From Geosiphon pyriformis uo1 (taxonomy: Eukaryota > Fungi > Glomeromycota), in contig JAAOMT010000200.1 of assembly GCA_016748015.1 (NCBI GenBank), positions 866,984 through 930,983 of the forward strand: a stretch of DNA of 64,000 bases. Direction: 5' to 3'. Shown piece by piece: positions 1 to 64,000 of this stretch. The notes beneath the pieces were generated by a model. It was given only the letters and a program-made list of their open reading frames with translations, was not told the DNA's origin and did no database searches. Each line of letters starts with the position of its first letter. Positions within the stretch are counted from its first letter, which is position 1. The position numbers and the translations under genes were made by a program.

Positions 1-519
1 TTGTGTAATTTGTTTTTGAATTATAATTTCTTGTAATTTTGCTGTGCCATATAGTGTTTCATTTAATTTTCTGACGATCGGACTATCTGACACTCCTTCT
101 TCGAGTGGGATGTCTTCTGTAACTTTTGAGAATGTGGCAGAAACTTTTACGCGCTCAATTTTGATAGGTGCTGGTTCTGGTGCAAAAGAGACAAGTCGTG
201 ATGCGTCAGACATTTGAAATACAGCTGGTTCTGAGCGAGAACGTTTATCATCCAAAGGTAATGAACGACGCCACTCATTTTTAACTTGAGGACTTTGTGG
301 TGGGACTACAGGTTGTTGACTGACGGTGTTGGTGACGTAGGTTTCATACTCGTTCATGAATTTGGCCGCAGATGGAGGAAGTTCACCTTCTTCCTCAGCA
401 ACATTTTTAAGAATATTTGTTAAGATATCTAAGTAGTCATGAATATCATCGAACAACTGTTTTGCGTCGTCGATATCAGAGGTACTTTGGGATCGGATTG
501 GTTTTCTTGGAGATTCCAT
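1..519 (-). CDS. Hypothetical protein, 5' part only (runs off the left edge): MESPRKPIRSQSTSDIDDAKQLFDDIHDYLDILTNILKNVAEEEGELPPSAAKFMNEY...
   Basis: 173 codons open from ATG at 519 to position 1, A-rich start context, GC clearly above the flanks; family not recognised. Confidence 0.75.
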   Translation of the reverse strand, partial: MESPRKPIRSQSTSDIDDAKQLFDDIHDYLDILTNILKNVAEEEGELPPSAAKFMNEYETYVTNTVSQQPVVPPQSPQVKNEWRRSLPLDDKRSRSEPAVFQMSDASRLVSFAPEPAPIKIERVKVSATFSKVTEDIPLEEGVSDSPIVRKLNETLYGTAKLQEIIIQKQITQ

Positions 520-1450
520 TTTTTTTAGAGTAGACAATGGAAATAAAGACTAGTTTGTAAAGAATATGAAATGGGATAAGCTTTCCTAACGGTAAGTGAA
601 AAGGTAGGTCCTAATAAAATTTAGGTATAGATAATAATAATAATAATAATAGTAATAATACTAATGATTTAAATTGCAATTAAGTCAAGTCTTTTCCTTT
701 GCAGACTTTTTAATGATAAAATTAAAATTTGTGTATTATCTTATTTGATGATAATATAATGTGTTCCTTTAATAAAAGATGAACTAAATAAATTGGTTGA
801 CACTTTGATGGTCAAAAATACCAAGAGGGTAAATACTTTATGATTTAAAAAGGAGAACAATTATTTAAATTTTGCAGTTGAGTTTCAAAGTTCGACCAGT
901 CAGTTTTATATGTTTTTTTGACTTCTCTCTCTATTTTTCTGTATAGGTATGACAACGGTATTCACCAGTGTCTCATTTTCAGGTGCCGCCGCGCGAGATC
1001 TACAAATAGCTCTGATATCAAGTAAGCAAATAAAATAAACTTTTTGTTATAATCACTTTTTTTTTAGAGTAAAAGATCACACGAGTGAAGGAATGATAAG
1101 AGTTGACCGATTCAAGTGAATCATTTAAAAAATTTTTTTTTTGAGCGAACGAATAAATTAGACTATTTTAAATATTCTATTTTGTATTAGATTTTCATTA
1201 TTTTTTATGTATCAAATGTACTATCAAATTTTTCATGCATAAAAAAATCACTTTACTGATCAACTTTTAAAAAATATATATATATATATAAATATATATA
1301 TTTTTAAATTGATAAAGCATTTTAAAGAGAATGTTTGTTCTAGAATAAAATTTTTTCAATAAGATGTTCATTTTTTGAAGTAAAAAATTGAATTAAGAAA
1401 AATTGAATGACAACATTAAATAAATTAATGAGAATTTGGGATCAATATTG

Positions 1451-1469
1451 AATAATAATAATAATGATC

Positions 1470-1513
<44 letters not shown>
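1451..1513. repeat. (AAT)n microsatellite
   Basis: Direct reading; explains the poly-N/poly-Y ORFs. Confidence 0.95.
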
Positions 1514-2661
1514 CGTTTTTTTTTTTTGAAAGATTCGATAAGGGTTTTTTTTTTTGAAGAAGGACGATTAAAAATACGCGAATCGTTAAATTATTCTCAA
1601 ATGAAAGGCAACGCAAATCGAGAAATTCAAAAAGGTTGAATTTTGCAGATTTTACCATAATGGCAACTAAAAAACTAGTTTGGGGAAACGGTATAATTAT
1701 TTATTATGATGATTTTTGAAATTAAAAATCTTTGAATAGAAAAAAGTAATCAAAATAAATGATTAAATAAAAAATGAAATAGATGATTTTTTTTTTTTAA
1801 ACAATTTTTTTGAGGAATATGATTCATTTATTTGTACATGTATAATGTATAATGTATAAGAGAGAGATACCTAACAAAATATTAGAAATCTAATACCATT
1901 TATTTAGTAAAAAAATTTTCCAGGAACTATTCTATGGAAAACGACGTAAAATTTTCGAAATGTAACTAAATATTGGTTAATTGTTTGTGTTGATCAAAAA
2001 TTATAACTTTCGATTTTGTGTGATGTTAGATACCGTTTTACTCTCTCTAAAGTTACTTTCAGATCCAAAAATGGTGGGTGAGTCAGGAGCAAAAAGCTTA
2101 TGGTTTTAATGATATTAAGAGAACTCAAAAAAAGGAGTTGATCATTTCAAAAAATTATGCGTGAGAGACTGAAATCAAGGGGTTTGATCAACAATTTTCT
2201 CCCTCACGTCATTTATTAAAATTTTTCATGTCCCCGAGGAAAAAATTATTTTTTTTTCATTTATCAACCGGGAAAACTAAATAACGCGCAATATTCGTAA
2301 CTTCTCGGAATCATTTATCGAAGCTGCCTTGGTTGGAAATCGAAAATTTTGCGGCGGAGAGGCTTGGCCTTTGAACCGGTTATTAGTCTGGCCACATCTT
2401 GCTGTCTTCGTCGAAAAAAAATCTACCCATCTTTTTTTTTATTCCCAGAGTTCACTGCCGCTGAGCCCTAAACAATGCTACATAATCAGATCATGATTAC
2501 AAAATTATAGTTCTAATTAGACGTATGATTCTTATGATTTATTTAGGAATTGATAAATTGAATTTTTAATAATCCTATGTCTACTAATTTGAAGGTACTT
2601 CCAATCAAAGAAAAAAAAACCGGACCAAGATCTTGTTAAAAAATTCTTTGAGTTGACGAAT

Positions 2662-2664
<3 letters not shown>

Positions 2665-2757
<93 letters not shown>
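2665..2757. repeat. 93-nt poly(T) homopolymer
   Basis: Direct reading. Confidence 0.95.
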
Positions 2758-5700
2758 CAAATCGATCATTTCAAGTGTTTTTTTTTTTTTTACCCAAGAA
2801 ATTTTGTTATACTTTACTATATCGGTAATTATTGTTCGGTGTCGGTACGTTTATATTTGAATTTAGGTGTAATCTTTTACATCGAAAAGGATGATCTTAT
2901 CAGTTTTACATCAGTATGATTAAGTGATTTGCATACTCTCTATGCAAACGAAAAAAACTTACAATTTTAATGATGTATAGAAATTATTTGATCGTCCGTT
3001 CATCATCATCTATAGAACTTTAATTCGGGAAAATTAGGACCAATCTTAACGATTTCCTCGGCGTTTTCTACCATAAAAATTTCGATCTTTCCAAATATTA
3101 AAGTCTGGGTAGATTATGAGTGACCTCTTTTGATATTCATTTCTCATCTAATACAAGGTTTTTATTATTATTACTGTTTATTATTTATTGATGTTAACAA
3201 TTTCACAAAGTTTTGTTTGTTTTTTAAAAAAAAGAATATAAAATCATATGCTTCATTCAGTGTCATGATTGCTATGTATTTTGAGCATATCTGGCCCAGA
3301 AATTTGGTATTTAAATTGTCATACAAATTTCGAAAATTAACTGGACAATTGTATTGTTTTTATTTTCCACAATGATTAATCACACAAAAATTTCATACAT
3401 AATAAAAGAAAAATAAAAACTCTCGGCTTCCACACACACATACACACGGCGTTCGATTTGTGATGCCTTGATGAAACGGTATACAAGAAAGAGTACTACA
3501 AGTTTCGGTGCTTTTTTCATTCTTTGAGTGAGACAATTGTTCTTTGAAACTTTGCTTGAAACGGTTTGAGTTGATCGATTTACTTATTCAATGCTCATTT
3601 ATATCTTTTGGACCTATTTTTGCCATACCAATGACGTTGAATGATCGATGAACTGAGAATGTAAGACAACAGAGGCTATACCGCAGATCACAAAAAAAAC
3701 TAGACTCGAAAGTGGCTAGCTTGAGCTGCAGGCATAAAAGTGTTTCAAGAACAATGATCGAGAATTCGGTGAGTAGATCGGAGTAATTTTGAGGATGATA
3801 AGATTTTATTTACGCTCTTGTTAGAGTAAAGGAATTTTAAGGTTTAGAAAATTCGTTGAGGTTTTTTTCGGTCTTTTCCTGGAAAGTATTGTGATACGAT
3901 TGTACAATCCTATTCAAGTTGGAGTCGAGTAAAAAATTTTATAGTTATTTTGGGGGAAATTCCTTGTTTTCCGTGTATAATGACAGCATAATTTTTTTTT
4001 TCTCAAAAATTAAAAATTTATTTGTGATATTACCAAGTTCATGAATGTCTTGTCTGCCAGTTTTGAGGTTATCAAAAATCTAGGTGATGCTAAACAGATG
4101 AAATGCTCTATTATATTTTCGAATTCAAATTGTACCATTGATAACTTTGGACATTGTTACGAATAACTTTTAGTGAAGGATATTTAACATTTGTTACCAT
4201 GCATTATCGCCGACAAAATTCAGCCCATAGGATATAATTGATTAATCGTTTTCATTCGGACTAGGTATCTCAATGATTTTGCTAGTCAAACAAAGGAAAA
4301 GGAAAAAACTGGTTTTTGAGAAACACAAATTTTCAAGAAATGAAAGAGAAAAAGCCTCAAATTAAGAATTTTAGTTCCAAGTTCGAATGATTAAAACTTG
4401 TATATTACGTAGAATTTTTGGTTCGAAGCTTTTCGCTCATTTTGTGTCATAATTTTTTCTTGAAGTCAAATAAAATAAAATAAAATACATGTAATAAAGA
4501 AAAATTTGATGAACAAAGAAGAAATCTTTTGAAAGAATTTTTGTAAAAGATATTCTTTAATTTTTCTTAACAAAGTATTTAGTCGATTAATGGGAAATAG
4601 TTAGAAAGCTTGTAAAACGTGGTTCAAAAAATTCCTCATGTTTATTTTTAGTGGAAACTAAATATAAATTAGACTTGACAAAAACAATTCAGATTGAGAA
4701 TTTAAACTTCATCATGTAAGAGAAATGAAAAACATTGATTATTAATTAAATGACGAAATATATTAACTTAACTTGGCTAGTATAACTTTTTTAAAATATT
4801 ACTCAAGGGTCCCTCTATAACCTTTTCCACAAGATTAATAAGTGTAACTGGGAATCATATGAAAGGAATATTTAAAGGAACTTTCTTTACGTCAAGGCCT
4901 GTTCTTAAATTTGACATTTGGTTTGTTTTATAGTATTGCCAATCGAATCATGAAAATTGAAATAAAAGGCGATTATTCTTTTAAAATTTTGTTTAGATAG
5001 TTCTTTTTATAAGTTTCCAAGGTATCTCATATATTTTGTTGCAGCGAGGACTATGAAAAATTAATTTCGAGTTTGATTTATCAAAATTGCTGCTACCGAC
5101 TTTGGACATTAAAGCAAATCGGTATCGATTAAGTTTTATTCTCGCGACTAAAAAATTTTTTTCTCCCTGATCAGACTAATCAATAGATGATTTACGATAC
5201 ATAAATTTATGATTTTCGAAAATTCTAGATGATTGACTGAAAATTTTTTTTTTTTTTTTTTTTTACTAAAAACTGCTTATTAATGTGCATTTAAGTGCAA
5301 ATTACAAAAAAAATATTATCCACTCTTTAACTCTTTTTAGACTGTTGAATTGAAAGCTGATATTTTATTTTCATGTCTCTTGCGTTTTTTGCAAAAAAAA
5401 AAATTTTTTTTTAAATCTTCAATTGCCCCCTTCCACTTTCAACTTTGAAGCATTAACTCCCAAAAATGTACGTTAAAGAAGTATTGAAGCACTGCCGGGC
5501 AATGCCGGTCAAAGCAATAAGGGGTGGGAACTTTGAGAATCCTGTTTCCCGGGATTCCAATAAAAAGATTTTCATTGCATTAAAGAATTATTGAAATCTC
5601 TTGTAGAAAAAAAGCAATACATTTTTCTAAAATTCTGATTCATTCGATGCAAACTCCCTCTTAGAATATGCGAGGCAGTATTATCAATATAACTTGAATG

Positions 5701-8287
5701 AAGAATGGCTAGGATAGGGTAAGTCAATGGTATCATTGACTCACTGCAATTGGTAGTGACTCAATGAGAGAATTGCGTGATTAAGAATTATAATTTGTCC
5801 AACATCCATTCTTAAAATGTTACAATTTCTTATTTCTCAAACAAAGTTTTTTTTTATAGATTCCCATGCGTACGTCTATGATTAACGATATTTAGCACCG
5901 ATTTCTTGTATTACGTACCAACATCGGTGGATATTTAAGAGTTTTATTCCGGATCAAAGTGGATTTTAATTTTCTGGGTTTCTGTACTCTTTATTGTATT
6001 AAACAATGCGTGCATTGTTAAAAGCTCAATGGAACTGTAAATTTTTTGAATTTGAGGTAGTTTTAGTTGACAATATAAAAATTTGAAAATTTAATAAAAA
6101 AGCATCAGAATTTGAATAATATTTTTTGTTTCGTTCAAAATTTTCAACCTGTTTTTTTGATAATACTTGTTCTTAAAAGAATCGTAAAAATTAGAAAAAT
6201 TTTAAATTTTTCATCTTTTAAAACCTAGTATTTCGATGAATGTATAAATTACTAAATTTTGGAAGGTTAGATTCAGAGTTTATATAAAAAATTCCTTTTT
6301 TTAAAAAAACCGTGACACATGAATTTAAGTTCTTGAGTACAATCCCGCTAATCCCGAATAAACCGGCTATTTGAGATGCTTGATTATTTGGATGATTGGG
6401 GTTTTTTTTTTCCGAGTTACAAATTATTTCAATCGGGAAACGAGCATAAAACAAATTCATAAATGAAGCGTTGAACCCATTCCTTTAAAAAACCATGGCT
6501 TTCTAATTCCAAATTTTTTGTTGGAGTTTATTAATATCCTAAATTTTTTTTAATTTTGTTTGCTAAAATAAGAATGGCTTATTCTTGACAGTTTTTTTTT
6601 TAGATTTTAAGCTTGTTTAATCAATATTCTTTTTTTTTTTTAACCACATGGATAACATTTTTTTTAAATGTAACTTGAGTTTAGTGGTTTGTTTATTTGT
6701 TTTTAATTAAAAATTTTTACATTCCACAAGGCCAAGAAAGAGCTCAATATAGATGTACTTATCATTACAGATAAAGTCCCATTTAGCATCAAACTGAGAC
6801 TTTTTTTTGAAGTAGTTGAATCATCAAAAAACTAAAAGGAATTCGATGTTGAAAAAATCCATATAATAATACTTTTACTCAATCCAAGAGAAAAAAAATC
6901 AAATGCATGTATTAATTCAAAATGCATCTCTATATATTAAATCAAGAAGAACATAATTAAATGCCGAAGATGGGTCGTTTGACATTCAGTAATCTCGATT
7001 TAGATTGAAAATCTTTTTACTATAAATGAAACTAGATTTTCATAGAATTTTTCCAAGTATTTTAACTTGCTTGATGCAAAGAAAAATTACTGAAATTTTT
7101 AAGCTTATTAGAAGATTAATCTCGAAAATAATTTTCTCACGACTAGTTTAAAAAAGAACACAATATTTTAATAACAGAAAATAATTTCATGTTGCCTTTG
7201 AAAATCCCTTGGAATTTGCAAAAAAAGTCAAATTTAATTAATATTACATGTATTTGGGAGACAAACCTGGAAAGTGCACAGACAGTTACATAAGAGACTC
7301 TTCTTAAAAAGATATTAACTTTCAATATTATTAATATAGATTTCTTCATTTGGCATTTTTGGTCTTATTGAACTCCAAATGCGTCTTGAAATTTCTGATG
7401 ATTAATGGTTTTTGAACTTTTTCTAATAATTTTAATATTCGGCATTCTTAATTCTTAATATCCTGTCTGCAAGTTGAAGTGGAAATCAAGGAAATCTGGC
7501 GGGCAAGGTGCATATCATTTATTAGGGTAATGTGGAACATTAAATGTTGTAACGATTCACAAGCATCCGGCGCTTAAATTTGGTCTCGAGATTCAAATGT
7601 AACCTGTTTTGATGGAAATATCAAAGTAAACGCCAAAAAACTTTGAAGAACAATATAAATTTCAGCCAGATTCTGATCACCAAGTTCCGAAAGGATAAGT
7701 TTAATGCGAAGAAAATATCTGAAACTATTCGCTAACGTTCAAAAAAAATAAATTTTGCTTTACTAGGTACAGCTATTCATTAAAATTGCTTCTTTGTTCT
7801 TACAATTTATCGAAAATTAACAAAGGTAATCGCACAGTAGTCAAAAGAAGATGATCCGGCTGAGAAAATGTATGATAAAAGACACAAAGGATGGATAAAA
7901 ATGAACAATCATGTAACAAATCTCCTAAAATATTCAGCCCAAGAATTCAAATTTGATATAATGATGCATGAAAAAATTTTTATGATGGTATTCAAACTAA
8001 TGACCATGGTTTCAATGAGCAGATTACCTTGAAAATGGTCCAAGTCTAGAAAAGGATCCTTAATAGTGCGTAAAGTTTTGGTGATTTGAAAGAATCCAGA
8101 ACTACCTTTGTACCTCGTCATATGCTCCATCAAAATAGTTTAGTTCAACCTCATGATAAGATGCATTTGTACACCTTTGGACTAAATATTAAGTTTTTAC
8201 CTATCATTTACGAATGCTGAAATTTTACAATGAATCAAAAAAAGGTTTGAGACTATCCCATTAATATTTATTCGAAGAAGCACTGGT

Positions 8288-8563
<276 letters not shown>

Positions 8564-9516
8564 TCATTGTGAGAACTTTCTTCAGTGGTACAAAGAACAC
8601 AAATTTTCTTGATGTTCGAATAATTAAACTATATGGTTATTTAAATATTTTCCAGCTGAATATTTATACAGATTGAACATTCGGATCCTTTAATTATTCT
8701 AGATATCTCCATGTATTACTAGGAATCAGGTAAATCTTTTTGTGCTGATTTTAAAAAGTTAAAATTAAAATTGACATGAAATTGGGAGATCTTAAGAGCT
8801 GTAATACAAAATTAAATTCCTTTAAAAGGTAATTTTTTTATATCAAAACTATTATTATAATTTCTGATAGTTTGGAATCTCGATTATCTAGTAATTTTGG
8901 ATTCCTTTTGCTTGGCGATTCCGGAGTCCATTGAAAATAAAGCCTGTCGCGTTAAAATATTAATGATTTCGATGCAGGCCTGAGTTCGGGTCTCTTTGTG
9001 ATCTGAACAGTTTTACTTGTTTAAGATCATTTAAATTTTCTAATTTTTTTACGGAAATAAAAAAGATCGGGTATTTACAAAACCGCAAAATTTTTTTTCT
9101 TTGTCAACTTACATATATAAATACCGGTTTTGAGAATCCTTAAAACGGTATGTTGCCATCAAATCGGTAGTTTAAATAGATCTCCCTTTTAGTATAAGCT
9201 TCATTACACCAAAAATCTGTCACGTTATAGCTATCAAAAATTTTCGCAGATGGATCGACTCTCTCTAAAACTCGGGGAAATCTTCATTTATTTTAGATCA
9301 ATAATGTAAATATTTGATACTTTTAAGGACAACTTTGTTTTCACTTATCGGCTATAGATAGGGGGATTTGAAACATGGCGGAGTATTTTTAGAGTTTCCT
9401 TTCAAAGTAATTTTGAATAGAATCATATTGAGAATAAACGGGTCAATGACATTGAAAATTGGTTCTGGTTTACGGGAAAATTTGTTTATTGTTTCGTGAT
9501 GTATTGGTTGGTTCGT

Positions 9517-9550
9517 TGATTGATTGATTGATTGATTGATTGATTAATTG
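9517..9550. repeat. (TTGA)n tetranucleotide microsatellite
   Basis: Direct reading. Confidence 0.85.
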
Positions 9551-10170
9551 ATTGGTTGGTTTGTTGGATGATTGGAATCATTGTCAATATTGATTGGGAT
9601 GATTGGAATCATCGTCAATATTCAGGATTCAAATATTTTTAGGAAATCACAGTCAAAGCAGAACTCGTCATTGATTGTTCGGTGTGAACCATTGTCTGCT
9701 CAAATCTAGAGTGAACAAACCAAAATAGGGAATAGGTGTCATTTAGTGACTGAAGATTTGGTTCCTGCCTATCAAGTTAACTTCATTGTTTCTGCTGGGA
9801 ATATTTTTGTTAATTTTTCGTGGAATTTCTGTACAATAGAATTTTTTCCAGATTGAAGTTAGATATGGTTTAATGAAAGTAAACAAAGGATAAAATATTT
9901 GTTTTATGTTACACTAAATTAAGTCGTCAGATTTTTCTAAAACCCACGCACAGCCATGGAAATTAAAAGTTTTTAGTGAATAATAACGTTTCAGAAGATT
10001 CAAAATAACCCCTGGAACCCCACTTTATCAATATTTTTCCGAATAATTTTGTTTTGATTGGTTTGAACTGGTTAATTATTTTTGGTTTGGTTTTGGACTC
10101 TTTTTTACCTGAGTTAGTCATTAAAAGGGTTCACGTTAATTGAAGATATTAATTAGTTTTGATAAATTAG

Positions 10171-10312
<142 letters not shown>

Positions 10313-13300
10313 TAATGCCCATAGAAAGTGAGTTTTATATTTTAGATTCACGGAGAATCCTTTAGATTTTTACAAGATAAATTATTGAAATCTAATATAT
10401 GTGGGAACTTTTAATAACTCCAACAACAATTTGTTTCATTCAATATCTGAATTTAAAAGTCCGAGCTCAAAGAATTAAAGTTTCTAACTAGAATATTCGA
10501 TAACTAATCGAAATATTCCACGGATGAGGTCACAGGCTTCTCATTTTTTCTTGGTTCCCACGAAATTTTATCATTGAACACACTGTAATCAGATATTTTT
10601 ATTTGTTATGTACTTAAACTAGAAAAATGTTTAAAATATTTGGTTAAAGATTTATTTTTTTTTCTATCAACTTTATGTTTGTTGATATGATGAAATTAGT
10701 CATAAATCCATGCACAGCCAAGAAAATTAAAAGTTTGGGGAAATTATTAAAAGTTTCAACTTTCAAAACATAATCATGCATACAAATTTATATTTTGCAT
10801 AAATTGTCAAAATATTTTTTTCGAAATATTTAGTTCTGTTTATTTGAACAGGTTTATAGCTTCTGATGAGATTTGAAAGTTGGTTAGGTGCTGTAGGCAT
10901 TGTGAATCTATCGGGGAATTCCATCGGGCTTATTAAATGTATAAGGAATCAGAGAGTCTTGATGGTCAAGAGCGAAGTTAAATTTGTTAAAAATTTTCCT
11001 CATTCCCCATTTTTAGGTTTTTAATTTGTGCTTTTTGAGAATCTAGACTAGGCACTCAGGAAATTGAAAGGTTTGATAAACCCCGTATATAGCTAGAAAA
11101 TCTTGACTATTGATTTTGAAGATTGAGATGAGCGAACTAACCGAAATTTGAGCTCTTACCCATCTGGGATAAGCTTTCTTATTATTTGATTTCAAACTTT
11201 TTTTTACTAAACTATGATCAGGAAAACTTTATCCATTTAATTTCATTTTCTTAACATAAAACATATCATTGATTTAAACCTTTATTCATATGAAATTAAA
11301 ATAATTGTTACAATGCCTCTCTTTTAAGTTTTATTGAATCAATATATTGACTATTTATTTTAAGGTTGTCAATCGTAAATTTGAACAATTCTCAAAGTTA
11401 ACTCAACTTCCTTTTCTAATGAATGGGTTTCCTTTGAAATAATCTCCAATAAATTTGAATTATTAATATTTACTCATATCAAATGTCATCGTAAACTTAT
11501 TTGAACCCCTCAAAACTTTAACTTGAGATCTAATTAGATTTTCTGTAGCATAAAGATCATATATTTTGAGTACAAAATTAATTCTTAATTACTCTATTTA
11601 TTTATATTCAAAATTACATAACAATAATTTGAAATCGAAACATAATATTTTCCATCAAGAAACGAGAAAACTTGTCTTTTTTTCAATCCGTTTACAGGTA
11701 ATTCATGTTTTTTTACATTTTAAAGATTTACCAGGCATAATATGATTTATATTTTATGATAAATTACCACGTGAATTGGCAATCAATTAGAAACTTCTTC
11801 TTTTAAATTATAAGTAAAATTATAGTTTAAAGTGAAATGATTTTTTGTAATTTGTATATCTTTATTTAAAACTATAAATATCCTTATTTTACACATTTAA
11901 TTGTTTGATAAACATTAAAATAGAAATAATCATATTATTATTGAGAAAATTAAAAATATTGTCTAATTATTATTCATTTTTTTATGAATAATAAATGCCA
12001 ATTATTAAAAAAAAAAAATTTTAACATTTATAATTACTAGTTAATCAAAAAAAAAAATGTATTTTATACACCAAAAAAATATTATTTCTTTATATATTGT
12101 ATAAAATAATTGAGAAAAAGTTTTTTAAATAATTATTTTATTATTTATAAAAGATTTTTTAGTTAAAAAATTAAAATAATATTGTAAAATTCAAATTAAT
12201 TTAATATTTATTAGTACTAAAGCTTAATTTATGTTATAAATATAATTTATATATATTTTACATATAATCAATTATTTGAACTTATATTAAAACAAATACT
12301 ATGCTAATTAAAAATTTGGAAATAATTTCAAAGCACTTATTTCTTATTACTAAATACAAACTTATTTATTTAGAATTTAATATTTTTTATATTAAATTTA
12401 ATATCAAAATTAAAATTAAAGAATAATCATATTTTTAAATATATTATTATCTATAACAACTTATTTTTGTTTTTAATTTTTTTTTAAACTTTATAAAATT
12501 TTTTATCTAATATTTATAAGTTTAATAATTGTTTTAAATTTTTAAATTTTTTTTTTAATGTATTTTAAAATAAAAAATTTTCTAATATAAAGTCTGGTAA
12601 AAATAGTAATAATTGTAGTAATAATAACAGTTTATATACTAATTAATATTATTAACTATTGTTTTATATTGATATTAATTTGCTTAAATTAAAATTATGT
12701 AAAAAAAGATTTATATTATTATGTTTAATTATTAAAAATAACCAGCAATAAAAAAATAAAAAATAAATAATTAGTTTAATTACTATATATTGAGCCAACT
12801 TTTTTGGTATAGTTTTATAATAAACATTAATTTTTTTATATGTTTCTTTTTTTTTATGTTTTAAATATTTGTTATTAATATTTTAAGTATGTTTTAATAT
12901 TTGTTATTAATATTTCGAATTATATTTATTTTTTATGGTTTTTTTTATATACTTATTATCAACATTTTAAATTATATTTATTTTTATGGTCTTTTATATA
13001 CTTATTATTATTATTATTTATTAACTATTTTCTTTAAAAACACATGTTATTAACATTTCATATTATATTTTTTCCAATCAAATAATCAAATAATTTAATA
13101 TTATAATCAAAATCAAGAAATCAAGAATTTAAATCAATTAGTTTTTATTAAAGCATTTATATTAACTACCAATTTTTTGATTCTTGTAATTAATGTCTTA
13201 AGTATTAATTTTGCTAATAATATCATATAAAAAAAATTAAATTAAGTATTTTTGTTTTTATACAATAAATAATTATTCAAATAAAATAGGAATTCAAATG

Positions 13301-13769
13301 TATTTATTTTTTAAATAAATTTACATTAAATATTAAAAAAAGGTGAAAAAACCAATTACTATAATTTCATATGTAATATCTTATAAAATTTATCTTAATT
13401 ATACAATGAAAAATTATTGCATTCAACAAAATTCAATAATATATTCGTTATAATATAAATTGGTTTTTAAAAAAATTTTGTAACTTTTTTTTAATGTGTT
13501 TTTTATTGGATACAAATCATTATATATTTTGGAAGTAAATTGAAATAGTTTTTAAAACCAAACTGTAAAATTTCAACTATAATTATATAAAAAAAATTAT
13601 TAACATGTTCTTCAAAAATATTTCCTTATACTAATATGCTGTATCAAACTTTTTGCATCAAACACATATTATAATTTAAGATGTTAAATAGATATATGTT
13701 ATACCAAAATTTATATTAAATAAAAAAATAACAATAGATGAAATATACTCCTCATGAGGTTGATATTGA

Positions 13770-15086
13770 TCAAGATCCCGAAGCTATCACGCGTACATTC
13801 CAATTACATGTGCGGCCAGCTGGGATGTTTTTCCTGAGATTCAAGTTTTCCTCGTGAGTTTTGTTTAACACCATGAACAACATCCTTTTCAAACTCGAGA
13901 AGTCACGTTGTCTACCTACCCTCTTTTCTTTATGGTATTTGATAATTGTCTTATAGAGGTATGTGGGGGAAAGGAAAGTCAGAACTAGGTCTGGTTTAAC
14001 CTCATTAAGCAAGATAGAGTTTACAAGATGAACGGTGGCCGAAGTGACTTTGAGAAAGGGAAAACTAAATGTATCATCCTCCCGTCTTTCGAGACCTATG
14101 CTCTGAAAATACGAGTCAAAAGCAGTGTACAGATTGCTGTCAGTGCTGCGGCCATATTTATTAGGTGGTACATATTTCGGAGTTGCTACATAGTTCGGAG
14201 TTGCTGGTTGATGAGGAACGTATTCAAATATCGAACGATTAAATCCGAATTTTTTTTCTATGCCTTCAAATCCATTTTCTGTTCGGAATAAAGTATGACA
14301 GAGGACTAACACTAGCTTTGGAGAGATGACGTAAAAAGAATGGTAGGGAATTTGAAATGGAACAAGAATTCCCAATCGATTCACTCCTTCAAAGATTCCA
14401 AATCCGTTGCAGGTTATTATAAACTTATCATTTTCACCGGCTTGCCAAATTACGAGAAAAGAATCGACCATGCGCAGCTCGTAAGCTTCCCTATCTAGCG
14501 TAAAGATTCGCAAGTTGTCTTTGATCTCTTCATGCGGGGTCTCTAGTATTTCACGGATGTTCTGTAACCACAATTCTTGAGGCTTTTTCAACTTCTGCTC
14601 TCGCATAAATTTTTTTACCATCAACAAAGTGAGAATATCAAAACTTTCATTGGAAAATTGGGCCCATCGATGACGGTTTCGATAGTTCATGACAAAGAGG
14701 AACTTGCGTAGATTCGAAAGGTCTCTTCTGACTAAAACGATCTGACTTTCCACTTGAGATGCCTTTATAATATCTCTAACCACTTTTGATGCTTTTTCTT
14801 CAAGTTTTGACAGTTTATCTTCTACGTGCATCGCGTCTTCGTGATTAAGATCTTTATACATGTTTAGGTATCCAAAGGTTTTCGCGACTAAAGAGATGCC
14901 CAGTTGACCGATCTTTCTATCGTAAATTTGGAGAAGTGCTTCTGCCTTATTCTTATTCCTAAAGTTCTGTTTCTGATTTTTCTGTTTGAACAGCTTTTCC
15001 TTGCTCACAAATATCCTCTCATAATTATTGATAGCAAAATTACGAAGAAGGAATCTTGGAATGTAGTGATGGTATTGATCTTCCAT
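13770..15086 (-). CDS. DUF4238-like protein, 438 aa, intronless (paralogue A)
   Basis: Long ORF with N-terminal QYHHYIPRFLLRNF motif typical of DUF4238; intact paralogue of the same length at 50857-52173. Confidence 0.8.
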   Translation of the reverse strand: MEDQYHHYIPRFLLRNFAINNYERIFVSKEKLFKQKNQKQNFRNKNKAEALLQIYDRKIGQLGISLVAKTFGYLNMYKDLNHEDAMHVEDKLSKLEEKASKVVRDIIKASQVESQIVLVRRDLSNLRKFLFVMNYRNRHRWAQFSNESFDILTLLMVKKFMREQKLKKPQELWLQNIREILETPHEEIKDNLRIFTLDREAYELRMVDSFLVIWQAGENDKFIITCNGFGIFEGVNRLGILVPFQIPYHSFYVISPKLVLVLCHTLFRTENGFEGIEKKFGFNRSIFEYVPHQPATPNYVATPKYVPPNKYGRSTDSNLYTAFDSYFQSIGLERREDDTFSFPFLKVTSATVHLVNSILLNEVKPDLVLTFLSPTYLYKTIIKYHKEKRVGRQRDFSSLKRMLFMVLNKTHEENLNLRKNIPAGRTCNWNVRVIASGS

Positions 15087-16383
15087 TATAGTTTAAGACT
15101 TAGAAGAGCACCATAATTAGGGTTTATACAAGCGTAAATGAGACACAGGTATGCAGGGTCATCTCACATGTGCTTTCGTTGTAAAATAAATATATGCACA
15201 AAGTCATTTAACATAATGGGTGTTATGAGTGTAAAACCTCGCTTCATCGAAAAATTTCTCTTTACCAATTTTTGCAATCAATTATTGCCTTAAAAGGTAC
15301 TTTGCAAAGATATGGTGATTCCTGTTAATCCGAGAAATCGTTGCCGTCGTCATTGCCGTTGTTGTCGTCATTAAAGCTATAAAATGTCTCGTTATATAAT
15401 AAACATCAGGTAAGAAATTCTCACCTTTGATTTTATTTGCAAAAAAAATTATAAATGGATATCTTTTTAAATCTTTTCGGAAGCAAAATATACTTTAAAA
15501 ATTAGGATAAAATGACTTTTCATTTTTTTTTTAGAATAACTATCAATCCATAAACGAATGCTTTTCAATTTCAAAATTACTCTGAGTGGATATGAAGGAA
15601 ATTTTGAATTCGGTGTGCATTTCAAGAAAACATGATTTTATTAACTCAATTCCTATGTAGATGAGATCCAGTACAACATCCCAAATGCCACGATTCAGAC
15701 ACTTCAAAATTTCGACATAGTTTAAATAGTGGCATTTTGCCATTCCCTTTCGCATTATACGTAATGCATGCCATCGCATTATTGGTAAAAATCAATGTAC
15801 CGGTTGTCATTAAAAAATTGCAATATCGAAAAATTGACGTACAGACTCTGAATAAAAATCTATTAGATTTGCTTTTGGAGATAAGAATAAAATATTAATT
15901 GGACATCACTTCTGTGAACTTAAGTCGCTGCATGCAGACTATGCAAAAATGACTAAATTCCGGATATTCATCCACCCAGATCGGCAAATGGTTCACACAA
16001 ATCATTTCGTTACACATCTGGGCTTTGAAGTCGGTGAATATACTATTAAGGACGAGCCTTCAAGACTTGTCTAAACTGCCTTTCTGCCTAAGCATGTCCC
16101 TCTTCTCACCGAAAATTCCCAAAAGAGAACCGCTTGCAGATGTTCCGAAACACTTGTTTAGCCTGGACAACCTATAGTACTATAGTAAAACATCCCTTCA
16201 AGCTGCATATTTAGGCGGCAATCAGTGAACATAGGAAGTTTAGTTTCTAAATATTCAGAGAGAATTTGAATCATGAAATATTAAATAGCCAACTTTAAGA
16301 CAATACAACCGGAAAACATGGGCATCAATTTGTATTTCAGTAGGAAAACACATTTTTCTGTTGATTTTCAAGCAAGATTTTCA

Positions 16384-16636
16384 CGTCGCGTTTTGCCATG
16401 ACCATTATATAACTTGGATCTCAACCCCATTAAGAACTTTTGGGCTGTATTAAAGCATAATGTAGAGAAAAGAGTAAAAGAAATGGAGGCAAAAAAAGAG
16501 TGTTTCAAAAAAAATTTTTATTAAGCTAATAAAAGAAGAATGGGCAAACCCCCTCGAAGAGGTGTTACTTACTAACAGTCATAGCGTCTGTATTCAAACT
16601 TGTATAAATGCTGAAGAAGGCCATACAAAATATTAA
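16384..16636 (+). mobile_element. Degenerate Tc1/IS630-type transposase C-terminal fragment
   Basis: Translates as LP*PLYNLDLNPIKNFWAVLKHNVEKR ... CINAEEGHTKY*, matching the WPxxSPDLNPIENxW and GGxTKY motifs. Confidence 0.75.
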
Positions 16637-17884
16637 TTTTTATATATATTATAGCATTAGCATTAAATATCTTCAATAAAAAAATCTTCTGGGTTTGTAT
16701 ATAGGAAATATATATAAGAATTTTCATTGTTATTTTTTTTTAAGAATAAATTTATAATTTGTGAATCAAATTAATTTTTAAATAAGGCTTTAAGGTTTAA
16801 AATTCATTTCTTAAATTAATGAAGAATTTTCTGAGAGCGATTTTATTCATAACTGATTGCTTTTTATCAGAAGTTGGGAAAAAAGTTTAGATTGTTATTC
16901 ATTTTTTATACTTTATAATAGGCAGATAATATATGGTATTAAGGTAGAGTCTGTTGCAAAATCATTGACGTTTGATTTTTTCATTCTTATACAATAAAAT
17001 TTTTAAAATATTTATATATAAATTCCTTGTTTCAAAAAATGTAGATTTTAAATATTTGATTCTGCAAAAGCACAAATTAAGGTAATTTCCAATAATTTTA
17101 CTATTAGACTGGTGGAACTAAAAAAACCTCACCAAATTAAAATAATATTCTTTTTTAAATATGCTAGGAGTTTTTAATAACTGAATTGAAACTATAAAGA
17201 AAGTCTCACACATTAATATCTCAAGCACAAATTTAAAATTCTTTCCTATATAAATAGATAGACTCCTATATAAAATCAATAATTATAAACATTCTATTTT
17301 TAAATTCATAATAAAAATTAAATTTTTCAAATGTTGAATAGCTGGTTTTTATCAAATCAACAAGTACCTGAAGAAAATAAAATATTAAAAACTGGAAAAT
17401 CTTTGGAATTTTGAACGTCATATAAAGTTTCGGAGTGCCAATAGCAAAGGATCGATAGCATCATTTTGAATCAGTTTCATATTTGATTCCAAAATTCATA
17501 GAATATTTGTTACGTTCAAGATATCAAGATGAAAGATTTTCATCAACCAATAAAAGTTTTCAAAGATTGAAATGGGAAAAATGGTTTAGGCCTTTTTAAT
17601 TTTTTTGAGCTTTATTTTTTCCAAAGCCATCAAAAAAAATTAAAAAAAATCACAAAAGGGATTTCACAATCTTAAATAAGCCCCGGAATATTTTTCGACT
17701 TGCTGACTTTTTGTCTTGGCGACTCGGAATAATTTTTCCGTCGCTAATTATGGGTCAGATGGAGATTTTGAAACCATGTAAAAAATCTAATGTCTCTCCG
17801 TGTTTTATCTCTATAAAATTTTTTCATAACTATTTAAACTTTTCCCTGGAAATAAAAATTGGATTTTATACTAAATCTTTGAAA

Positions 17885-19320
17885 ATGATGACTAAAAGCA
17901 ACAGTGTTACTTGGTTATTAAAAGCTCTATTTGCCATCTTTTTTCTCGAATTCGCTATCTTCATCATCTATGGTAAAAATCTTAAACGGTATGACTTTAA
18001 ATAAAAATTCTTTCACTCTAAATACTAATCTTTTAATCAAATTGGTAAAAGACCTTTTCTTGAACAAATTACCTCTGTTTGTAAAGAGCTTCCGGGAAGT
18101 AAACCCTATTAAACGTATCCACGTTATCAATCCACCTAGTAGTCATAAAACTAAACAGATTGCAAGGTCAAACCTTAGTCAAGGTGGTATCAAGAGTGAA
18201 TACCAAGTTCCTAATATAAAACGTGATCGTATTGATGAATATGCATGGTGGGCAATGCGATCATATTGTTTGGGTCAAAATAACTTGGTTGGCCCTGGGA
18301 TTTATGGTAAGTTTTAAGATAAACAATAAAATTTTACAAGTAAATCGTTTAAAAATGACCTTAAGCATTTAAATTATTCATCATATTTAGCGGCGGTTAC
18401 CGTACGTGATTACAGATTAATTTTAATGGTTAGAGGAGAATCTAGGGTTGATAATCAGCAATACTGGTCAACTCGAAATAATCAACTTGTCGACTATCCT
18501 ACAACAATTCCAGCGGCTATTGGAGCTAAAGTTGATAGAATCTTTTATGAAAACTTTCAGAGAACCAACGGACAAATTACGCCACTTATTTTATCGGCTA
18601 TAAAAGAACACAATATTAAAGTAATTGTGGCCGTTGGGCATGGTTCTGGTGGTGGTGAGACGAAATCTTCCCTCAACTTTGGTTCAATATCATCTTGCAA
18701 ATTCAATTAAAAGTGATGGTTATTTTTTTAGTCTATGCAGTGTTACAAATGTTGGAAATGATTCACTTGGATCTAAATATACCTCTGAAAGTATATACTT
18801 TTGGACAGCCGCATCTAGGCAACAGGGAATTCGTGCAACAATTTGATGATATAAACGATGGAGAAAGAATTTCTGTAAAAAGGGTGACAAACCTGGATGA
18901 TTACGTACCAAAACTTCCACTAAGTACGGAGCAGATGTTTTATGTGCAAAGTAATACAGAAATTTGGATTGAATCTGATGATTGTGAATGTCCTACGGGT
19001 AAGACCTTTATATGCCTCGGGCCGATAATTTATCAGCCTAATCGGCCTGCGATTCAGTTGGAAAGCCAGGTTAGTATTTTACCATTATGATAATTTTTAT
19101 TTTTTTAGACGTAAAAATAACTTGAATCAATTGAATACTATAGGAATGTAATGCTCAGTTTACAAACCCAAATTTTTTACCAAATAATGGCCCTTATTTT
19201 GGGTATATTATGGGAAACTGTTTAAATGACGCACCCCCTTGGATTATTTCTCCACCTGTTCAAGAAACTCTCGATCTGAATTGGTGGAAAAGGTTTTGGT
19301 CAAGACTTCTGGGCTGGTAA
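17885..19320 (+). CDS. Class-3 lipase-fold protein, probably catalytically inactive. Five exons: 17885-17972, 18052-18306, 18391-18654, 18732-19069, 19144-19320
   Basis: GT-AG splicing joins the frames; N-terminal hydrophobic segment; LILMVRGE, VAVGHGSGG, VYTFGQPHLGNREF, RVTNLDDYVPKLP, EIWI, C..NGPYFG motifs. Confidence 0.85.
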
Positions 19321-20783
19321 AAATAATAACAATACAGAGAACTCTTTCTAAATGCATCTCTTATAAGTGCACATTCTTTTTAATAAAAATAGTACCTTAA
19401 TAAGTTGCAACCAACGTGATCTTTATTGTTACATGGTTACAATTTCAAATTATAGAGTTTGTCTTCTCAAAACTGCCATACTTGGTGAACAAGTTTTATG
19501 TCAGGTTATCAGATTTAATATAAGATTGTTTAAGTTGTATAATAATATAAATTTTTTACAAAATTATATTCATAATATTATATACAATCTGTTTTTTTAA
19601 AACAGTTATACTTAATAAACAAGTTTTGTATTAATTTTGGAAGGTTATTAAGTTTAAAAAATAAGGTTATCTAAAATTGTATAATAATTTACATTATTAG
19701 AAAACTTATGTTGTTGGTATTTAAAAATATATTAAAATATATTAACATTAAATAAATATTTTTTATATTTTACATGCATAATAAAATTATTTTTGTATAA
19801 ATTTTATTTGAATATATATTTATGGGAATCAATCAATAAATTTTTTTGAATATTTGTAAAATTAAAAATATGTAATTTTTTTATGTTTCTTATTTGTTTT
19901 ATTTGTTTTAAACCTAATTTTTCTCTTAAGAAATTTATACTAGCTTATAAATTTTAAAAAGTTTTAAATAATGTTTTATTATTACAGAAGCCAAAAAAAT
20001 CAAGATAGATTGCAATTTTTTAGGTGACTTTATTTATTGACTAAAATTTTATTGCTAAGTTTAAATATTATTACAAAAAAAAATGGGTTAAATATCTTTC
20101 AAACCCAAATTTATGATATAAGAAAATCGAATTTTTTTATTAATACATAATTTTATCCTAATACTTTATTTTTTATTAATTTTTAAAATATATTATACAT
20201 TAAAGCTTAATCAAATAAAAAATTTACAATTTTTCAAAATGATATCAAAATTTTTTTTATTAAGTTATGCAAAAACATTAAAATTTTTCATATGCTAATG
20301 TTTATTTCTTTTGATTTGAAAATTTAACTAATAAATATCCAATAATTAGGAAAAATTAAGATGTTTTTTTAACAACAGGACAATTAAAACTATTGAGCTC
20401 TTTGGAAAAACAACAGGAATAGTTCATTGGAACAGTCTTATATAAAAAATTAATTACTATAGTTATATTTTAATAAAGATTTTTAAATTTGATCATATTT
20501 AGTGTATTGTAAATGATTTCACAACCATATTTAAAGGATCAGGTTTTCTTTAACAATTTGTATTTTTACCTTTTGCTTCTATCACATCCCTAATCCTTTT
20601 TGGCATTAAATTCCACAAAAATTAAAAGTCAGTCAATTTGGCGATCTTGGTTGCATCGCCATTGATTTCCGCTGGAATTTTAATAGTAGTGAGTGAATTT
20701 TGTAAATTTCTGGTTGCACATTTTTGTCATCCACATTCTAAATCAAAATGAGTTTTGTTTCAAAAATTCCCATTCAATGACCG

Positions 20784-21603
20784 ATGGAACCTGATATTAA
20801 TCCAATATTTAACATAGAATTCATGGAATTTGGCCAGACTACTCTTATTGCGAAAGGTGGCTATAGTGATGTTTCATATTGTACTTAGGAATCAAAAAGC
20901 ATTAAGGTTGTATTTAAGAAACTTTTCAACTAGCTGATTTCACAAAGAGAGAAAAGAAATTTCAAACGGGAGGTATTATTTGGAGAAATTTTTAATCTTT
21001 CTAGCTTAGAAAATTATTTGAAATATCTAAACAATTTTCTACCAAGGTGAGAATTTTACACGATCTGGGTAATTAAAAAAAATCCATATATCACTCAATT
21101 TTTCGGTTTGACACAAGATAAAATTATGTCTTATTTCAGATCTTAGCGGAGACTATATTTTTGTATTACAATATGCAAATGGAGTTACACTTCGAGGCTA
21201 TTTAAAGAATCATTTTGAATTGCTTGGGATTAGTAAGAAAATTGAACTAGCGAAAAATACAATCGACGCTATAACATATTTGGACAAGAACAATATAATT
21301 AATAGAGAATTAGTGAGTTGTTTATTTAAAACTAAAAATCTTTTGATTCAATTAATTATAAATCGAAGATTTTTTTATAATTTGAGCCCTCAAAAAATTT
21401 TCTCGTACATGATGAGAAAGCGATTTTAACAAATTCTGGACTATCAAGATCAGAAAAGAATACGATTTCATCATACTAAGGTTTGTGTGGTTAGTTCCTT
21501 ACAAAGACCCAGTTACCTTTGAAGATGAAACATATAGATATACCGCAGCATCTGATATCTATTCGTTGGGCGTTTTCTATGGGAAATTGCAAGCAGCTAT
21601 CCA
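20784..21603 (+). pseudogene. Protein kinase (TKL-like) pseudogene
   Basis: IAKGGYSDV G-loop followed by an in-frame TAG; FKRE, ITQFFGLT, VLQYANGVTLRGYL; HRDL changed to NREL and DFG to NSG; SDIYSLG; frameshifts. Confidence 0.85.
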
Positions 21604-22104
21604 TTGAATAAAAGTTTTACTGAGCTTGAGGAGAGTTCCTAAATTATAAGCATAAGTGAATAAAATGAGATAAAAAAACTGAAAATTAAAAATGAATGAA
21701 TTGTCTAACCGTTAATTTGATATTTATTTATTCGTATCTAAGGTTTAGTTTATAAAATCTATATTTACAGCAGGACAATATCTACTTCAAAACTGGCACA
21801 ACAAATGTCTTGTTTATCCTAAATGAAATTTCCTATATTCCTATTTTGACTTAAGAATTGAAATAGTGCTCAAATCCGGATGAGGATTGTTAAAAATAAA
21901 CTCCTTGAAAAAAATTAAATTATCTAAAATCATTCAAATTATTTTCACACCAACAAAAATATAATCCCAAAGCTTTTAATTCTGAAAAAATCTAAAAAGA
22001 CCCCATTCACGATCTTTAACTTTCAACATAATGATAATGTTTCTTCTATATCTAGCTTATTATGGAGTTAAAAATCAGAAACTGGAATAATTAAGATTTA
22101 GAGT

Positions 22105-22390
22105 TTTTAGCATTGTCTGTGAATAGACAAGTATTTTTCGTACAACGATAACACATTTTGAAGAATACCCTTTCGAAAGTCCGTTTACGACATTGTATAT
22201 TCATATAATAGATTGTAGTACAAAGAACAATGACCAACCTTTTGCCTTTTAGACATGTTTTTGGGACATTGTTAGCGTAGCTTAACAATGCGTCTATCAA
22301 ATTTATGATTAATGGGAATAATGTTTTGGCTTTTTTAACATTCTGTTTCAATTAATATTGTTTCTAATCATATCTTTTTCTATAAAATTG
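22105..22390 (+). promoter_or_regulatory. Promoter of peptide gene 1: HMG-box-like sites and TATA box
   Basis: CATTGT at 22111 and 22191, AACAATG at 22226, inverted pair CATTGTT..AACAATG at 22267-22290, TATAAAA at 22381. Confidence 0.6.
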
Positions 22391-22501
22391 ATCGTGTCTT
22401 CCCAATTTCTTTTCATTCAACCCAACCAAAGTAACTAAAAGAAAAGGAAAAGAAATTGAATTCTCAAATTCAAATTAAATCAATCAAATAACTTAAACAA
22501 A

Positions 22502-22633
22502 ATGCAACCAACAACCAACAATCAATCTTCATTCAATCCACTCTCAATTATCGCTCCTGGCAACGGCTCAATTAAAGGACCAACTGGTGACCCAGATGAT
22601 GGTAGTGGCACTGGTCAATGCTCAATCATGTAA
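22502..22633 (+). CDS. CaaX (CSIM) lipopeptide pheromone-precursor-like peptide, 43 aa, copy 1
   Basis: ATG..TAA with AAACAAAATG context and TATA at -121; identical protein in five copies with only synonymous differences. Confidence 0.9.
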   Translation: MQPTTNNQSSFNPLSIIAPGNGSIKGPTGDPDDGSGTGQCSIM

Positions 22634-23530
22634 AAGTTGCAGAGTACTCACATTGAAGATACTCTTTTTTCGACCATCCCAGTAAATTGTATGAAAAATT
22701 ATCGTCGGCACTTCTTCAAGTTAATATAATGCAAATTCGGACTCTTTACATAGATATCTAGTTCTTAATAATTAACGGTCGATAGAATTACTCGCAACTA
22801 AAGGATACGGCATATTTTTATTTCACTATTATTTAATATTAATTGTGTATTAGCACTAGAGTAATATAATTTGGTTAGTTTTAACAAAATATTCTTAATA
22901 TGTAAATTTGATAATAATAGGCTTTAATTTTTGAACCAAAAAATCTTTTTTTGTCCAAGTAAAATAAAGCTATTTGGACCTTTAAAAATATCTCACTTAA
23001 TATCAAAGTGAAACTTGAAAGTCAAATAAGAACCTGTTCAATCTTTACTAACTCAACTCATAACTGATATTTACCTTGAAAATTATTAAATTTTTGAAAG
23101 TTAAGAGATTAAAGGCTTGTGATAAATATATATAAACCAATCTTTGAAATATATTTCTCCTATCAAAATTGATTGAAATTAAAATTACTGTTTTATTTAC
23201 GCTCAAATTATTCTATTCCATTTTTTTATTTGAAGTTATGAATTTTTCTTAAACATATCTTTTAACATTGAAAAAAATCTAATCTCTAATTTATACTTGT
23301 AATATGAATTGATAATAGAAGTTAAAATGCCCAAGTTTATTATACTAACAATTAAAAAAATGCCTATAAAAAAATTGCTTTTGCGAAAAACTATAACTCT
23401 TAATACTGCATTGTATTTTCAGGTTTTTTTTGTACTTTTAGCTATTAAGCATTAAAATTTTGATGCAAAATTTAGAATTTATATTTTATTGTAATCTAAG
23501 CTTAAAATTTATTGATGACTTTATAACAAT

Positions 23531-24265
23531 AGAGAGTTTGCGCTACAATGATTTCTTTGTAAATTTACTTCTAGCAGTCCCAAATGGAATTCATTGTAGA
23601 ACAGAGTTTGTGCTACAATGATTTTCCTTGTAAATTTATTTCTGCAATTGGCTAGTGATTTCACGTAATTTTAATGCAAAAGCGTATCAAATCTCACCAT
23701 ATGGAGTCCGAGAACTTGACTTTTGACAGCCTGCGAATGGCTACACTTCTGCTACTACTTCATAAGCGTCAACAGCAACTGGCCATAACAATGAAGACAA
23801 TATTTGAACCTGAACGTCCATTGATTCCCAATACGAGACTTGATCTAAATGCACTTGATGAGGGAACGTGTGTAGCATTTTTCCGGTATGAAGATAAAAG
23901 TTTTATATGATTAATGTAACAATAATGTTTTGAAAAGTATATTGAAGACAACGGCTTATAGATTCAACAAAATACAGATAGAACAACTTGTTGGGCACTT
24001 CCGAATTCCATCAGTTAGTATAGTGAATACTTATTCACTAACAATAAAAATGGTCCACAGTCTTAAAATAGGTTTGAGAATATCTCTCTTAGGTTTGGAC
24101 ATATTTTAAGACATACCTTGTCAGCTTTTGGCTACAGATTGCAAAAAATTAGATAACAAAAATCTCTTACTTGTACAAAGAATTCCGGTTTTAAATTTAT
24201 CTGTAGCCACAAATTTGTGGCTACAGATAAATTTACAAAGAAAATCATTGTAGCGCAAACTCTCT
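23531..24265 (+). mobile_element. 735-bp internally deleted PIF/Harbinger-superfamily (PHIS) DNA transposon
   Basis: About 37-bp TIRs (AGAGAGTTTGCGCTACAATGATT...), AAT duplication versus the empty site near 28470, subterminal repeats, spliced transposase N-terminus (..LDLNALDEGTCVAFFR/FNKIQIEQLVGHFRIP). Confidence 0.85.
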
Positions 24266-25184
24266 AATAAGTATTAGAATTTGGAATGACCAAAGTGGTT
24301 TACATAAAAATTGAAAATCAAATTTGAAAAATGCAACATAATTATTGTTTAAATAGTTAAAGATGCTAATTAATCATCAAAAAACTTCTAAAGAATGCTC
24401 AATTATTTAATCAGAGATTACTACTCTTAAATTTGTAGAATGTAGGAAATACTCTCAAAAATTTCTAAAGAAAAAAAATGCCCAGATGTAAAACTCTACA
24501 TTGTTAAACACAATGGGAAAATAAAACTGACGTTATTATGAATAAATTGTCTAAACGTTAATTTAACATTTTTTATTACTATTTAAACTTCAGATTATAA
24601 AATTCAAAGAATATTTATAGTTCAAGCAGAACAATATCTACTCCAAAACTCGCATAACATCTATATTGTCGTTATAATTGAAATTTCCTTATCAAGCGAG
24701 ATGGTGCTCGAATGAAGATTAAAGATTGTTGACATAGATTCTTTAGGAAAATATAAAATTATCTAAAATTGCCCAAGTTATTTCATTCTTTAGCGGATTA
24801 AAAATTTGAATAATAAGAGTTTATAGTCAATTTTGTCATTTAAAAGGAATATTTGGAGATAAAACTTATTATTAAAATTAAATACGAATGCAAAGTGAGT
24901 TATATAATTAAACATCTTTATAATTTATTCTAAAACTAGGCGAATAATTAGCAAGAGGTTATTTAGACCTAATATAAATAAAATTTAATTTAAAAATAGT
25001 GTCATTTCTACTCAAATAAATTCTAAATTTGAAAATGAAAGTCATTTTATTCCCAATATTTAAAGTATATTTGTTTAAGAAAATTTTTAAAAAAGATATC
25101 CATTCACAATCTTAGACTCAATCAAAATTTAGATTTTGTACAACCATAACACGTTTTGAAGAATACCCTTTTTAAAAAGCCTGT

Positions 25185-25420
25185 TTACGGCATTGTAAAT
25201 TCATCCATCCGTTCTATATTCTATAATATTGTAGTGCAAAGAACAATGACCTACCTCTTGCCTTTTTCGACTAAAATAATCAATTATAAAGGCTGATCCA
25301 TTTTTTAGGATATTGTTTGCATAGCATAACAATTCATATGTTAAATTGGAATATAATATAACTTTTTTAGCATTCTATTTCAATTGATATTGTTTCTTAT
25401 AACATCTTTTTCTATAAAAC
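25185..25420 (+). promoter_or_regulatory. Promoter of peptide gene 2: HMG-box-like sites and TATA box
   Basis: GGCATTGT, ATTGTAGTGCAAAGAACAATG, ATTGTTTGCATAGCATAACAAT, TATAAAA at 25413. Confidence 0.6.
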
Positions 25421-25534
25421 TGGTCGTGCCTTCCCAATTTCTTTCATTCAATCCAACCAAAAGAACTTAAAGAAAAGGAAAAGAAACTGAATTCTCAAAT
25501 TCAAATTCAAATTAAATCAAATAACTTAAACAAA

Positions 25535-25666
25535 ATGCAACCAACAACCAACAATCAATCTTCATTCAATCCACTCTCAATCATCGCTCCTGGCAACGGC
25601 TCAATTAAAGGACCAACCGGTGACCCAGACGATGGCAGTGGCACTGGTCAATGCTCAATCATGTAA
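25535..25666 (+). CDS. CaaX lipopeptide pheromone-precursor-like peptide, copy 2
   Basis: Same 43-aa product; 4 synonymous differences from copy 1; CDS identical to copy 4. Confidence 0.9.
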   Translation: MQPTTNNQSSFNPLSIIAPGNGSIKGPTGDPDDGSGTGQCSIM

Positions 25667-27039
25667 AATTCGCAGAGTATATATATTGAAAATTCTCTTT
25701 TTTCGACCATCCAATAATAAGTGTGAAAAATTATCATCAGCACTTCCGAATTATATACTTCAAGTTAATGTAATGCAAATTTAGACTCTTTACATAGTTA
25801 TCTAGCTATTATTAATCAATATTAAAGCAAAAGTCAATAGAATTATTTATAATGAAATGATATCGCATATTTTTCTTTCACTATTTATTAATATTAATTA
25901 TCTATTAGCATTACTTTTATAAAAGTCATTGGTTTTACTAAAGTTCAAAAAAAATACTTCTAGCATCTAAACTTAATAAAGGAATGCTTTAACTGAAGAA
26001 CTATAGAACTTTTTTTTCAAGAAAAAATTTGGTTTTATATCATAAATAAAATACAGCTACTCGGGCACTTTTAAGGTATATTCTTAGTGAACTTGAAAAG
26101 TGAATTATTCAACGCAAAAATTGAGCCTTAGATATTTTGAATCCCAAAAAAAAAGAAACCTAAATAAAAAATCTGAAGTTTTTACTGCTAATAAAATTTT
26201 TGATTTTGCTGTAGGAAATGCATAACTACTATTTAAAGTAATTTTAAATGTTATGAGCCATTTTTCGCTACTTTTTTTAGCTTAATTTAAATTTTGATGA
26301 CATAACTCATTTAAGTTTTTGAATTATTGTTTCTAATTTAAAAATTTTACGGGCAAAAAAAAATTGACATAAATATATAAAGTGTCACGATAGAAGGTTA
26401 TTAGACTAGAAAACAAAAAACTAATATAATATATATTAAAATTTAGAAATAAACAGTTAAACATGACATCCTTTTTTGAAAAATAACGAATTATTTAAAT
26501 TGGGTTAAATTGTTTCGCCCTTTAGCAGGTTTCGGTTTGAATCTCTAATTAGCAGCTATTCGAATAAGGCGTTGAAATAATTAAATTACAAAGCAGGAAT
26601 CCTTACAATTAATACAGGAGAGGGTAGCAAATTTATCTAAAAACTAAAATAATAATAAGTGTCAATTTGGTATGGGTAGATCGAAAAATTCGAGCTTTTT
26701 AAAATAAATTTTCATATGCACACTTAGCAAAAAGTTTTTAAAGCCTCATAACATAAATAATATTTTTTACTAATTACTTATTAATTCAAAGTTTCTCTCA
26801 TATCAATTCAGATTAATTTTGGTATTCAAAAGCATTCCGTTTATAGATTGATACTTGTACTAAAAGTCAATTTATTCACGATTTTTTTGGTATATTTGCT
26901 TATGTAAAGGTTTTAAAAATATATTCATTTGCAATCTTAAATTCAAAGGTATTTTGCATGCTAGTGATAAATTTTCTTGCATGTAATACTCATTAGCATA
27001 CAGTTAAACATTAGAAACTGAAATAACCGAAATTAGAGT

Positions 27040-27360
27040 TTTTAACATTGTCTGTGAATAATAAGTATTCTTTGTACAACTATAATACCTTTTTGAAGAA
27101 AACCATTTTGAAAGCCTGTTTACGGCATTGTAAATTCATGCATCCGTTCTATAATATTGTTGTGCAAAAAACAATGACCCACCTCTTGCCTTTTTCGACT
27201 AAAATAATCAATTTTAAAAGCTGATCCGTTTTTAGGACATTGTTAGTATAGCTAAACAATGCGTTTATCAAATTCATGATTAAATTGAATAATGGTTTGA
27301 CTTTTTTAACATTCTGCTTCAGTTAATATTGTTTCTAATCATATCTTTTTCTATAAAATT
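27040..27360 (+). promoter_or_regulatory. Promoter of peptide gene 3: HMG-box-like sites and TATA box
   Basis: CATTGT x2, AACAATGACC, CATTGTTAGTATAGCTAAACAATG, TATAAAA at 27352. Confidence 0.6.
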
Positions 27361-27472
27361 GATCGTGTCTTCCCAATTTCTTTTCATTCAACCCAACCAA
27401 AGTAACTAAAAGAAAAGGAAAAGAAATTGAATTCTCAAATTCAAATTAAATCAATCAAATAACTTAAACAAA

Positions 27473-27604
27473 ATGCAACCAACAACCAACAATCAATCCT
27501 CATTCAATCCGCTCTCAATCATTGCTCCTGGCAACGGCTCAATTAAAGGACCAACTGGTGACCCAGACGATGGTAGTGGCACTGGTCAATGTTCGATTAT
27601 GTAA
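27473..27604 (+). CDS. CaaX lipopeptide pheromone-precursor-like peptide, copy 3
   Basis: Same 43-aa product; 8 synonymous differences from copy 1, three of them within the CSIM codons. Confidence 0.9.
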   Translation: MQPTTNNQSSFNPLSIIAPGNGSIKGPTGDPDDGSGTGQCSIM

Positions 27605-29504
27605 AAGTTCCAGAGTATTCATATTGAAGATTCTCTTTTTTCGACCATCCCAGTAAATTGTATGAAAAATTATCGTCGGCACTTCTTCAAGTTAATATAA
27701 TGCAAATTCGGACTCTTTACATAGATATCTAGTTCTTAATAATTAACGGTCGATAGAATTACTCGCAACTAAAGGATACGGCATATTTTTATTTCACTAT
27801 TATTTAATATTAATTGTGTATTAGCACTAGAGTAATATAATTTGGTTAGTTTTAACAAAATATTCTTAATATGTAAATTTGATAATAATAGGCTTTAATT
27901 TTTGAACCAAAAAATCTTTTTTTGTTCAAGTAAAATAAAGCTATTTGGACCTTTAAAAATATCTCACTTAATATCAAAGTGAAACTTGAAAGTCAAATAA
28001 GAACCTGTTCAATCTTTACTAACTCAACTCATACCTGATATTTACCTTAAAAATTAATAAATTTTGAGAGGAAAGAAATTAAAAGCTTGCAATAAACTAT
28101 ATTTCTCTTAACAAAATTCATTGAAATTAAAATTAACTGTTTTATTTACGCTCAAATTATTCTATTCGATTTTTTTATTTAAAGTCATCAATTTTTCCTA
28201 AAAATATCTTTTAACACTGGAAAAAATCTAATCTCTAATTTATACTTGTAATATGAATTGATAATAGAAGTTAAAATGCCAAAGTTTATTATACTAAAAA
28301 TGCTTCTATAAAATATTGCTTTTGCAAAAACTATATTTTTAATACTGCTTTAAGAAAAAACAATATTACATTGTATTTTTCATGACTTTTAGCTATTAAG
28401 CATTAAACTCTTGATGTAAAAATTTAGAATTTCTTTTTTATTGTAATCTAAGCTTAAAATTTTCTTGATAACAATAAGCATTAGAATCTGGAATGACCAA
28501 AGTGGTTTTACATAAAAATTGAAAATCAAATTTGAAAAATGCAACTTAATTATTGTTTAAATGGTTAAAGATGCTAATTTATCATCAAATAACTTCTAAA
28601 GACTGCTGAAATATTTAATCAGAGATTAATATTCTTAAATTTGTAGAATGTAGAAAATACTCTCAAAATTTTTTAAAGGAAAAAATGCCCCGATGTAAAG
28701 CTCTTTATGGTATAACACAATGGGAAAATAAAACTGCCGTTATTATAAATGTATTGTCTAAACGTTAATTTAACATTATTTATTACTATTTAAACTTCAG
28801 ATTATAAAATTCAAAGAATATTTATAGTTCAAGCAGAACAATATCTACTCCGCAACTCGCATAATATCTATATTGTTCTTTATAATTGAAATTTCCCTAT
28901 CTTCCTATTTTCGACTTAAGAATTGAAGAATGGAAACGAGATGGTGCTCGAATGAATATGAAAGATTGTTGAACATAAATTCTTTGGGAAACTATGAAAT
29001 TATCTAATATTGACCAAATTATTAATTCTTTAGCGTGTTTAAATTTGAATAATAAGAGTTGATAGTCAATTTTGTCATTTAAAAGGAATATTTGGAGGTA
29101 AAACTTATTATTAAAATGAAATACGAATGCAAAGTGAGTTATATAATTAAACATCTTTATAATTTATTCTAAAACTAGGCGAATAATTAGCAAGAGCTTA
29201 TTTGAACCTAATACAAATAAAACTTTAATTTAAAATTACTATCATTTCTATCCAAATCAATTCTGAATTTAAAAGCGTTTGTTCATAGATTGATACTTTT
29301 ACTAAGAAAACAAAAATGCTATTTTATTTCACATTCACTGAATTTCGAACATAAATCTTTCCACACATTTCACTTGTAAAGAGATTCCAAAAAAATCATA
29401 TTTAAAATCTTTAATTCAAAAGTATTTTGCATGGTAGTCATAAATTTTCTTGCATTAAGATGTTGTTAAACATCAAAAATTGAATAATAGAAATTTAAAG
29501 TTCT

Positions 29505-29785
29505 TAGCATTGTCCGTGAATAAACATGTATTCTTTGTACAACTATAACTCAAAAGTCTGTTAACGGCATTGTAAATTCATGCATTCATTCTATAATATT
29601 GTAATGCAAAGAACAATGACCTAAAACTTGCCTTTTTCGAGTAAAAATTATCAATCTTAAAATCCGTATTTAGAATATTGTTAGCATAGCTTAACAATGC
29701 ATCTGTCAAATTTATGATCGAATTAGGCTTTTTTAATATTCTGCTTAATTAGTATTGTTTCTAATCACATCTTTTTCTATAAAAC
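29505..29785 (+). promoter_or_regulatory. Promoter of peptide gene 4: HMG-box-like sites and TATA box
   Basis: CATTGT x2, ATTGTAATGCAAAGAACAATG, ATTGTTAGCATAGCTTAACAATG, TATAAAA at 29778. Confidence 0.6.
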
Positions 29786-29899
29786 TGGTCGTGCCTTCCC
29801 AATTTCTTTCATTCAATCCAACCAAAAGAACTTAAAGAAAAGGAAAAGAAACTGAATTCTCAAATTCAAATTCAAATTAAATCAAATAACTTAAACAAA

Positions 29900-30031
29900 A
29901 TGCAACCAACAACCAACAATCAATCTTCATTCAATCCACTCTCAATCATCGCTCCTGGCAACGGCTCAATTAAAGGACCAACCGGTGACCCAGACGATGG
30001 CAGTGGCACTGGTCAATGCTCAATCATGTAA
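29900..30031 (+). CDS. CaaX lipopeptide pheromone-precursor-like peptide, copy 4
   Basis: Same 43-aa product; CDS identical to copy 2. Confidence 0.9.
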   Translation: MQPTTNNQSSFNPLSIIAPGNGSIKGPTGDPDDGSGTGQCSIM

Positions 30032-33019
30032 AATTCGCAGAGTATTTATATTAAAAATTCTCTTTTTTCGACCATCCAATAATAAGTGTGAAAAATTATC
30101 GTCAGCACTTCCGAATTATATACTTTAAGTTAATGCATAGTTATCTAGCTAATAATAATCAATATTAAAGCAAAAGTCAATAGAATTATTTATAATGAAT
30201 AGATATCGCATATTTTTCTTTCATAATTTTTTAATATTAATTGTATATTAGCATTATAGTAATATAATTTGATTGGTTTTACCAAAGGTTAAATTAAATA
30301 TCCTAGTATTTAAATTTGGTAATAAAATGCTTTAATTCAAGAGCCATAAAATCTTTTTTCTCAAAACAAAATCAAGCTAATTGGACCCATAAAAGTATAT
30401 TTCTTAATGACGAAGTGAAATTTGAAAGTTAAATAAGAAACTAGTCAATTATTACTAACTCAACTCAAAGCATTCGAATATTAAGATGATCATAAACCTT
30501 GTAAAAAACCAAAACCTGAATTAAAAAGTCTTGATATTTAATTTCTGAATTTAGTTTTAAAAAACTGTGAAGTCGTTTTCACCATGCAGGAAAATATTTT
30601 AAGTTAAATCAAATTTTTAAAATATAAATTATATTACTTTTAATTGTTATTTTAATTTGAAAACTTATCAGCAAAGCAGTAGCAAAAATCTTGAATTTCT
30701 TTATATAGCTTTCAAATTATTCATATATTCAGCAAAAAAGTGAAGCTTATTCTTTTATACGATTATTCCCTACTGAATAAAGCTATTTCCCAAAGTCTAT
30801 TTTGAAACTTTCCACAGAATTAATCTAGAGCCTCTGACAAGAAAACTGCGATCATTCAATTCTCAATAGTGTGAAAATCATTAAAATCAGTCATGAAAAA
30901 TTCTATGGTTTGAATTATTTAGTTATCTTAATTGTTTGATTTCTCGCTTTTGTGTTGAAGCTGGAAATTTCGAAAAAAAAATTCAAATTATCAATTCTAA
31001 GGATTTTTTGCTTTAGCAACTTTAAAACCAAGGTTTTTTCATTGAATCTATTTGTGTATTAAATATTAATAACTTATCTACTCCATTAAAATTTCAATTC
31101 TGTAATATTATGAAATTATTTCTTAATTATTTCGGTGAATTAATAAACTGTCAAAAATAAATAAAAAAATATCTCTCTCTTTGATGCTAGGGATATTAGG
31201 CTCAATTAGATTTTTATCATATTTTATATTAATCATAACTAGATTCACTCAAAATCTTGATTTAACCTAATAAAAAATAAGCCATTTTTAGAGTGTTAGC
31301 GACATTATTAAGAAAATATTCAAGGTAACAAATACTATAAAGCTATTTATTATCATTATGATACACTATAGATAACAGGAAAATGAAACCCTATTTAACA
31401 AATATTAATGCACTTAAGCAATATTTCCTCTTTGCATAAAGAATTTCTCCAAGAAAATTTGTTCCGAAAACATATATTGATATAATTCACCAAATTCTAT
31501 TTTTATCGGATTTTTGAGCACATCATGAAAATCTTGAAATTAGAAAAACTCACCCCAACAGCTGAAACAGAGATAAACCTTTGTAAAAAGTAAACAAAAT
31601 CTATTTTATTTACCCCATATTCATCTTCAAAATTATTAAGTTTTTGAAAGCAAAGTGATTAAAAGCTTGGAATTAATATATATCATCGAATTAAAATTCA
31701 ATTATTTCTCCACACTCAAAATATTCTATGGCACTATTTTTATTTGAAGTTATGAGTTTGCTTAAAAATATTTAGAAGAAATTTAAGCCCCAATTTTTAC
31801 TTTTAATATAAATTAATAATAGAAATAAAATATCGAAGTTTATTATGCTGACAATTGAAAAAATGCCTCTAAAAACGATTGCTTTTGTGAAAGAATATAT
31901 TTTTAATACTATTTTGAACTTATAGTTATTAAGCAACAAAATTTCTGATATAAATTTAGAATTTATTTTTTATTGATGAATTTATAGCAATAAATATAAG
32001 AAAATATTTTCAAGGATTATTATTTAATATAAAATTATTTAATTTTGAATATCTCAAGATTGTCAAACAAATATTTATACAAAATTCGATATAAAATTAT
32101 CCAAAATTTAGATTCATTATTATTTAGATAGTAAAATATGTTAATTTAATCATAAAAAACTTATAGAAAATACTGTATTTCTTAATATTAACGAAAAAAT
32201 AATATACAATCAGAAAATAAAATTTTTAAATTTTCAGGGTTTAGAAAATACCCTCAAAAAATTATTAAAGAACATAAATAAACAAAGTGCAAAGCTCTTC
32301 ATGGTTAAAAACAATTGGAAAATAAAACTAAAAAGTTAAAAATGAAGCATTGTCTAAACGTTAATTTAAAATTTTTTTATTAGTATTTAAACTTCAGATT
32401 ACAAAATTCAAAAATATTTATAGTTCAAGCAGAACAATATCTACTCCGCAACTCGCATAATATCTATATTGTTCTTTATAATTGAAATTACCCTATCTTC
32501 CTATTTTCGACTTAAGAATTGAAGAATGGAAACGAGATGGTGGTCGAATGAATATGAAAGATTGTTGAACATAAATTCTTTGGGAAACTATAAAATTATC
32601 TAATATTGACCAAGTTATTTCATTCTTTAGCGTGTTTAAATTTGAATAATAAGAGTTTATAGTCAATTTTGTCATTTAAAAGGAATATTTGGAGGTAAAA
32701 CTTATTATTAAAATGAAATACGAATGCAAAGTGAGTTATATAATTAAACATCTTTATAATTTATTCTAAAACTAGGCGAATAATTAGCAAGAGGTTATTT
32801 AGACCTAATATAAATAAAAATTTAATTTAAAAATAGTGTCATTTCTACTCAAATCAATTCTAAATTTAAAAATGAAAGTCATTTTATTCCCAATATTTAA
32901 AGTATATTTGTTTAAGAAAATTTTTAAAAAAGATATCCATTCACAATCTTAGACTCAATCAAAATTTAGAGTTTGTACAACTATAACAATTTTTGAAGAA
33001 TACCCTTTTAAAAAGCCTG

Positions 33020-33260
33020 TTTATGGCATTGTAAATTCATCCATCCGTTCAATAATATTGTAGCGCAAAGAACAATGACCCAAATCTTGCCTTTTTCGAC
33101 TAAAATGGTCAATTTTAAAAGCTGATCCGTTTTTAGGATATTGTTTGCATAGCATAACAATTCATTTGTTAAATTTATGATTAAATAGAATATAATTTAA
33201 CTTTTTTAACATTCTGCTTCAATTAATATTGTTTCTTATCATTCCTTTTTCTATAAAACT
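33020..33260 (+). promoter_or_regulatory. Promoter of peptide gene 5: HMG-box-like sites and TATA box
   Basis: GGCATTGT, ATTGTAGCGCAAAGAACAATG, ATTGTTTGCATAGCATAACAAT, TATAAAA at 33252. Confidence 0.6.
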
Positions 33261-33362
33261 GATCTTGCCTTCCTAATTTCTTTTCATTCAATCCAACCAA
33301 AAGAAATAAAAGAAGAGGAATCCTCAAATTCAGTTTAAATCAAATCAAATAACTTAAACAAA

Positions 33363-33494
33363 ATGCAACCAACAACCAACAATCAATCTTCATTCAATCC
33401 ACTCTCAATTATCGCTCCTGGCAACGGCTCAATTAAAGGACCAACTGGTGACCCAGATGATGGTAGTGGCACTGGTCAATGCTCAATCATGTAA
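33363..33494 (+). CDS. CaaX lipopeptide pheromone-precursor-like peptide, copy 5
   Basis: Same 43-aa product; CDS identical to copy 1. Confidence 0.9.
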   Translation: MQPTTNNQSSFNPLSIIAPGNGSIKGPTGDPDDGSGTGQCSIM

Positions 33495-36400
33495 AAGTTG
33501 CAGAGTACTCACATTGAAGATACTCTTTTTTCGACCATCTCAATAATATGTGTGAAAAATTATCGTCAGCACTTCCGAATTATATACTTCAAGTTAATGT
33601 AATGCAAATTTAGACTCTTTACATAGATATCGAGCTCTTAATAGTCAAGATTGAAGCAGAAGTCAATAGAATTATTCATAACGAAATAATATCGCAAATA
33701 TCTCTTTCACTATTTTTTAATATTAATGGTTTATTAGCATTATAGCAATTACTTTTATACAATGTGATTGGTTTACCAAAGGTAAAATAAAACTTTGCTA
33801 ATATTTAAACTTAATAAATTAATGCCTTCACTCAGAAAAAATATTGGGTTCCTATTATCGATAAATGAAGCTAAATAGACGTTCTCAAAGTATATTCCTG
33901 GTGGCAAAGTTAATTTTGATTCAAAAACTTATATCAACTCAAAAAAAATGATTTAATTATTTTTAAATTCCAAAAAAATAGAAACTCAAATCAACAGATT
34001 GAGACTGTTACTGCTAATAAAATTTCCGATTTGAAACATGATGGCATAGAAATTATATAACTTTATATAGAAAATTTTAAATATGTTGAATCATTTTTAC
34101 TGTATGAGAAATTTTTATGGAGTGAGTTAAGACCTTAAATTAACAATTCTAACTTAAAAAGTTTATCAGAAAAGGAATGTCAAGCAATTTTAAATTTCTT
34201 GAGAATAGCAATCAAACTATACAAATATTTTTCAAATAAAAAAGTTGTTAAAAAGGAAATATGTATATTGTTAAATTATGAAATAAAATAAAAATAATGC
34301 TAAAATTAATAAAAATCTTGAAATTAAATTGAAGAAATTGCAATTATTGAATTTTCTTTACTAAAATGTAAAAGGTTTAAAATTACAAAATGTTTTAAAA
34401 TCAATTTTACATATAATTTATTTTTTTAAACAAATATATTGTTTTTATGATATTAAATATTTTTATAAGACCAATTAATTAAAATAAAATAAAATAAAAT
34501 ATTTATACAAAACCATGGCTAATCGTGTATAAAAAGTGCATAAGCCGCGTTTAATAGGGAACATGTATTTGTCGAATTTATTTAAATAGCAGCTGAATCA
34601 CACCATATGCAAAAAAACAAATTACACAAATCATTTTTATTACATTAAAAAACTATCCAATTTTTCATTGGATTCATCAAAGTAAAGGTTTTTGATATCC
34701 TTAAAATTTCTTTGATATTTACATCAGAAGTGGTTAACTCTTAGATTAGAAGTTAGCATTAATGAAGATTCCAAAACTTAGATTTACTGTCAATGATGAT
34801 CCTGGCATAAATGCCACAAATAGAAAGAAAGCTCTGGCCTTTATTGTAAAAGCTATTTTGACCGAATATCTTTAACCCCCAATTCTATTTCACAAAAATT
34901 CTCTTATGGGAAACATCATCAAAACCAATGCAAAAGCTGACTCTCAAAACTGAACCACTCTTCAGCCGATGATGATTCCACCAAATATAAAGATCGTAGT
35001 TGGAGAAAGTCCTCGTTTTATATTCAAGCAACAATTGCCTTGGGAATCGTGGATTTGTCACACATTTATGCACAGGAGAATTCTCCTTCTCTGGAATCCG
35101 GTATTTCATTAATCCTAACAAACTATTTATTACGTTTCATGTCAACAGATCAATTGGAACCAACCGATGTTCGAAATTGTCGGTATCAAATCATTTGGAA
35201 TTTAATTTTTAGTGGATCGATAAAGCGCTAATGCCTTAAACTTGGGGAAACTAGCTTCCGAAAGGTATCCCATGTATCAGGAACTGGTTTTTTTGATGTC
35301 GATGGAGCAAATCAATTCGCAATCGTGAGTAAACCAGAAATATCATGGGATGGGTTACGAAGAAGGTGTGTATATTCACTTTTGTGTTGTTTGATTCAAT
35401 ATTTTTTCTAATGATAACTTTTATTTCGATTCAAATATTGGTTTTATTTTTGTGAGAAACCGAAAATAGTCAAATTCTAGTATTTCAAGAATCTTCGTTT
35501 CCGCCTATAATACCATCTATTTACATTGCCTTTAATGATTATCTTGCAAACAAAAGAAATCAACAAAATCAACGAAGAAAGAAAAAAAGAGCTACTCATT
35601 AAATCTATAAAAAATACTTAATACTATTTTCTGTTAATGATTAAAATTTTATCTAACAAGCATCCAACTTGCAGCAGTAAAATTATGAATTGAAAATGAG
35701 TTATTGATGATATCTTAAATAATAAAATTACATTTTCGCATTCGCATAATACAATAAAATTCCGCTCTTTATGATTTAAAAATAAGAAATTCAAAGGTAT
35801 AAATTATGACTCAATATATTTTTGTGTAACTGAGCTTTCATAGGTGATCATCTAGTAGTGTTGAAAAATGTTTTTAGCAAAATGATATCATATTAAGGAT
35901 AGATGCCGCGCTCGGGGAAAAATTAATCATATTTGCTGTCTTTATTTACGGAAACCATAGAGCTAGTGAGATATTTCAATAGTCATACAGAGTAATTAAA
36001 AAACATGAATCCCTACTCCTAATTCGTTCACATCCCTTAATGCACCTTTTTGCCAACATGTTCGCTCGCTTGATGAAACGGCAAAAAACCCCTTGATGAT
36101 CATTATTATAAGTGGTAGATTTTTTAATCTCATGTTTATTGGTGTGAAAATTTCTTTGACAGTAAGAAAGAGTGCAGTCCATTTCAAGATGACTTTCATT
36201 ATTATACAAAAAAGCTTGGGAAGCTCAGCATAATTATAATTGAAATTGGGAATTGTTTGGTTCCGTGATAAATACTTGGACTAACCCTTTTAGTTGAAAT
36301 AAAAATCCTTGATTTCACAAAGCTTACTCATAAAACTTCATTCGATTTGATCCAATCTATTAAGATACAGTTTAATGTCAAATTAAAATAGTTTGTTTCT

Positions 36401-38898
36401 ATGCCTTTCGCATAACTGTACCTGTTGCCGCTCTTTTATGAAAAATCAGCTTATTAAACGACTTTAATTTTTCGGAGTCTCAAAATGGATTCACGGCAAT
36501 TACTGTTTCCACCAAAAAAATGCATCCTGTATTATTTTATCTCTCTATATCCGATTGCATTTTTAGTAGCCACTGGTAGATTAGATGTACATCATTCTCA
36601 CTTTTAGTAGTGGGTAACTCTTTAGGAAAAGGATCTTGATTTCTTAATAATAATAATGAACGAAACGAAGCAGAGCTATACCCAGTTGGTAAATTAATAA
36701 TGGAAAGCGCTGAGCTATCGATAAAAATTTCAATGGTTTTGATTAGACAATTCTCAGCTAGGGTATTTGAATATTTGTAGATTCGGTAAAGATGAACTCA
36801 AAGATGAAACAACATTGAATCTGTAACAGAAAAGAGAAAAATAATAAAATTTTCTAGTGATGGAAGTAAAAGAGCTCACAATGGTAGATTCAATTAGATT
36901 GATACATATAAATAAATATTAAATAAAGTGAATTATATAATCAGAAATCTAAACCTGACTCATTTTCGTCAGTAACTATACACTTCCAAAAAAAATTAGT
37001 TTACTTTTCAGTCGATTCATATGGGCGATCAAGAAAAATTATGTTGGCTGTTTTTTATCTTTTGCAATTAAAATATAACTTTCCTTTGCTGTTTATTTAC
37101 CAAAAAAACCCATAAAAAAGCATTCTGCTAGGTAATAAATATCATGAAACGGCATTCATCAATTTCTTAAATTTTTAGCTACACAACAGCATTAATAGAT
37201 AAACAAATGACTTTGTCATCTTCGCCCGATACATGATCTTTCCGACTGTTTTTCGGCGATAAAAAATCTAGTAATGAACTTAAAAAATCTACATGACTGC
37301 ATCACATTCTTTCTGGATGTGAAAAAAATTATATAACAAATTGCATTAAAGAATTGAAACGAATCACATAGCAAAGATCCCGTGTTTCGTATCTATGGCA
37401 GGCTTCTTCTATCATTATGGAATTGGGACGGAGGAAGTTGCTAACTTGGCTTGCAGAACTATCTGCTTTCAGCCAAAACGCGGCATTTTTATACCAGGAA
37501 GGAGATACCAAAGTAAATGGAATGTCGAATTTGAGCCTGTGCTATAGTCACGCGTTAAGACAGGTAATTTTTTAATTAATTTATTCAAAACTTGAAATCT
37601 AATGAGTCACTACGTTTATGTGGGTAAAAGAGCAATAGGTTTGTGTAGCGTCACCAAGGAGATGATTTTGGAACACAGAAGAATCTCGATAATATTTATC
37701 AACGTGATTAAAAATCACCTTATGAAAATATTTATTATGAACCGTGTCTGTATTTAGCGCAAAGGCTACCAACGACATAGTACGCTAAATGAAATTTCTA
37801 AAAACCTTTTGGAAAAATTCCTCTTTGACGTCAAAAAACCTTAAAAACAGAAAAGGCCGATTTATACATGGCAATCGGGTTTCCTTGTTTAGCGGAACTT
37901 TTTAATAGAGAGATGCATTAATTTAACTTTTAGGGTTTGCTAATAGAGCTGACAAGGTCATTTTTAAATTCCGGCTTGGTATACACATAAAACAAACCTA
38001 ATTTTATTTCGTGCCGTATATTATCGAGAAACATAATTCAAAGATGATGCTTCTGGCCATGACACAGATTCGAAAAAAATTTTCAAATCAATTCTATTTC
38101 GTAGCCATAATCCTTGTTCTATTTTTCAAAAGAATAACATTTTTTGACTCGTTCGCATTTGTGATTTCAAGATTCCCGAGGTATGATCAAATTATTTGCA
38201 TAATATTTCGAATAATACGCTAAAAGGTTTCCTATCTTTATGAAATTCTATTATCTGCTTTTAAAAATTTAGCATGCATAACCATCCATTTTCATAGAAT
38301 ATGACAAAACGGGTAAGACAATCACAGCTTTCTTACTATACCAATATCACTTCAATTGTCATTTATATTGTAAGTCCGGTTTCCAAACTTGGACAGGAAG
38401 AAAAGGGTTCTTATGAATAAGTAAAAATGATGCACAGCGTAGATGAATAATTATAAATTGTGATTTGGAACGTGGTATAGAGATTCCTGCGGGAAATTAA
38501 ACGATGGAACAAGGAAAAAAATGATTAAAGAATTATTATTATTATTATTATTATTATTATGTTATATTAACGATATGATTTATTATGAGAAGCGAGATAA
38601 TTTAAGATTTATTACACGAAATAAAAATCCTCTTGATCATTACTATGCATGCTTACGTTTTTCGATCAATTTATTTGAAAATCCTGAACAAAGTCGACAA
38701 TTGAAAAAAGAAACCGGATATTTAATCCCATGTTTTATCTGGATCCTTTGATTTTTTGACTCTTTGGCTCAATGAAGAAATCATACAAATAAGTACGGGA
38801 AAAACTTTAAAATTTTGAATTTGACCGCCAAATTTTTAAAGAGTCTTTCAATTAGCTGACTTTGGCAATAGAAACAAGTTATACTAAATAAGAATATT

Positions 38899-40039
38899 AT
38901 GGCTTTTGAAATTGATAGCATTCAGTTAACCGTTGTTATGTTTAGCGTTGTTATAAGTTTAGCTACAAGTACAGTATTAATACGATATATGTGGAAAAGG
39001 TTTACTTATCTGAGACTTGCTTGGTAAGATTTCTTTGATTGCGGTCTTTTGTTTTCAAATTGTTTTGAGTAATTAACAAAAAAAATTAACATTCTGCTTT
39101 TATATGTTCTCGACCCCTTCCCTTTTCAAAAGTGTTTTTGCAGGAATAACAATAATTCTCTTATCAACATGCAACCTTCTAAAAACCCTATTTCCAAACA
39201 CAATCTACGAAAAGTGGTATTGGTTCTGTTATGAACTTCTCTCGGGAACATACACCTCCCTAATTACAATTTTCTTATTATTCACTGGGCGACGATTTTA
39301 TGCGCCACAATCTCGACACAATAACCTTTTCAAATTTACATGTTTCTTTCTTTTGGCAACTATCATCGTACACGGGACAATTGCATTTTTTGTATTACCA
39401 CCGCTAATACAAAGTTCTTCGACGCTTTCTGAAAAGTTTGAGATAAAAAAAGAACCCAATCTGAACTCATATATTGTTCAAGTGATAGTGAGAATGCTAG
39501 TTAGCGTCTTTGGATTTTTGTATGCTTTTATGCCAGTCTTACGCTTACAATTCCGTTCCATGAAAAAGGAATATGGAAATGCAACGAAACCTGACAACAA
39601 TAATATGAACAAGTTGAATAATAATGAAGGATCAACATATGATAGAAAAGAACTCAACCCACAAAATGCCGCAGTTGGGATATGGTACATGACCACCATT
39701 ACATTATTAGTCGTATTATACATTTCGTTTTACGCATCAGTATTCATTCTTGGGATGAAGAATTCGGTAGAAGGAAGCACAAAGGCTCCATTTTTGCCAG
39801 TGAATAATGCCATTGATTTTATTTTACGGATTGGAGTCTTACTTGTTTATGGTATTCCTCCTTCTGGAGTTGTGCTGAAATTTTTGATCAAGAAGATCAA
39901 AGGTAGTAACAAGTTGAATACAAGTGATGATTTTAATATTAGTATACATGTTATAAAAAATTTTGATGAAGATAACACAACTATTAATGAAGATGTTGAA
40001 AGCAGTAGGGAAAGCCAGAAGGGCTGGTTAGATTTGTAG
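38899..40039 (+). CDS. Seven-transmembrane (GPCR-like) protein, 343 aa; exons 38899-39023 and 39133-40039
   Basis: GTAAG..AG intron joins MAFEIDSIQLTVVMFSVVISLATSTVLIRYMWKRFTYLRLAC in frame to the 39104 ORF; seven hydrophobic segments, long polar loop between helices 5 and 6, acidic Ser/Thr-rich C-tail. Confidence 0.75.
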
Positions 40040-40449
40040 AAAATTCATTAGAAAAAGTGTAGATAGTAAAAATAGGATGTAGAAAAATGTAAAAATTTAA
40101 ATTAGAGGGATTTAAAATTTCTATTACTGACATCAGGTAATGTAAAAAAAACTGATGTCGAACTTTTACTTTCTGATTAATTCTTTAAACTGTCTAATAG
40201 TTTTGACACAGTAAATTATTAATTATTAAAATACTAGCAAACTTAAAAACTGTTATTTCCCTTTTTTATAAAATTTAAAATTTTGTATTTATATGTTACT
40301 AAAATTAAGAATTTATTTTCGTTTAATAAATATATTCAGTGGGTTATTTTAATAAACTATTTTGTCTTTATAAACACATGTCTAATGAATTGAGTAAAAT
40401 TATATAAAAGCCAACTAGTCGTGAAATCTCATTTTTTTATCTGAAATAG

Positions 40450-41021
40450 TTACCCTCCGACCTTGATGAAAAATTTAAAGATCAATTATTAAACATTGTA
40501 GAATCTGGTAAATGAATATGTCCTTTATCACGTGGCCCGTTCCTTATAAATTCCATCGAAATTAGGGAAAAACAATTTAATTAAGTATCTTTTGTCAAAT
40601 ATCATATTTTCAAATGGCAATTGAAGGAGCTTATCCAAGGTAAATTTAAAAGGAATGCCACGATGCATTCTAGAATAAAAATTAGTGCCATCCTCAAATA
40701 AAACTCCAATATAGTGAACAGCTATAGTCTCGCTTAAAAAACTGTACCATTTTGCTGGCTGACATAAAATTTGCCTTGGCTTATTCTTACACTTCTCTCT
40801 TTCGTCTTTAGTCTTTTTATTACATTTCTCTTCTGAAGTGTGCTCTAGTGAAAAAGTTTAGAAAGAGCATCCAAAATAAATTTAGAAATAACAGTTTTTA
40901 CAGATTATAAGAAAATTTCCCCACTAGTCTGAAGGTTTTGGGTGGCGCTTGGAATTTACAAATGTAATGAGGGAATAAACAAAAGTAAAGAAGGCTAAGA
41001 ATAAAGGTCAAGTACTTACAT
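40450..41021 (-). pseudogene. FKBP-type peptidyl-prolyl isomerase pseudogene (secretory FKBP13/Fpr2-like)
   Basis: Minus-strand fragments APPKT, HTSEEKCNKKTKD, ETIAVHYIGVLFEDGTNFYSRMHRGIPFKFTL, GTGHVIK; frameshifts and damaged splice sites. Confidence 0.75.
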
Positions 41022-41098
41022 TCTTAGATTAAGTTATTAAACGGAAGATTGGAAGGCAAAAAACCTAACACATCAATAATAGGTAATACCAAGTATTG

Positions 41099-42620
41099 TT
41101 AAATAACACTCATCAAGCAATCCCCGGAGGAAGATCCCGGCAGTTGTACACATTGGACCTTCCGATTCTTTGGATTTTGCCATATTACAAGTCTTGGATT
41201 GTAAGCTTCGTTCTGGATAATAATACGGACCCCTAATTCCTTAACCTTGCTGATTAGACGTTGTCGAAAACAATAATGTCCCCAACAATGCATTTTCCAA
41301 ACAGTTTTTCGTGTAATCTTTCTTGTCTTGCGATTCACTATCTCTGAAACTTCAAAAGGAGGAAATGACAATGGCATCGAATTCGGGAAAAAATCTAACT
41401 GATTTCCAGTGATTTCACTTTGCATACATACAGCTTTTCGCCACACTCGAAATCGCCTTATCGAGTCGCCAGGCCATTTATTTTTACATTTTGAGGAGGA
41501 TACTAATAAATTATTCTTTTTGCAGATTATATCATCCAAGTATTTGCAAATGCCAACATAGGTCCAATAGAATGTTCACCAATCTTATATGCACCGTTTG
41601 TGGGAGAGTACCATGTAAAAGGTGTATAAGCTCCAGAATTAAATAGAGACTGTATGAACAGAGCTATTCGCTTGGGTTTCGCAGAGCTGTTTTTATGTCT
41701 CATATACTCAGACTAATTCTACTCATTAATTTTGCGAGAATAAGTGAGCTTGCCATCCGACATTATCTGGTGAAAAACCGGCCGCTATTATTATGTCTCT
41801 TTTTTCCGAAATGAAAAGGCCTTATCATTATCCAGAATGATGGTACGCTTATAACAATGTGTGTAAGCATCATCGGATTATGGAGATAAGTGACATAGAA
41901 ACGTTTCTATGTGGATTTCGAAAATTTCTGTGCACGAATTGTCAGTTTGTCGCAGATCTTTCAAGATCGAAATGATAGTGTGTTGATAGGCCTTGCCGAT
42001 TCGCATTACACTTAATCACTTCTTCCTTAGCAATAAATACTTCATCAATTTTATCAGTGGGCGCTTTGCCGTGCACACTCCAAAACATTCTGAGACACAC
42101 AACAGTTCGGATGAACTTGCGCTCATCCCATGTTCGGAGTTTTTTGTCTTCGTTTTCATTAACTTAATTTCCAGGCAGAAATCTGTTTAAAGCTCAAGTT
42201 ATCTTGATGGATTGAGTCTTCATCCAAGAGTGTTGATATGGGTGATGTCGACACTATTAGACAACGATACTATAAGCAAATCTCGTCAAGCCCAGCCACC
42301 GCTTCAAGAGCTGCTTTTGAAGATGTTTTAGATACACCTTGATTAATAGTGAATTGTTGAGAATATCTGATATTGCTACGAGCTGTTATGCGTTTTTCGT
42401 CTGCTATGATGCTCCCGTCAATAGCAGCCAGCTGCATGCGACAGATAAAGACTGTGTTGATAAAAATGTTTATGAAGAGGTCGGCAAAGTATATCCTGGT
42501 GGGTGACCACAACTTTCGAGACCATTCCGCGACTTGTTCGTAGGTGGGAAATCGAGAGAGAAGTTGCTTTGTCGCTCGATCCTCTTTTGCTTTGCACTAG
42601 AGACACGGGTATAGAGTTAA
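41099..42620 (-). mobile_element. Decayed Fanzor/TnpB-like RNA-guided nuclease gene
   Basis: Fragments EWSRKLWSPT, QKLRTW, RuvC-I-like SLFNSGAYTPFTWY, KITRKTVWKMHCWGHYCFRQRLISKVKELGVRIIIQNEAY, SKTC, VYNC, GIFLRGLLD; multiple frameshifts. Confidence 0.7.
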
Positions 42621-42702
42621 TCTTTCTTGGTGGCAGAGGTGGTGAAGATGGTATCAGATGAGGTATTTATTTTCGCAAATCTTTTCTATTGGTTAAATCC
42701 AA

Positions 42703-45700
42703 ATGTTAATCATTGATTGGCTTCATCATTCGATAATTTTTTGTTTGCTTCCTTGCTTTATGGTATTCTCTGGACAAAAGCTGTCAATGTCACCAGTGCA
42801 AAAAACGCTATTCTCTTTTATACAGATTCAGCGCCTTCTATCAAAGTCTCATACTAATTCAAGGACATTGAAACATCAAGCATCCTCTAATTGTTCACGC
42901 TCTCAGCGACTCATTAATAAAGACCGCTACTATATTCTCTCTCTGAGGGTTACTTGTAAATTTCGTCCTGGGGATTTCTTCCTGTCTCCACCAACAGGAA
43001 TTAGTCGTTTTTTGAGTACAAACTGTAGCGCTGAACTCCAGGTTAACAAAGTACCAGACCTGGATAAGTCGAATATTCCTTGGACAGTAAAATGTTTTCT
43101 TGCCCTTCTGAATGAATGTGCCAATCAGGCTCATAAAGAGCGACAAATTGACCCAAATGTGATGAACGTCATGTGGGACTTATATGTCTCAATTGAATCG
43201 CAAGAAAAAGTATTTTTGAAGTTGGATGATTTCAATCTATTTATCTATATATTAAAACATTATGATCACAAAATCAAGCAACAACCATCAAAATTGATCA
43301 AGATTCTAGATGATATCAAGGAAGTCAAGCTGAAGTTTGGGAGGCAGCACTACAATACTTTGATTCAAGCACTAGGATGGAAAAAAGATCTAGCAGGTGC
43401 ACTAATGGTTTTCCTCGAACTACAATCTCATAGATTTCCACCAAATGGAGTGACTTTCGATTCATTAATGGATGCGTTCCTCTCGAGTTTTAATCACAAG
43501 GAGGCCATGAAATTATATCGGGGGCTCAAAGATCCCATTATCCCACAGGATGTTCCCATAAAATTTTTCATCAAACTTCTTAAGTTTCAATGTGATCGAG
43601 GCTATCTGAAGTCTGCGATCTCAATATATAAAGATATGATAGAGGCAGATCGACAACCCTCGATCTACGTAGCCAACGTAATCTTGAGTGCAATATGTGA
43701 ACATAATGATTTGACGACAGGCTTACAATTTTTTCGAGATAATTATCCCCCAAACGCAGCAAAAATTGCTTCTAGTTACAATATTCTTCTTACTACTGCA
43801 CTCCAAAATGACGAACGCATTATGATCCTTCAAATTTGGAAAGAAATGGTAGACAACGAAGTGGAACCAGATATAATTTCATATACACTTCTAATGCGAC
43901 TTCATCTCCGCGAATTGAAGCTCAGAGAAGCTCTCGATGTTTACACAGAGATGCTTAAAATAAATATTATTCCAGACTCTCCTATATTCCGGATTTTGGT
44001 TCAAGCGTGTGTTTTCAAGGAAGAGTGGAAACCTATGTTGCCATTTATTTGTGAAGAAATGAAACAATTCGATTTCATTGATCAGAGTTCTTTGACATAT
44101 AATATTGTTCTCAAAGCTCTTACTCAGCTTGGAATCAAGTTCGCCCAACGCGTTATGTATGATTTAATTTGTGCTGGATTATCTGTTGACAGTAGATCCC
44201 CTAAAGCTTTGATTGAAGAATACGTGTCTCGTAATGATTTACCAAGTGCCTCTCAAATCTTACAACGCTGCCAATCTCATAACATCCTCCCTGATCAACA
44301 AACATATGAAATTTTAATTCGTGCTTATATACGTGAAGGGAATATTTTACAAGTCCAAAAATACTATAGCGAATTTATTAGCAACAATAATCGCGATTTC
44401 CCTCAGAGAGCTTGGCCGAAACAAAACGATGACATATCCGGTATAAACGAATTTCTCAAATTATGTTCAAAAAACAAATTGAAATTCGGGATCGATTTCT
44501 TTGAACATATCCAAAAGCTTGGCTTCAAGGGAAACACAATGACGTACACCATATTAGTTCAATTTTTACTGGATTTAGGGCGTCGTGAAGACAATAAACT
44601 TTTAGCACGCATATACGAAAATGCATCTACCTCAAATATACAATTTCCTCTTGATATATATAATCTTTTATTGCGCCGGTTTATAATTACACGAAACACA
44701 ATATGCATGCATAAAGTCTTCGAGGATATGATGCATGCCAATCTTGAGCCCGATTCCGAAACATTCAGGGTTTTAGTAGACGGATTTAACAAATTTTCAG
44801 AAGCTGATGTATTGGAAATAGTTTATGATAAATTAAAAAAATCATTCAGTGCCAAATTGAGTAGAATTAATTACAATGGATTTATTTATGGATTCTGCCG
44901 GAATTCTAGAATGAATCTGGCTTATAAGGTATATACGGATATGCGCACGTCCGGATTGTCTCCTGATGTTATAACCTTTAGCCACTTAATCAACGGTTAC
45001 GCGAGTGAGAAAGATATTAAATCAGCACATCTGATATTCAGCGATATGCCCTTATCAGGAATTAAACCGACGATCGATATCTACCAATCTCTCATAAATG
45101 GATATATAAACTTATCACTACCATCAAAAGCCATCCAATTATATGAGGATCTGGCCAAAGTACAACCCTTTCTGATCGATAATTCGATTTATCATAATAT
45201 TATTTCGGCGTGCCTTCAAACATCAAACTTTGGGCTTGCTAACGAATTACTTAACAAAATGGAAAAAGACACAACCCCTTCCAAGAGATTCACTGGGGTC
45301 ATTATTCAAAGCATTGATCGTCAAGATCTTGGGACGGCTATTTTTATATTTGAACATATGGTAATAAAAAAAATAGAAATCACTTTATTATTATGCCAAC
45401 ATCTCGTAGAAGCTTTGTCGAAACACTCTGAATTTCCTTTGGTCCGTCGTTTATACCGTTATTTGGTAGCCCGTAAAGGTAGACGTAAAGTGCTGTTAAG
45501 TATGGCCCTCTTAAATTCTGTTATTAAATGCGCATCGATGACAAAACATACTAGATATGCTAAAAGGGTTCTCGAAGATTTACTGCGCTTTGGTTTCACA
45601 CCTTCGACTGAGACAATGAATGCCTTTATAAGTGGTCCGATCAGAGCAGGACACATTGAAGAAGCGAAAAAATTGATGGATAAAATGCGAGCTCTTTATA

Positions 45701-46497
45701 ATATCGCACCAAATACAGAAACTTTCTCGATGATGATCAATTCGTTGGTACATCGCGGTCAACTCGGAGAAGCAATGGCAGTATTGCGGTCAATGAAGCA
45801 AATTGACATTAGACCTAATATTGCAATATTCAATTCAATTTTTGACGGATATATTCACAGTTGCCCCTGGCGTGTTGCCTTACGTGTATTAGAACAACTA
45901 TTACGAGAGTATCCATTCAAACCTGATATTGGAACTGCCAACATTCTATGTGAATTTTTGATCAAGAAAAGATCTAGATCGTTACTAAAATTACGTGAAT
46001 TATATAATTGTTTGCATGGACGTGGCATGGAAGTTTTCATGAAAAATGAGATCGGGGCAGTAAAGGAACAAGTCAGTGAGTCGCCTCTAGTAAACGGACC
46101 TTCAAGGCTAGATTCTCCTTCTTTGGAAGTTGGAAAACCCTATCAAGATTTAATTTCACATGATAAAACCAATTTCCAAGATTTTGCCAGCGATCACCAG
46201 ATATTTGATTTACTTTTTAAAATTACAAAAATTCGAGTCAAAAATAAAAAATCTGTTTCCACAAATCAGCAAAATTTAAATGAGCTCATCGATGAACATC
46301 AAAAGACCCCCAAGAATGAAACACTCAATGAAATAATAGATTTATATTTCCAAGTAAGCAAAGAATCCTTAAAATCACTTACGTTGACTCGATCTACATA
46401 TGTAAAGTTCTTGAAAGCCTTCTGGAAATATGAAGATGTGAGTGCAACTCGGCAAGTCTTTGCAGATATGAGAAAAAGAAAAAAATTAATATTATAA
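42703..46497 (+). CDS. Pentatricopeptide-repeat (PPR) protein, probably mitochondrial; likely true start ATG at 42787
   Basis: 1264-codon ORF with many 35-aa PPR motifs (e.g. INYNGFIYGFCRNSRMNLAYKVYTDMRTSGLSPDVITFSHLINGY); Arg/Ser-rich, acid-free N-terminus from M29. Confidence 0.92.
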   Translation: MLIIDWLHHSIIFCLLPCFMVFSGQKLSMSPVQKTLFSFIQIQRLLSKSHTNSRTLKHQASSNCSRSQRLINKDRYYILSLRVTCKFRPGDFFLSPPTGISRFLSTNCSAELQVNKVPDLDKSNIPWTVKCFLALLNECANQAHKERQIDPNVMNVMWDLYVSIESQEKVFLKLDDFNLFIYILKHYDHKIKQQPSKLIKILDDIKEVKLKFGRQHYNTLIQALGWKKDLAGALMVFLELQSHRFPPNGVTFDSLMDAFLSSFNHKEAMKLYRGLKDPIIPQDVPIKFFIKLLKFQCDRGYLKSAISIYKDMIEADRQPSIYVANVILSAICEHNDLTTGLQFFRDNYPPNAAKIASSYNILLTTALQNDERIMILQIWKEMVDNEVEPDIISYTLLMRLHLRELKLREALDVYTEMLKINIIPDSPIFRILVQACVFKEEWKPMLPFICEEMKQFDFIDQSSLTYNIVLKALTQLGIKFAQRVMYDLICAGLSVDSRSPKALIEEYVSRNDLPSASQILQRCQSHNILPDQQTYEILIRAYIREGNILQVQKYYSEFISNNNRDFPQRAWPKQNDDISGINEFLKLCSKNKLKFGIDFFEHIQKLGFKGNTMTYTILVQFLLDLGRREDNKLLARIYENASTSNIQFPLDIYNLLLRRFIITRNTICMHKVFEDMMHANLEPDSETFRVLVDGFNKFSEADVLEIVYDKLKKSFSAKLSRINYNGFIYGFCRNSRMNLAYKVYTDMRTSGLSPDVITFSHLINGYASEKDIKSAHLIFSDMPLSGIKPTIDIYQSLINGYINLSLPSKAIQLYEDLAKVQPFLIDNSIYHNIISACLQTSNFGLANELLNKMEKDTTPSKRFTGVIIQSIDRQDLGTAIFIFEHMVIKKIEITLLLCQHLVEALSKHSEFPLVRRLYRYLVARKGRRKVLLSMALLNSVIKCASMTKHTRYAKRVLEDLLRFGFTPSTETMNAFISGPIRAGHIEEAKKLMDKMRALYNIAPNTETFSMMINSLVHRGQLGEAMAVLRSMKQIDIRPNIAIFNSIFDGYIHSCPWRVALRVLEQLLREYPFKPDIGTANILCEFLIKKRSRSLLKLRELYNCLHGRGMEVFMKNEIGAVKEQVSESPLVNGPSRLDSPSLEVGKPYQDLISHDKTNFQDFASDHQIFDLLFKITKIRVKNKKSVSTNQQNLNELIDEHQKTPKNETLNEIIDLYFQVSKESLKSLTLTRSTYVKFLKAFWKYEDVSATRQVFADMRKRKKLIL

Positions 46498-49400
46498 AAC
46501 AAAGGAGTCAAATTCCTGATTTGAAAGATCTCCATGAGCAATTATCTTGCACGCAGGCCCCAACTATTAAGAGATTATCATGTGCAAGAGCGTGAATAGT
46601 GCCACAACAAACTCCCCGTGATTGGATAACAATTATATTAGAGTCTCGGGGTCCAAGTTATAATTATACAGGTTTTCTTTTTTTAACTGTCTAAACAAGA
46701 CTTGTTAGTTAGATCCAAGATTGCGACGATATCTTCTTTGAAGTGTGTTTGTAGGATAACAATAAATTGAGCATTAAATTCACATGATAAAATTTATCTT
46801 TTATTATTTTACCAGAAGGCTATATCAAGCCAGTTCGAGGTTTTAAGATAATTTCCTTATTAATATAAATTTTATTTTCATATATATTTACAAATGGTGT
46901 TTAAAAGGAAAATTTTAAATCAGTCAATTACCTAAAATATATTAGCATTTTTTTATTTCTGTGATATTATTTTAGTCTGATAATTAAACACAAAAGACAT
47001 CACATTTTAATTGTTATTGTTTTTTTAAAAATACAATTACAAATATTTATATTTATTACATTTAAAAAGATATAGAATTTAATTAATATTATTTGTATTA
47101 ATTAAAAAACTATTTTATACTTTGCCAGAATTTAAATTTACAAAATTAATCTTTAAATATACATGTTTTTAAAAAAAGAAATTAACATCAAAAATACCAA
47201 ACCATTTAATGCTGTAATAATATATTACTATATAAGATTTTAAGAAATTGCTTAAAAATTCTGGGTTTTCAAACACAAAAAAAGAATAATATTTGTTAAT
47301 AAGAAATAAAATTATTTTAGAACAAATAAAGTCTATTTTAAGTTAAAATTGCTTATGTTTGTATAGTTACAAATTATGTATATATATATAATAATTTTTA
47401 ATTTAAAAAATATATATTTAATAATTTTATTTATTTAAAATATTAATTTATTATTTTATTATTTTAATAACATAATTAATATTAAAATAACAATTTTTTC
47501 TTGCTTAAAAACACTAATTTATTATATTAACAGCTGAGATTATTACATTATAAAAACAAATTGGACAATTAATTTACTAAACCTAATATTATAAACAAAA
47601 CTTTAAATTAGCAATTAGTCAACTAACAAAATTCACTTTATAATAATTGGAAAAAAATTGGTTGCTGACTTAATTTTGTTAATGTTTGGCAATAAAAATA
47701 ATACTAAAACTGTTTTTAGTAAAAAATTTTAATAACAATTTTACAATAGAGCTAATATTTAATTACCAGTTTATTGCCAAAAAAAAATTAAAGTTGTTGC
47801 TTTTTTAAAATAAATATGTGTTTGATTTCGAAAATTTTTAAATTAATTGGTAAAAAATCAAAATTTATTATATTTTTTAATAGTGTTTTTTAATGATAAA
47901 TAATCAAAGTTAATTGATTTAAATTTTTAAAACTAAATACTTATAATTATATTTTATGTCAAAATTTTTTGATCTACAGTATAGTATTAATTAATATTAA
48001 TATTTTTATTTATCATATGTTAATTTGTTATTTAATTCACCTTTTTATTTTGAACTTAATTGTTAACATAAAAATTAATTAGGTTTGATTTAATTTCTTA
48101 TTAAATTTATAGATAAAAGCTCTAGAGAAACATAAATAAAATATTTTATAACAAACTTATTTTCAGATTAAATGAGATTTTTTTTATATAATTTATTAAA
48201 AAATAATAATAATAAAAACTTGTATCAAAAGATATTATATATGTTAAATATAAGATAGAATTGTATTTATAGTATGATTTTATTAGTATTTTAATAGAAT
48301 TCAAATCTTTAGAAATTAATTATTATTATTTTGCTAAAGGTATAGCCCAACCATAATGATCTCTTACGATACTATATCATACATTAGACTTTGATTGCGC
48401 GTGACAGTTTGTTATTTTTGCTAAAATTAATATATTCTTTTTTGTTAAATTTTTATTTTATTATTATTTTTTTAAAAACAATTAAATTTCTTGATGTATA
48501 AAAAAATAAGCTTTTTATTATTGAAATCAAAATTTTAATACACAGCATAAAAAAAATTTTTAAAACTTTAAAAAATTTGTTCAATGAAATTGTTACCTCG
48601 TTAAAACACAAAATATTATTTAAAAAATAAAAAACTTTGTTTGTAATCTGTAAAAAACAAATGTTATTTGTTACTAATTCCAAAAAATACCAATTAAAGC
48701 ATAAAATTACAATAATTATATAACTTTTTATTAACTACTTTATATTTTTAAAATTTTTTGGTAATCAACAATGTTTTTTTTAGTTAATTATTCTTATTTA
48801 TATATTAATATATTTTTTATTTATATTAATTATATAACTCTTTTAATAATAATTTTTTAATTAAAACAATAATATTTATTGTTTTTTTATTTTACTTAAA
48901 TATTGCTATTTATAATAATTTAATTAGATTACTTAATATTTATTTATTTTTTCAAAAACAGAATTTTTATAAATATAAAAACAATAAAAGATTTTAATTT
49001 GCAATAAATATATATTTTTTTAATATGATATATTAATAATTATTTTATTATTTATAAATAAAATGCAAAATATATTAAATATAATTAATTTAAATTGAGT
49101 TTTTTTAAATAGAAAACAATTTAAACCAAACCAAAAATATTAAAATTAAACTCATACAGTAAATATGTGATTTAATGTTTCTGAATTTATAAATTTTTAT
49201 TAAAAATAAGTAATAAAACTATTTAATCAAAAATACATTTTTTAAAAAAAATTTATTAATCAATACTATATTACAAAAATATAGAAAATTTATTTTAATT
49301 TAAATACAATAATAATGTAATATATAAAATTTGATAACAAATTCTGAACAAAATTGTTGAAAATTACTTGAAAATATTGTTATTATAAGTTAAATATTAA

Positions 49401-50856
49401 AAAAAATAACAAATTAATGTTAATTTCTATTAAATAGGTTTTTATATCAAAAGTAACATTTTTAAAAATTTAATATCAAATATCAGTTGTACTTTTTAGT
49501 AAACATTTATTTAATATACTTCACAAAAACTAACAATTATACAAATTAAAATAATAATAATAATAATAAAATAAAATATTTAATATTATTATATTAATTT
49601 GAGTGTAAATTTAAATATAAATGATCTTTTTATAACTTTAAAAAGTCTTGCTTATATATTTTTAAAAATAGAATGGTTAATTAATAATATTAGTGGTTAA
49701 TACATATGATTATTTATGACTAAGTAAATAAATAAAAATTATAAAGTAAAAAATTCATCTGTAACAATATAAATATTTAAATATATATTCAAATTTGCTT
49801 TATTTTTTGATTTTAATTATTGTTAAAAATATTTATTATTATGTTCAAGTTTAAAAAATTATAATTGTTAAAGCTAATATTTAAAATAATTGTATTTGGT
49901 AAAAAACTTTTAAATATTAATATAATTATAAATATTAAAGTAAAAATTATTTGGTTTTTAATGCAAAATTACTTTTTTTGATTTCTTAAATTTATTGAAA
50001 TTTTAGTTGCTCAAAATATTCTTTCACTGGTTATTAAGCTTAAATCTTTTGTAAAAATAAAAAACAATTTTTTTTTGGAAATTCAAATACAAAACTTTAA
50101 TAATATTATTAATATACTAATAAATAAATAATAATGAACCATTAATAAATAATGTATATTTAGATAATTAATAATTCTATACAAATTTGTAAACTTCTAA
50201 AATTAAATTTAGCAAAAAAATACAAGAATCTAAATAAAAAAATTTGATTAATAATAAAATTCAAAATTATTTTATTAATAAATATGCAAAAAGACATTTT
50301 ATAATTTATAATAATATATAGCATACATACATATTTTATAAATTTTTAAAATTTAGAGGTATTTATTAATTTCCATGTAAAATTAATATAATCCAAAAAG
50401 GATTATATATATTTTAAATAAATTTATTTTAAATATTAAAAACAGGTGAAAACCCAAATACAACAATTTCATATGTAATAATTTTATAAAAATCTTAAAA
50501 TACATCACAATTATAATATATTCGTTATAGTATGAATAAAATATTTAATAAAATAATTTCTTTAAAAACTTTTGTAATATGTTTTTTATTGGATAGAAAT
50601 TATTTTATTTTTATGATATTATGCAAGTAAATTGAAAAAGTTTTTAAAATTAAACCTGTAAAATTTGAATTATAATTATATAAAAAACAAATAAAAAATA
50701 GATTAAAATGTTCTTCAAAATAGTTATTTTTTCAAAAAAAGTTTTCTTATACCAGTATCGAGCTTTTTGCATCAAAGCATACTATAATTAAAGATATCAA
50801 ATATATATGTACGAAAATTTATAATAAAATAAAAAAAGAGCAATATATGATATTGA

Positions 50857-52173
50857 TCAGGATCCCGAATTTATCACGCATATATTCCAATTACATGTGC
50901 GGCTAGCTCGGATGTTTTTCCTGAGATACAAGTTTTCCTCGTGAGTTTTGTTTAACACAATGAACAACATCCTTTTCAAACTCGAGAAGTCATGTTTTAC
51001 GCCGCCCTCGTATTTATGATATTTGACAATTGTCTTATAGAGGTATGAGCGGGAAAGGAAAGTCAGAACTAGGTCTGGTCTAACCTCATTAAGGAAGATA
51101 GAGTTTACAAGATGAACGGTAGCCGAAGTGACTTTGACGAAGGGAAAAGTAAATGTGTCATCCGCCCGTCTTTCGAGACCTATGCTCTTTAGATGCGAGT
51201 CAAATGAAGTGTACCAATCGCTGTCAGTGCTGCGGCCATATTCATTGGGTGGTACATATTTTGGAGTTGCTACATATTTCGGAGTTGCTGGTGGATGAGG
51301 AACATATTCAAATATCGAACGTCTAAATCCACTCGTTTTTTCCATGATGTCGGATCCAATTTCTTTTCGGAATGAAAAATGACAGAGAACCAACATTAGT
51401 TTTGGGGAGATGACGTAAAAAAAATGGTAGGGAAATTGAATTGGACCAAAAATCCCCAGGGATTTATTCACTCCTTCGAAGGTGCCAAATCCGTGGCTGG
51501 TCATTATAAACTCGTCATTTTCACCGGCTTGCCAAATTACAAGAAAAGAATCATGCATGGACTGCTTGTAATCTTGTCTATCTACCCAAAAGATTCGCAA
51601 GCTGTCTTTGATCTCTTCATGCGGGGTCTCTAGTATTTCACGGATATTCTGTAACCACACTTCTTGAGTCTTTTTTAACTTGTGCTCTCGCATAAAGTCT
51701 TTTACCATCGACGAAGTGAAAATATCAAACTTTTCATTGGAAAATTGGGACCATCGAAGAGGGTTTCGATAGGCCATGATAAAGAGGAACTTGCGTAGAT
51801 TTTCAAGGTCTCTTCTAACCAAAACGATCTGACTTTCCACTTGAGATGTCTTTATAATATCTCTAACCACTCTTGATGCTTTTTCTTCAAGTTTTGATAG
51901 TTTTTCTTCTACATGCATCGCATCTTCATGATTAATATCTTTGTACATGTTATAGTATCCATAGGTTTTCGCGACTAAAGAGACGTCCAGTTTATCAATC
52001 GTTCTATCATAAATTCGGAGAAGTGCTTCTTCCTTATTCTTATTCCTAAATTTTTGTCTCTGTTTTTTCTCTTTGAATAGCTCTTCATTGCTCATAAATA
52101 TCCTCTCATAATTATTAATAGCAAAATTACGAAGAAGGAATCTTGGAATGTAGTGATGGTATTGATTTTGCAT
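50857..52173 (-). CDS. DUF4238-like protein, 438 aa, intronless (paralogue B)
   Basis: QYHHYIPRFLLRNF motif; 47 of the first 60 aa identical to paralogue A. Confidence 0.8.
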   Translation of the reverse strand: MQNQYHHYIPRFLLRNFAINNYERIFMSNEELFKEKKQRQKFRNKNKEEALLRIYDRTIDKLDVSLVAKTYGYYNMYKDINHEDAMHVEEKLSKLEEKASRVVRDIIKTSQVESQIVLVRRDLENLRKFLFIMAYRNPLRWSQFSNEKFDIFTSSMVKDFMREHKLKKTQEVWLQNIREILETPHEEIKDSLRIFWVDRQDYKQSMHDSFLVIWQAGENDEFIMTSHGFGTFEGVNKSLGIFGPIQFPYHFFYVISPKLMLVLCHFSFRKEIGSDIMEKTSGFRRSIFEYVPHPPATPKYVATPKYVPPNEYGRSTDSDWYTSFDSHLKSIGLERRADDTFTFPFVKVTSATVHLVNSIFLNEVRPDLVLTFLSRSYLYKTIVKYHKYEGGVKHDFSSLKRMLFIVLNKTHEENLYLRKNIRASRTCNWNICVINSGS

Positions 52174-55100
52174 TATAGTTTAAGTCTTAAAAGAGCACCC
52201 ATAATTAGGTTTATATAGGCACAGGTATGCAAAATCATCTTTTCATTGTAAAATAAATATATCCACAAACTCATTTAGCCTAATGGATGTTATGATTCTT
52301 CGAACCCCTTCTTTTGGGGTGTAAAAACCCGCTTAATCGAGAAATTTTTCTTTAAAAACCTTTTCATTAACACCTGAATCAAATTATTGCCTTAAACAGT
52401 ACTTAGCAAGATATAGATGTTATACATGAAAATCGTTGCCGCCGTTAATGCCGTTGTTATCGTCATTATTTAAATATTATTGAAAATAAAGTTGTTAATG
52501 TCTTTGCTAGTTTGCAAATAAATATTAAGGAATTTTTTTTTAAAAACATGTAAATAGCATTAAGTAATATTTTATATCTAGTTAAAATATTGTTTAACTT
52601 TTGTTAATTATGTTTAATAGAAAGCTAATTGTATTGTTAAATACATAAATAATAAGTTGACAAGACATATTGATTAAAATAAAACTAGCTTAATATAGTA
52701 TTCTAATAGTTTTATTAAGTTTAATACTATAAGCTAGAAGTTAGCCGGTTTTTATACATATGATCAGAAAGAAAATTATATAATTTGATATATTTTAATA
52801 AAAAATATATTAGATATAAGAAGAAAAAAGTATAAGATTATGTTTTTTTGTGTGTATAAGATTTTAATAAGAGACATCTAATTCTATAAAAACTTGTTTA
52901 AAGTTTTATAAATACTTTTTAATGTCTAATATTTGTATAATGCTAAGATTAATGGTAAAATATATATGTTTATTATTAAAATTTTGTTTTCAATAATTAA
53001 TATAATAAATTTGTAAGATTTTAAAGCTAATTGCTATTAAAGTTTTTTTTATTTAACGAGGGCGGCCCAACCACTATTAAAGTTATTGCAGTTTAATATG
53101 TAATTATTAAACTTTTAATAAAACCAATAAAAAAGCAATACTATAAAATCTTAAAAAATTAGCAGTTTATAAAACCAAATTATTAATTTTAAAAATTGTA
53201 TAACTAAAAATAATCAACCAATTTAATTTTAAAAATTAATAACTTTTTTTAATTGGCAAAAAAATTTTGATATTATTTTTATTATCAAAATTAATTAATA
53301 TAACAAAAGTAGCTTTAACAGCTTTAAAAAACTTAAAATACAAAACAATATATTGTTATTAACTAATAAACTTTAGCTTTAATATTTACTAAAAACACTT
53401 AAAGCATTTTTAATTTTGTTAAAAAAGACATTCAAAAGAATATCTACAAAACTGCAGCAATAAAAACAGAAGTAAAATAAACATTACAAAATTTTTTACA
53501 ATCTTACAAATATTAACAAATATAATTTGAATAGCAATATTTAAAATGACTTATAGTAAAATTTCATACAAAAAAGCTTAATATTGTCTTTTACAACCAA
53601 TTTCAAACCAAAAAAAAACATATAAAAACTAAAATAAAAATTATTTATCTAAAAAAATTTTAATAATTAGTAAATATTTTTTAGATATTATTAAGACCAA
53701 TAGTATTTTCAGAAGACAAAAAAGAAAAATGCTTTAGTTTTTATTTAATTAATCTAATATTTAAAATCAAATAACTTAATAGATTAATTAATTAAAGTTA
53801 TATGTAAAAGCATAACTTGTTTGCTTTTAAGACAGTAAATATTGACGAGAATTCAACATATTAAACAATTTAATTATGTGCTAATTAAAACCAGTTTTGG
53901 TAGATATGTAGATTAGATATCATAATCAGTACAAGTGTAACAAAATTAATATAAATACCAGTAAAACAAAATAAAGTTAATATCTTATTTTTCAGAAAAA
54001 TTTTCGAATACTATTGTTGTATTTTTGTTAATTTTGCTTTTAATTACTAATTAAATTTCTATTAATTAAAAAGAAATTATTGTTTTAAAAAATATTTTTA
54101 AAACCAAATTAGTTAATTTTTTAATTTCCAAATTCTAATTGTTATAAAAAATACAATTTTAATTTATAAAACTTAATTTTATTGTTGTTAAAAATAATAT
54201 GCTTAAAAAACTATATTTGATAAAAATATTTTAAGTTATTTAACTCAAAAATATTGTATTAATCTAATTTTTTAAATTTATTATATGATTTGGTAATTAG
54301 TATGTTATATTGTTTGAAAAAGCTTATATAGTAACTTTATTTATTGGTTATAAAAATACTTACAAGCATAGTTATGTATATTTTTATAATAATAGACAGA
54401 TTTCAAAATGCTGTAAATTTATTTTTATCATTTTTAAAATTTTTAAACTTAATTTATTTTAATATAATTACAGCTTACTGAATATAAAAAGATCTGTATT
54501 GAGCATTTAAAAGTTTTCAAGTTATAAAAATTAAGATAAAAAAATTTAATTGAAAAATTAATACAATTAAAAATTTTAATTTAATATAGTTAAAGCAAAA
54601 TGTTTTAAATTATGGTCTGAATGCTTTTTTATTATAATATTTCATTTATTTTAACAAAAACAAGCTTATTAATTTCTTACTTGTAAATTAAATATAATAA
54701 AAATAGTTTGAAGTATTAATCTTAAAAAAAACAGCTTTTTTTTAACAAAAAATAATAGTTGTTAAATTAAAAAATTGTAATTACATAGTTTTTTATAATT
54801 CAAACTTTTTTAAAACAAATTTCAATTTTTAATCAAACAAATTGACTTTTGATTTAACTTAAAATTTATGGAATTTTAATTAATTTTACAAACAATATTC
54901 AAACAAACGAAAAGTCGTGTTTTTTTTAAAATAAAAATTTTAAACAAATATTTATTATTGTTTTTTTCAATTATTTTTACCAAAACTAAGTATTATATTT
55001 TTCAATTATATCATTTAGTGTAATTTTTTTAAAGTTTGCTAATTTCTTTATTAAATACTAATTATTTATTTGAAAATTCAATTTTATTTATTTTATAATA

Positions 55101-56396
55101 TCATATCTATAAAACAAATGAAGATATTTTATAATAAAAATTGATTTAATTTGATTTATTTTTTTTAATTAAAAATTTAAAAATAAATTTTGTATTTTAG
55201 ATTTACGAGTAATTTTACACTTAAAATATAATAATAATAATTATAATAATAATAAATAATAGATTTGTTTTTGGATTAAAAATTTGAATAGTTACAAAAT
55301 TTAATTAATTATAATGTTTTTTTTTTCGATAAAATTTGATAGAATTTTTACAAGATGATTTTATAACCATCTAAAAGAATACATTTTTATCAATCTAAAC
55401 ATAATAACCAATTAAGTAAGTAATATATATATATTTATTTTTTTATTAATTGGCTAAATTACATATATAACTAAAATTTTGAATTTTGAATTTTACAATG
55501 CTCTGTTAATTTTTAATAAATAATTTTTTTGTTACATAAAACTTTAATTAAAAATACAATTATTATTATTGAAATAATTTTTTATGGTTTTAAATATTTC
55601 AATAAAACATAAATTCTTAACTTTGTTTAACAGCTAAAATTCATAAATGAGTTTTACTAAAAAAAATTCAATTTAAAATAAATGTAACTTGTTTATTTAT
55701 TTTATTTTTTTAATCAATTGAATTAATGTGAAATTTATTTTGAAAAATAATGTTTTTTCTTTGCCAATTAATAATTAGATTCATTATAATTAATTGATGA
55801 AAATCAAGTAATACTGTTAATAATTATGTTTTCTTAATATATTTTTAATCTGAATTGACAAAAAAAATAATTACTATTAATTAATTTAATTGAAAAATTT
55901 CAAAAATATTTTATCAAATATTACAATAAACTGCTTAAAAAATAAAATTTAAAAGCTGTAATTCAAATTTTTTGGTTAAATTATATTTATATTAAAATTG
56001 TTTCAAGAATTGATGTATATTTAATTAAACATTAAACAATAATAATAATAATATAATAATAAGCAGTGAGCTTGTTAAATTAGAAAATTATATTACTTTA
56101 ATTTTTATTGCTTTTAAAAAAACCAGACTTGCTATTTGAATTATTATAAAAAATTTGAGCAAAAAGTATTTTTACTAAAAATAACTTAATGTAAGTATAT
56201 TTATTTAATTTAATTTATTACACCAAAATATATATAAATAAATAAATTTAGAAATGTTAATTCATATTACAAAAATAAACCGATTTAAAAATATTTTTGT
56301 GATAACTAGTAGATATTAGCAACTTTTTGAGAAGGCAAGATTTTAAGGAAAAGGAGAGTATTGAAGCTGGTAGTGATAACTCAAGGTTCATTTTCA

Positions 56397-56503
56397 AGTT
56401 TTTCCTCATTAGACCAAACTTTCCATTGCCGAAAATTCTCCTCATTAAACCTAACTTTCCATGGCTTAAATTTTTTCTCATTATACCAAACTTTCCATGG
56501 CTG
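56397..56503. repeat. Three imperfect 36-bp tandem repeats
   Basis: Core CTCATTA.ACC.AACTTTCCAT.GC recurs three times at 36-bp spacing. Confidence 0.8.
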
Positions 56504-58397
56504 CAACATTCACAATAACACGATTATTCTAGATGTTTGAAGGAGTCTTATTGCAAAGATTTAAAAAACGTCATTTAAAAAAATTAGCTTTAGTATTTGG
56601 GTGATAGACTCATGTGTAAAATGCATATGTTCGTAGTCCTCAATGAGTGAAAATAATTAAATATGGTATAATAAGGTGAAGGCAATAAGGCTTGCTTTTC
56701 TTAAAGAAAAGACAACTTGTGAAGCATCCATCTTGGTTAAAATACTGCGGTTATTGCTCGAATTCGTATGTTACATGTATGTTCAACCAGAAGTTTTACA
56801 ATTTACGATAAAGGCTTTGATTAAGGGATTGAAATTTTTATTACAACGATCACTTTTGGGAGACACCAACATACCTATATTTGGTAAAAGGCAGTCAATT
56901 TTGATGGTTTTAGGCAATAAGTATAGTTGAAGGTCGAGATTTATAGTGCAAATATCGTTTTAATTCCTTTTGCGCTATCGCTACGGGTAGAGTCTTCACA
57001 AATATCTGTGGCGAAGATCAAAATTACTTGTTCAAATGCAGTGAAACCAAATTACTGCAACACTGTTAATCAATAACAAACATTTATGCAGCGATCCCGC
57101 ATTGTGATTCCTTTAAGGTTTTTGGTTGGTAAGGCTGACAAATGGCTCTTACAATCAATGCTCACCTAGCGTATGTGAGAGTTTGCCCTCTTTCCAGAAA
57201 ATTAGATTTTATTTTAGTTTTAGGCCACCAAAGAATTTTCATCTGATGGTTGATTCGCAGTATATGTCTGGTTCTAGAGTGTTCTTTTTTGACTAATTTT
57301 TGTTCTTGATTTATATTCATTACTATAGCTTTTTCTAGCATCAAAATAATAATTTATAAAGTTTCAACATGAATTGAAAGTACATATACCTGCCATTCAT
57401 GAAAATCCATGATTTAAAAATTTATTTTAAACAAGACATCCAAACTGATTAATTTATGTTAATATTGGAGAATTGAAATTAAATGATCTTTTTTATACAT
57501 TAAAATTATGATATATTAATTATTGCAAAAAGCAAAAAAAAATTTGAGGTTAAATTTATATGAGTTAAATGTTATCAATAATTATATTTTAAAAATACTA
57601 GAAATTAATTGTGAAATCAAGAAAAAGCTTGACTTTAATAAATAATCATATTTAGATATGATACCAATTTTTTACTTTGATTTCACATTTAGTTTTGACA
57701 ATTATCATGCCAATACTTTATTATTCGTGAAACAATTTCAAGAAGCAAAAAGATCAAGTAAAAGAAAAAGGAAACTTTAATTAACAAGCTTTTTATAGAA
57801 GATAATTGATTTTTTAAAATAAAATTGAATAATTTGTGCAACTAATTCTAGAATTTGAACCTCCAATAACTTTTTTGAAGTGCGCCAATATTATAGAATT
57901 ATTTGAAAACTATTAATATATTTGAATAAAATTCCATTAAAAATGAAGAAAAAGATTTTGAACCAGCCTCATCACAAATGAAGAATTTGATTATAAATGA
58001 TTTTTCTTTAGGTGAATAAATCAAAGAATTGAAGATCTACCATTTGTTTTCAGGGCTAAATGCAAATGGAACTAGAAAATTCGATCCATCAATTGAAACC
58101 CCTCGGAAAATTATTAAAGAATTATGGTAATAATAAAAAATCCCAAAAACTTATATTTTTATATTATTTTATTACTTAATTAAACTTATTATAGAGATAA
58201 TTGTTTAAGTGGCTGGTAAATAAGGTTTAAGAATAATTTTGAAACCAACAATTTTTTAATCAGAAAGTTAATCAAATTCAAATGGTGAAAGAATTCCTTT
58301 GGAAAAACAGGTTGAATACAGGTTTTTAAATATAAATTTTAATATAGAAACTCAAGATTTTTCGCTATCAAACCTATTTTTTTTACAATTTATTCAG

Positions 58398-58400
<3 letters not shown>

Positions 58401-58442
<42 letters not shown>
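58401..58442. repeat. (ATT)n microsatellite
   Basis: Direct reading. Confidence 0.9.
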
Positions 58443-59576
58443 GAGTGGCACTTAATTAAAATATGTGAGCATTTTTGCAACTGAATCATATGCCTATAAA
58501 ATTTTTCTTGGAAAAAATATCTTGGAATTGGAGCGCAATTTTGTCCAAGTATCTTATTCTTTATAAAAATCTTAAAATTTTATTGGTGTTAAATATATAT
58601 AAAGAGTTTTATTTTAAATAAGAATTTAAGTGCGTTGTGATACATATCTTAAAATTGATTATAATTGATTATTTCGGAGCTACATTTTACCTTAAATTAG
58701 TCTCGGAAGCATTCATTAATATTCTTTAATAAACTTATTTGGCTAAACAAAAATGTTCGTCATTTACTAATATAGCCTACACATGTGAATAAATCTTTTT
58801 TGTGACTTATTATTTTCCTTAATATTCATTTTTGAGTTTAATTTGTACAAAAATCCATAATATTGGAAGAAATGCTGATACAACCAACCAACCAACCAAC
58901 CAAACCTTTTCAACTTGTATTTTTCTAATCTGTAATTTACTTGATCTTTACAATAAAACAATATTCATACTTCCCAATTCAGTTTTGAATTATATGTTCG
59001 AATATAATATGAAAGAAATGATTCGATTGGAAGAGCAGATATGGCAAAGAGGGAAACACGGATGATCCTGTATAAAATTAATAGATAAATACTTTTAGTG
59101 ATCCCAAAAGAAAATCTATGATCACATTCATCTAAACGTTGATAACAATTCGAGGTAACAATCTCCGAATTCTCCAAGCTATTTTTTAACTAGGATCGAA
59201 TATTTGGGCGTAGGTTTTTAGAGAATAACATATAAAATATTAGTTAGCAGCAATTGAAATTTTTTTTCAATAATCTCTTCATGAGAAAATGATTACTAAC
59301 CTTAAAAATGTAACATGACTTGATCGCTTCATTGTTGAAACACTCCTAATAACCTAATAAGCTAACCGCCTCTACTGTAGTGTCACCAGCTTGTGGAACG
59401 TATGAAGAGCGTCATTATTTAGTGCCTTAACATTTCCAATTATTGTTATCACAACATACACACCATACCTTCGTCTTTTTCGTGAATCAAAAGTATTGAT
59501 ATTTTTTGTCTTTATCACAAACTAGTAGATCCCTCAATTTTTACATTAACATTCTAAAATTTAAGGGAACTAAAAT

Positions 59577-60103
59577 ATGTCATCAACCCCTCGAAAAAGA
59601 CCCCGAGAAACTGCCACTCCTAACAATGAACCTATATCAAAAGAAAGTAAACACTGTGGTCATCCAAAGCATGAAACATACATTTCTACACTTAAGCAAA
59701 CCAGTAAAAATCCAAAGCCTGGGTTAATTAATAGAAAATTGGTCAAAGTTCCAAAGAGAATGATTCTTGCGCTGGGCGTCAAGGAAGGAACGTTGATTTG
59801 CAGTCGTTGTGTAATCCAGACGGATAAGGATCCTCAGGTTTACAAAATTTTTTTTACGAAATATTAACATCAATTTTTTCAAAAAAAAATTATTATTATT
59901 TTAAAAAATTTATTCATTTATAATTTTGATTAATCGTTTTTTAATTTCAGTATCTCAAAAACCCAAAATATGTGTCTCAGAGAGTGCAAACACGTAAGAA
60001 TGTTCTTTCCAGTTTGAAAATTGATATGAAAGATGATCCCAGAGATAGAAGGGAAACGAGAAGTTCCAGTGCAAAGGCATTGAATGGCAAAAAGAATCTT
60101 TGA
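59577..60103 (+). CDS. Small basic Cys/His protein, 137 aa; exons 59577-59837 and 59951-60103
   Basis: GT..TTTCAG intron keeps frame; PRKRPR NLS-like motif, CGHPKH...CSRC putative zinc ligands. Confidence 0.65.
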
Positions 60104-62711
60104 GGCTTTAAAAATTTTCGAAATAGATTATTGCCTGTATCGAGGGTTGGTATTGTAGCGTAAAACACTCTATTAACAACTTTCATTATTCAGATAATAT
60201 TTCTTTCTTCCTTTCTTCTTTCACTATATATTATATGAATATTTTTACATTAAGTTATTTTATATTTCCTGGCTCTTAAATTTACTTACTAAAACTTACC
60301 AATATTCTGTCATTTCCATATAAGATTGACCTTTTTATATAGTAATAGAGAGTTTAAATTTTAAAATTTCAAATAGCTCTTTCCACAAATAGTTTATAAT
60401 ATATATTTTTTTGAAAATGAATATAATTTTGAAATATGCGACAAAGAAAAGTCACTCTATTATTTGGTTCTCGTTTCAAATTTGAGGTCATTAATATCCT
60501 TGAATTTTTTAATTTTTTTTGTTTCACATTTAAATATCAATAAAGTCTATTTTTAAATATATACAAAAATGGAAAGCTCAGAATATTTTGAATAGGGTCT
60601 TATAAAATAAGATGACACTCACTTTAGAAAACTCAAATTTCTAATGAGGCCTGGTTTTATGTTCAAAGCATTTGGAACAATATGATTCATTTCAAAACCG
60701 TTGATTAAGAATAGGCTTAATTCGGTTTAAACTTAGGACTTTTTTATTTACGTACAATAGAAATAATTTTCATTAAATCAATTATGATTTGGCCCCAATC
60801 CAATTGAAGAGCCCTTAAATTTCCCAAGAAACTAAAATTCCGCAATTCTATTAACTTTGACAGATTTCACAATGTTGAAACTCAAAGTTTTTCCCCAGTT
60901 AACCATTAAACTAAGCCTAAATGCATTCATCATTCGTGTTCTTAAACCTAAATATGTTACAGCAATTTTTGTACAATCGTTATTGATAAAAGATTGGTCA
61001 ACCTGAAATTTTAAAGGGTATTCATGTGACTGATTAACTGTATAATGGGAACATCTAATTAGCATAATATTTAATTGCAACTTTAAATCATATAAATGTA
61101 ATTAATTGCACCCATACAATGTTATTTGTTGCATTTACAATTTCATCTTTAGTTGGATAAGTATTTTGGAAGTACAGCTTTCTTCACTTTAATCTTGGAA
61201 TCACATTTGAATTTAAAACTAATCAAACCTATTAGAAACTAAAAGACATATGTTTTAAATTTCAGGATCAATATGTTTTCTGTATATGTATTTAAAAATC
61301 AAAGTTTCTTTTAGACTAAATTGTTGGTTTGAAATAAGCTTTTGACATTTAATGAGTTCTTTGTATAGCTTTCACAAAATATGGTTTTCAATTGGCTGAA
61401 TTCTAAGAATAAAGATAATTTCGAATTAAAATATTTCCAAGCCTTATCGTGTTAAACTAAATTTGTATTGTTAATAAAAAGATATTTAATAATTTGGGCA
61501 TATAAAATTTAAAACAAGTCTAGTTAAAAAAAATAATGCGAATACGAAGTTACTTCAACCCAAAATATTTTTTAAATTAAATGAAAGAAGTTTTCATACT
61601 TGAATAAGAAAATTTAAATCAAATTCTCGAATAATTAATTTTTAAAATGTTACATGATAAAATATAGCAAAAATCTTATTTTGTAATTTCCTGCCAAACT
61701 TTATCATATAAACTGAATTTTGAACCAATTTTTTGCTAATTTAACTTAAAACTAAATGATAAAATGATATTATGTCTTTTAAACATAATATAAAAATATT
61801 TTAATTATATCAATAAAAATGAAAATAAAATAAAACAGATATATATATATATAATCTAAAAAGTTAACTTTCTTTAAAATTGTGTAAATGTGGAATTATT
61901 ATGTTTGATTTTTTTATAAAAAAATTTTCGTAATTAAGAATTAATAAAAAATTAATGCGAAAAATAATTTAATATACATATAAAAATTTAATCTAAATTT
62001 ACAAAAATAATTACATAAAAAAGCTCTTTTTTTATTTTCATGATCACAAATAGAGAAAACAATAAGAAAAAGCAATTACTATTTTTCTTATAATAACTAA
62101 GCGTGTTAAAACCAAAAAAGTTCTTTTAGTCATAAAAGCAAGTAAACAAGATGTTGTGTAAACACTTTTTTTAAATAACTCTGGTGTAAAGCAGCCTCCA
62201 GCTTTTTAAAAGCACTTTTTTTGAAGTCTTTTTAAGTCAAAATTTCTTCAAAACAACACATTAGAACCAGTCTTAGTGTTTCTATTACTATTATAAAGAG
62301 TCTTAATTACTTTTTTTACTCTTGTTCAAATGCTAAAAAAATCAAAACAGCCAAGAAATAACTGCTTTTTTTCTACCACTACTATTTCTATTAAAAACTT
62401 TTTTTAAATTCTAAAAAATACTTTTTTTCTTAGTATTTCTTGTTGTTTTTTTTCCTTTCTAGAAGATAAAGTTATAAATTTCTTTTTTTCTAAAGTTTTT
62501 ATTAATTCTGTATTCCGAATACCAAATACAATGGTTTATTTAAATTTAATTGTAAATAATAAAATTTTCTCTATTTTGAACAATAGCAGAAATATCACAT
62601 TTATTAAAATAAATATAGATTCATAAATAATTGTAATGTTAAAGCAGTTAACTTTGGTAGATTATTGCCAATTATTGTCAATGATAGAGCAAAACAAATT
62701 ATGTTTCAATA

Positions 62712-62870
62712 TACAGTCGAACCTCCTTAAATGCACACGCTCTCTAAGTGCACAGTTACTACTGGTCCCGTAATGGGACTTATAGATAAGAGCACACTCT
62801 TCACTCTATAAGTACACATTATTTTTTAGACCGATCTATATATAGTATCTCTCCATAAGTGCACATCTCG
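62712..62870 (+). mobile_element. Terminus of a pogo/Tc1-mariner-like element
   Basis: TA|CAGTCGAACCTC end followed by repeated TAAG(T/A)(G/A)CACA subterminal motifs; other end not found. Confidence 0.5.
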
Positions 62871-64000
62871 TAATTACACCAATCAAATTTTGTAATTATA
62901 TTGTGAAAATCAATGTTGTCAACAAAAAATTTTTTTCTAAGTTAGATGTATATTCGAAAACCGACTGACATACTATCAAGTTAGAATATGATGAAACATT
63001 ATTAGAGTTACATAAAGGGATAAAAATGCTTCATTGAAACAAGTCAGTATTGAAACTTTTTTGTAAATTGAATAAAATTTATTAGTAGCTTTTAATTTCA
63101 CCAAATAATAGAATAGTCCCAATATATTAATATAGTTATTTTTCAGTCAAAATCAACTGTAGACTCTTCAAAAATAAGTAATAAAGGAAAAAATAATAGT
63201 GCTAATATGTTTTTATTGATTTGGAAAAGAGAATGTTTCTTTTTAAGCTGAGAATAAGCTTGATTTAATCTATTAAATTTGGTAGCTAATTAAATTTAGA
63301 GTGTTGGTTGAAAATAATTGTAAAAGAATTTGGTTTTCAAAGTAAAATTTATTTTTTAATAGTGACTAATGTTTCTATTAAGGATTCTGATTAAATATAA
63401 TATGTTTTTCGAAAAAAAAGCTTTTATTTTATATATTTGGTTGTAATACTATTTTAAATTCTGATTTCTTTATTTTATTAATATTTTTATGAACTTTTAA
63501 GAGCTAAATATATATATTTCAAAAATTATAAATAATTTTGGTAAACTATTGAAAATTTTAGTGAATTTCTAAATGTTTTGGTAAATTCTTAAATACTACA
63601 TAGTTTAAAGTATTACATAATCTAATTATACATTTAATTATATTTTGTTTATTATACAAACATAAATTAATTACTGGCATAGTTCTTAAAAAAATTTCTT
63701 AAACAAGCTTTGTAAAGCATACAAGTATGTAATTAAAACTTATAATTGTAGAGCATATAAACAGAAAACAATTTATTTTTGATCTTTATAACAAAAAACT
63801 TGCACAATTATCTTTCAAATTTTCAAATTATTAAGATTTAAATAGTACTATAAACTAAATAAATGCATTTGTTATTTTTTAGTATTTAATTAACTTTAAA
63901 TCAGATTTTGTTGGTATATTAACTTTTAAAAAAATATTTTAATAGACGAAAAATATTTTAGCTGATTTTAAATTAAACAACATTTTTATTTTATAAAAAG

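Follow-up and report, generated by a model that had tools for sequence, protein, structure and literature searches.

The window analysed here, a 64,000 nt stretch of the Geosiphon pyriformis genome, contains five short ORFs that closely resemble one another, which raises the question of whether they are genes and of what kind of product they might encode. A preliminary description of this DNA had proposed that five 132 bp ORFs code for one shared peptide, a candidate precursor of a lipopeptide pheromone. Inspection of the sequence showed all five to be present, on the plus strand, and to encode an identical 43 aa peptide whose only Cys residue lies in a terminal CSIM motif (a CaaX end), followed by a TAA stop codon:

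22502..22633, plus strand: peptide gene copy 1, 43 aa ORF ending in CSIM and TAA (from translation and a 21 nt probe)
25535..25666, plus strand: peptide gene copy 2, same peptide, four synonymous differences relative to copy 1
27473..27604, plus strand: peptide gene copy 3, same peptide, eight synonymous differences relative to copy 1
29900..30031, plus strand: peptide gene copy 4, same peptide, ORF DNA identical to that of copy 2
33363..33494, plus strand: peptide gene copy 5, same peptide, ORF DNA identical to that of copy 1

The 21 nt probe, which covers the CaaX motif and the stop codon, found five sites, exactly those of the five copies (0 expected). The ORFs differed from one another at 10 nucleotide sites, all ten being third-position, synonymous changes, a pattern with a probability of about 1e-5 to 5e-7 if substitutions were random. 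Within CSIM, the codons for Cys, Ser and Ile account for three of the eight differences between copies 1 and 3. The absence of a signal peptide, also proposed earlier, was borne out by the polar N-terminus, a GRAVY value of -0.57 and a maximum hydropathy of 1.19 over 9 aa.

The figure of five copies holds for the window, but is too low for the genome, which contains 33 intact copies distributed over 12 contigs. Eleven of them lie on the contig of the window, the six further copies being located 49–64 kb downstream of the last window copy (18–33 kb past the window end). The copies form tandem arrays and are found in both orientations. At least four pseudogenes, decayed by frameshifts or stop codons, were also present, so that the family shows birth and death of its copies. 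The 33 intact copies comprise 29 distinct DNA sequences that encode only eight peptides. Their mean pairwise pS was 0.387 (maximum 0.73) and their pN 0.017, giving a pN/pS ratio of 0.044 (0.02 when two outliers were left out). Over 33 old paralogues, a ratio of about 0.04 indicates translation of the peptide and strong constraint on it, the purifying selection on the ORF being very strong. CSIM was terminal in all 33 copies, and its Cys, Ser and Ile codons each showed synonymous variants and no replacements. The most constrained part was the tail: the segment preceding the Cys (pre-Cys segment), invariant in 31 of the 33 copies, had a pN of 0.007, compared with 0.025 for the N-terminal leader, at a pS of about 0.39.

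This substitution pattern bears on the possibility that the arrays are a non-coding repeat, or a transposon fragment, with an accidental ORF. The dispersal of multiple copies over many contigs and in both orientations, together with a MITE-like element observed in one array spacer, would fit that explanation. However, it accounts neither for such a low pN/pS at a pS of 0.39 nor for the conservation of frame, length and CaaX in another genus (see below), and the substitution pattern effectively refutes it. The idea that the genes are transposon cargo was likewise discarded: the spacer DNA of the array unit matched only other peptide arrays, and the MITE was a separate insertion.

The genes had been considered unannotated. 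This remains true of the five window copies, to which no returned model maps, but at least eight other Geosiphon copies are deposited as 'hypothetical protein G9A89_...', with lengths of 50–76 aa, and some have been merged into larger models. In the deposited models of all three species in which the family was found (Geosiphon and the two Ambispora species described below), the gene is spliced beyond its stop codon into an unconserved tail and the CaaX end is lost. Were these models correct, the real products would have 50–790 aa and CaaX would not be C-terminal. Gene predictors did repeatedly choose a donor at or near AT|GTAA, a site overlapping the last codon and the stop; a Met in the X position followed by a stop codon makes the GT dinucleotide unavoidable there. 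Against these models, the donor varied from one to another (after residue 34, 37, 42 or 43) and each tail was different; the stop immediately after CaaX was kept in 33 Geosiphon and six Ambispora copies; and conservation, about 0.93 inside the ORF, dropped to about 0.7 downstream of it, with indels. The spliced products are thus very improbable. Standard gene prediction mis-splices these genes systematically, hiding their CaaX end, and similar genes may consequently be hidden in the genomes of other arbuscular mycorrhizal fungi (AMF).

The host had been inferred from the letters alone to be Glomeromycotina- or Mucoromycota-like, and G. pyriformis, a relative of AMF, is indeed a member of the Glomeromycotina (Archaeosporales), not a dikaryan fungus. 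Homologues lacking the terminal CaaX had been named as evidence that would refute the pheromone proposal. Six homologues were identified in Ambispora leptoticha and A. gerdemannii, which belong to another family; they are 39–43 aa long, and all end in CaaX followed by a stop (CVIM in four copies, CIIW in one and CVIV in one). Judged by its residues, the CaaX motif is conserved and of the farnesyltransferase type in the three species; the CVIV end, from A. gerdemannii, has a less canonical X residue, which speaks against a pheromone. The leaders of the two Ambispora species differed at 2–3 of 29 positions, and their 11 pre-Cys residues at 8 of 11, while the leaders of Geosiphon and Ambispora differed at 7–8 of 29. 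The pre-Cys residues are therefore nearly fixed within Geosiphon and divergent between the Ambispora species, the leader being conserved across both genera.

A leader conserved between genera next to a divergent pre-Cys segment could also point to a prenylated intracellular micro-protein, that is, a peptide that is farnesylated but remains whole and is held at a membrane, either an endomembrane or the plasma membrane. Function would then reside in its 28 conserved N-terminal residues, with the pre-Cys segment serving as a hypervariable linker of the kind seen in Ras/Rho tails; the high copy number might provide the product in bulk, and the lack of linkage of the arrays to a receptor gene (see below) would agree with this. 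Nevertheless, the pre-Cys segment is tighter than the leader in Geosiphon, unlike a mere linker, the peptide has no recognisable domain or fold, and HMG-type promoter sites, described below, are a usual feature of pheromone genes. These 43 aa contain no Pfam domain and lack the GTPase or GGL domain that precedes CaaX in Ras/Rho or G-gamma/Ste18 proteins. We consider this explanation unlikely, but not one to be set aside.

An exhaustive phmmer search and a profile search detected the family only in Geosiphon and Ambispora (Archaeosporales), and no homologue was found in a scan of JGI metagenomes. Because the peptide has only 43 aa, homologues more diverged than those of Ambispora would fall below detection, and the searches do not establish that other AMF orders lack the family. 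None of 13 peptides matched any Pfam model at E-values up to 10, pheromone models such as PF08015 included, and the ESM Atlas gave no usable match. In terms of sequence, the CaaX peptides are a new family.

The regions upstream of the five window copies have the following putative elements:

22111..22501, plus strand: putative promoter and 5′ leader of copy 1; five ACAATG/CATTGT cores and one ACAAAG (-391 to -217), TATAAAA at 22381 (-121), A-rich start context
25191..25534, plus strand: putative promoter of copy 2; two ACAATG cores (-344, -292), TATAAAA at 25413 (-122)
27046..27472, plus strand: putative promoter of copy 3; five ACAATG cores and one CTTTGT, TATAAAA at 27352 (-121)
29508..29899, plus strand: putative promoter of copy 4; four ACAATG cores and one CTTTGT, TATAAAA at 29778 (-122)
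33027..33362, plus strand: putative promoter of copy 5; two ACAATG cores (-336, -291), TATAAAA at 33252 (-111)

The TATA box and A-rich start reported in the preliminary description were thus found in all five copies (TATAAAA at -111 to -122; start context CTTAAACAAAATG). Genome-wide, TATAAA was present at -160 to -90 in 32 of the 33 Geosiphon copies, and an A at -3 in all of them. HMG-box-type ACAATG cores were enriched about 10-fold upstream of the genes in both genera, concentrating at -200 to -400: Geosiphon had 2–5 per 400 bp against a background of 0.29, and Ambispora 13 in five regions of 400 bp against about 1.3 expected. The A. gerdemannii copy ending in CVIV had no ACAATG upstream. 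Paralogous promoters are not independent samples, which limits these statistics. A clear AACAAAG Ste11-box was seen in some Geosiphon copies only. At least 121 HMG-box matches exist in Geosiphon, and the factor binding the ACAATG cores remains unidentified. In Schizosaccharomyces pombe, M-boxes of the form ACAAT(G/A), present in the M-factor genes, serve the HMG protein Mat1-Mc (PMC1693924).

A pheromone would require a receptor, processing enzymes and an exporter. Only one intact STE3 gene is present in the Geosiphon genome; its two exons together cover the full profile, and it is located on a different contig from the peptide arrays and not linked to them. Three HMG genes are its neighbours. 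For Ambispora and other AMF, a length-filtered search for STE3 yielded one fragment of 188 aa, which is uninformative. No STE2 match was obtained, though this search was uninformative. Among the CaaX enzymes, a check of which was called for in the preliminary description, ICMT/Ste14, Ste24 (Peptidase_M48_N) and three prenyltransferase beta genes were found; Rce1 was not detected by an exon-wise genome search, an outcome that is not conclusive. Several loci code for full-size ABC transporters with two tandem ABC_membrane domains; these are not assigned as Ste6 orthologues. A STE6 orthologue has been reported for Rhizophagus (PMC3834313). Co-folding of the STE3 exons, as two unjoined chains, with the 43 aa precursor gave no verdict, at a score of 0.00; with no controls, a farnesyl group that cannot be modelled and a disordered peptide, this is no evidence either way. 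A neighbouring 311 aa multi-TM ORF had no Pfam match and only a weak THH1/TOM/GPR137-like feature match, and was rejected as a STE3-type receptor. A homeodomain gene about 21 kb from the C657 peptide copies had no partner homeodomain gene, and is not shown to be MAT.

Taken together, the 43 aa peptide is probably, though by no means certainly, the precursor of an a-factor-type farnesylated pheromone, its expression, processing and receptor binding being inferred. Those refuting tests named in the preliminary description that could be run all turned out favourably, and the proposal of a lipopeptide pheromone precursor stands supported. In the three species the peptides are short (39–43 aa), without a signal peptide or transmembrane segment, and their sole Cys belongs to a terminal CaaX that directly precedes the stop codon, as expected for a-factor/M-factor-type precursors. 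By analogy with that pathway, the Cys would be farnesylated, SIM cleaved off by Ste24 (or Rce1), and the new C-terminus methyl-esterified by ICMT/Ste14. Clipping of the conserved N-terminal leader may then leave about 8–15 residues with the end ...GSGTGQC(farnesyl)-OMe (in A. leptoticha, ...GNGSTQC would take its place), a product which a Ste6-type ABC pump would export and STE3 on another hypha or nucleotype would sense; HMG-box factors are presumed to drive transcription of the genes. Whether the signal serves mating or another form of hypha-to-hypha recognition is undecided.

Several observations count against a pheromone. Identical pheromone genes usually number 1–4, far fewer than 33. The leader is unusually conserved between genera, which leaves room for the uncut peptide to function as a micro-protein tethered to a membrane; the arrays are unlinked to STE3; no similarity to any Pfam pheromone model was found; Rce1 went undetected; and the family is seen only in Archaeosporales.

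The peptide might also be a secreted lipopeptide with a non-mating role, possibly not acting via STE3, such as self-signalling when hyphae fuse (anastomosis), sensing of density, or signalling to the symbiont, which is Nostoc in Geosiphon and plants in Ambispora. These fungi have no known sexual stage, and whether AMF are sexual is disputed (PMC11414155); further, the extreme copy number suggests a constitutive, high-volume output, and the family is common to fungi with very different hosts. Yet this leaves an intact STE3 without any other known class of ligand, and a mature region that diverges between congeners typically goes with recognition of mates or kin, not with a signal to a host. We find this role rather improbable, somewhat more so than the micro-protein; only downstream biology would distinguish it from a pheromone.

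The preferred reading, an a-factor-type pheromone, can be compared with known systems. In Saccharomyces cerevisiae, the a-factor precursors MFA1 and MFA2 have 36 and 38 aa, end in CVIA and depend on Ram1/Ram2, Ste24/Rce1, Ste14, Axl1/Ste23, Ste6 and Ste3. The Geosiphon peptide shares with them its short length, the lack of a signal peptide, the sole Cys in a terminal CaaX followed by a stop, a hydrophilic N-terminal extension and more than one gene copy, and its genome likewise contains STE3, Ste24, ICMT and prenyltransferases. It differs in having no sequence similarity, 33 copies instead of two, a leader strongly conserved across Geosiphon and Ambispora and, unlike the hydrophobic a-factor, a predicted mature part that is Gly/Asp-rich and acidic. 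The S. pombe mfm1-3 genes code for CaaX precursors of about 41–44 aa and are driven by the HMG proteins Mat1-Mc and Ste11. As inferred for Geosiphon, several genes yield the same mature peptide; precursor length is also similar, and both have HMG sites of the ACAAT(G/A) type some hundreds of bp upstream (PMC1693924). In S. pombe, however, the sites are at -130 to -190, against -200 to -400 in Geosiphon, and the S. pombe arrangement is matched neither by the patchy Ste11-box nor by an identified binding factor. Basidiomycete lipopeptide pheromones (Ustilago Mfa1/2, Cryptococcus MFalpha/MFa and the Agaricomycete phb genes; Pfam PF08015) have receptors of the STE3 type. Their CaaX precursors of about 35–70 aa are also often multicopy and clustered, with a mature region that diverges between species or alleles, but their genes usually lie beside STE3 in a P/R locus, whereas the Geosiphon arrays and STE3 are on different contigs; the Geosiphon copies are, in addition, almost all identical rather than allelically diverse, and do not match PF08015. 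To our knowledge, the trisporoids of Mucorales are the only sex signals characterised in Mucoromycota in the broad sense. Although from the same phylum-level neighbourhood, they are carotenoid-derived small terpenoids, not gene-encoded, putatively prenylated peptides.

Sex in AMF is a long-standing unresolved question, and the lineage has long been regarded as anciently asexual. STE3, STE6 and a MAPK cascade were found in AMF without any pheromone gene (Halary et al. 2013, PMC3834313), and later transcriptome work also lacked one (PMC7490403). The multicopy, strongly selected CaaX family of Geosiphon and Ambispora is a concrete candidate ligand for the orphan STE3 of AMF. A functioning farnesyl-peptide/STE3 pheromone system in Archaeosporales and, by extension, in Glomeromycotina is a tentative proposition, a little short of an even chance. 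If true, this would be the first gene-encoded peptide pheromone outside Dikarya, and lipopeptide signalling would no longer be confined to that group; a-factor-type signalling would predate the Mucoromycota–Dikarya split, and the missing ligand of STE3 would be supplied, providing a chemical handle on mating or nucleotype recognition in these fungi.

The five peptide ORFs of the preliminary description were found in the window exactly where it had placed them, and all encode one 43-aa peptide (e.g. 22502-22630, + strand) whose sole Cys lies within the terminal CSIM, with TAA directly after. The promoter features it had reported were also seen, the TATA box as TATAAAA at -111 to -122 and the A-rich start context with an A at -3. 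A probe for the CaaX motif plus stop matched five sites, all of them peptide ORFs (0 expected). When the five units were aligned, conservation was highest in the ORF; the alignable flanks spanned ∼0.7–1.3 kb with many indels, and the 10 variable ORF sites were all third-position and synonymous.

The number five holds for the window, but not for the family. Searching the whole genome (128.3 Mb in 792 contigs, GC ∼27%; the window is G000:C729:866984-930983) in six frames returned 37 matches, all of which were fetched. Intact 43-aa ORFs account for 33 of them, spread over 12 contigs; the other four have decayed through frameshifts or stops.

Peptide gene copies in the Geosiphon genome, and the element inserted among them
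Window 22502-22633, + strand: copy 1
Window 25535-25666, + strand: copy 2
Window 27473-27604, + strand: copy 3
Window 29900-30031, + strand: copy 4
Window 33363-33494, + strand: copy 5
C729 (window contig), all + strand: 11 copies, five in the window and six at 949-964 kb
G000:C729:949174-964096, + strand: second array, six identical-peptide copies (loci L003, L008, L010, L016, L017, L019)
C578: five copies
C551: five copies
C622: three copies
C657: two copies
Elsewhere: seven singletons
Window ∼23528-24280: MITE-like element of ∼750 bp, ending in inverted repeats of ∼48 bp and lying in the spacer that separates copy 1 from copy 2

The second array starts ∼18 kb beyond the window and continues as far as the contig does, which makes the array sizes minimum values. 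It is to this array, and not to the window copies, that the deposited models G9A89_021138 to G9A89_021140 belong. Possible assembly redundancy was limited to one pair of loci (L008/L009, 98% over 2.9 kb).

The 33 intact ORFs comprise 29 distinct DNA sequences and eight peptides, with 24 copies identical. Mean pairwise pS was 0.387 (maximum 0.73) and pN 0.017, a pN/pS of 0.044 (0.02 without the outlier loci L034 and L035). High pS with very low pN indicates old paralogues held to a single protein sequence; a non-coding repeat cannot yield this pattern, and nor can a recent burst of copies. Synonymous variants but zero replacements were seen at each of the Cys, Ser and Ile codons of CSIM, and the C-terminal 20 residues (ending GQCSIM) were invariant in 31 of the 33 copies. 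Although expression data are lacking, the peptide ORF is almost certainly a real, selected coding gene.

Self-comparison showed the duplicated unit to be the gene plus its spacer. Spacer DNA had no matches beyond the other peptide arrays of C729 and C578, except for the MITE-like element, which has 93–98% identical copies on more than 10 other contigs and whose inverted ends carry ACAATG and CTTTGT. The possibility that the peptide gene is transposon cargo was rejected on these grounds, the element being a separate insertion.

Other window genes included an intron-less PPR-repeat protein (42703-46497, + strand, 1264 aa) and a class-3 lipase fragment (18695-19090, + strand), both seemingly ordinary neighbours. 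Two intron-less 438-aa DUF4238 ORFs (13770-15086 and 50857-52173, both - strand; 77% mutual identity) flank the region, each adjoining extremely AT-rich stretches (13–16% GC at 12-14, 48-50 and 54-56 kb). DUF4238 is mostly bacterial.

Exhaustive phmmer and profile searches, with other AMF genomes outside their scope, detected no family members outside Archaeosporales. Those seen come from Geosiphon, Ambispora leptoticha (four copies within 10 kb, L043) and A. gerdemannii (two copies on separate contigs, L044 and L052), the Ambispora copies being read from fetched DNA. All six Ambispora copies are unspliced ORFs of 39–43 aa. Loss of the CaaX in homologues, which would have counted against the pheromone reading, was not seen: all six end in CaaX (CVIM in four, CIIW and CVIV in one each) with a stop directly after. 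The deposited models in the three species share the ATG start, leave the ORF after residue 34, 37, 42 or 43, and continue into differing, unconserved tails or fuse with neighbouring genes. A terminal Met followed by a stop codon makes a GT dinucleotide unavoidable, and gene predictors read AT|GTAA as a donor site. The spliced models are disfavoured, since the stop is conserved and conservation drops after it.

The leader, as far as …IKGPT, has been conserved from one genus to the other (alignment A2). Between A. leptoticha and A. gerdemannii it differs at 2–3 of 29 positions, whereas the 11-residue segment preceding the CaaX Cys differs at eight. Within Geosiphon this segment is the most constrained (pN 0.007; the leader, with the same pS, has 0.025). 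The main rival to a secreted pheromone is a membrane-tethered prenylated micro-protein. Judged from sequence alone, a segment fixed within species but divergent between congeners would fit a receptor-matched ligand and would not fit a passive linker. The two A. gerdemannii genes (L044:8307-8435 and L052:10001-10129) differ in this segment and in CaaX (CVIM, CVIV), which might point to ligand diversity, whether allelic or paralogous.

Of all 7-mers, only AACAATG/CATTGTT was shared by the upstream regions of at least 28 of the 33 Geosiphon copies and all five Ambispora copies first examined. ACAATG, the SOX/MATA-type HMG-box core, was counted 2–5 times in the upstream 400 bp of every window copy versus 0.29 per 400-bp background tile, and 13 times (∼1.3 expected) in the five 400-bp Ambispora regions; it was absent within 400 bp upstream of the second A. 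gerdemannii copy. The Geosiphon sites are concentrated at -200 to -400. These statistics are qualified by the non-independence of paralogous promoters and by the presence of the core in the inverted ends of the MITE-like element as well. In Schizosaccharomyces pombe, the ACAAT(G/A) M-boxes of the M-factor genes mfm1-3 serve the HMG protein Mat1-Mc and lie beside an AACAAAG Ste11-box (PMC1693924, Table 3).

Among the processing enzymes proposed for a CaaX pheromone, Ste24 (Peptidase_M48_N), ICMT/Ste14 and prenyltransferase beta (three loci) were found in the genome, but Rce1 was not detected in an exon-wise search. Several full-size ABC transporter loci were present. A single STE3 gene, on C642, covers Pfam STE3 positions 1-292 in two open exons with an 83-nt GT-AG intron between them; STE2 gave no match in a search uninformative for it. 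At G000:C642:334886-349000 (L021, L051, L048), the genes after STE3, all on its strand and within ∼14 kb, are one for a ferric reductase and then three HMG-box genes in tandem (ORFs of 392, 365 and 406 aa). Receptor and regulators may be clustered here, or the neighbourhood may be due to chance (rough odds ∼2%), since the genome holds at least 121 HMG-box matches.

Three further genes lie near peptide copies. A 603-aa homeodomain gene (G000:C657:365669-365839) lies ∼21 kb from the copies at 387080 and 389542; no second homeodomain gene was found beside it, so an AMF HD2/HD1-like MAT pair is not shown there. The C469 copy has an HMG-box gene 12.6 kb away. Located 5.6 kb downstream of the array is a 311-aa multi-pass membrane ORF (window 39104-40039, + strand); it was rejected as an STE3-like receptor, having no Pfam family and a weak feature-level likeness to THH1/TOM1/GPR137-type 7TM proteins.

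Halary et al. 2013 reported a single STE3 and a STE6 in Rhizophagus and found no peptide-pheromone genes, possibly because such genes are short and divergent (PMC3834313). Mateus et al. 2020 described mating-related transcripts without pheromone genes (PMC7490403), and a 2024 study argued that R. irregularis is likely asexual (PMC11414155). A full-text search, which did not cover the Geosiphon genome paper, turned up no account of CaaX pheromones from Glomeromycotina or Mucoromycota. By analogy, the design of the peptide gene is that of a-factor, M-factor and basidiomycete pheromones: short, multicopy and signal-peptide-less, the only Cys being that of a conserved FTase-type CaaX at the C-terminus. 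Unusual for a pheromone are the 33 copies, the conserved leader, the acidic, Gly-rich predicted mature region and the absence of linkage to STE3. The precursor genes co-occur in the genome with an orphan STE3, processing-enzyme genes and HMG-type promoter sites. We infer that the peptide is very probably prenylated and, in the absence of binding data, lean towards its being a secreted STE3 ligand; that its role is specifically sexual is a tentative inference, which may well prove wrong.

Follow-up and report, generated by a model that had tools for sequence, protein, structure and literature searches.

AM fungi and their relatives must sense signals from plants, microbes and other fungi, and to our knowledge almost no receptors are known for them. 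The main classifications of fungal GPCRs rest on Dikarya. Farnesylated pheromones are known to be bound by receptors of the STE3 type, and Ste2 binds unmodified peptides, not CaaX lipopeptides. The N-terminus of Ste2 is used for dimerisation and is longer than that of the protein described here. One STE3 ortholog per genome, and no detectable pheromone gene, has been reported for Rhizophagus, and AM fungi have been reported to have one STE3 ortholog (PMC3834313). The DUF6534 family of Agaricomycotina has been proposed, from predictions only, as a new class of fungal GPCR (PMC12842992); a text search of this survey of fungal GPCRs shows that the words ‘Mucoromycota’ and ‘Glomeromyc’ are absent from its text.

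The gene considered here lies in a 64,000-nucleotide stretch of the genome of Geosiphon pyriformis (the window, from whose first letter positions are counted unless a contig is named). Geosiphon is a glomeromycote (Archaeosporales) and not a basidiomycete. An earlier note, made from the letters of the window, had described a seven-transmembrane (7TM) receptor-like gene close to an array of CaaX peptide genes, and had proposed a possible pheromone/receptor (P/R) locus like those of basidiomycetes. The receptor-like half of this interpretation stands, at the level of the fold; the P/R locus is not supported, no conserved linkage having been found in the loci of relatives that were scanned.

The 7TM gene is on the plus strand and has two exons, 38899-39023 (125 nt) and 39133-40039 (907 nt including the stop codon), whose summed length is divisible by three and whose product has 343 aa. 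Exon 1 was read from its ORF and splice site. It supplies the ATG, an N-terminus of 6 residues, TM1 and then the first intracellular loop, in which a Leu-Arg motif is conserved, and its 3' end provides two bases of the split codon for Cys42. The predicted intron (39024-39132, plus strand, 109 nt, phase 2) has the donor GTAAGA and the acceptor AAAAG, and its position is conserved. Exon 2 encodes residues 42-343, comprising TM2 to TM7, helix 8 and a Ser/Thr/acidic tail. A word-indexed search with exon 2 alone found the NCBI protein G9A89_021130 (Geosiphon pyriformis, 343 aa, ‘hypothetical’) at 100% identity and coverage over the full exon; the first 41 residues of this protein are the translation of exon 1, and Cys42 comes from the split codon. 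The 343-aa model of the earlier note, built by adding an upstream exon that the ORF track had missed, is therefore exactly the deposited annotation. Whole-protein analyses were done on deposited G9A89_021130, and the exon pieces were searched separately.

The open frame that holds exon 2 (39104-40039, 311 codons) is among just seven ORFs of at least 120 aa in the 64 kb, in AT-rich DNA with a GC content of 13-39% per 2-kb window, mostly 22-33%. A short upstream exon, encoding a Met and a brief N-terminal stretch, then a single hydrophobic helix and a Tyr/…/Leu-Arg-x-Ala-Trp ending, is present in all five Geosiphon paralogs, and in all five the intron falls at the identical point and in the same phase. 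In the ortholog from Ambispora gerdemannii (CAJVPL010000096.1; L013), tblastn places a TM1 exon at 9667-9774 and TM2-TM3 from 9866, and the gap of ~90 nt between the TM1 exon and the next exon is at the position of the Geosiphon intron. The recovery of this exon and gap indicates that the exon structure has been kept across genera. As judged from these alignments, the two-exon gene is intact and conserved. The deposited model of the Ambispora ortholog (264 aa) is itself N-terminally truncated and starts mid-protein; the missing part is found at L013:9667-10021, with 55-56% identity to the Geosiphon protein.

Several other features of the window were noted in passing. The next downstream neighbour of the 7TM gene is an uninterrupted gene for a 1264-aa PPR protein (42703-46497, plus strand; PPR_2, E 3e-84), which is not related to mating or signalling. 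A 146-aa ORF 1 kb downstream (41099-41539, minus strand) is rich in Cys/His and in Lys/Arg, has no Pfam match and might be the remnant of a mobile-element protein. An ORF of 131 aa at 18695-19090 (plus strand) matches part of the class 3 lipase domain (E 1.5e-8) and probably represents a single exon of some larger gene. Two intronless ORFs of 438 aa, at 13770-15086 and 50857-52173 (both minus strand), share 68% DNA identity, and each adjoins extremely AT-rich DNA with a GC content of 13-16%. One of the two matches DUF4238 (E 1e-28), a mostly bacterial family and an odd resident of a fungal genome.

A Pfam scan of the 7TM protein gave no match. Its relatives were collected with a profile of seven sequences (the 7TM protein, the Ambispora protein and the five Geosiphon paralogs) scored against 1.84 billion representatives; 76 proteins reached E<=1e-3, and 31 of these E<=1e-10. 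The 7TM protein itself scores 286 bits (E 2e-80), a value that is partly circular as the protein is among the seven sequences of the profile. Thirty family records were looked up; all are hypothetical or unnamed metagenomic proteins, and those with a named source are all from Mucoromycota. Glomeromycotina contribute members from Ambispora, Paraglomus, Diversispora, Gigaspora, Dentiscutata and Acaulospora; others are from Endogonales (Jimgerdemannia), Bifiguratus, Mortierellomycotina (Mortierella, Linnemannia, Podila and Actinomortierella) and Mucorales (Radiomyces and Fennellomyces). A word-indexed search with a 47-sequence profile was saturated by Mortierellaceae, and among the matches listed there were no further taxa. 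No Pfam domain recurs among 48 full-length and 47 trimmed homologs and selected members. Isolated matches to WD40, RSN1_7TM and SET come from single chimeric gene models and were rejected as domains of the family. These proteins form a Mucoromycota-wide family that has neither a Pfam model nor a name, and a limited literature search found no paper that describes it. The more cautious option of the earlier note, that the gene may belong to a new receptor family or may have no relation to the peptide genes beside it, fits the evidence best.

Seven positions are at least 90% conserved in the 47 sequences: Y172, F174 and P176 in TM5, W226 and Y227 at the start of TM6, R274 in TM7 and P284 at the end of TM7. 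Also strongly conserved are G94, F97 and Y98 at the end of TM3, A222 and G224, D270 in TM7, and P285. The family motifs assembled from these residues are all encoded by exon 2 (G94-x-x-F97-Y98, Y172-x-F174-x-P176, A222-V-G-x-W226-Y227, D270 with R274, and P284-P285), and in the alignment the 7TM protein carries the full defining set. The helices are better conserved in their cytoplasmic halves (score 0.363) than in their outer ones (0.264). Conservation extends to ICL2 and helix 8; the outer loops, ICL3 and the C-terminal tail vary. A conserved inner face with a variable outer face is the pattern that would be expected if a conserved cytoplasmic partner were engaged.

In a maximum-likelihood tree the Geosiphon 7TM protein and the Ambispora protein are sisters (100/98), and both fall within a Glomeromycotina clade that also holds Dentiscutata, Gigaspora and Acaulospora (98/92). 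The five remaining Geosiphon genes group apart, in a subfamily that includes another Ambispora protein. The gene, as the single Geosiphon member of its clade, therefore looks vertically inherited and not like a gene that was added to a mating locus in one lineage. The six Geosiphon genes are on contigs C729 (the contig of the window), C692 (three genes), C366 and C475. The three paralogs on C692 lie within 45 kb (C692:1502780-1545629), two on the minus strand and one on the plus strand; dN/dS of the closest pair in this cluster is 0.78, which suggests a recently expanding cluster of receptor-like genes.

The genome is AT-rich and has many spurious short ORFs, and dN/dS of the close Geosiphon paralog pairs is fairly high (0.42-0.78), as might be found if the frame were open by chance or the gene were a pseudogene in decay, without function. 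This reading can scarcely be credited. A frame of 311 codons is intact in a genome of 27-31% GC, the split codon and intron position have been kept in paralogs and in another genus, 76 homolog clusters share near-invariant motifs, and coevolution within the family drives a confident AlphaFold model.

That model was obtained with the 47-sequence alignment (mean pLDDT 83.2, pTM 0.81); an earlier prediction with seven sequences was poor (pLDDT 54.5) and was discarded. Membrane helices are predicted at residues 7-33, 37-61, 68-95, 106-135, 152-189, 218-255 and 264-282, followed by helix 8 at 287-299. The third intracellular loop (190-217) has ~28 residues, is polar and has low pLDDT. The tail (300-343), also of low confidence in the model, has nine Ser/Thr and ten Asp/Glu in its 44 residues. 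Of the 124 residues in segments assigned to the cytoplasmic side, 21 are Lys or Arg, against 6 of 57 in those assigned to the outside, which fits an N-terminus that is out. The predicted architecture, with seven membrane helices, N-terminus out and C-terminus in, and helix 8 after TM7, is that of a GPCR. The features that had been read from the letters, namely the seven helices, the very short N-terminus, the long polar third intracellular loop and the Ser/Thr/acidic tail, all reappear in this model.

Foldseek against the PDB returned GPCRs and microbial rhodopsins solely, with weak E-values (0.01-0.05) and TM scores of 0.4-0.5, and sequence profiles of the family matched no PDB chain. The fold assignment rests on VIA-align, Foldseek alone giving weak E-values. 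In a search independent of Foldseek, Ste2 (7ad3) ranks first with a Z of 16.5 (245 residues aligned, rmsd 4.5, residues 1-296), followed by TAS2R14 (16.1), GPRC5D (14.9), TMEM87A (13.9) and many class A receptors near 13; differences of less than one Z count as ties in VIA-align, and such values are in the range that the tool flags as common for helical bundles. When the Foldseek candidates were re-aligned, all 1000 had Z>=5 and 998 had Z>=8. Among these, classes A and C scored ~13-14.7, with class C transmembrane domains at ~14-14.7, and the chains listed are GPCRs, microbial rhodopsins or TMEM87A. The structural check for a GPCR fold that the earlier note had proposed came out in its favour. 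As the top values are tied across GPCR classes, the fold is GPCR-like and carries no class assignment. The best match in the ESM Atlas is a nameless basidiomycete cluster automatically named ‘Family A GPCR-like’ (TM 0.61).

A GPCR fold is common to non-signalling proteins too, TMEM87A (Z ~14) being one example. The protein could be an organellar or trafficking 7TM protein, comparable with GPR137, plant TOM1/THH1 and TMEM87/GOST, that regulates membrane processes without G proteins. Its neighbours in ESM features include clusters with GPR137_N and THH1/TOM1/TOM3 domains at scores of 0.87-0.91, although by the calibration of the tool scores near 0.9 are leads only. UniProt automatically names one Diversispora member a THH1/TOM1/TOM3 domain protein, and the structural match to TMEM87A has a Z of 13.8-14.1. 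The extracellular N-terminus is very short, no ligand-binding domain is obvious, and the Mortierella members of 700-1650 aa have long tails (1000 residues) in which no known domain is found. However, neither the 7TM protein nor the Diversispora member matches PF06454 even at E<=10, a PF06454 search matches nowhere in the Geosiphon genome, and two bona fide GPCRs, Ste2 and TAS2R14, outscore TMEM87A. The link to THH1/TOM1/GPR137 that the language model had suggested found no confirmation in these Pfam scans and this genome search. An organellar role of the GPCR-fold protein, the main alternative to a receptor, is possible but less than probable.

The peptide gene of the window consists of five identical 43-codon ORFs ending in Cys-Ser-Ile-Met (22502-33494, plus strand). 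The 7TM gene starts 5.4 kb after the fifth copy (33363-33494, plus strand) and is on the same strand. No ORF of at least 60 aa between the two has a Pfam match, which agrees with the observation in the earlier note that the 7TM gene is the next identifiable gene. A second array, of six copies on the same strand, was noted ~42 kb past the 7TM gene (C729:949174-964099), and the gene is thus located between two peptide arrays. Genome-wide, 35 matches to the peptide coding sequence are spread over 13 contigs, and the two arrays on C729 account for 11 of these.

This arrangement invites the reading that the 7TM protein is the cognate or partner receptor of the adjoining CaaX lipopeptides and that the two form a P/R-like locus. 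The gene follows the fifth copy on the same strand with no recognisable gene in between, it is placed between the two arrays, its product is folded like a GPCR, and one of the tied best matches is to Ste2, a receptor for a peptide pheromone. We nevertheless consider this reading very unlikely. The 35 peptide copies on 13 contigs and the six family genes on four contigs overlap once: the gene studied is the only one of the six to share a contig with any peptide copy. Linkage was not found in relatives either. The loci scanned were those of the Ambispora ortholog (10 kb upstream, 4 kb downstream), one Dentiscutata gene (10 kb upstream and ~1.5 kb downstream, where the contig ends) and two Gigaspora genes (10 kb each side). 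In none of the four loci did tblastn match the peptide at E<=1, and there was no comparable CaaX ORF, only a few hydrophobic chance frames; the same scan recovered all five copies of the window. The scan covered at most 10 kb each side of four loci, and short, fast-evolving peptide genes could escape detection in it. With dispersed copies, a contig shared by one family gene in six and bare loci in relatives, the test of conserved linkage failed. In addition, the family is present in Mortierellomycotina and Mucorales, so that the role it had ancestrally was not bound to this peptide.

The pheromone receptor families give no support either. No STE3 (PF02076) signal is found in the 7TM protein at E<=10, and none recurs in its 47 relatives; no STE2 (PF02116) signal is found in the protein or in these relatives, in keeping with the failure to recognise Ste2 or Ste3 motifs by eye in the earlier note. 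A genome-wide search with PF02116 gave no match, but the controls likewise gave none. Geosiphon has a single canonical STE3 gene of its own on contig C642 (334886-335808; two exons, 148 and 75 bits against PF02076), in line with the lone STE3 ortholog of AM fungi (PMC3834313). The profile of the 7TM family aligned to the first exon of this STE3 gene has an hhalign probability of 0.2%. The STE3 contig carries no peptide copy.

Two estimates bear on chance. With 13-15 peptide clusters and the genes that flank them, one neighbouring multi-pass membrane protein would, as a rough estimate, be unremarkable. On the other hand, six genes and peptide clusters occupying well under 1% of 128 Mb make the adjacency look unlikely by chance, in an estimate made post hoc. 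The claim of a pheromone/receptor locus with this gene as the cognate receptor, including that of a basidiomycete-style P/R locus in Geosiphon, is not supported, and the proposed synteny of the gene with CaaX ORFs was not borne out in the four loci scanned.

On balance, we favour the explanation that the gene encodes an orphan GPCR-fold receptor of a Mucoromycota family whose adjacency to the peptide array is coincidental, rather than part of a P/R locus. The protein would act as an orphan membrane receptor. Its variable outer half may bind the ligand. A conserved partner in the cytoplasm, in the simplest case a heterotrimeric G protein, would be engaged by the strongly conserved inner face (the end of TM3, TM5, the start of TM6, the Pro-Pro of TM7 and helix 8). 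Regulatory phosphorylation could take place on the disordered third inner loop and on the tail. Proximity to the CaaX array would be a chance outcome of a dispersed, expanding peptide gene family, and the natural candidate receptor for the CaaX peptides would be the single STE3 gene elsewhere in the genome.

A bolder proposal, which we hold only tentatively, is that the family is an undescribed class of GPCR restricted to Mucoromycota. Glomeromycotina would have at least three subfamilies of it, and one of these perhaps senses a symbiosis-related or fungal signal that has no known receptor. An outside possibility within this proposal is that the copy in the window has been recruited to sense the adjacent lipopeptide. 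Whether as a class of its own or as orphan GPCR-fold receptors in the sense that we favour, the family is a concrete set of orphan receptor candidates that spans all Mucoromycota subphyla and has no Pfam model. The negative pheromone result removes a tempting false lead and makes the single STE3 gene the receptor of choice for tests with the CaaX peptides.

Among described systems, Ste2 (class D fungal GPCR, alpha-factor receptor, 7ad3) resembles the 7TM protein in its seven helices, its Ser/Thr-rich cytoplasmic tail and its fungal origin, and is a tied best structural match. It differs in sequence, with ~9-10% identity and no PF02116 signal in the protein or its relatives, and its Z is tied with that of human TAS2R14. 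Ste3 (a-factor/lipopeptide pheromone receptors, PF02076), the family to which the earlier note's comparison with basidiomycete loci pointed, is likewise a seven-helix membrane protein of similar size, but there is no Pfam match, the hhalign comparison is negligible and the canonical STE3 of Geosiphon is on another contig.

The TAS2R bitter taste receptors (class T, 8xql) share the very short N-terminus and the absence of class A motifs, with 248 residues aligned at Z 16.1. They are animal-specific and only 11-12% identical, and their likeness to the 7TM protein is one of fold alone. GPR137, THH1-TOM1-TOM3 and TMEM87 (GOST) have a GPCR-like fold without proven G-protein coupling and are represented among the language-model neighbours and, through TMEM87A, the structural matches; unlike them, the 7TM protein has neither a PF06454 match nor a GOLD domain. 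The DUF6534 family belongs to a different phylum, and no member of the 7TM family that was scanned has a DUF6534 Pfam match. It is, however, like the family described here, a lineage-restricted fungal 7TM family, and the top ESM Atlas match of the Geosiphon protein is also a basidiomycete GPCR-like cluster.
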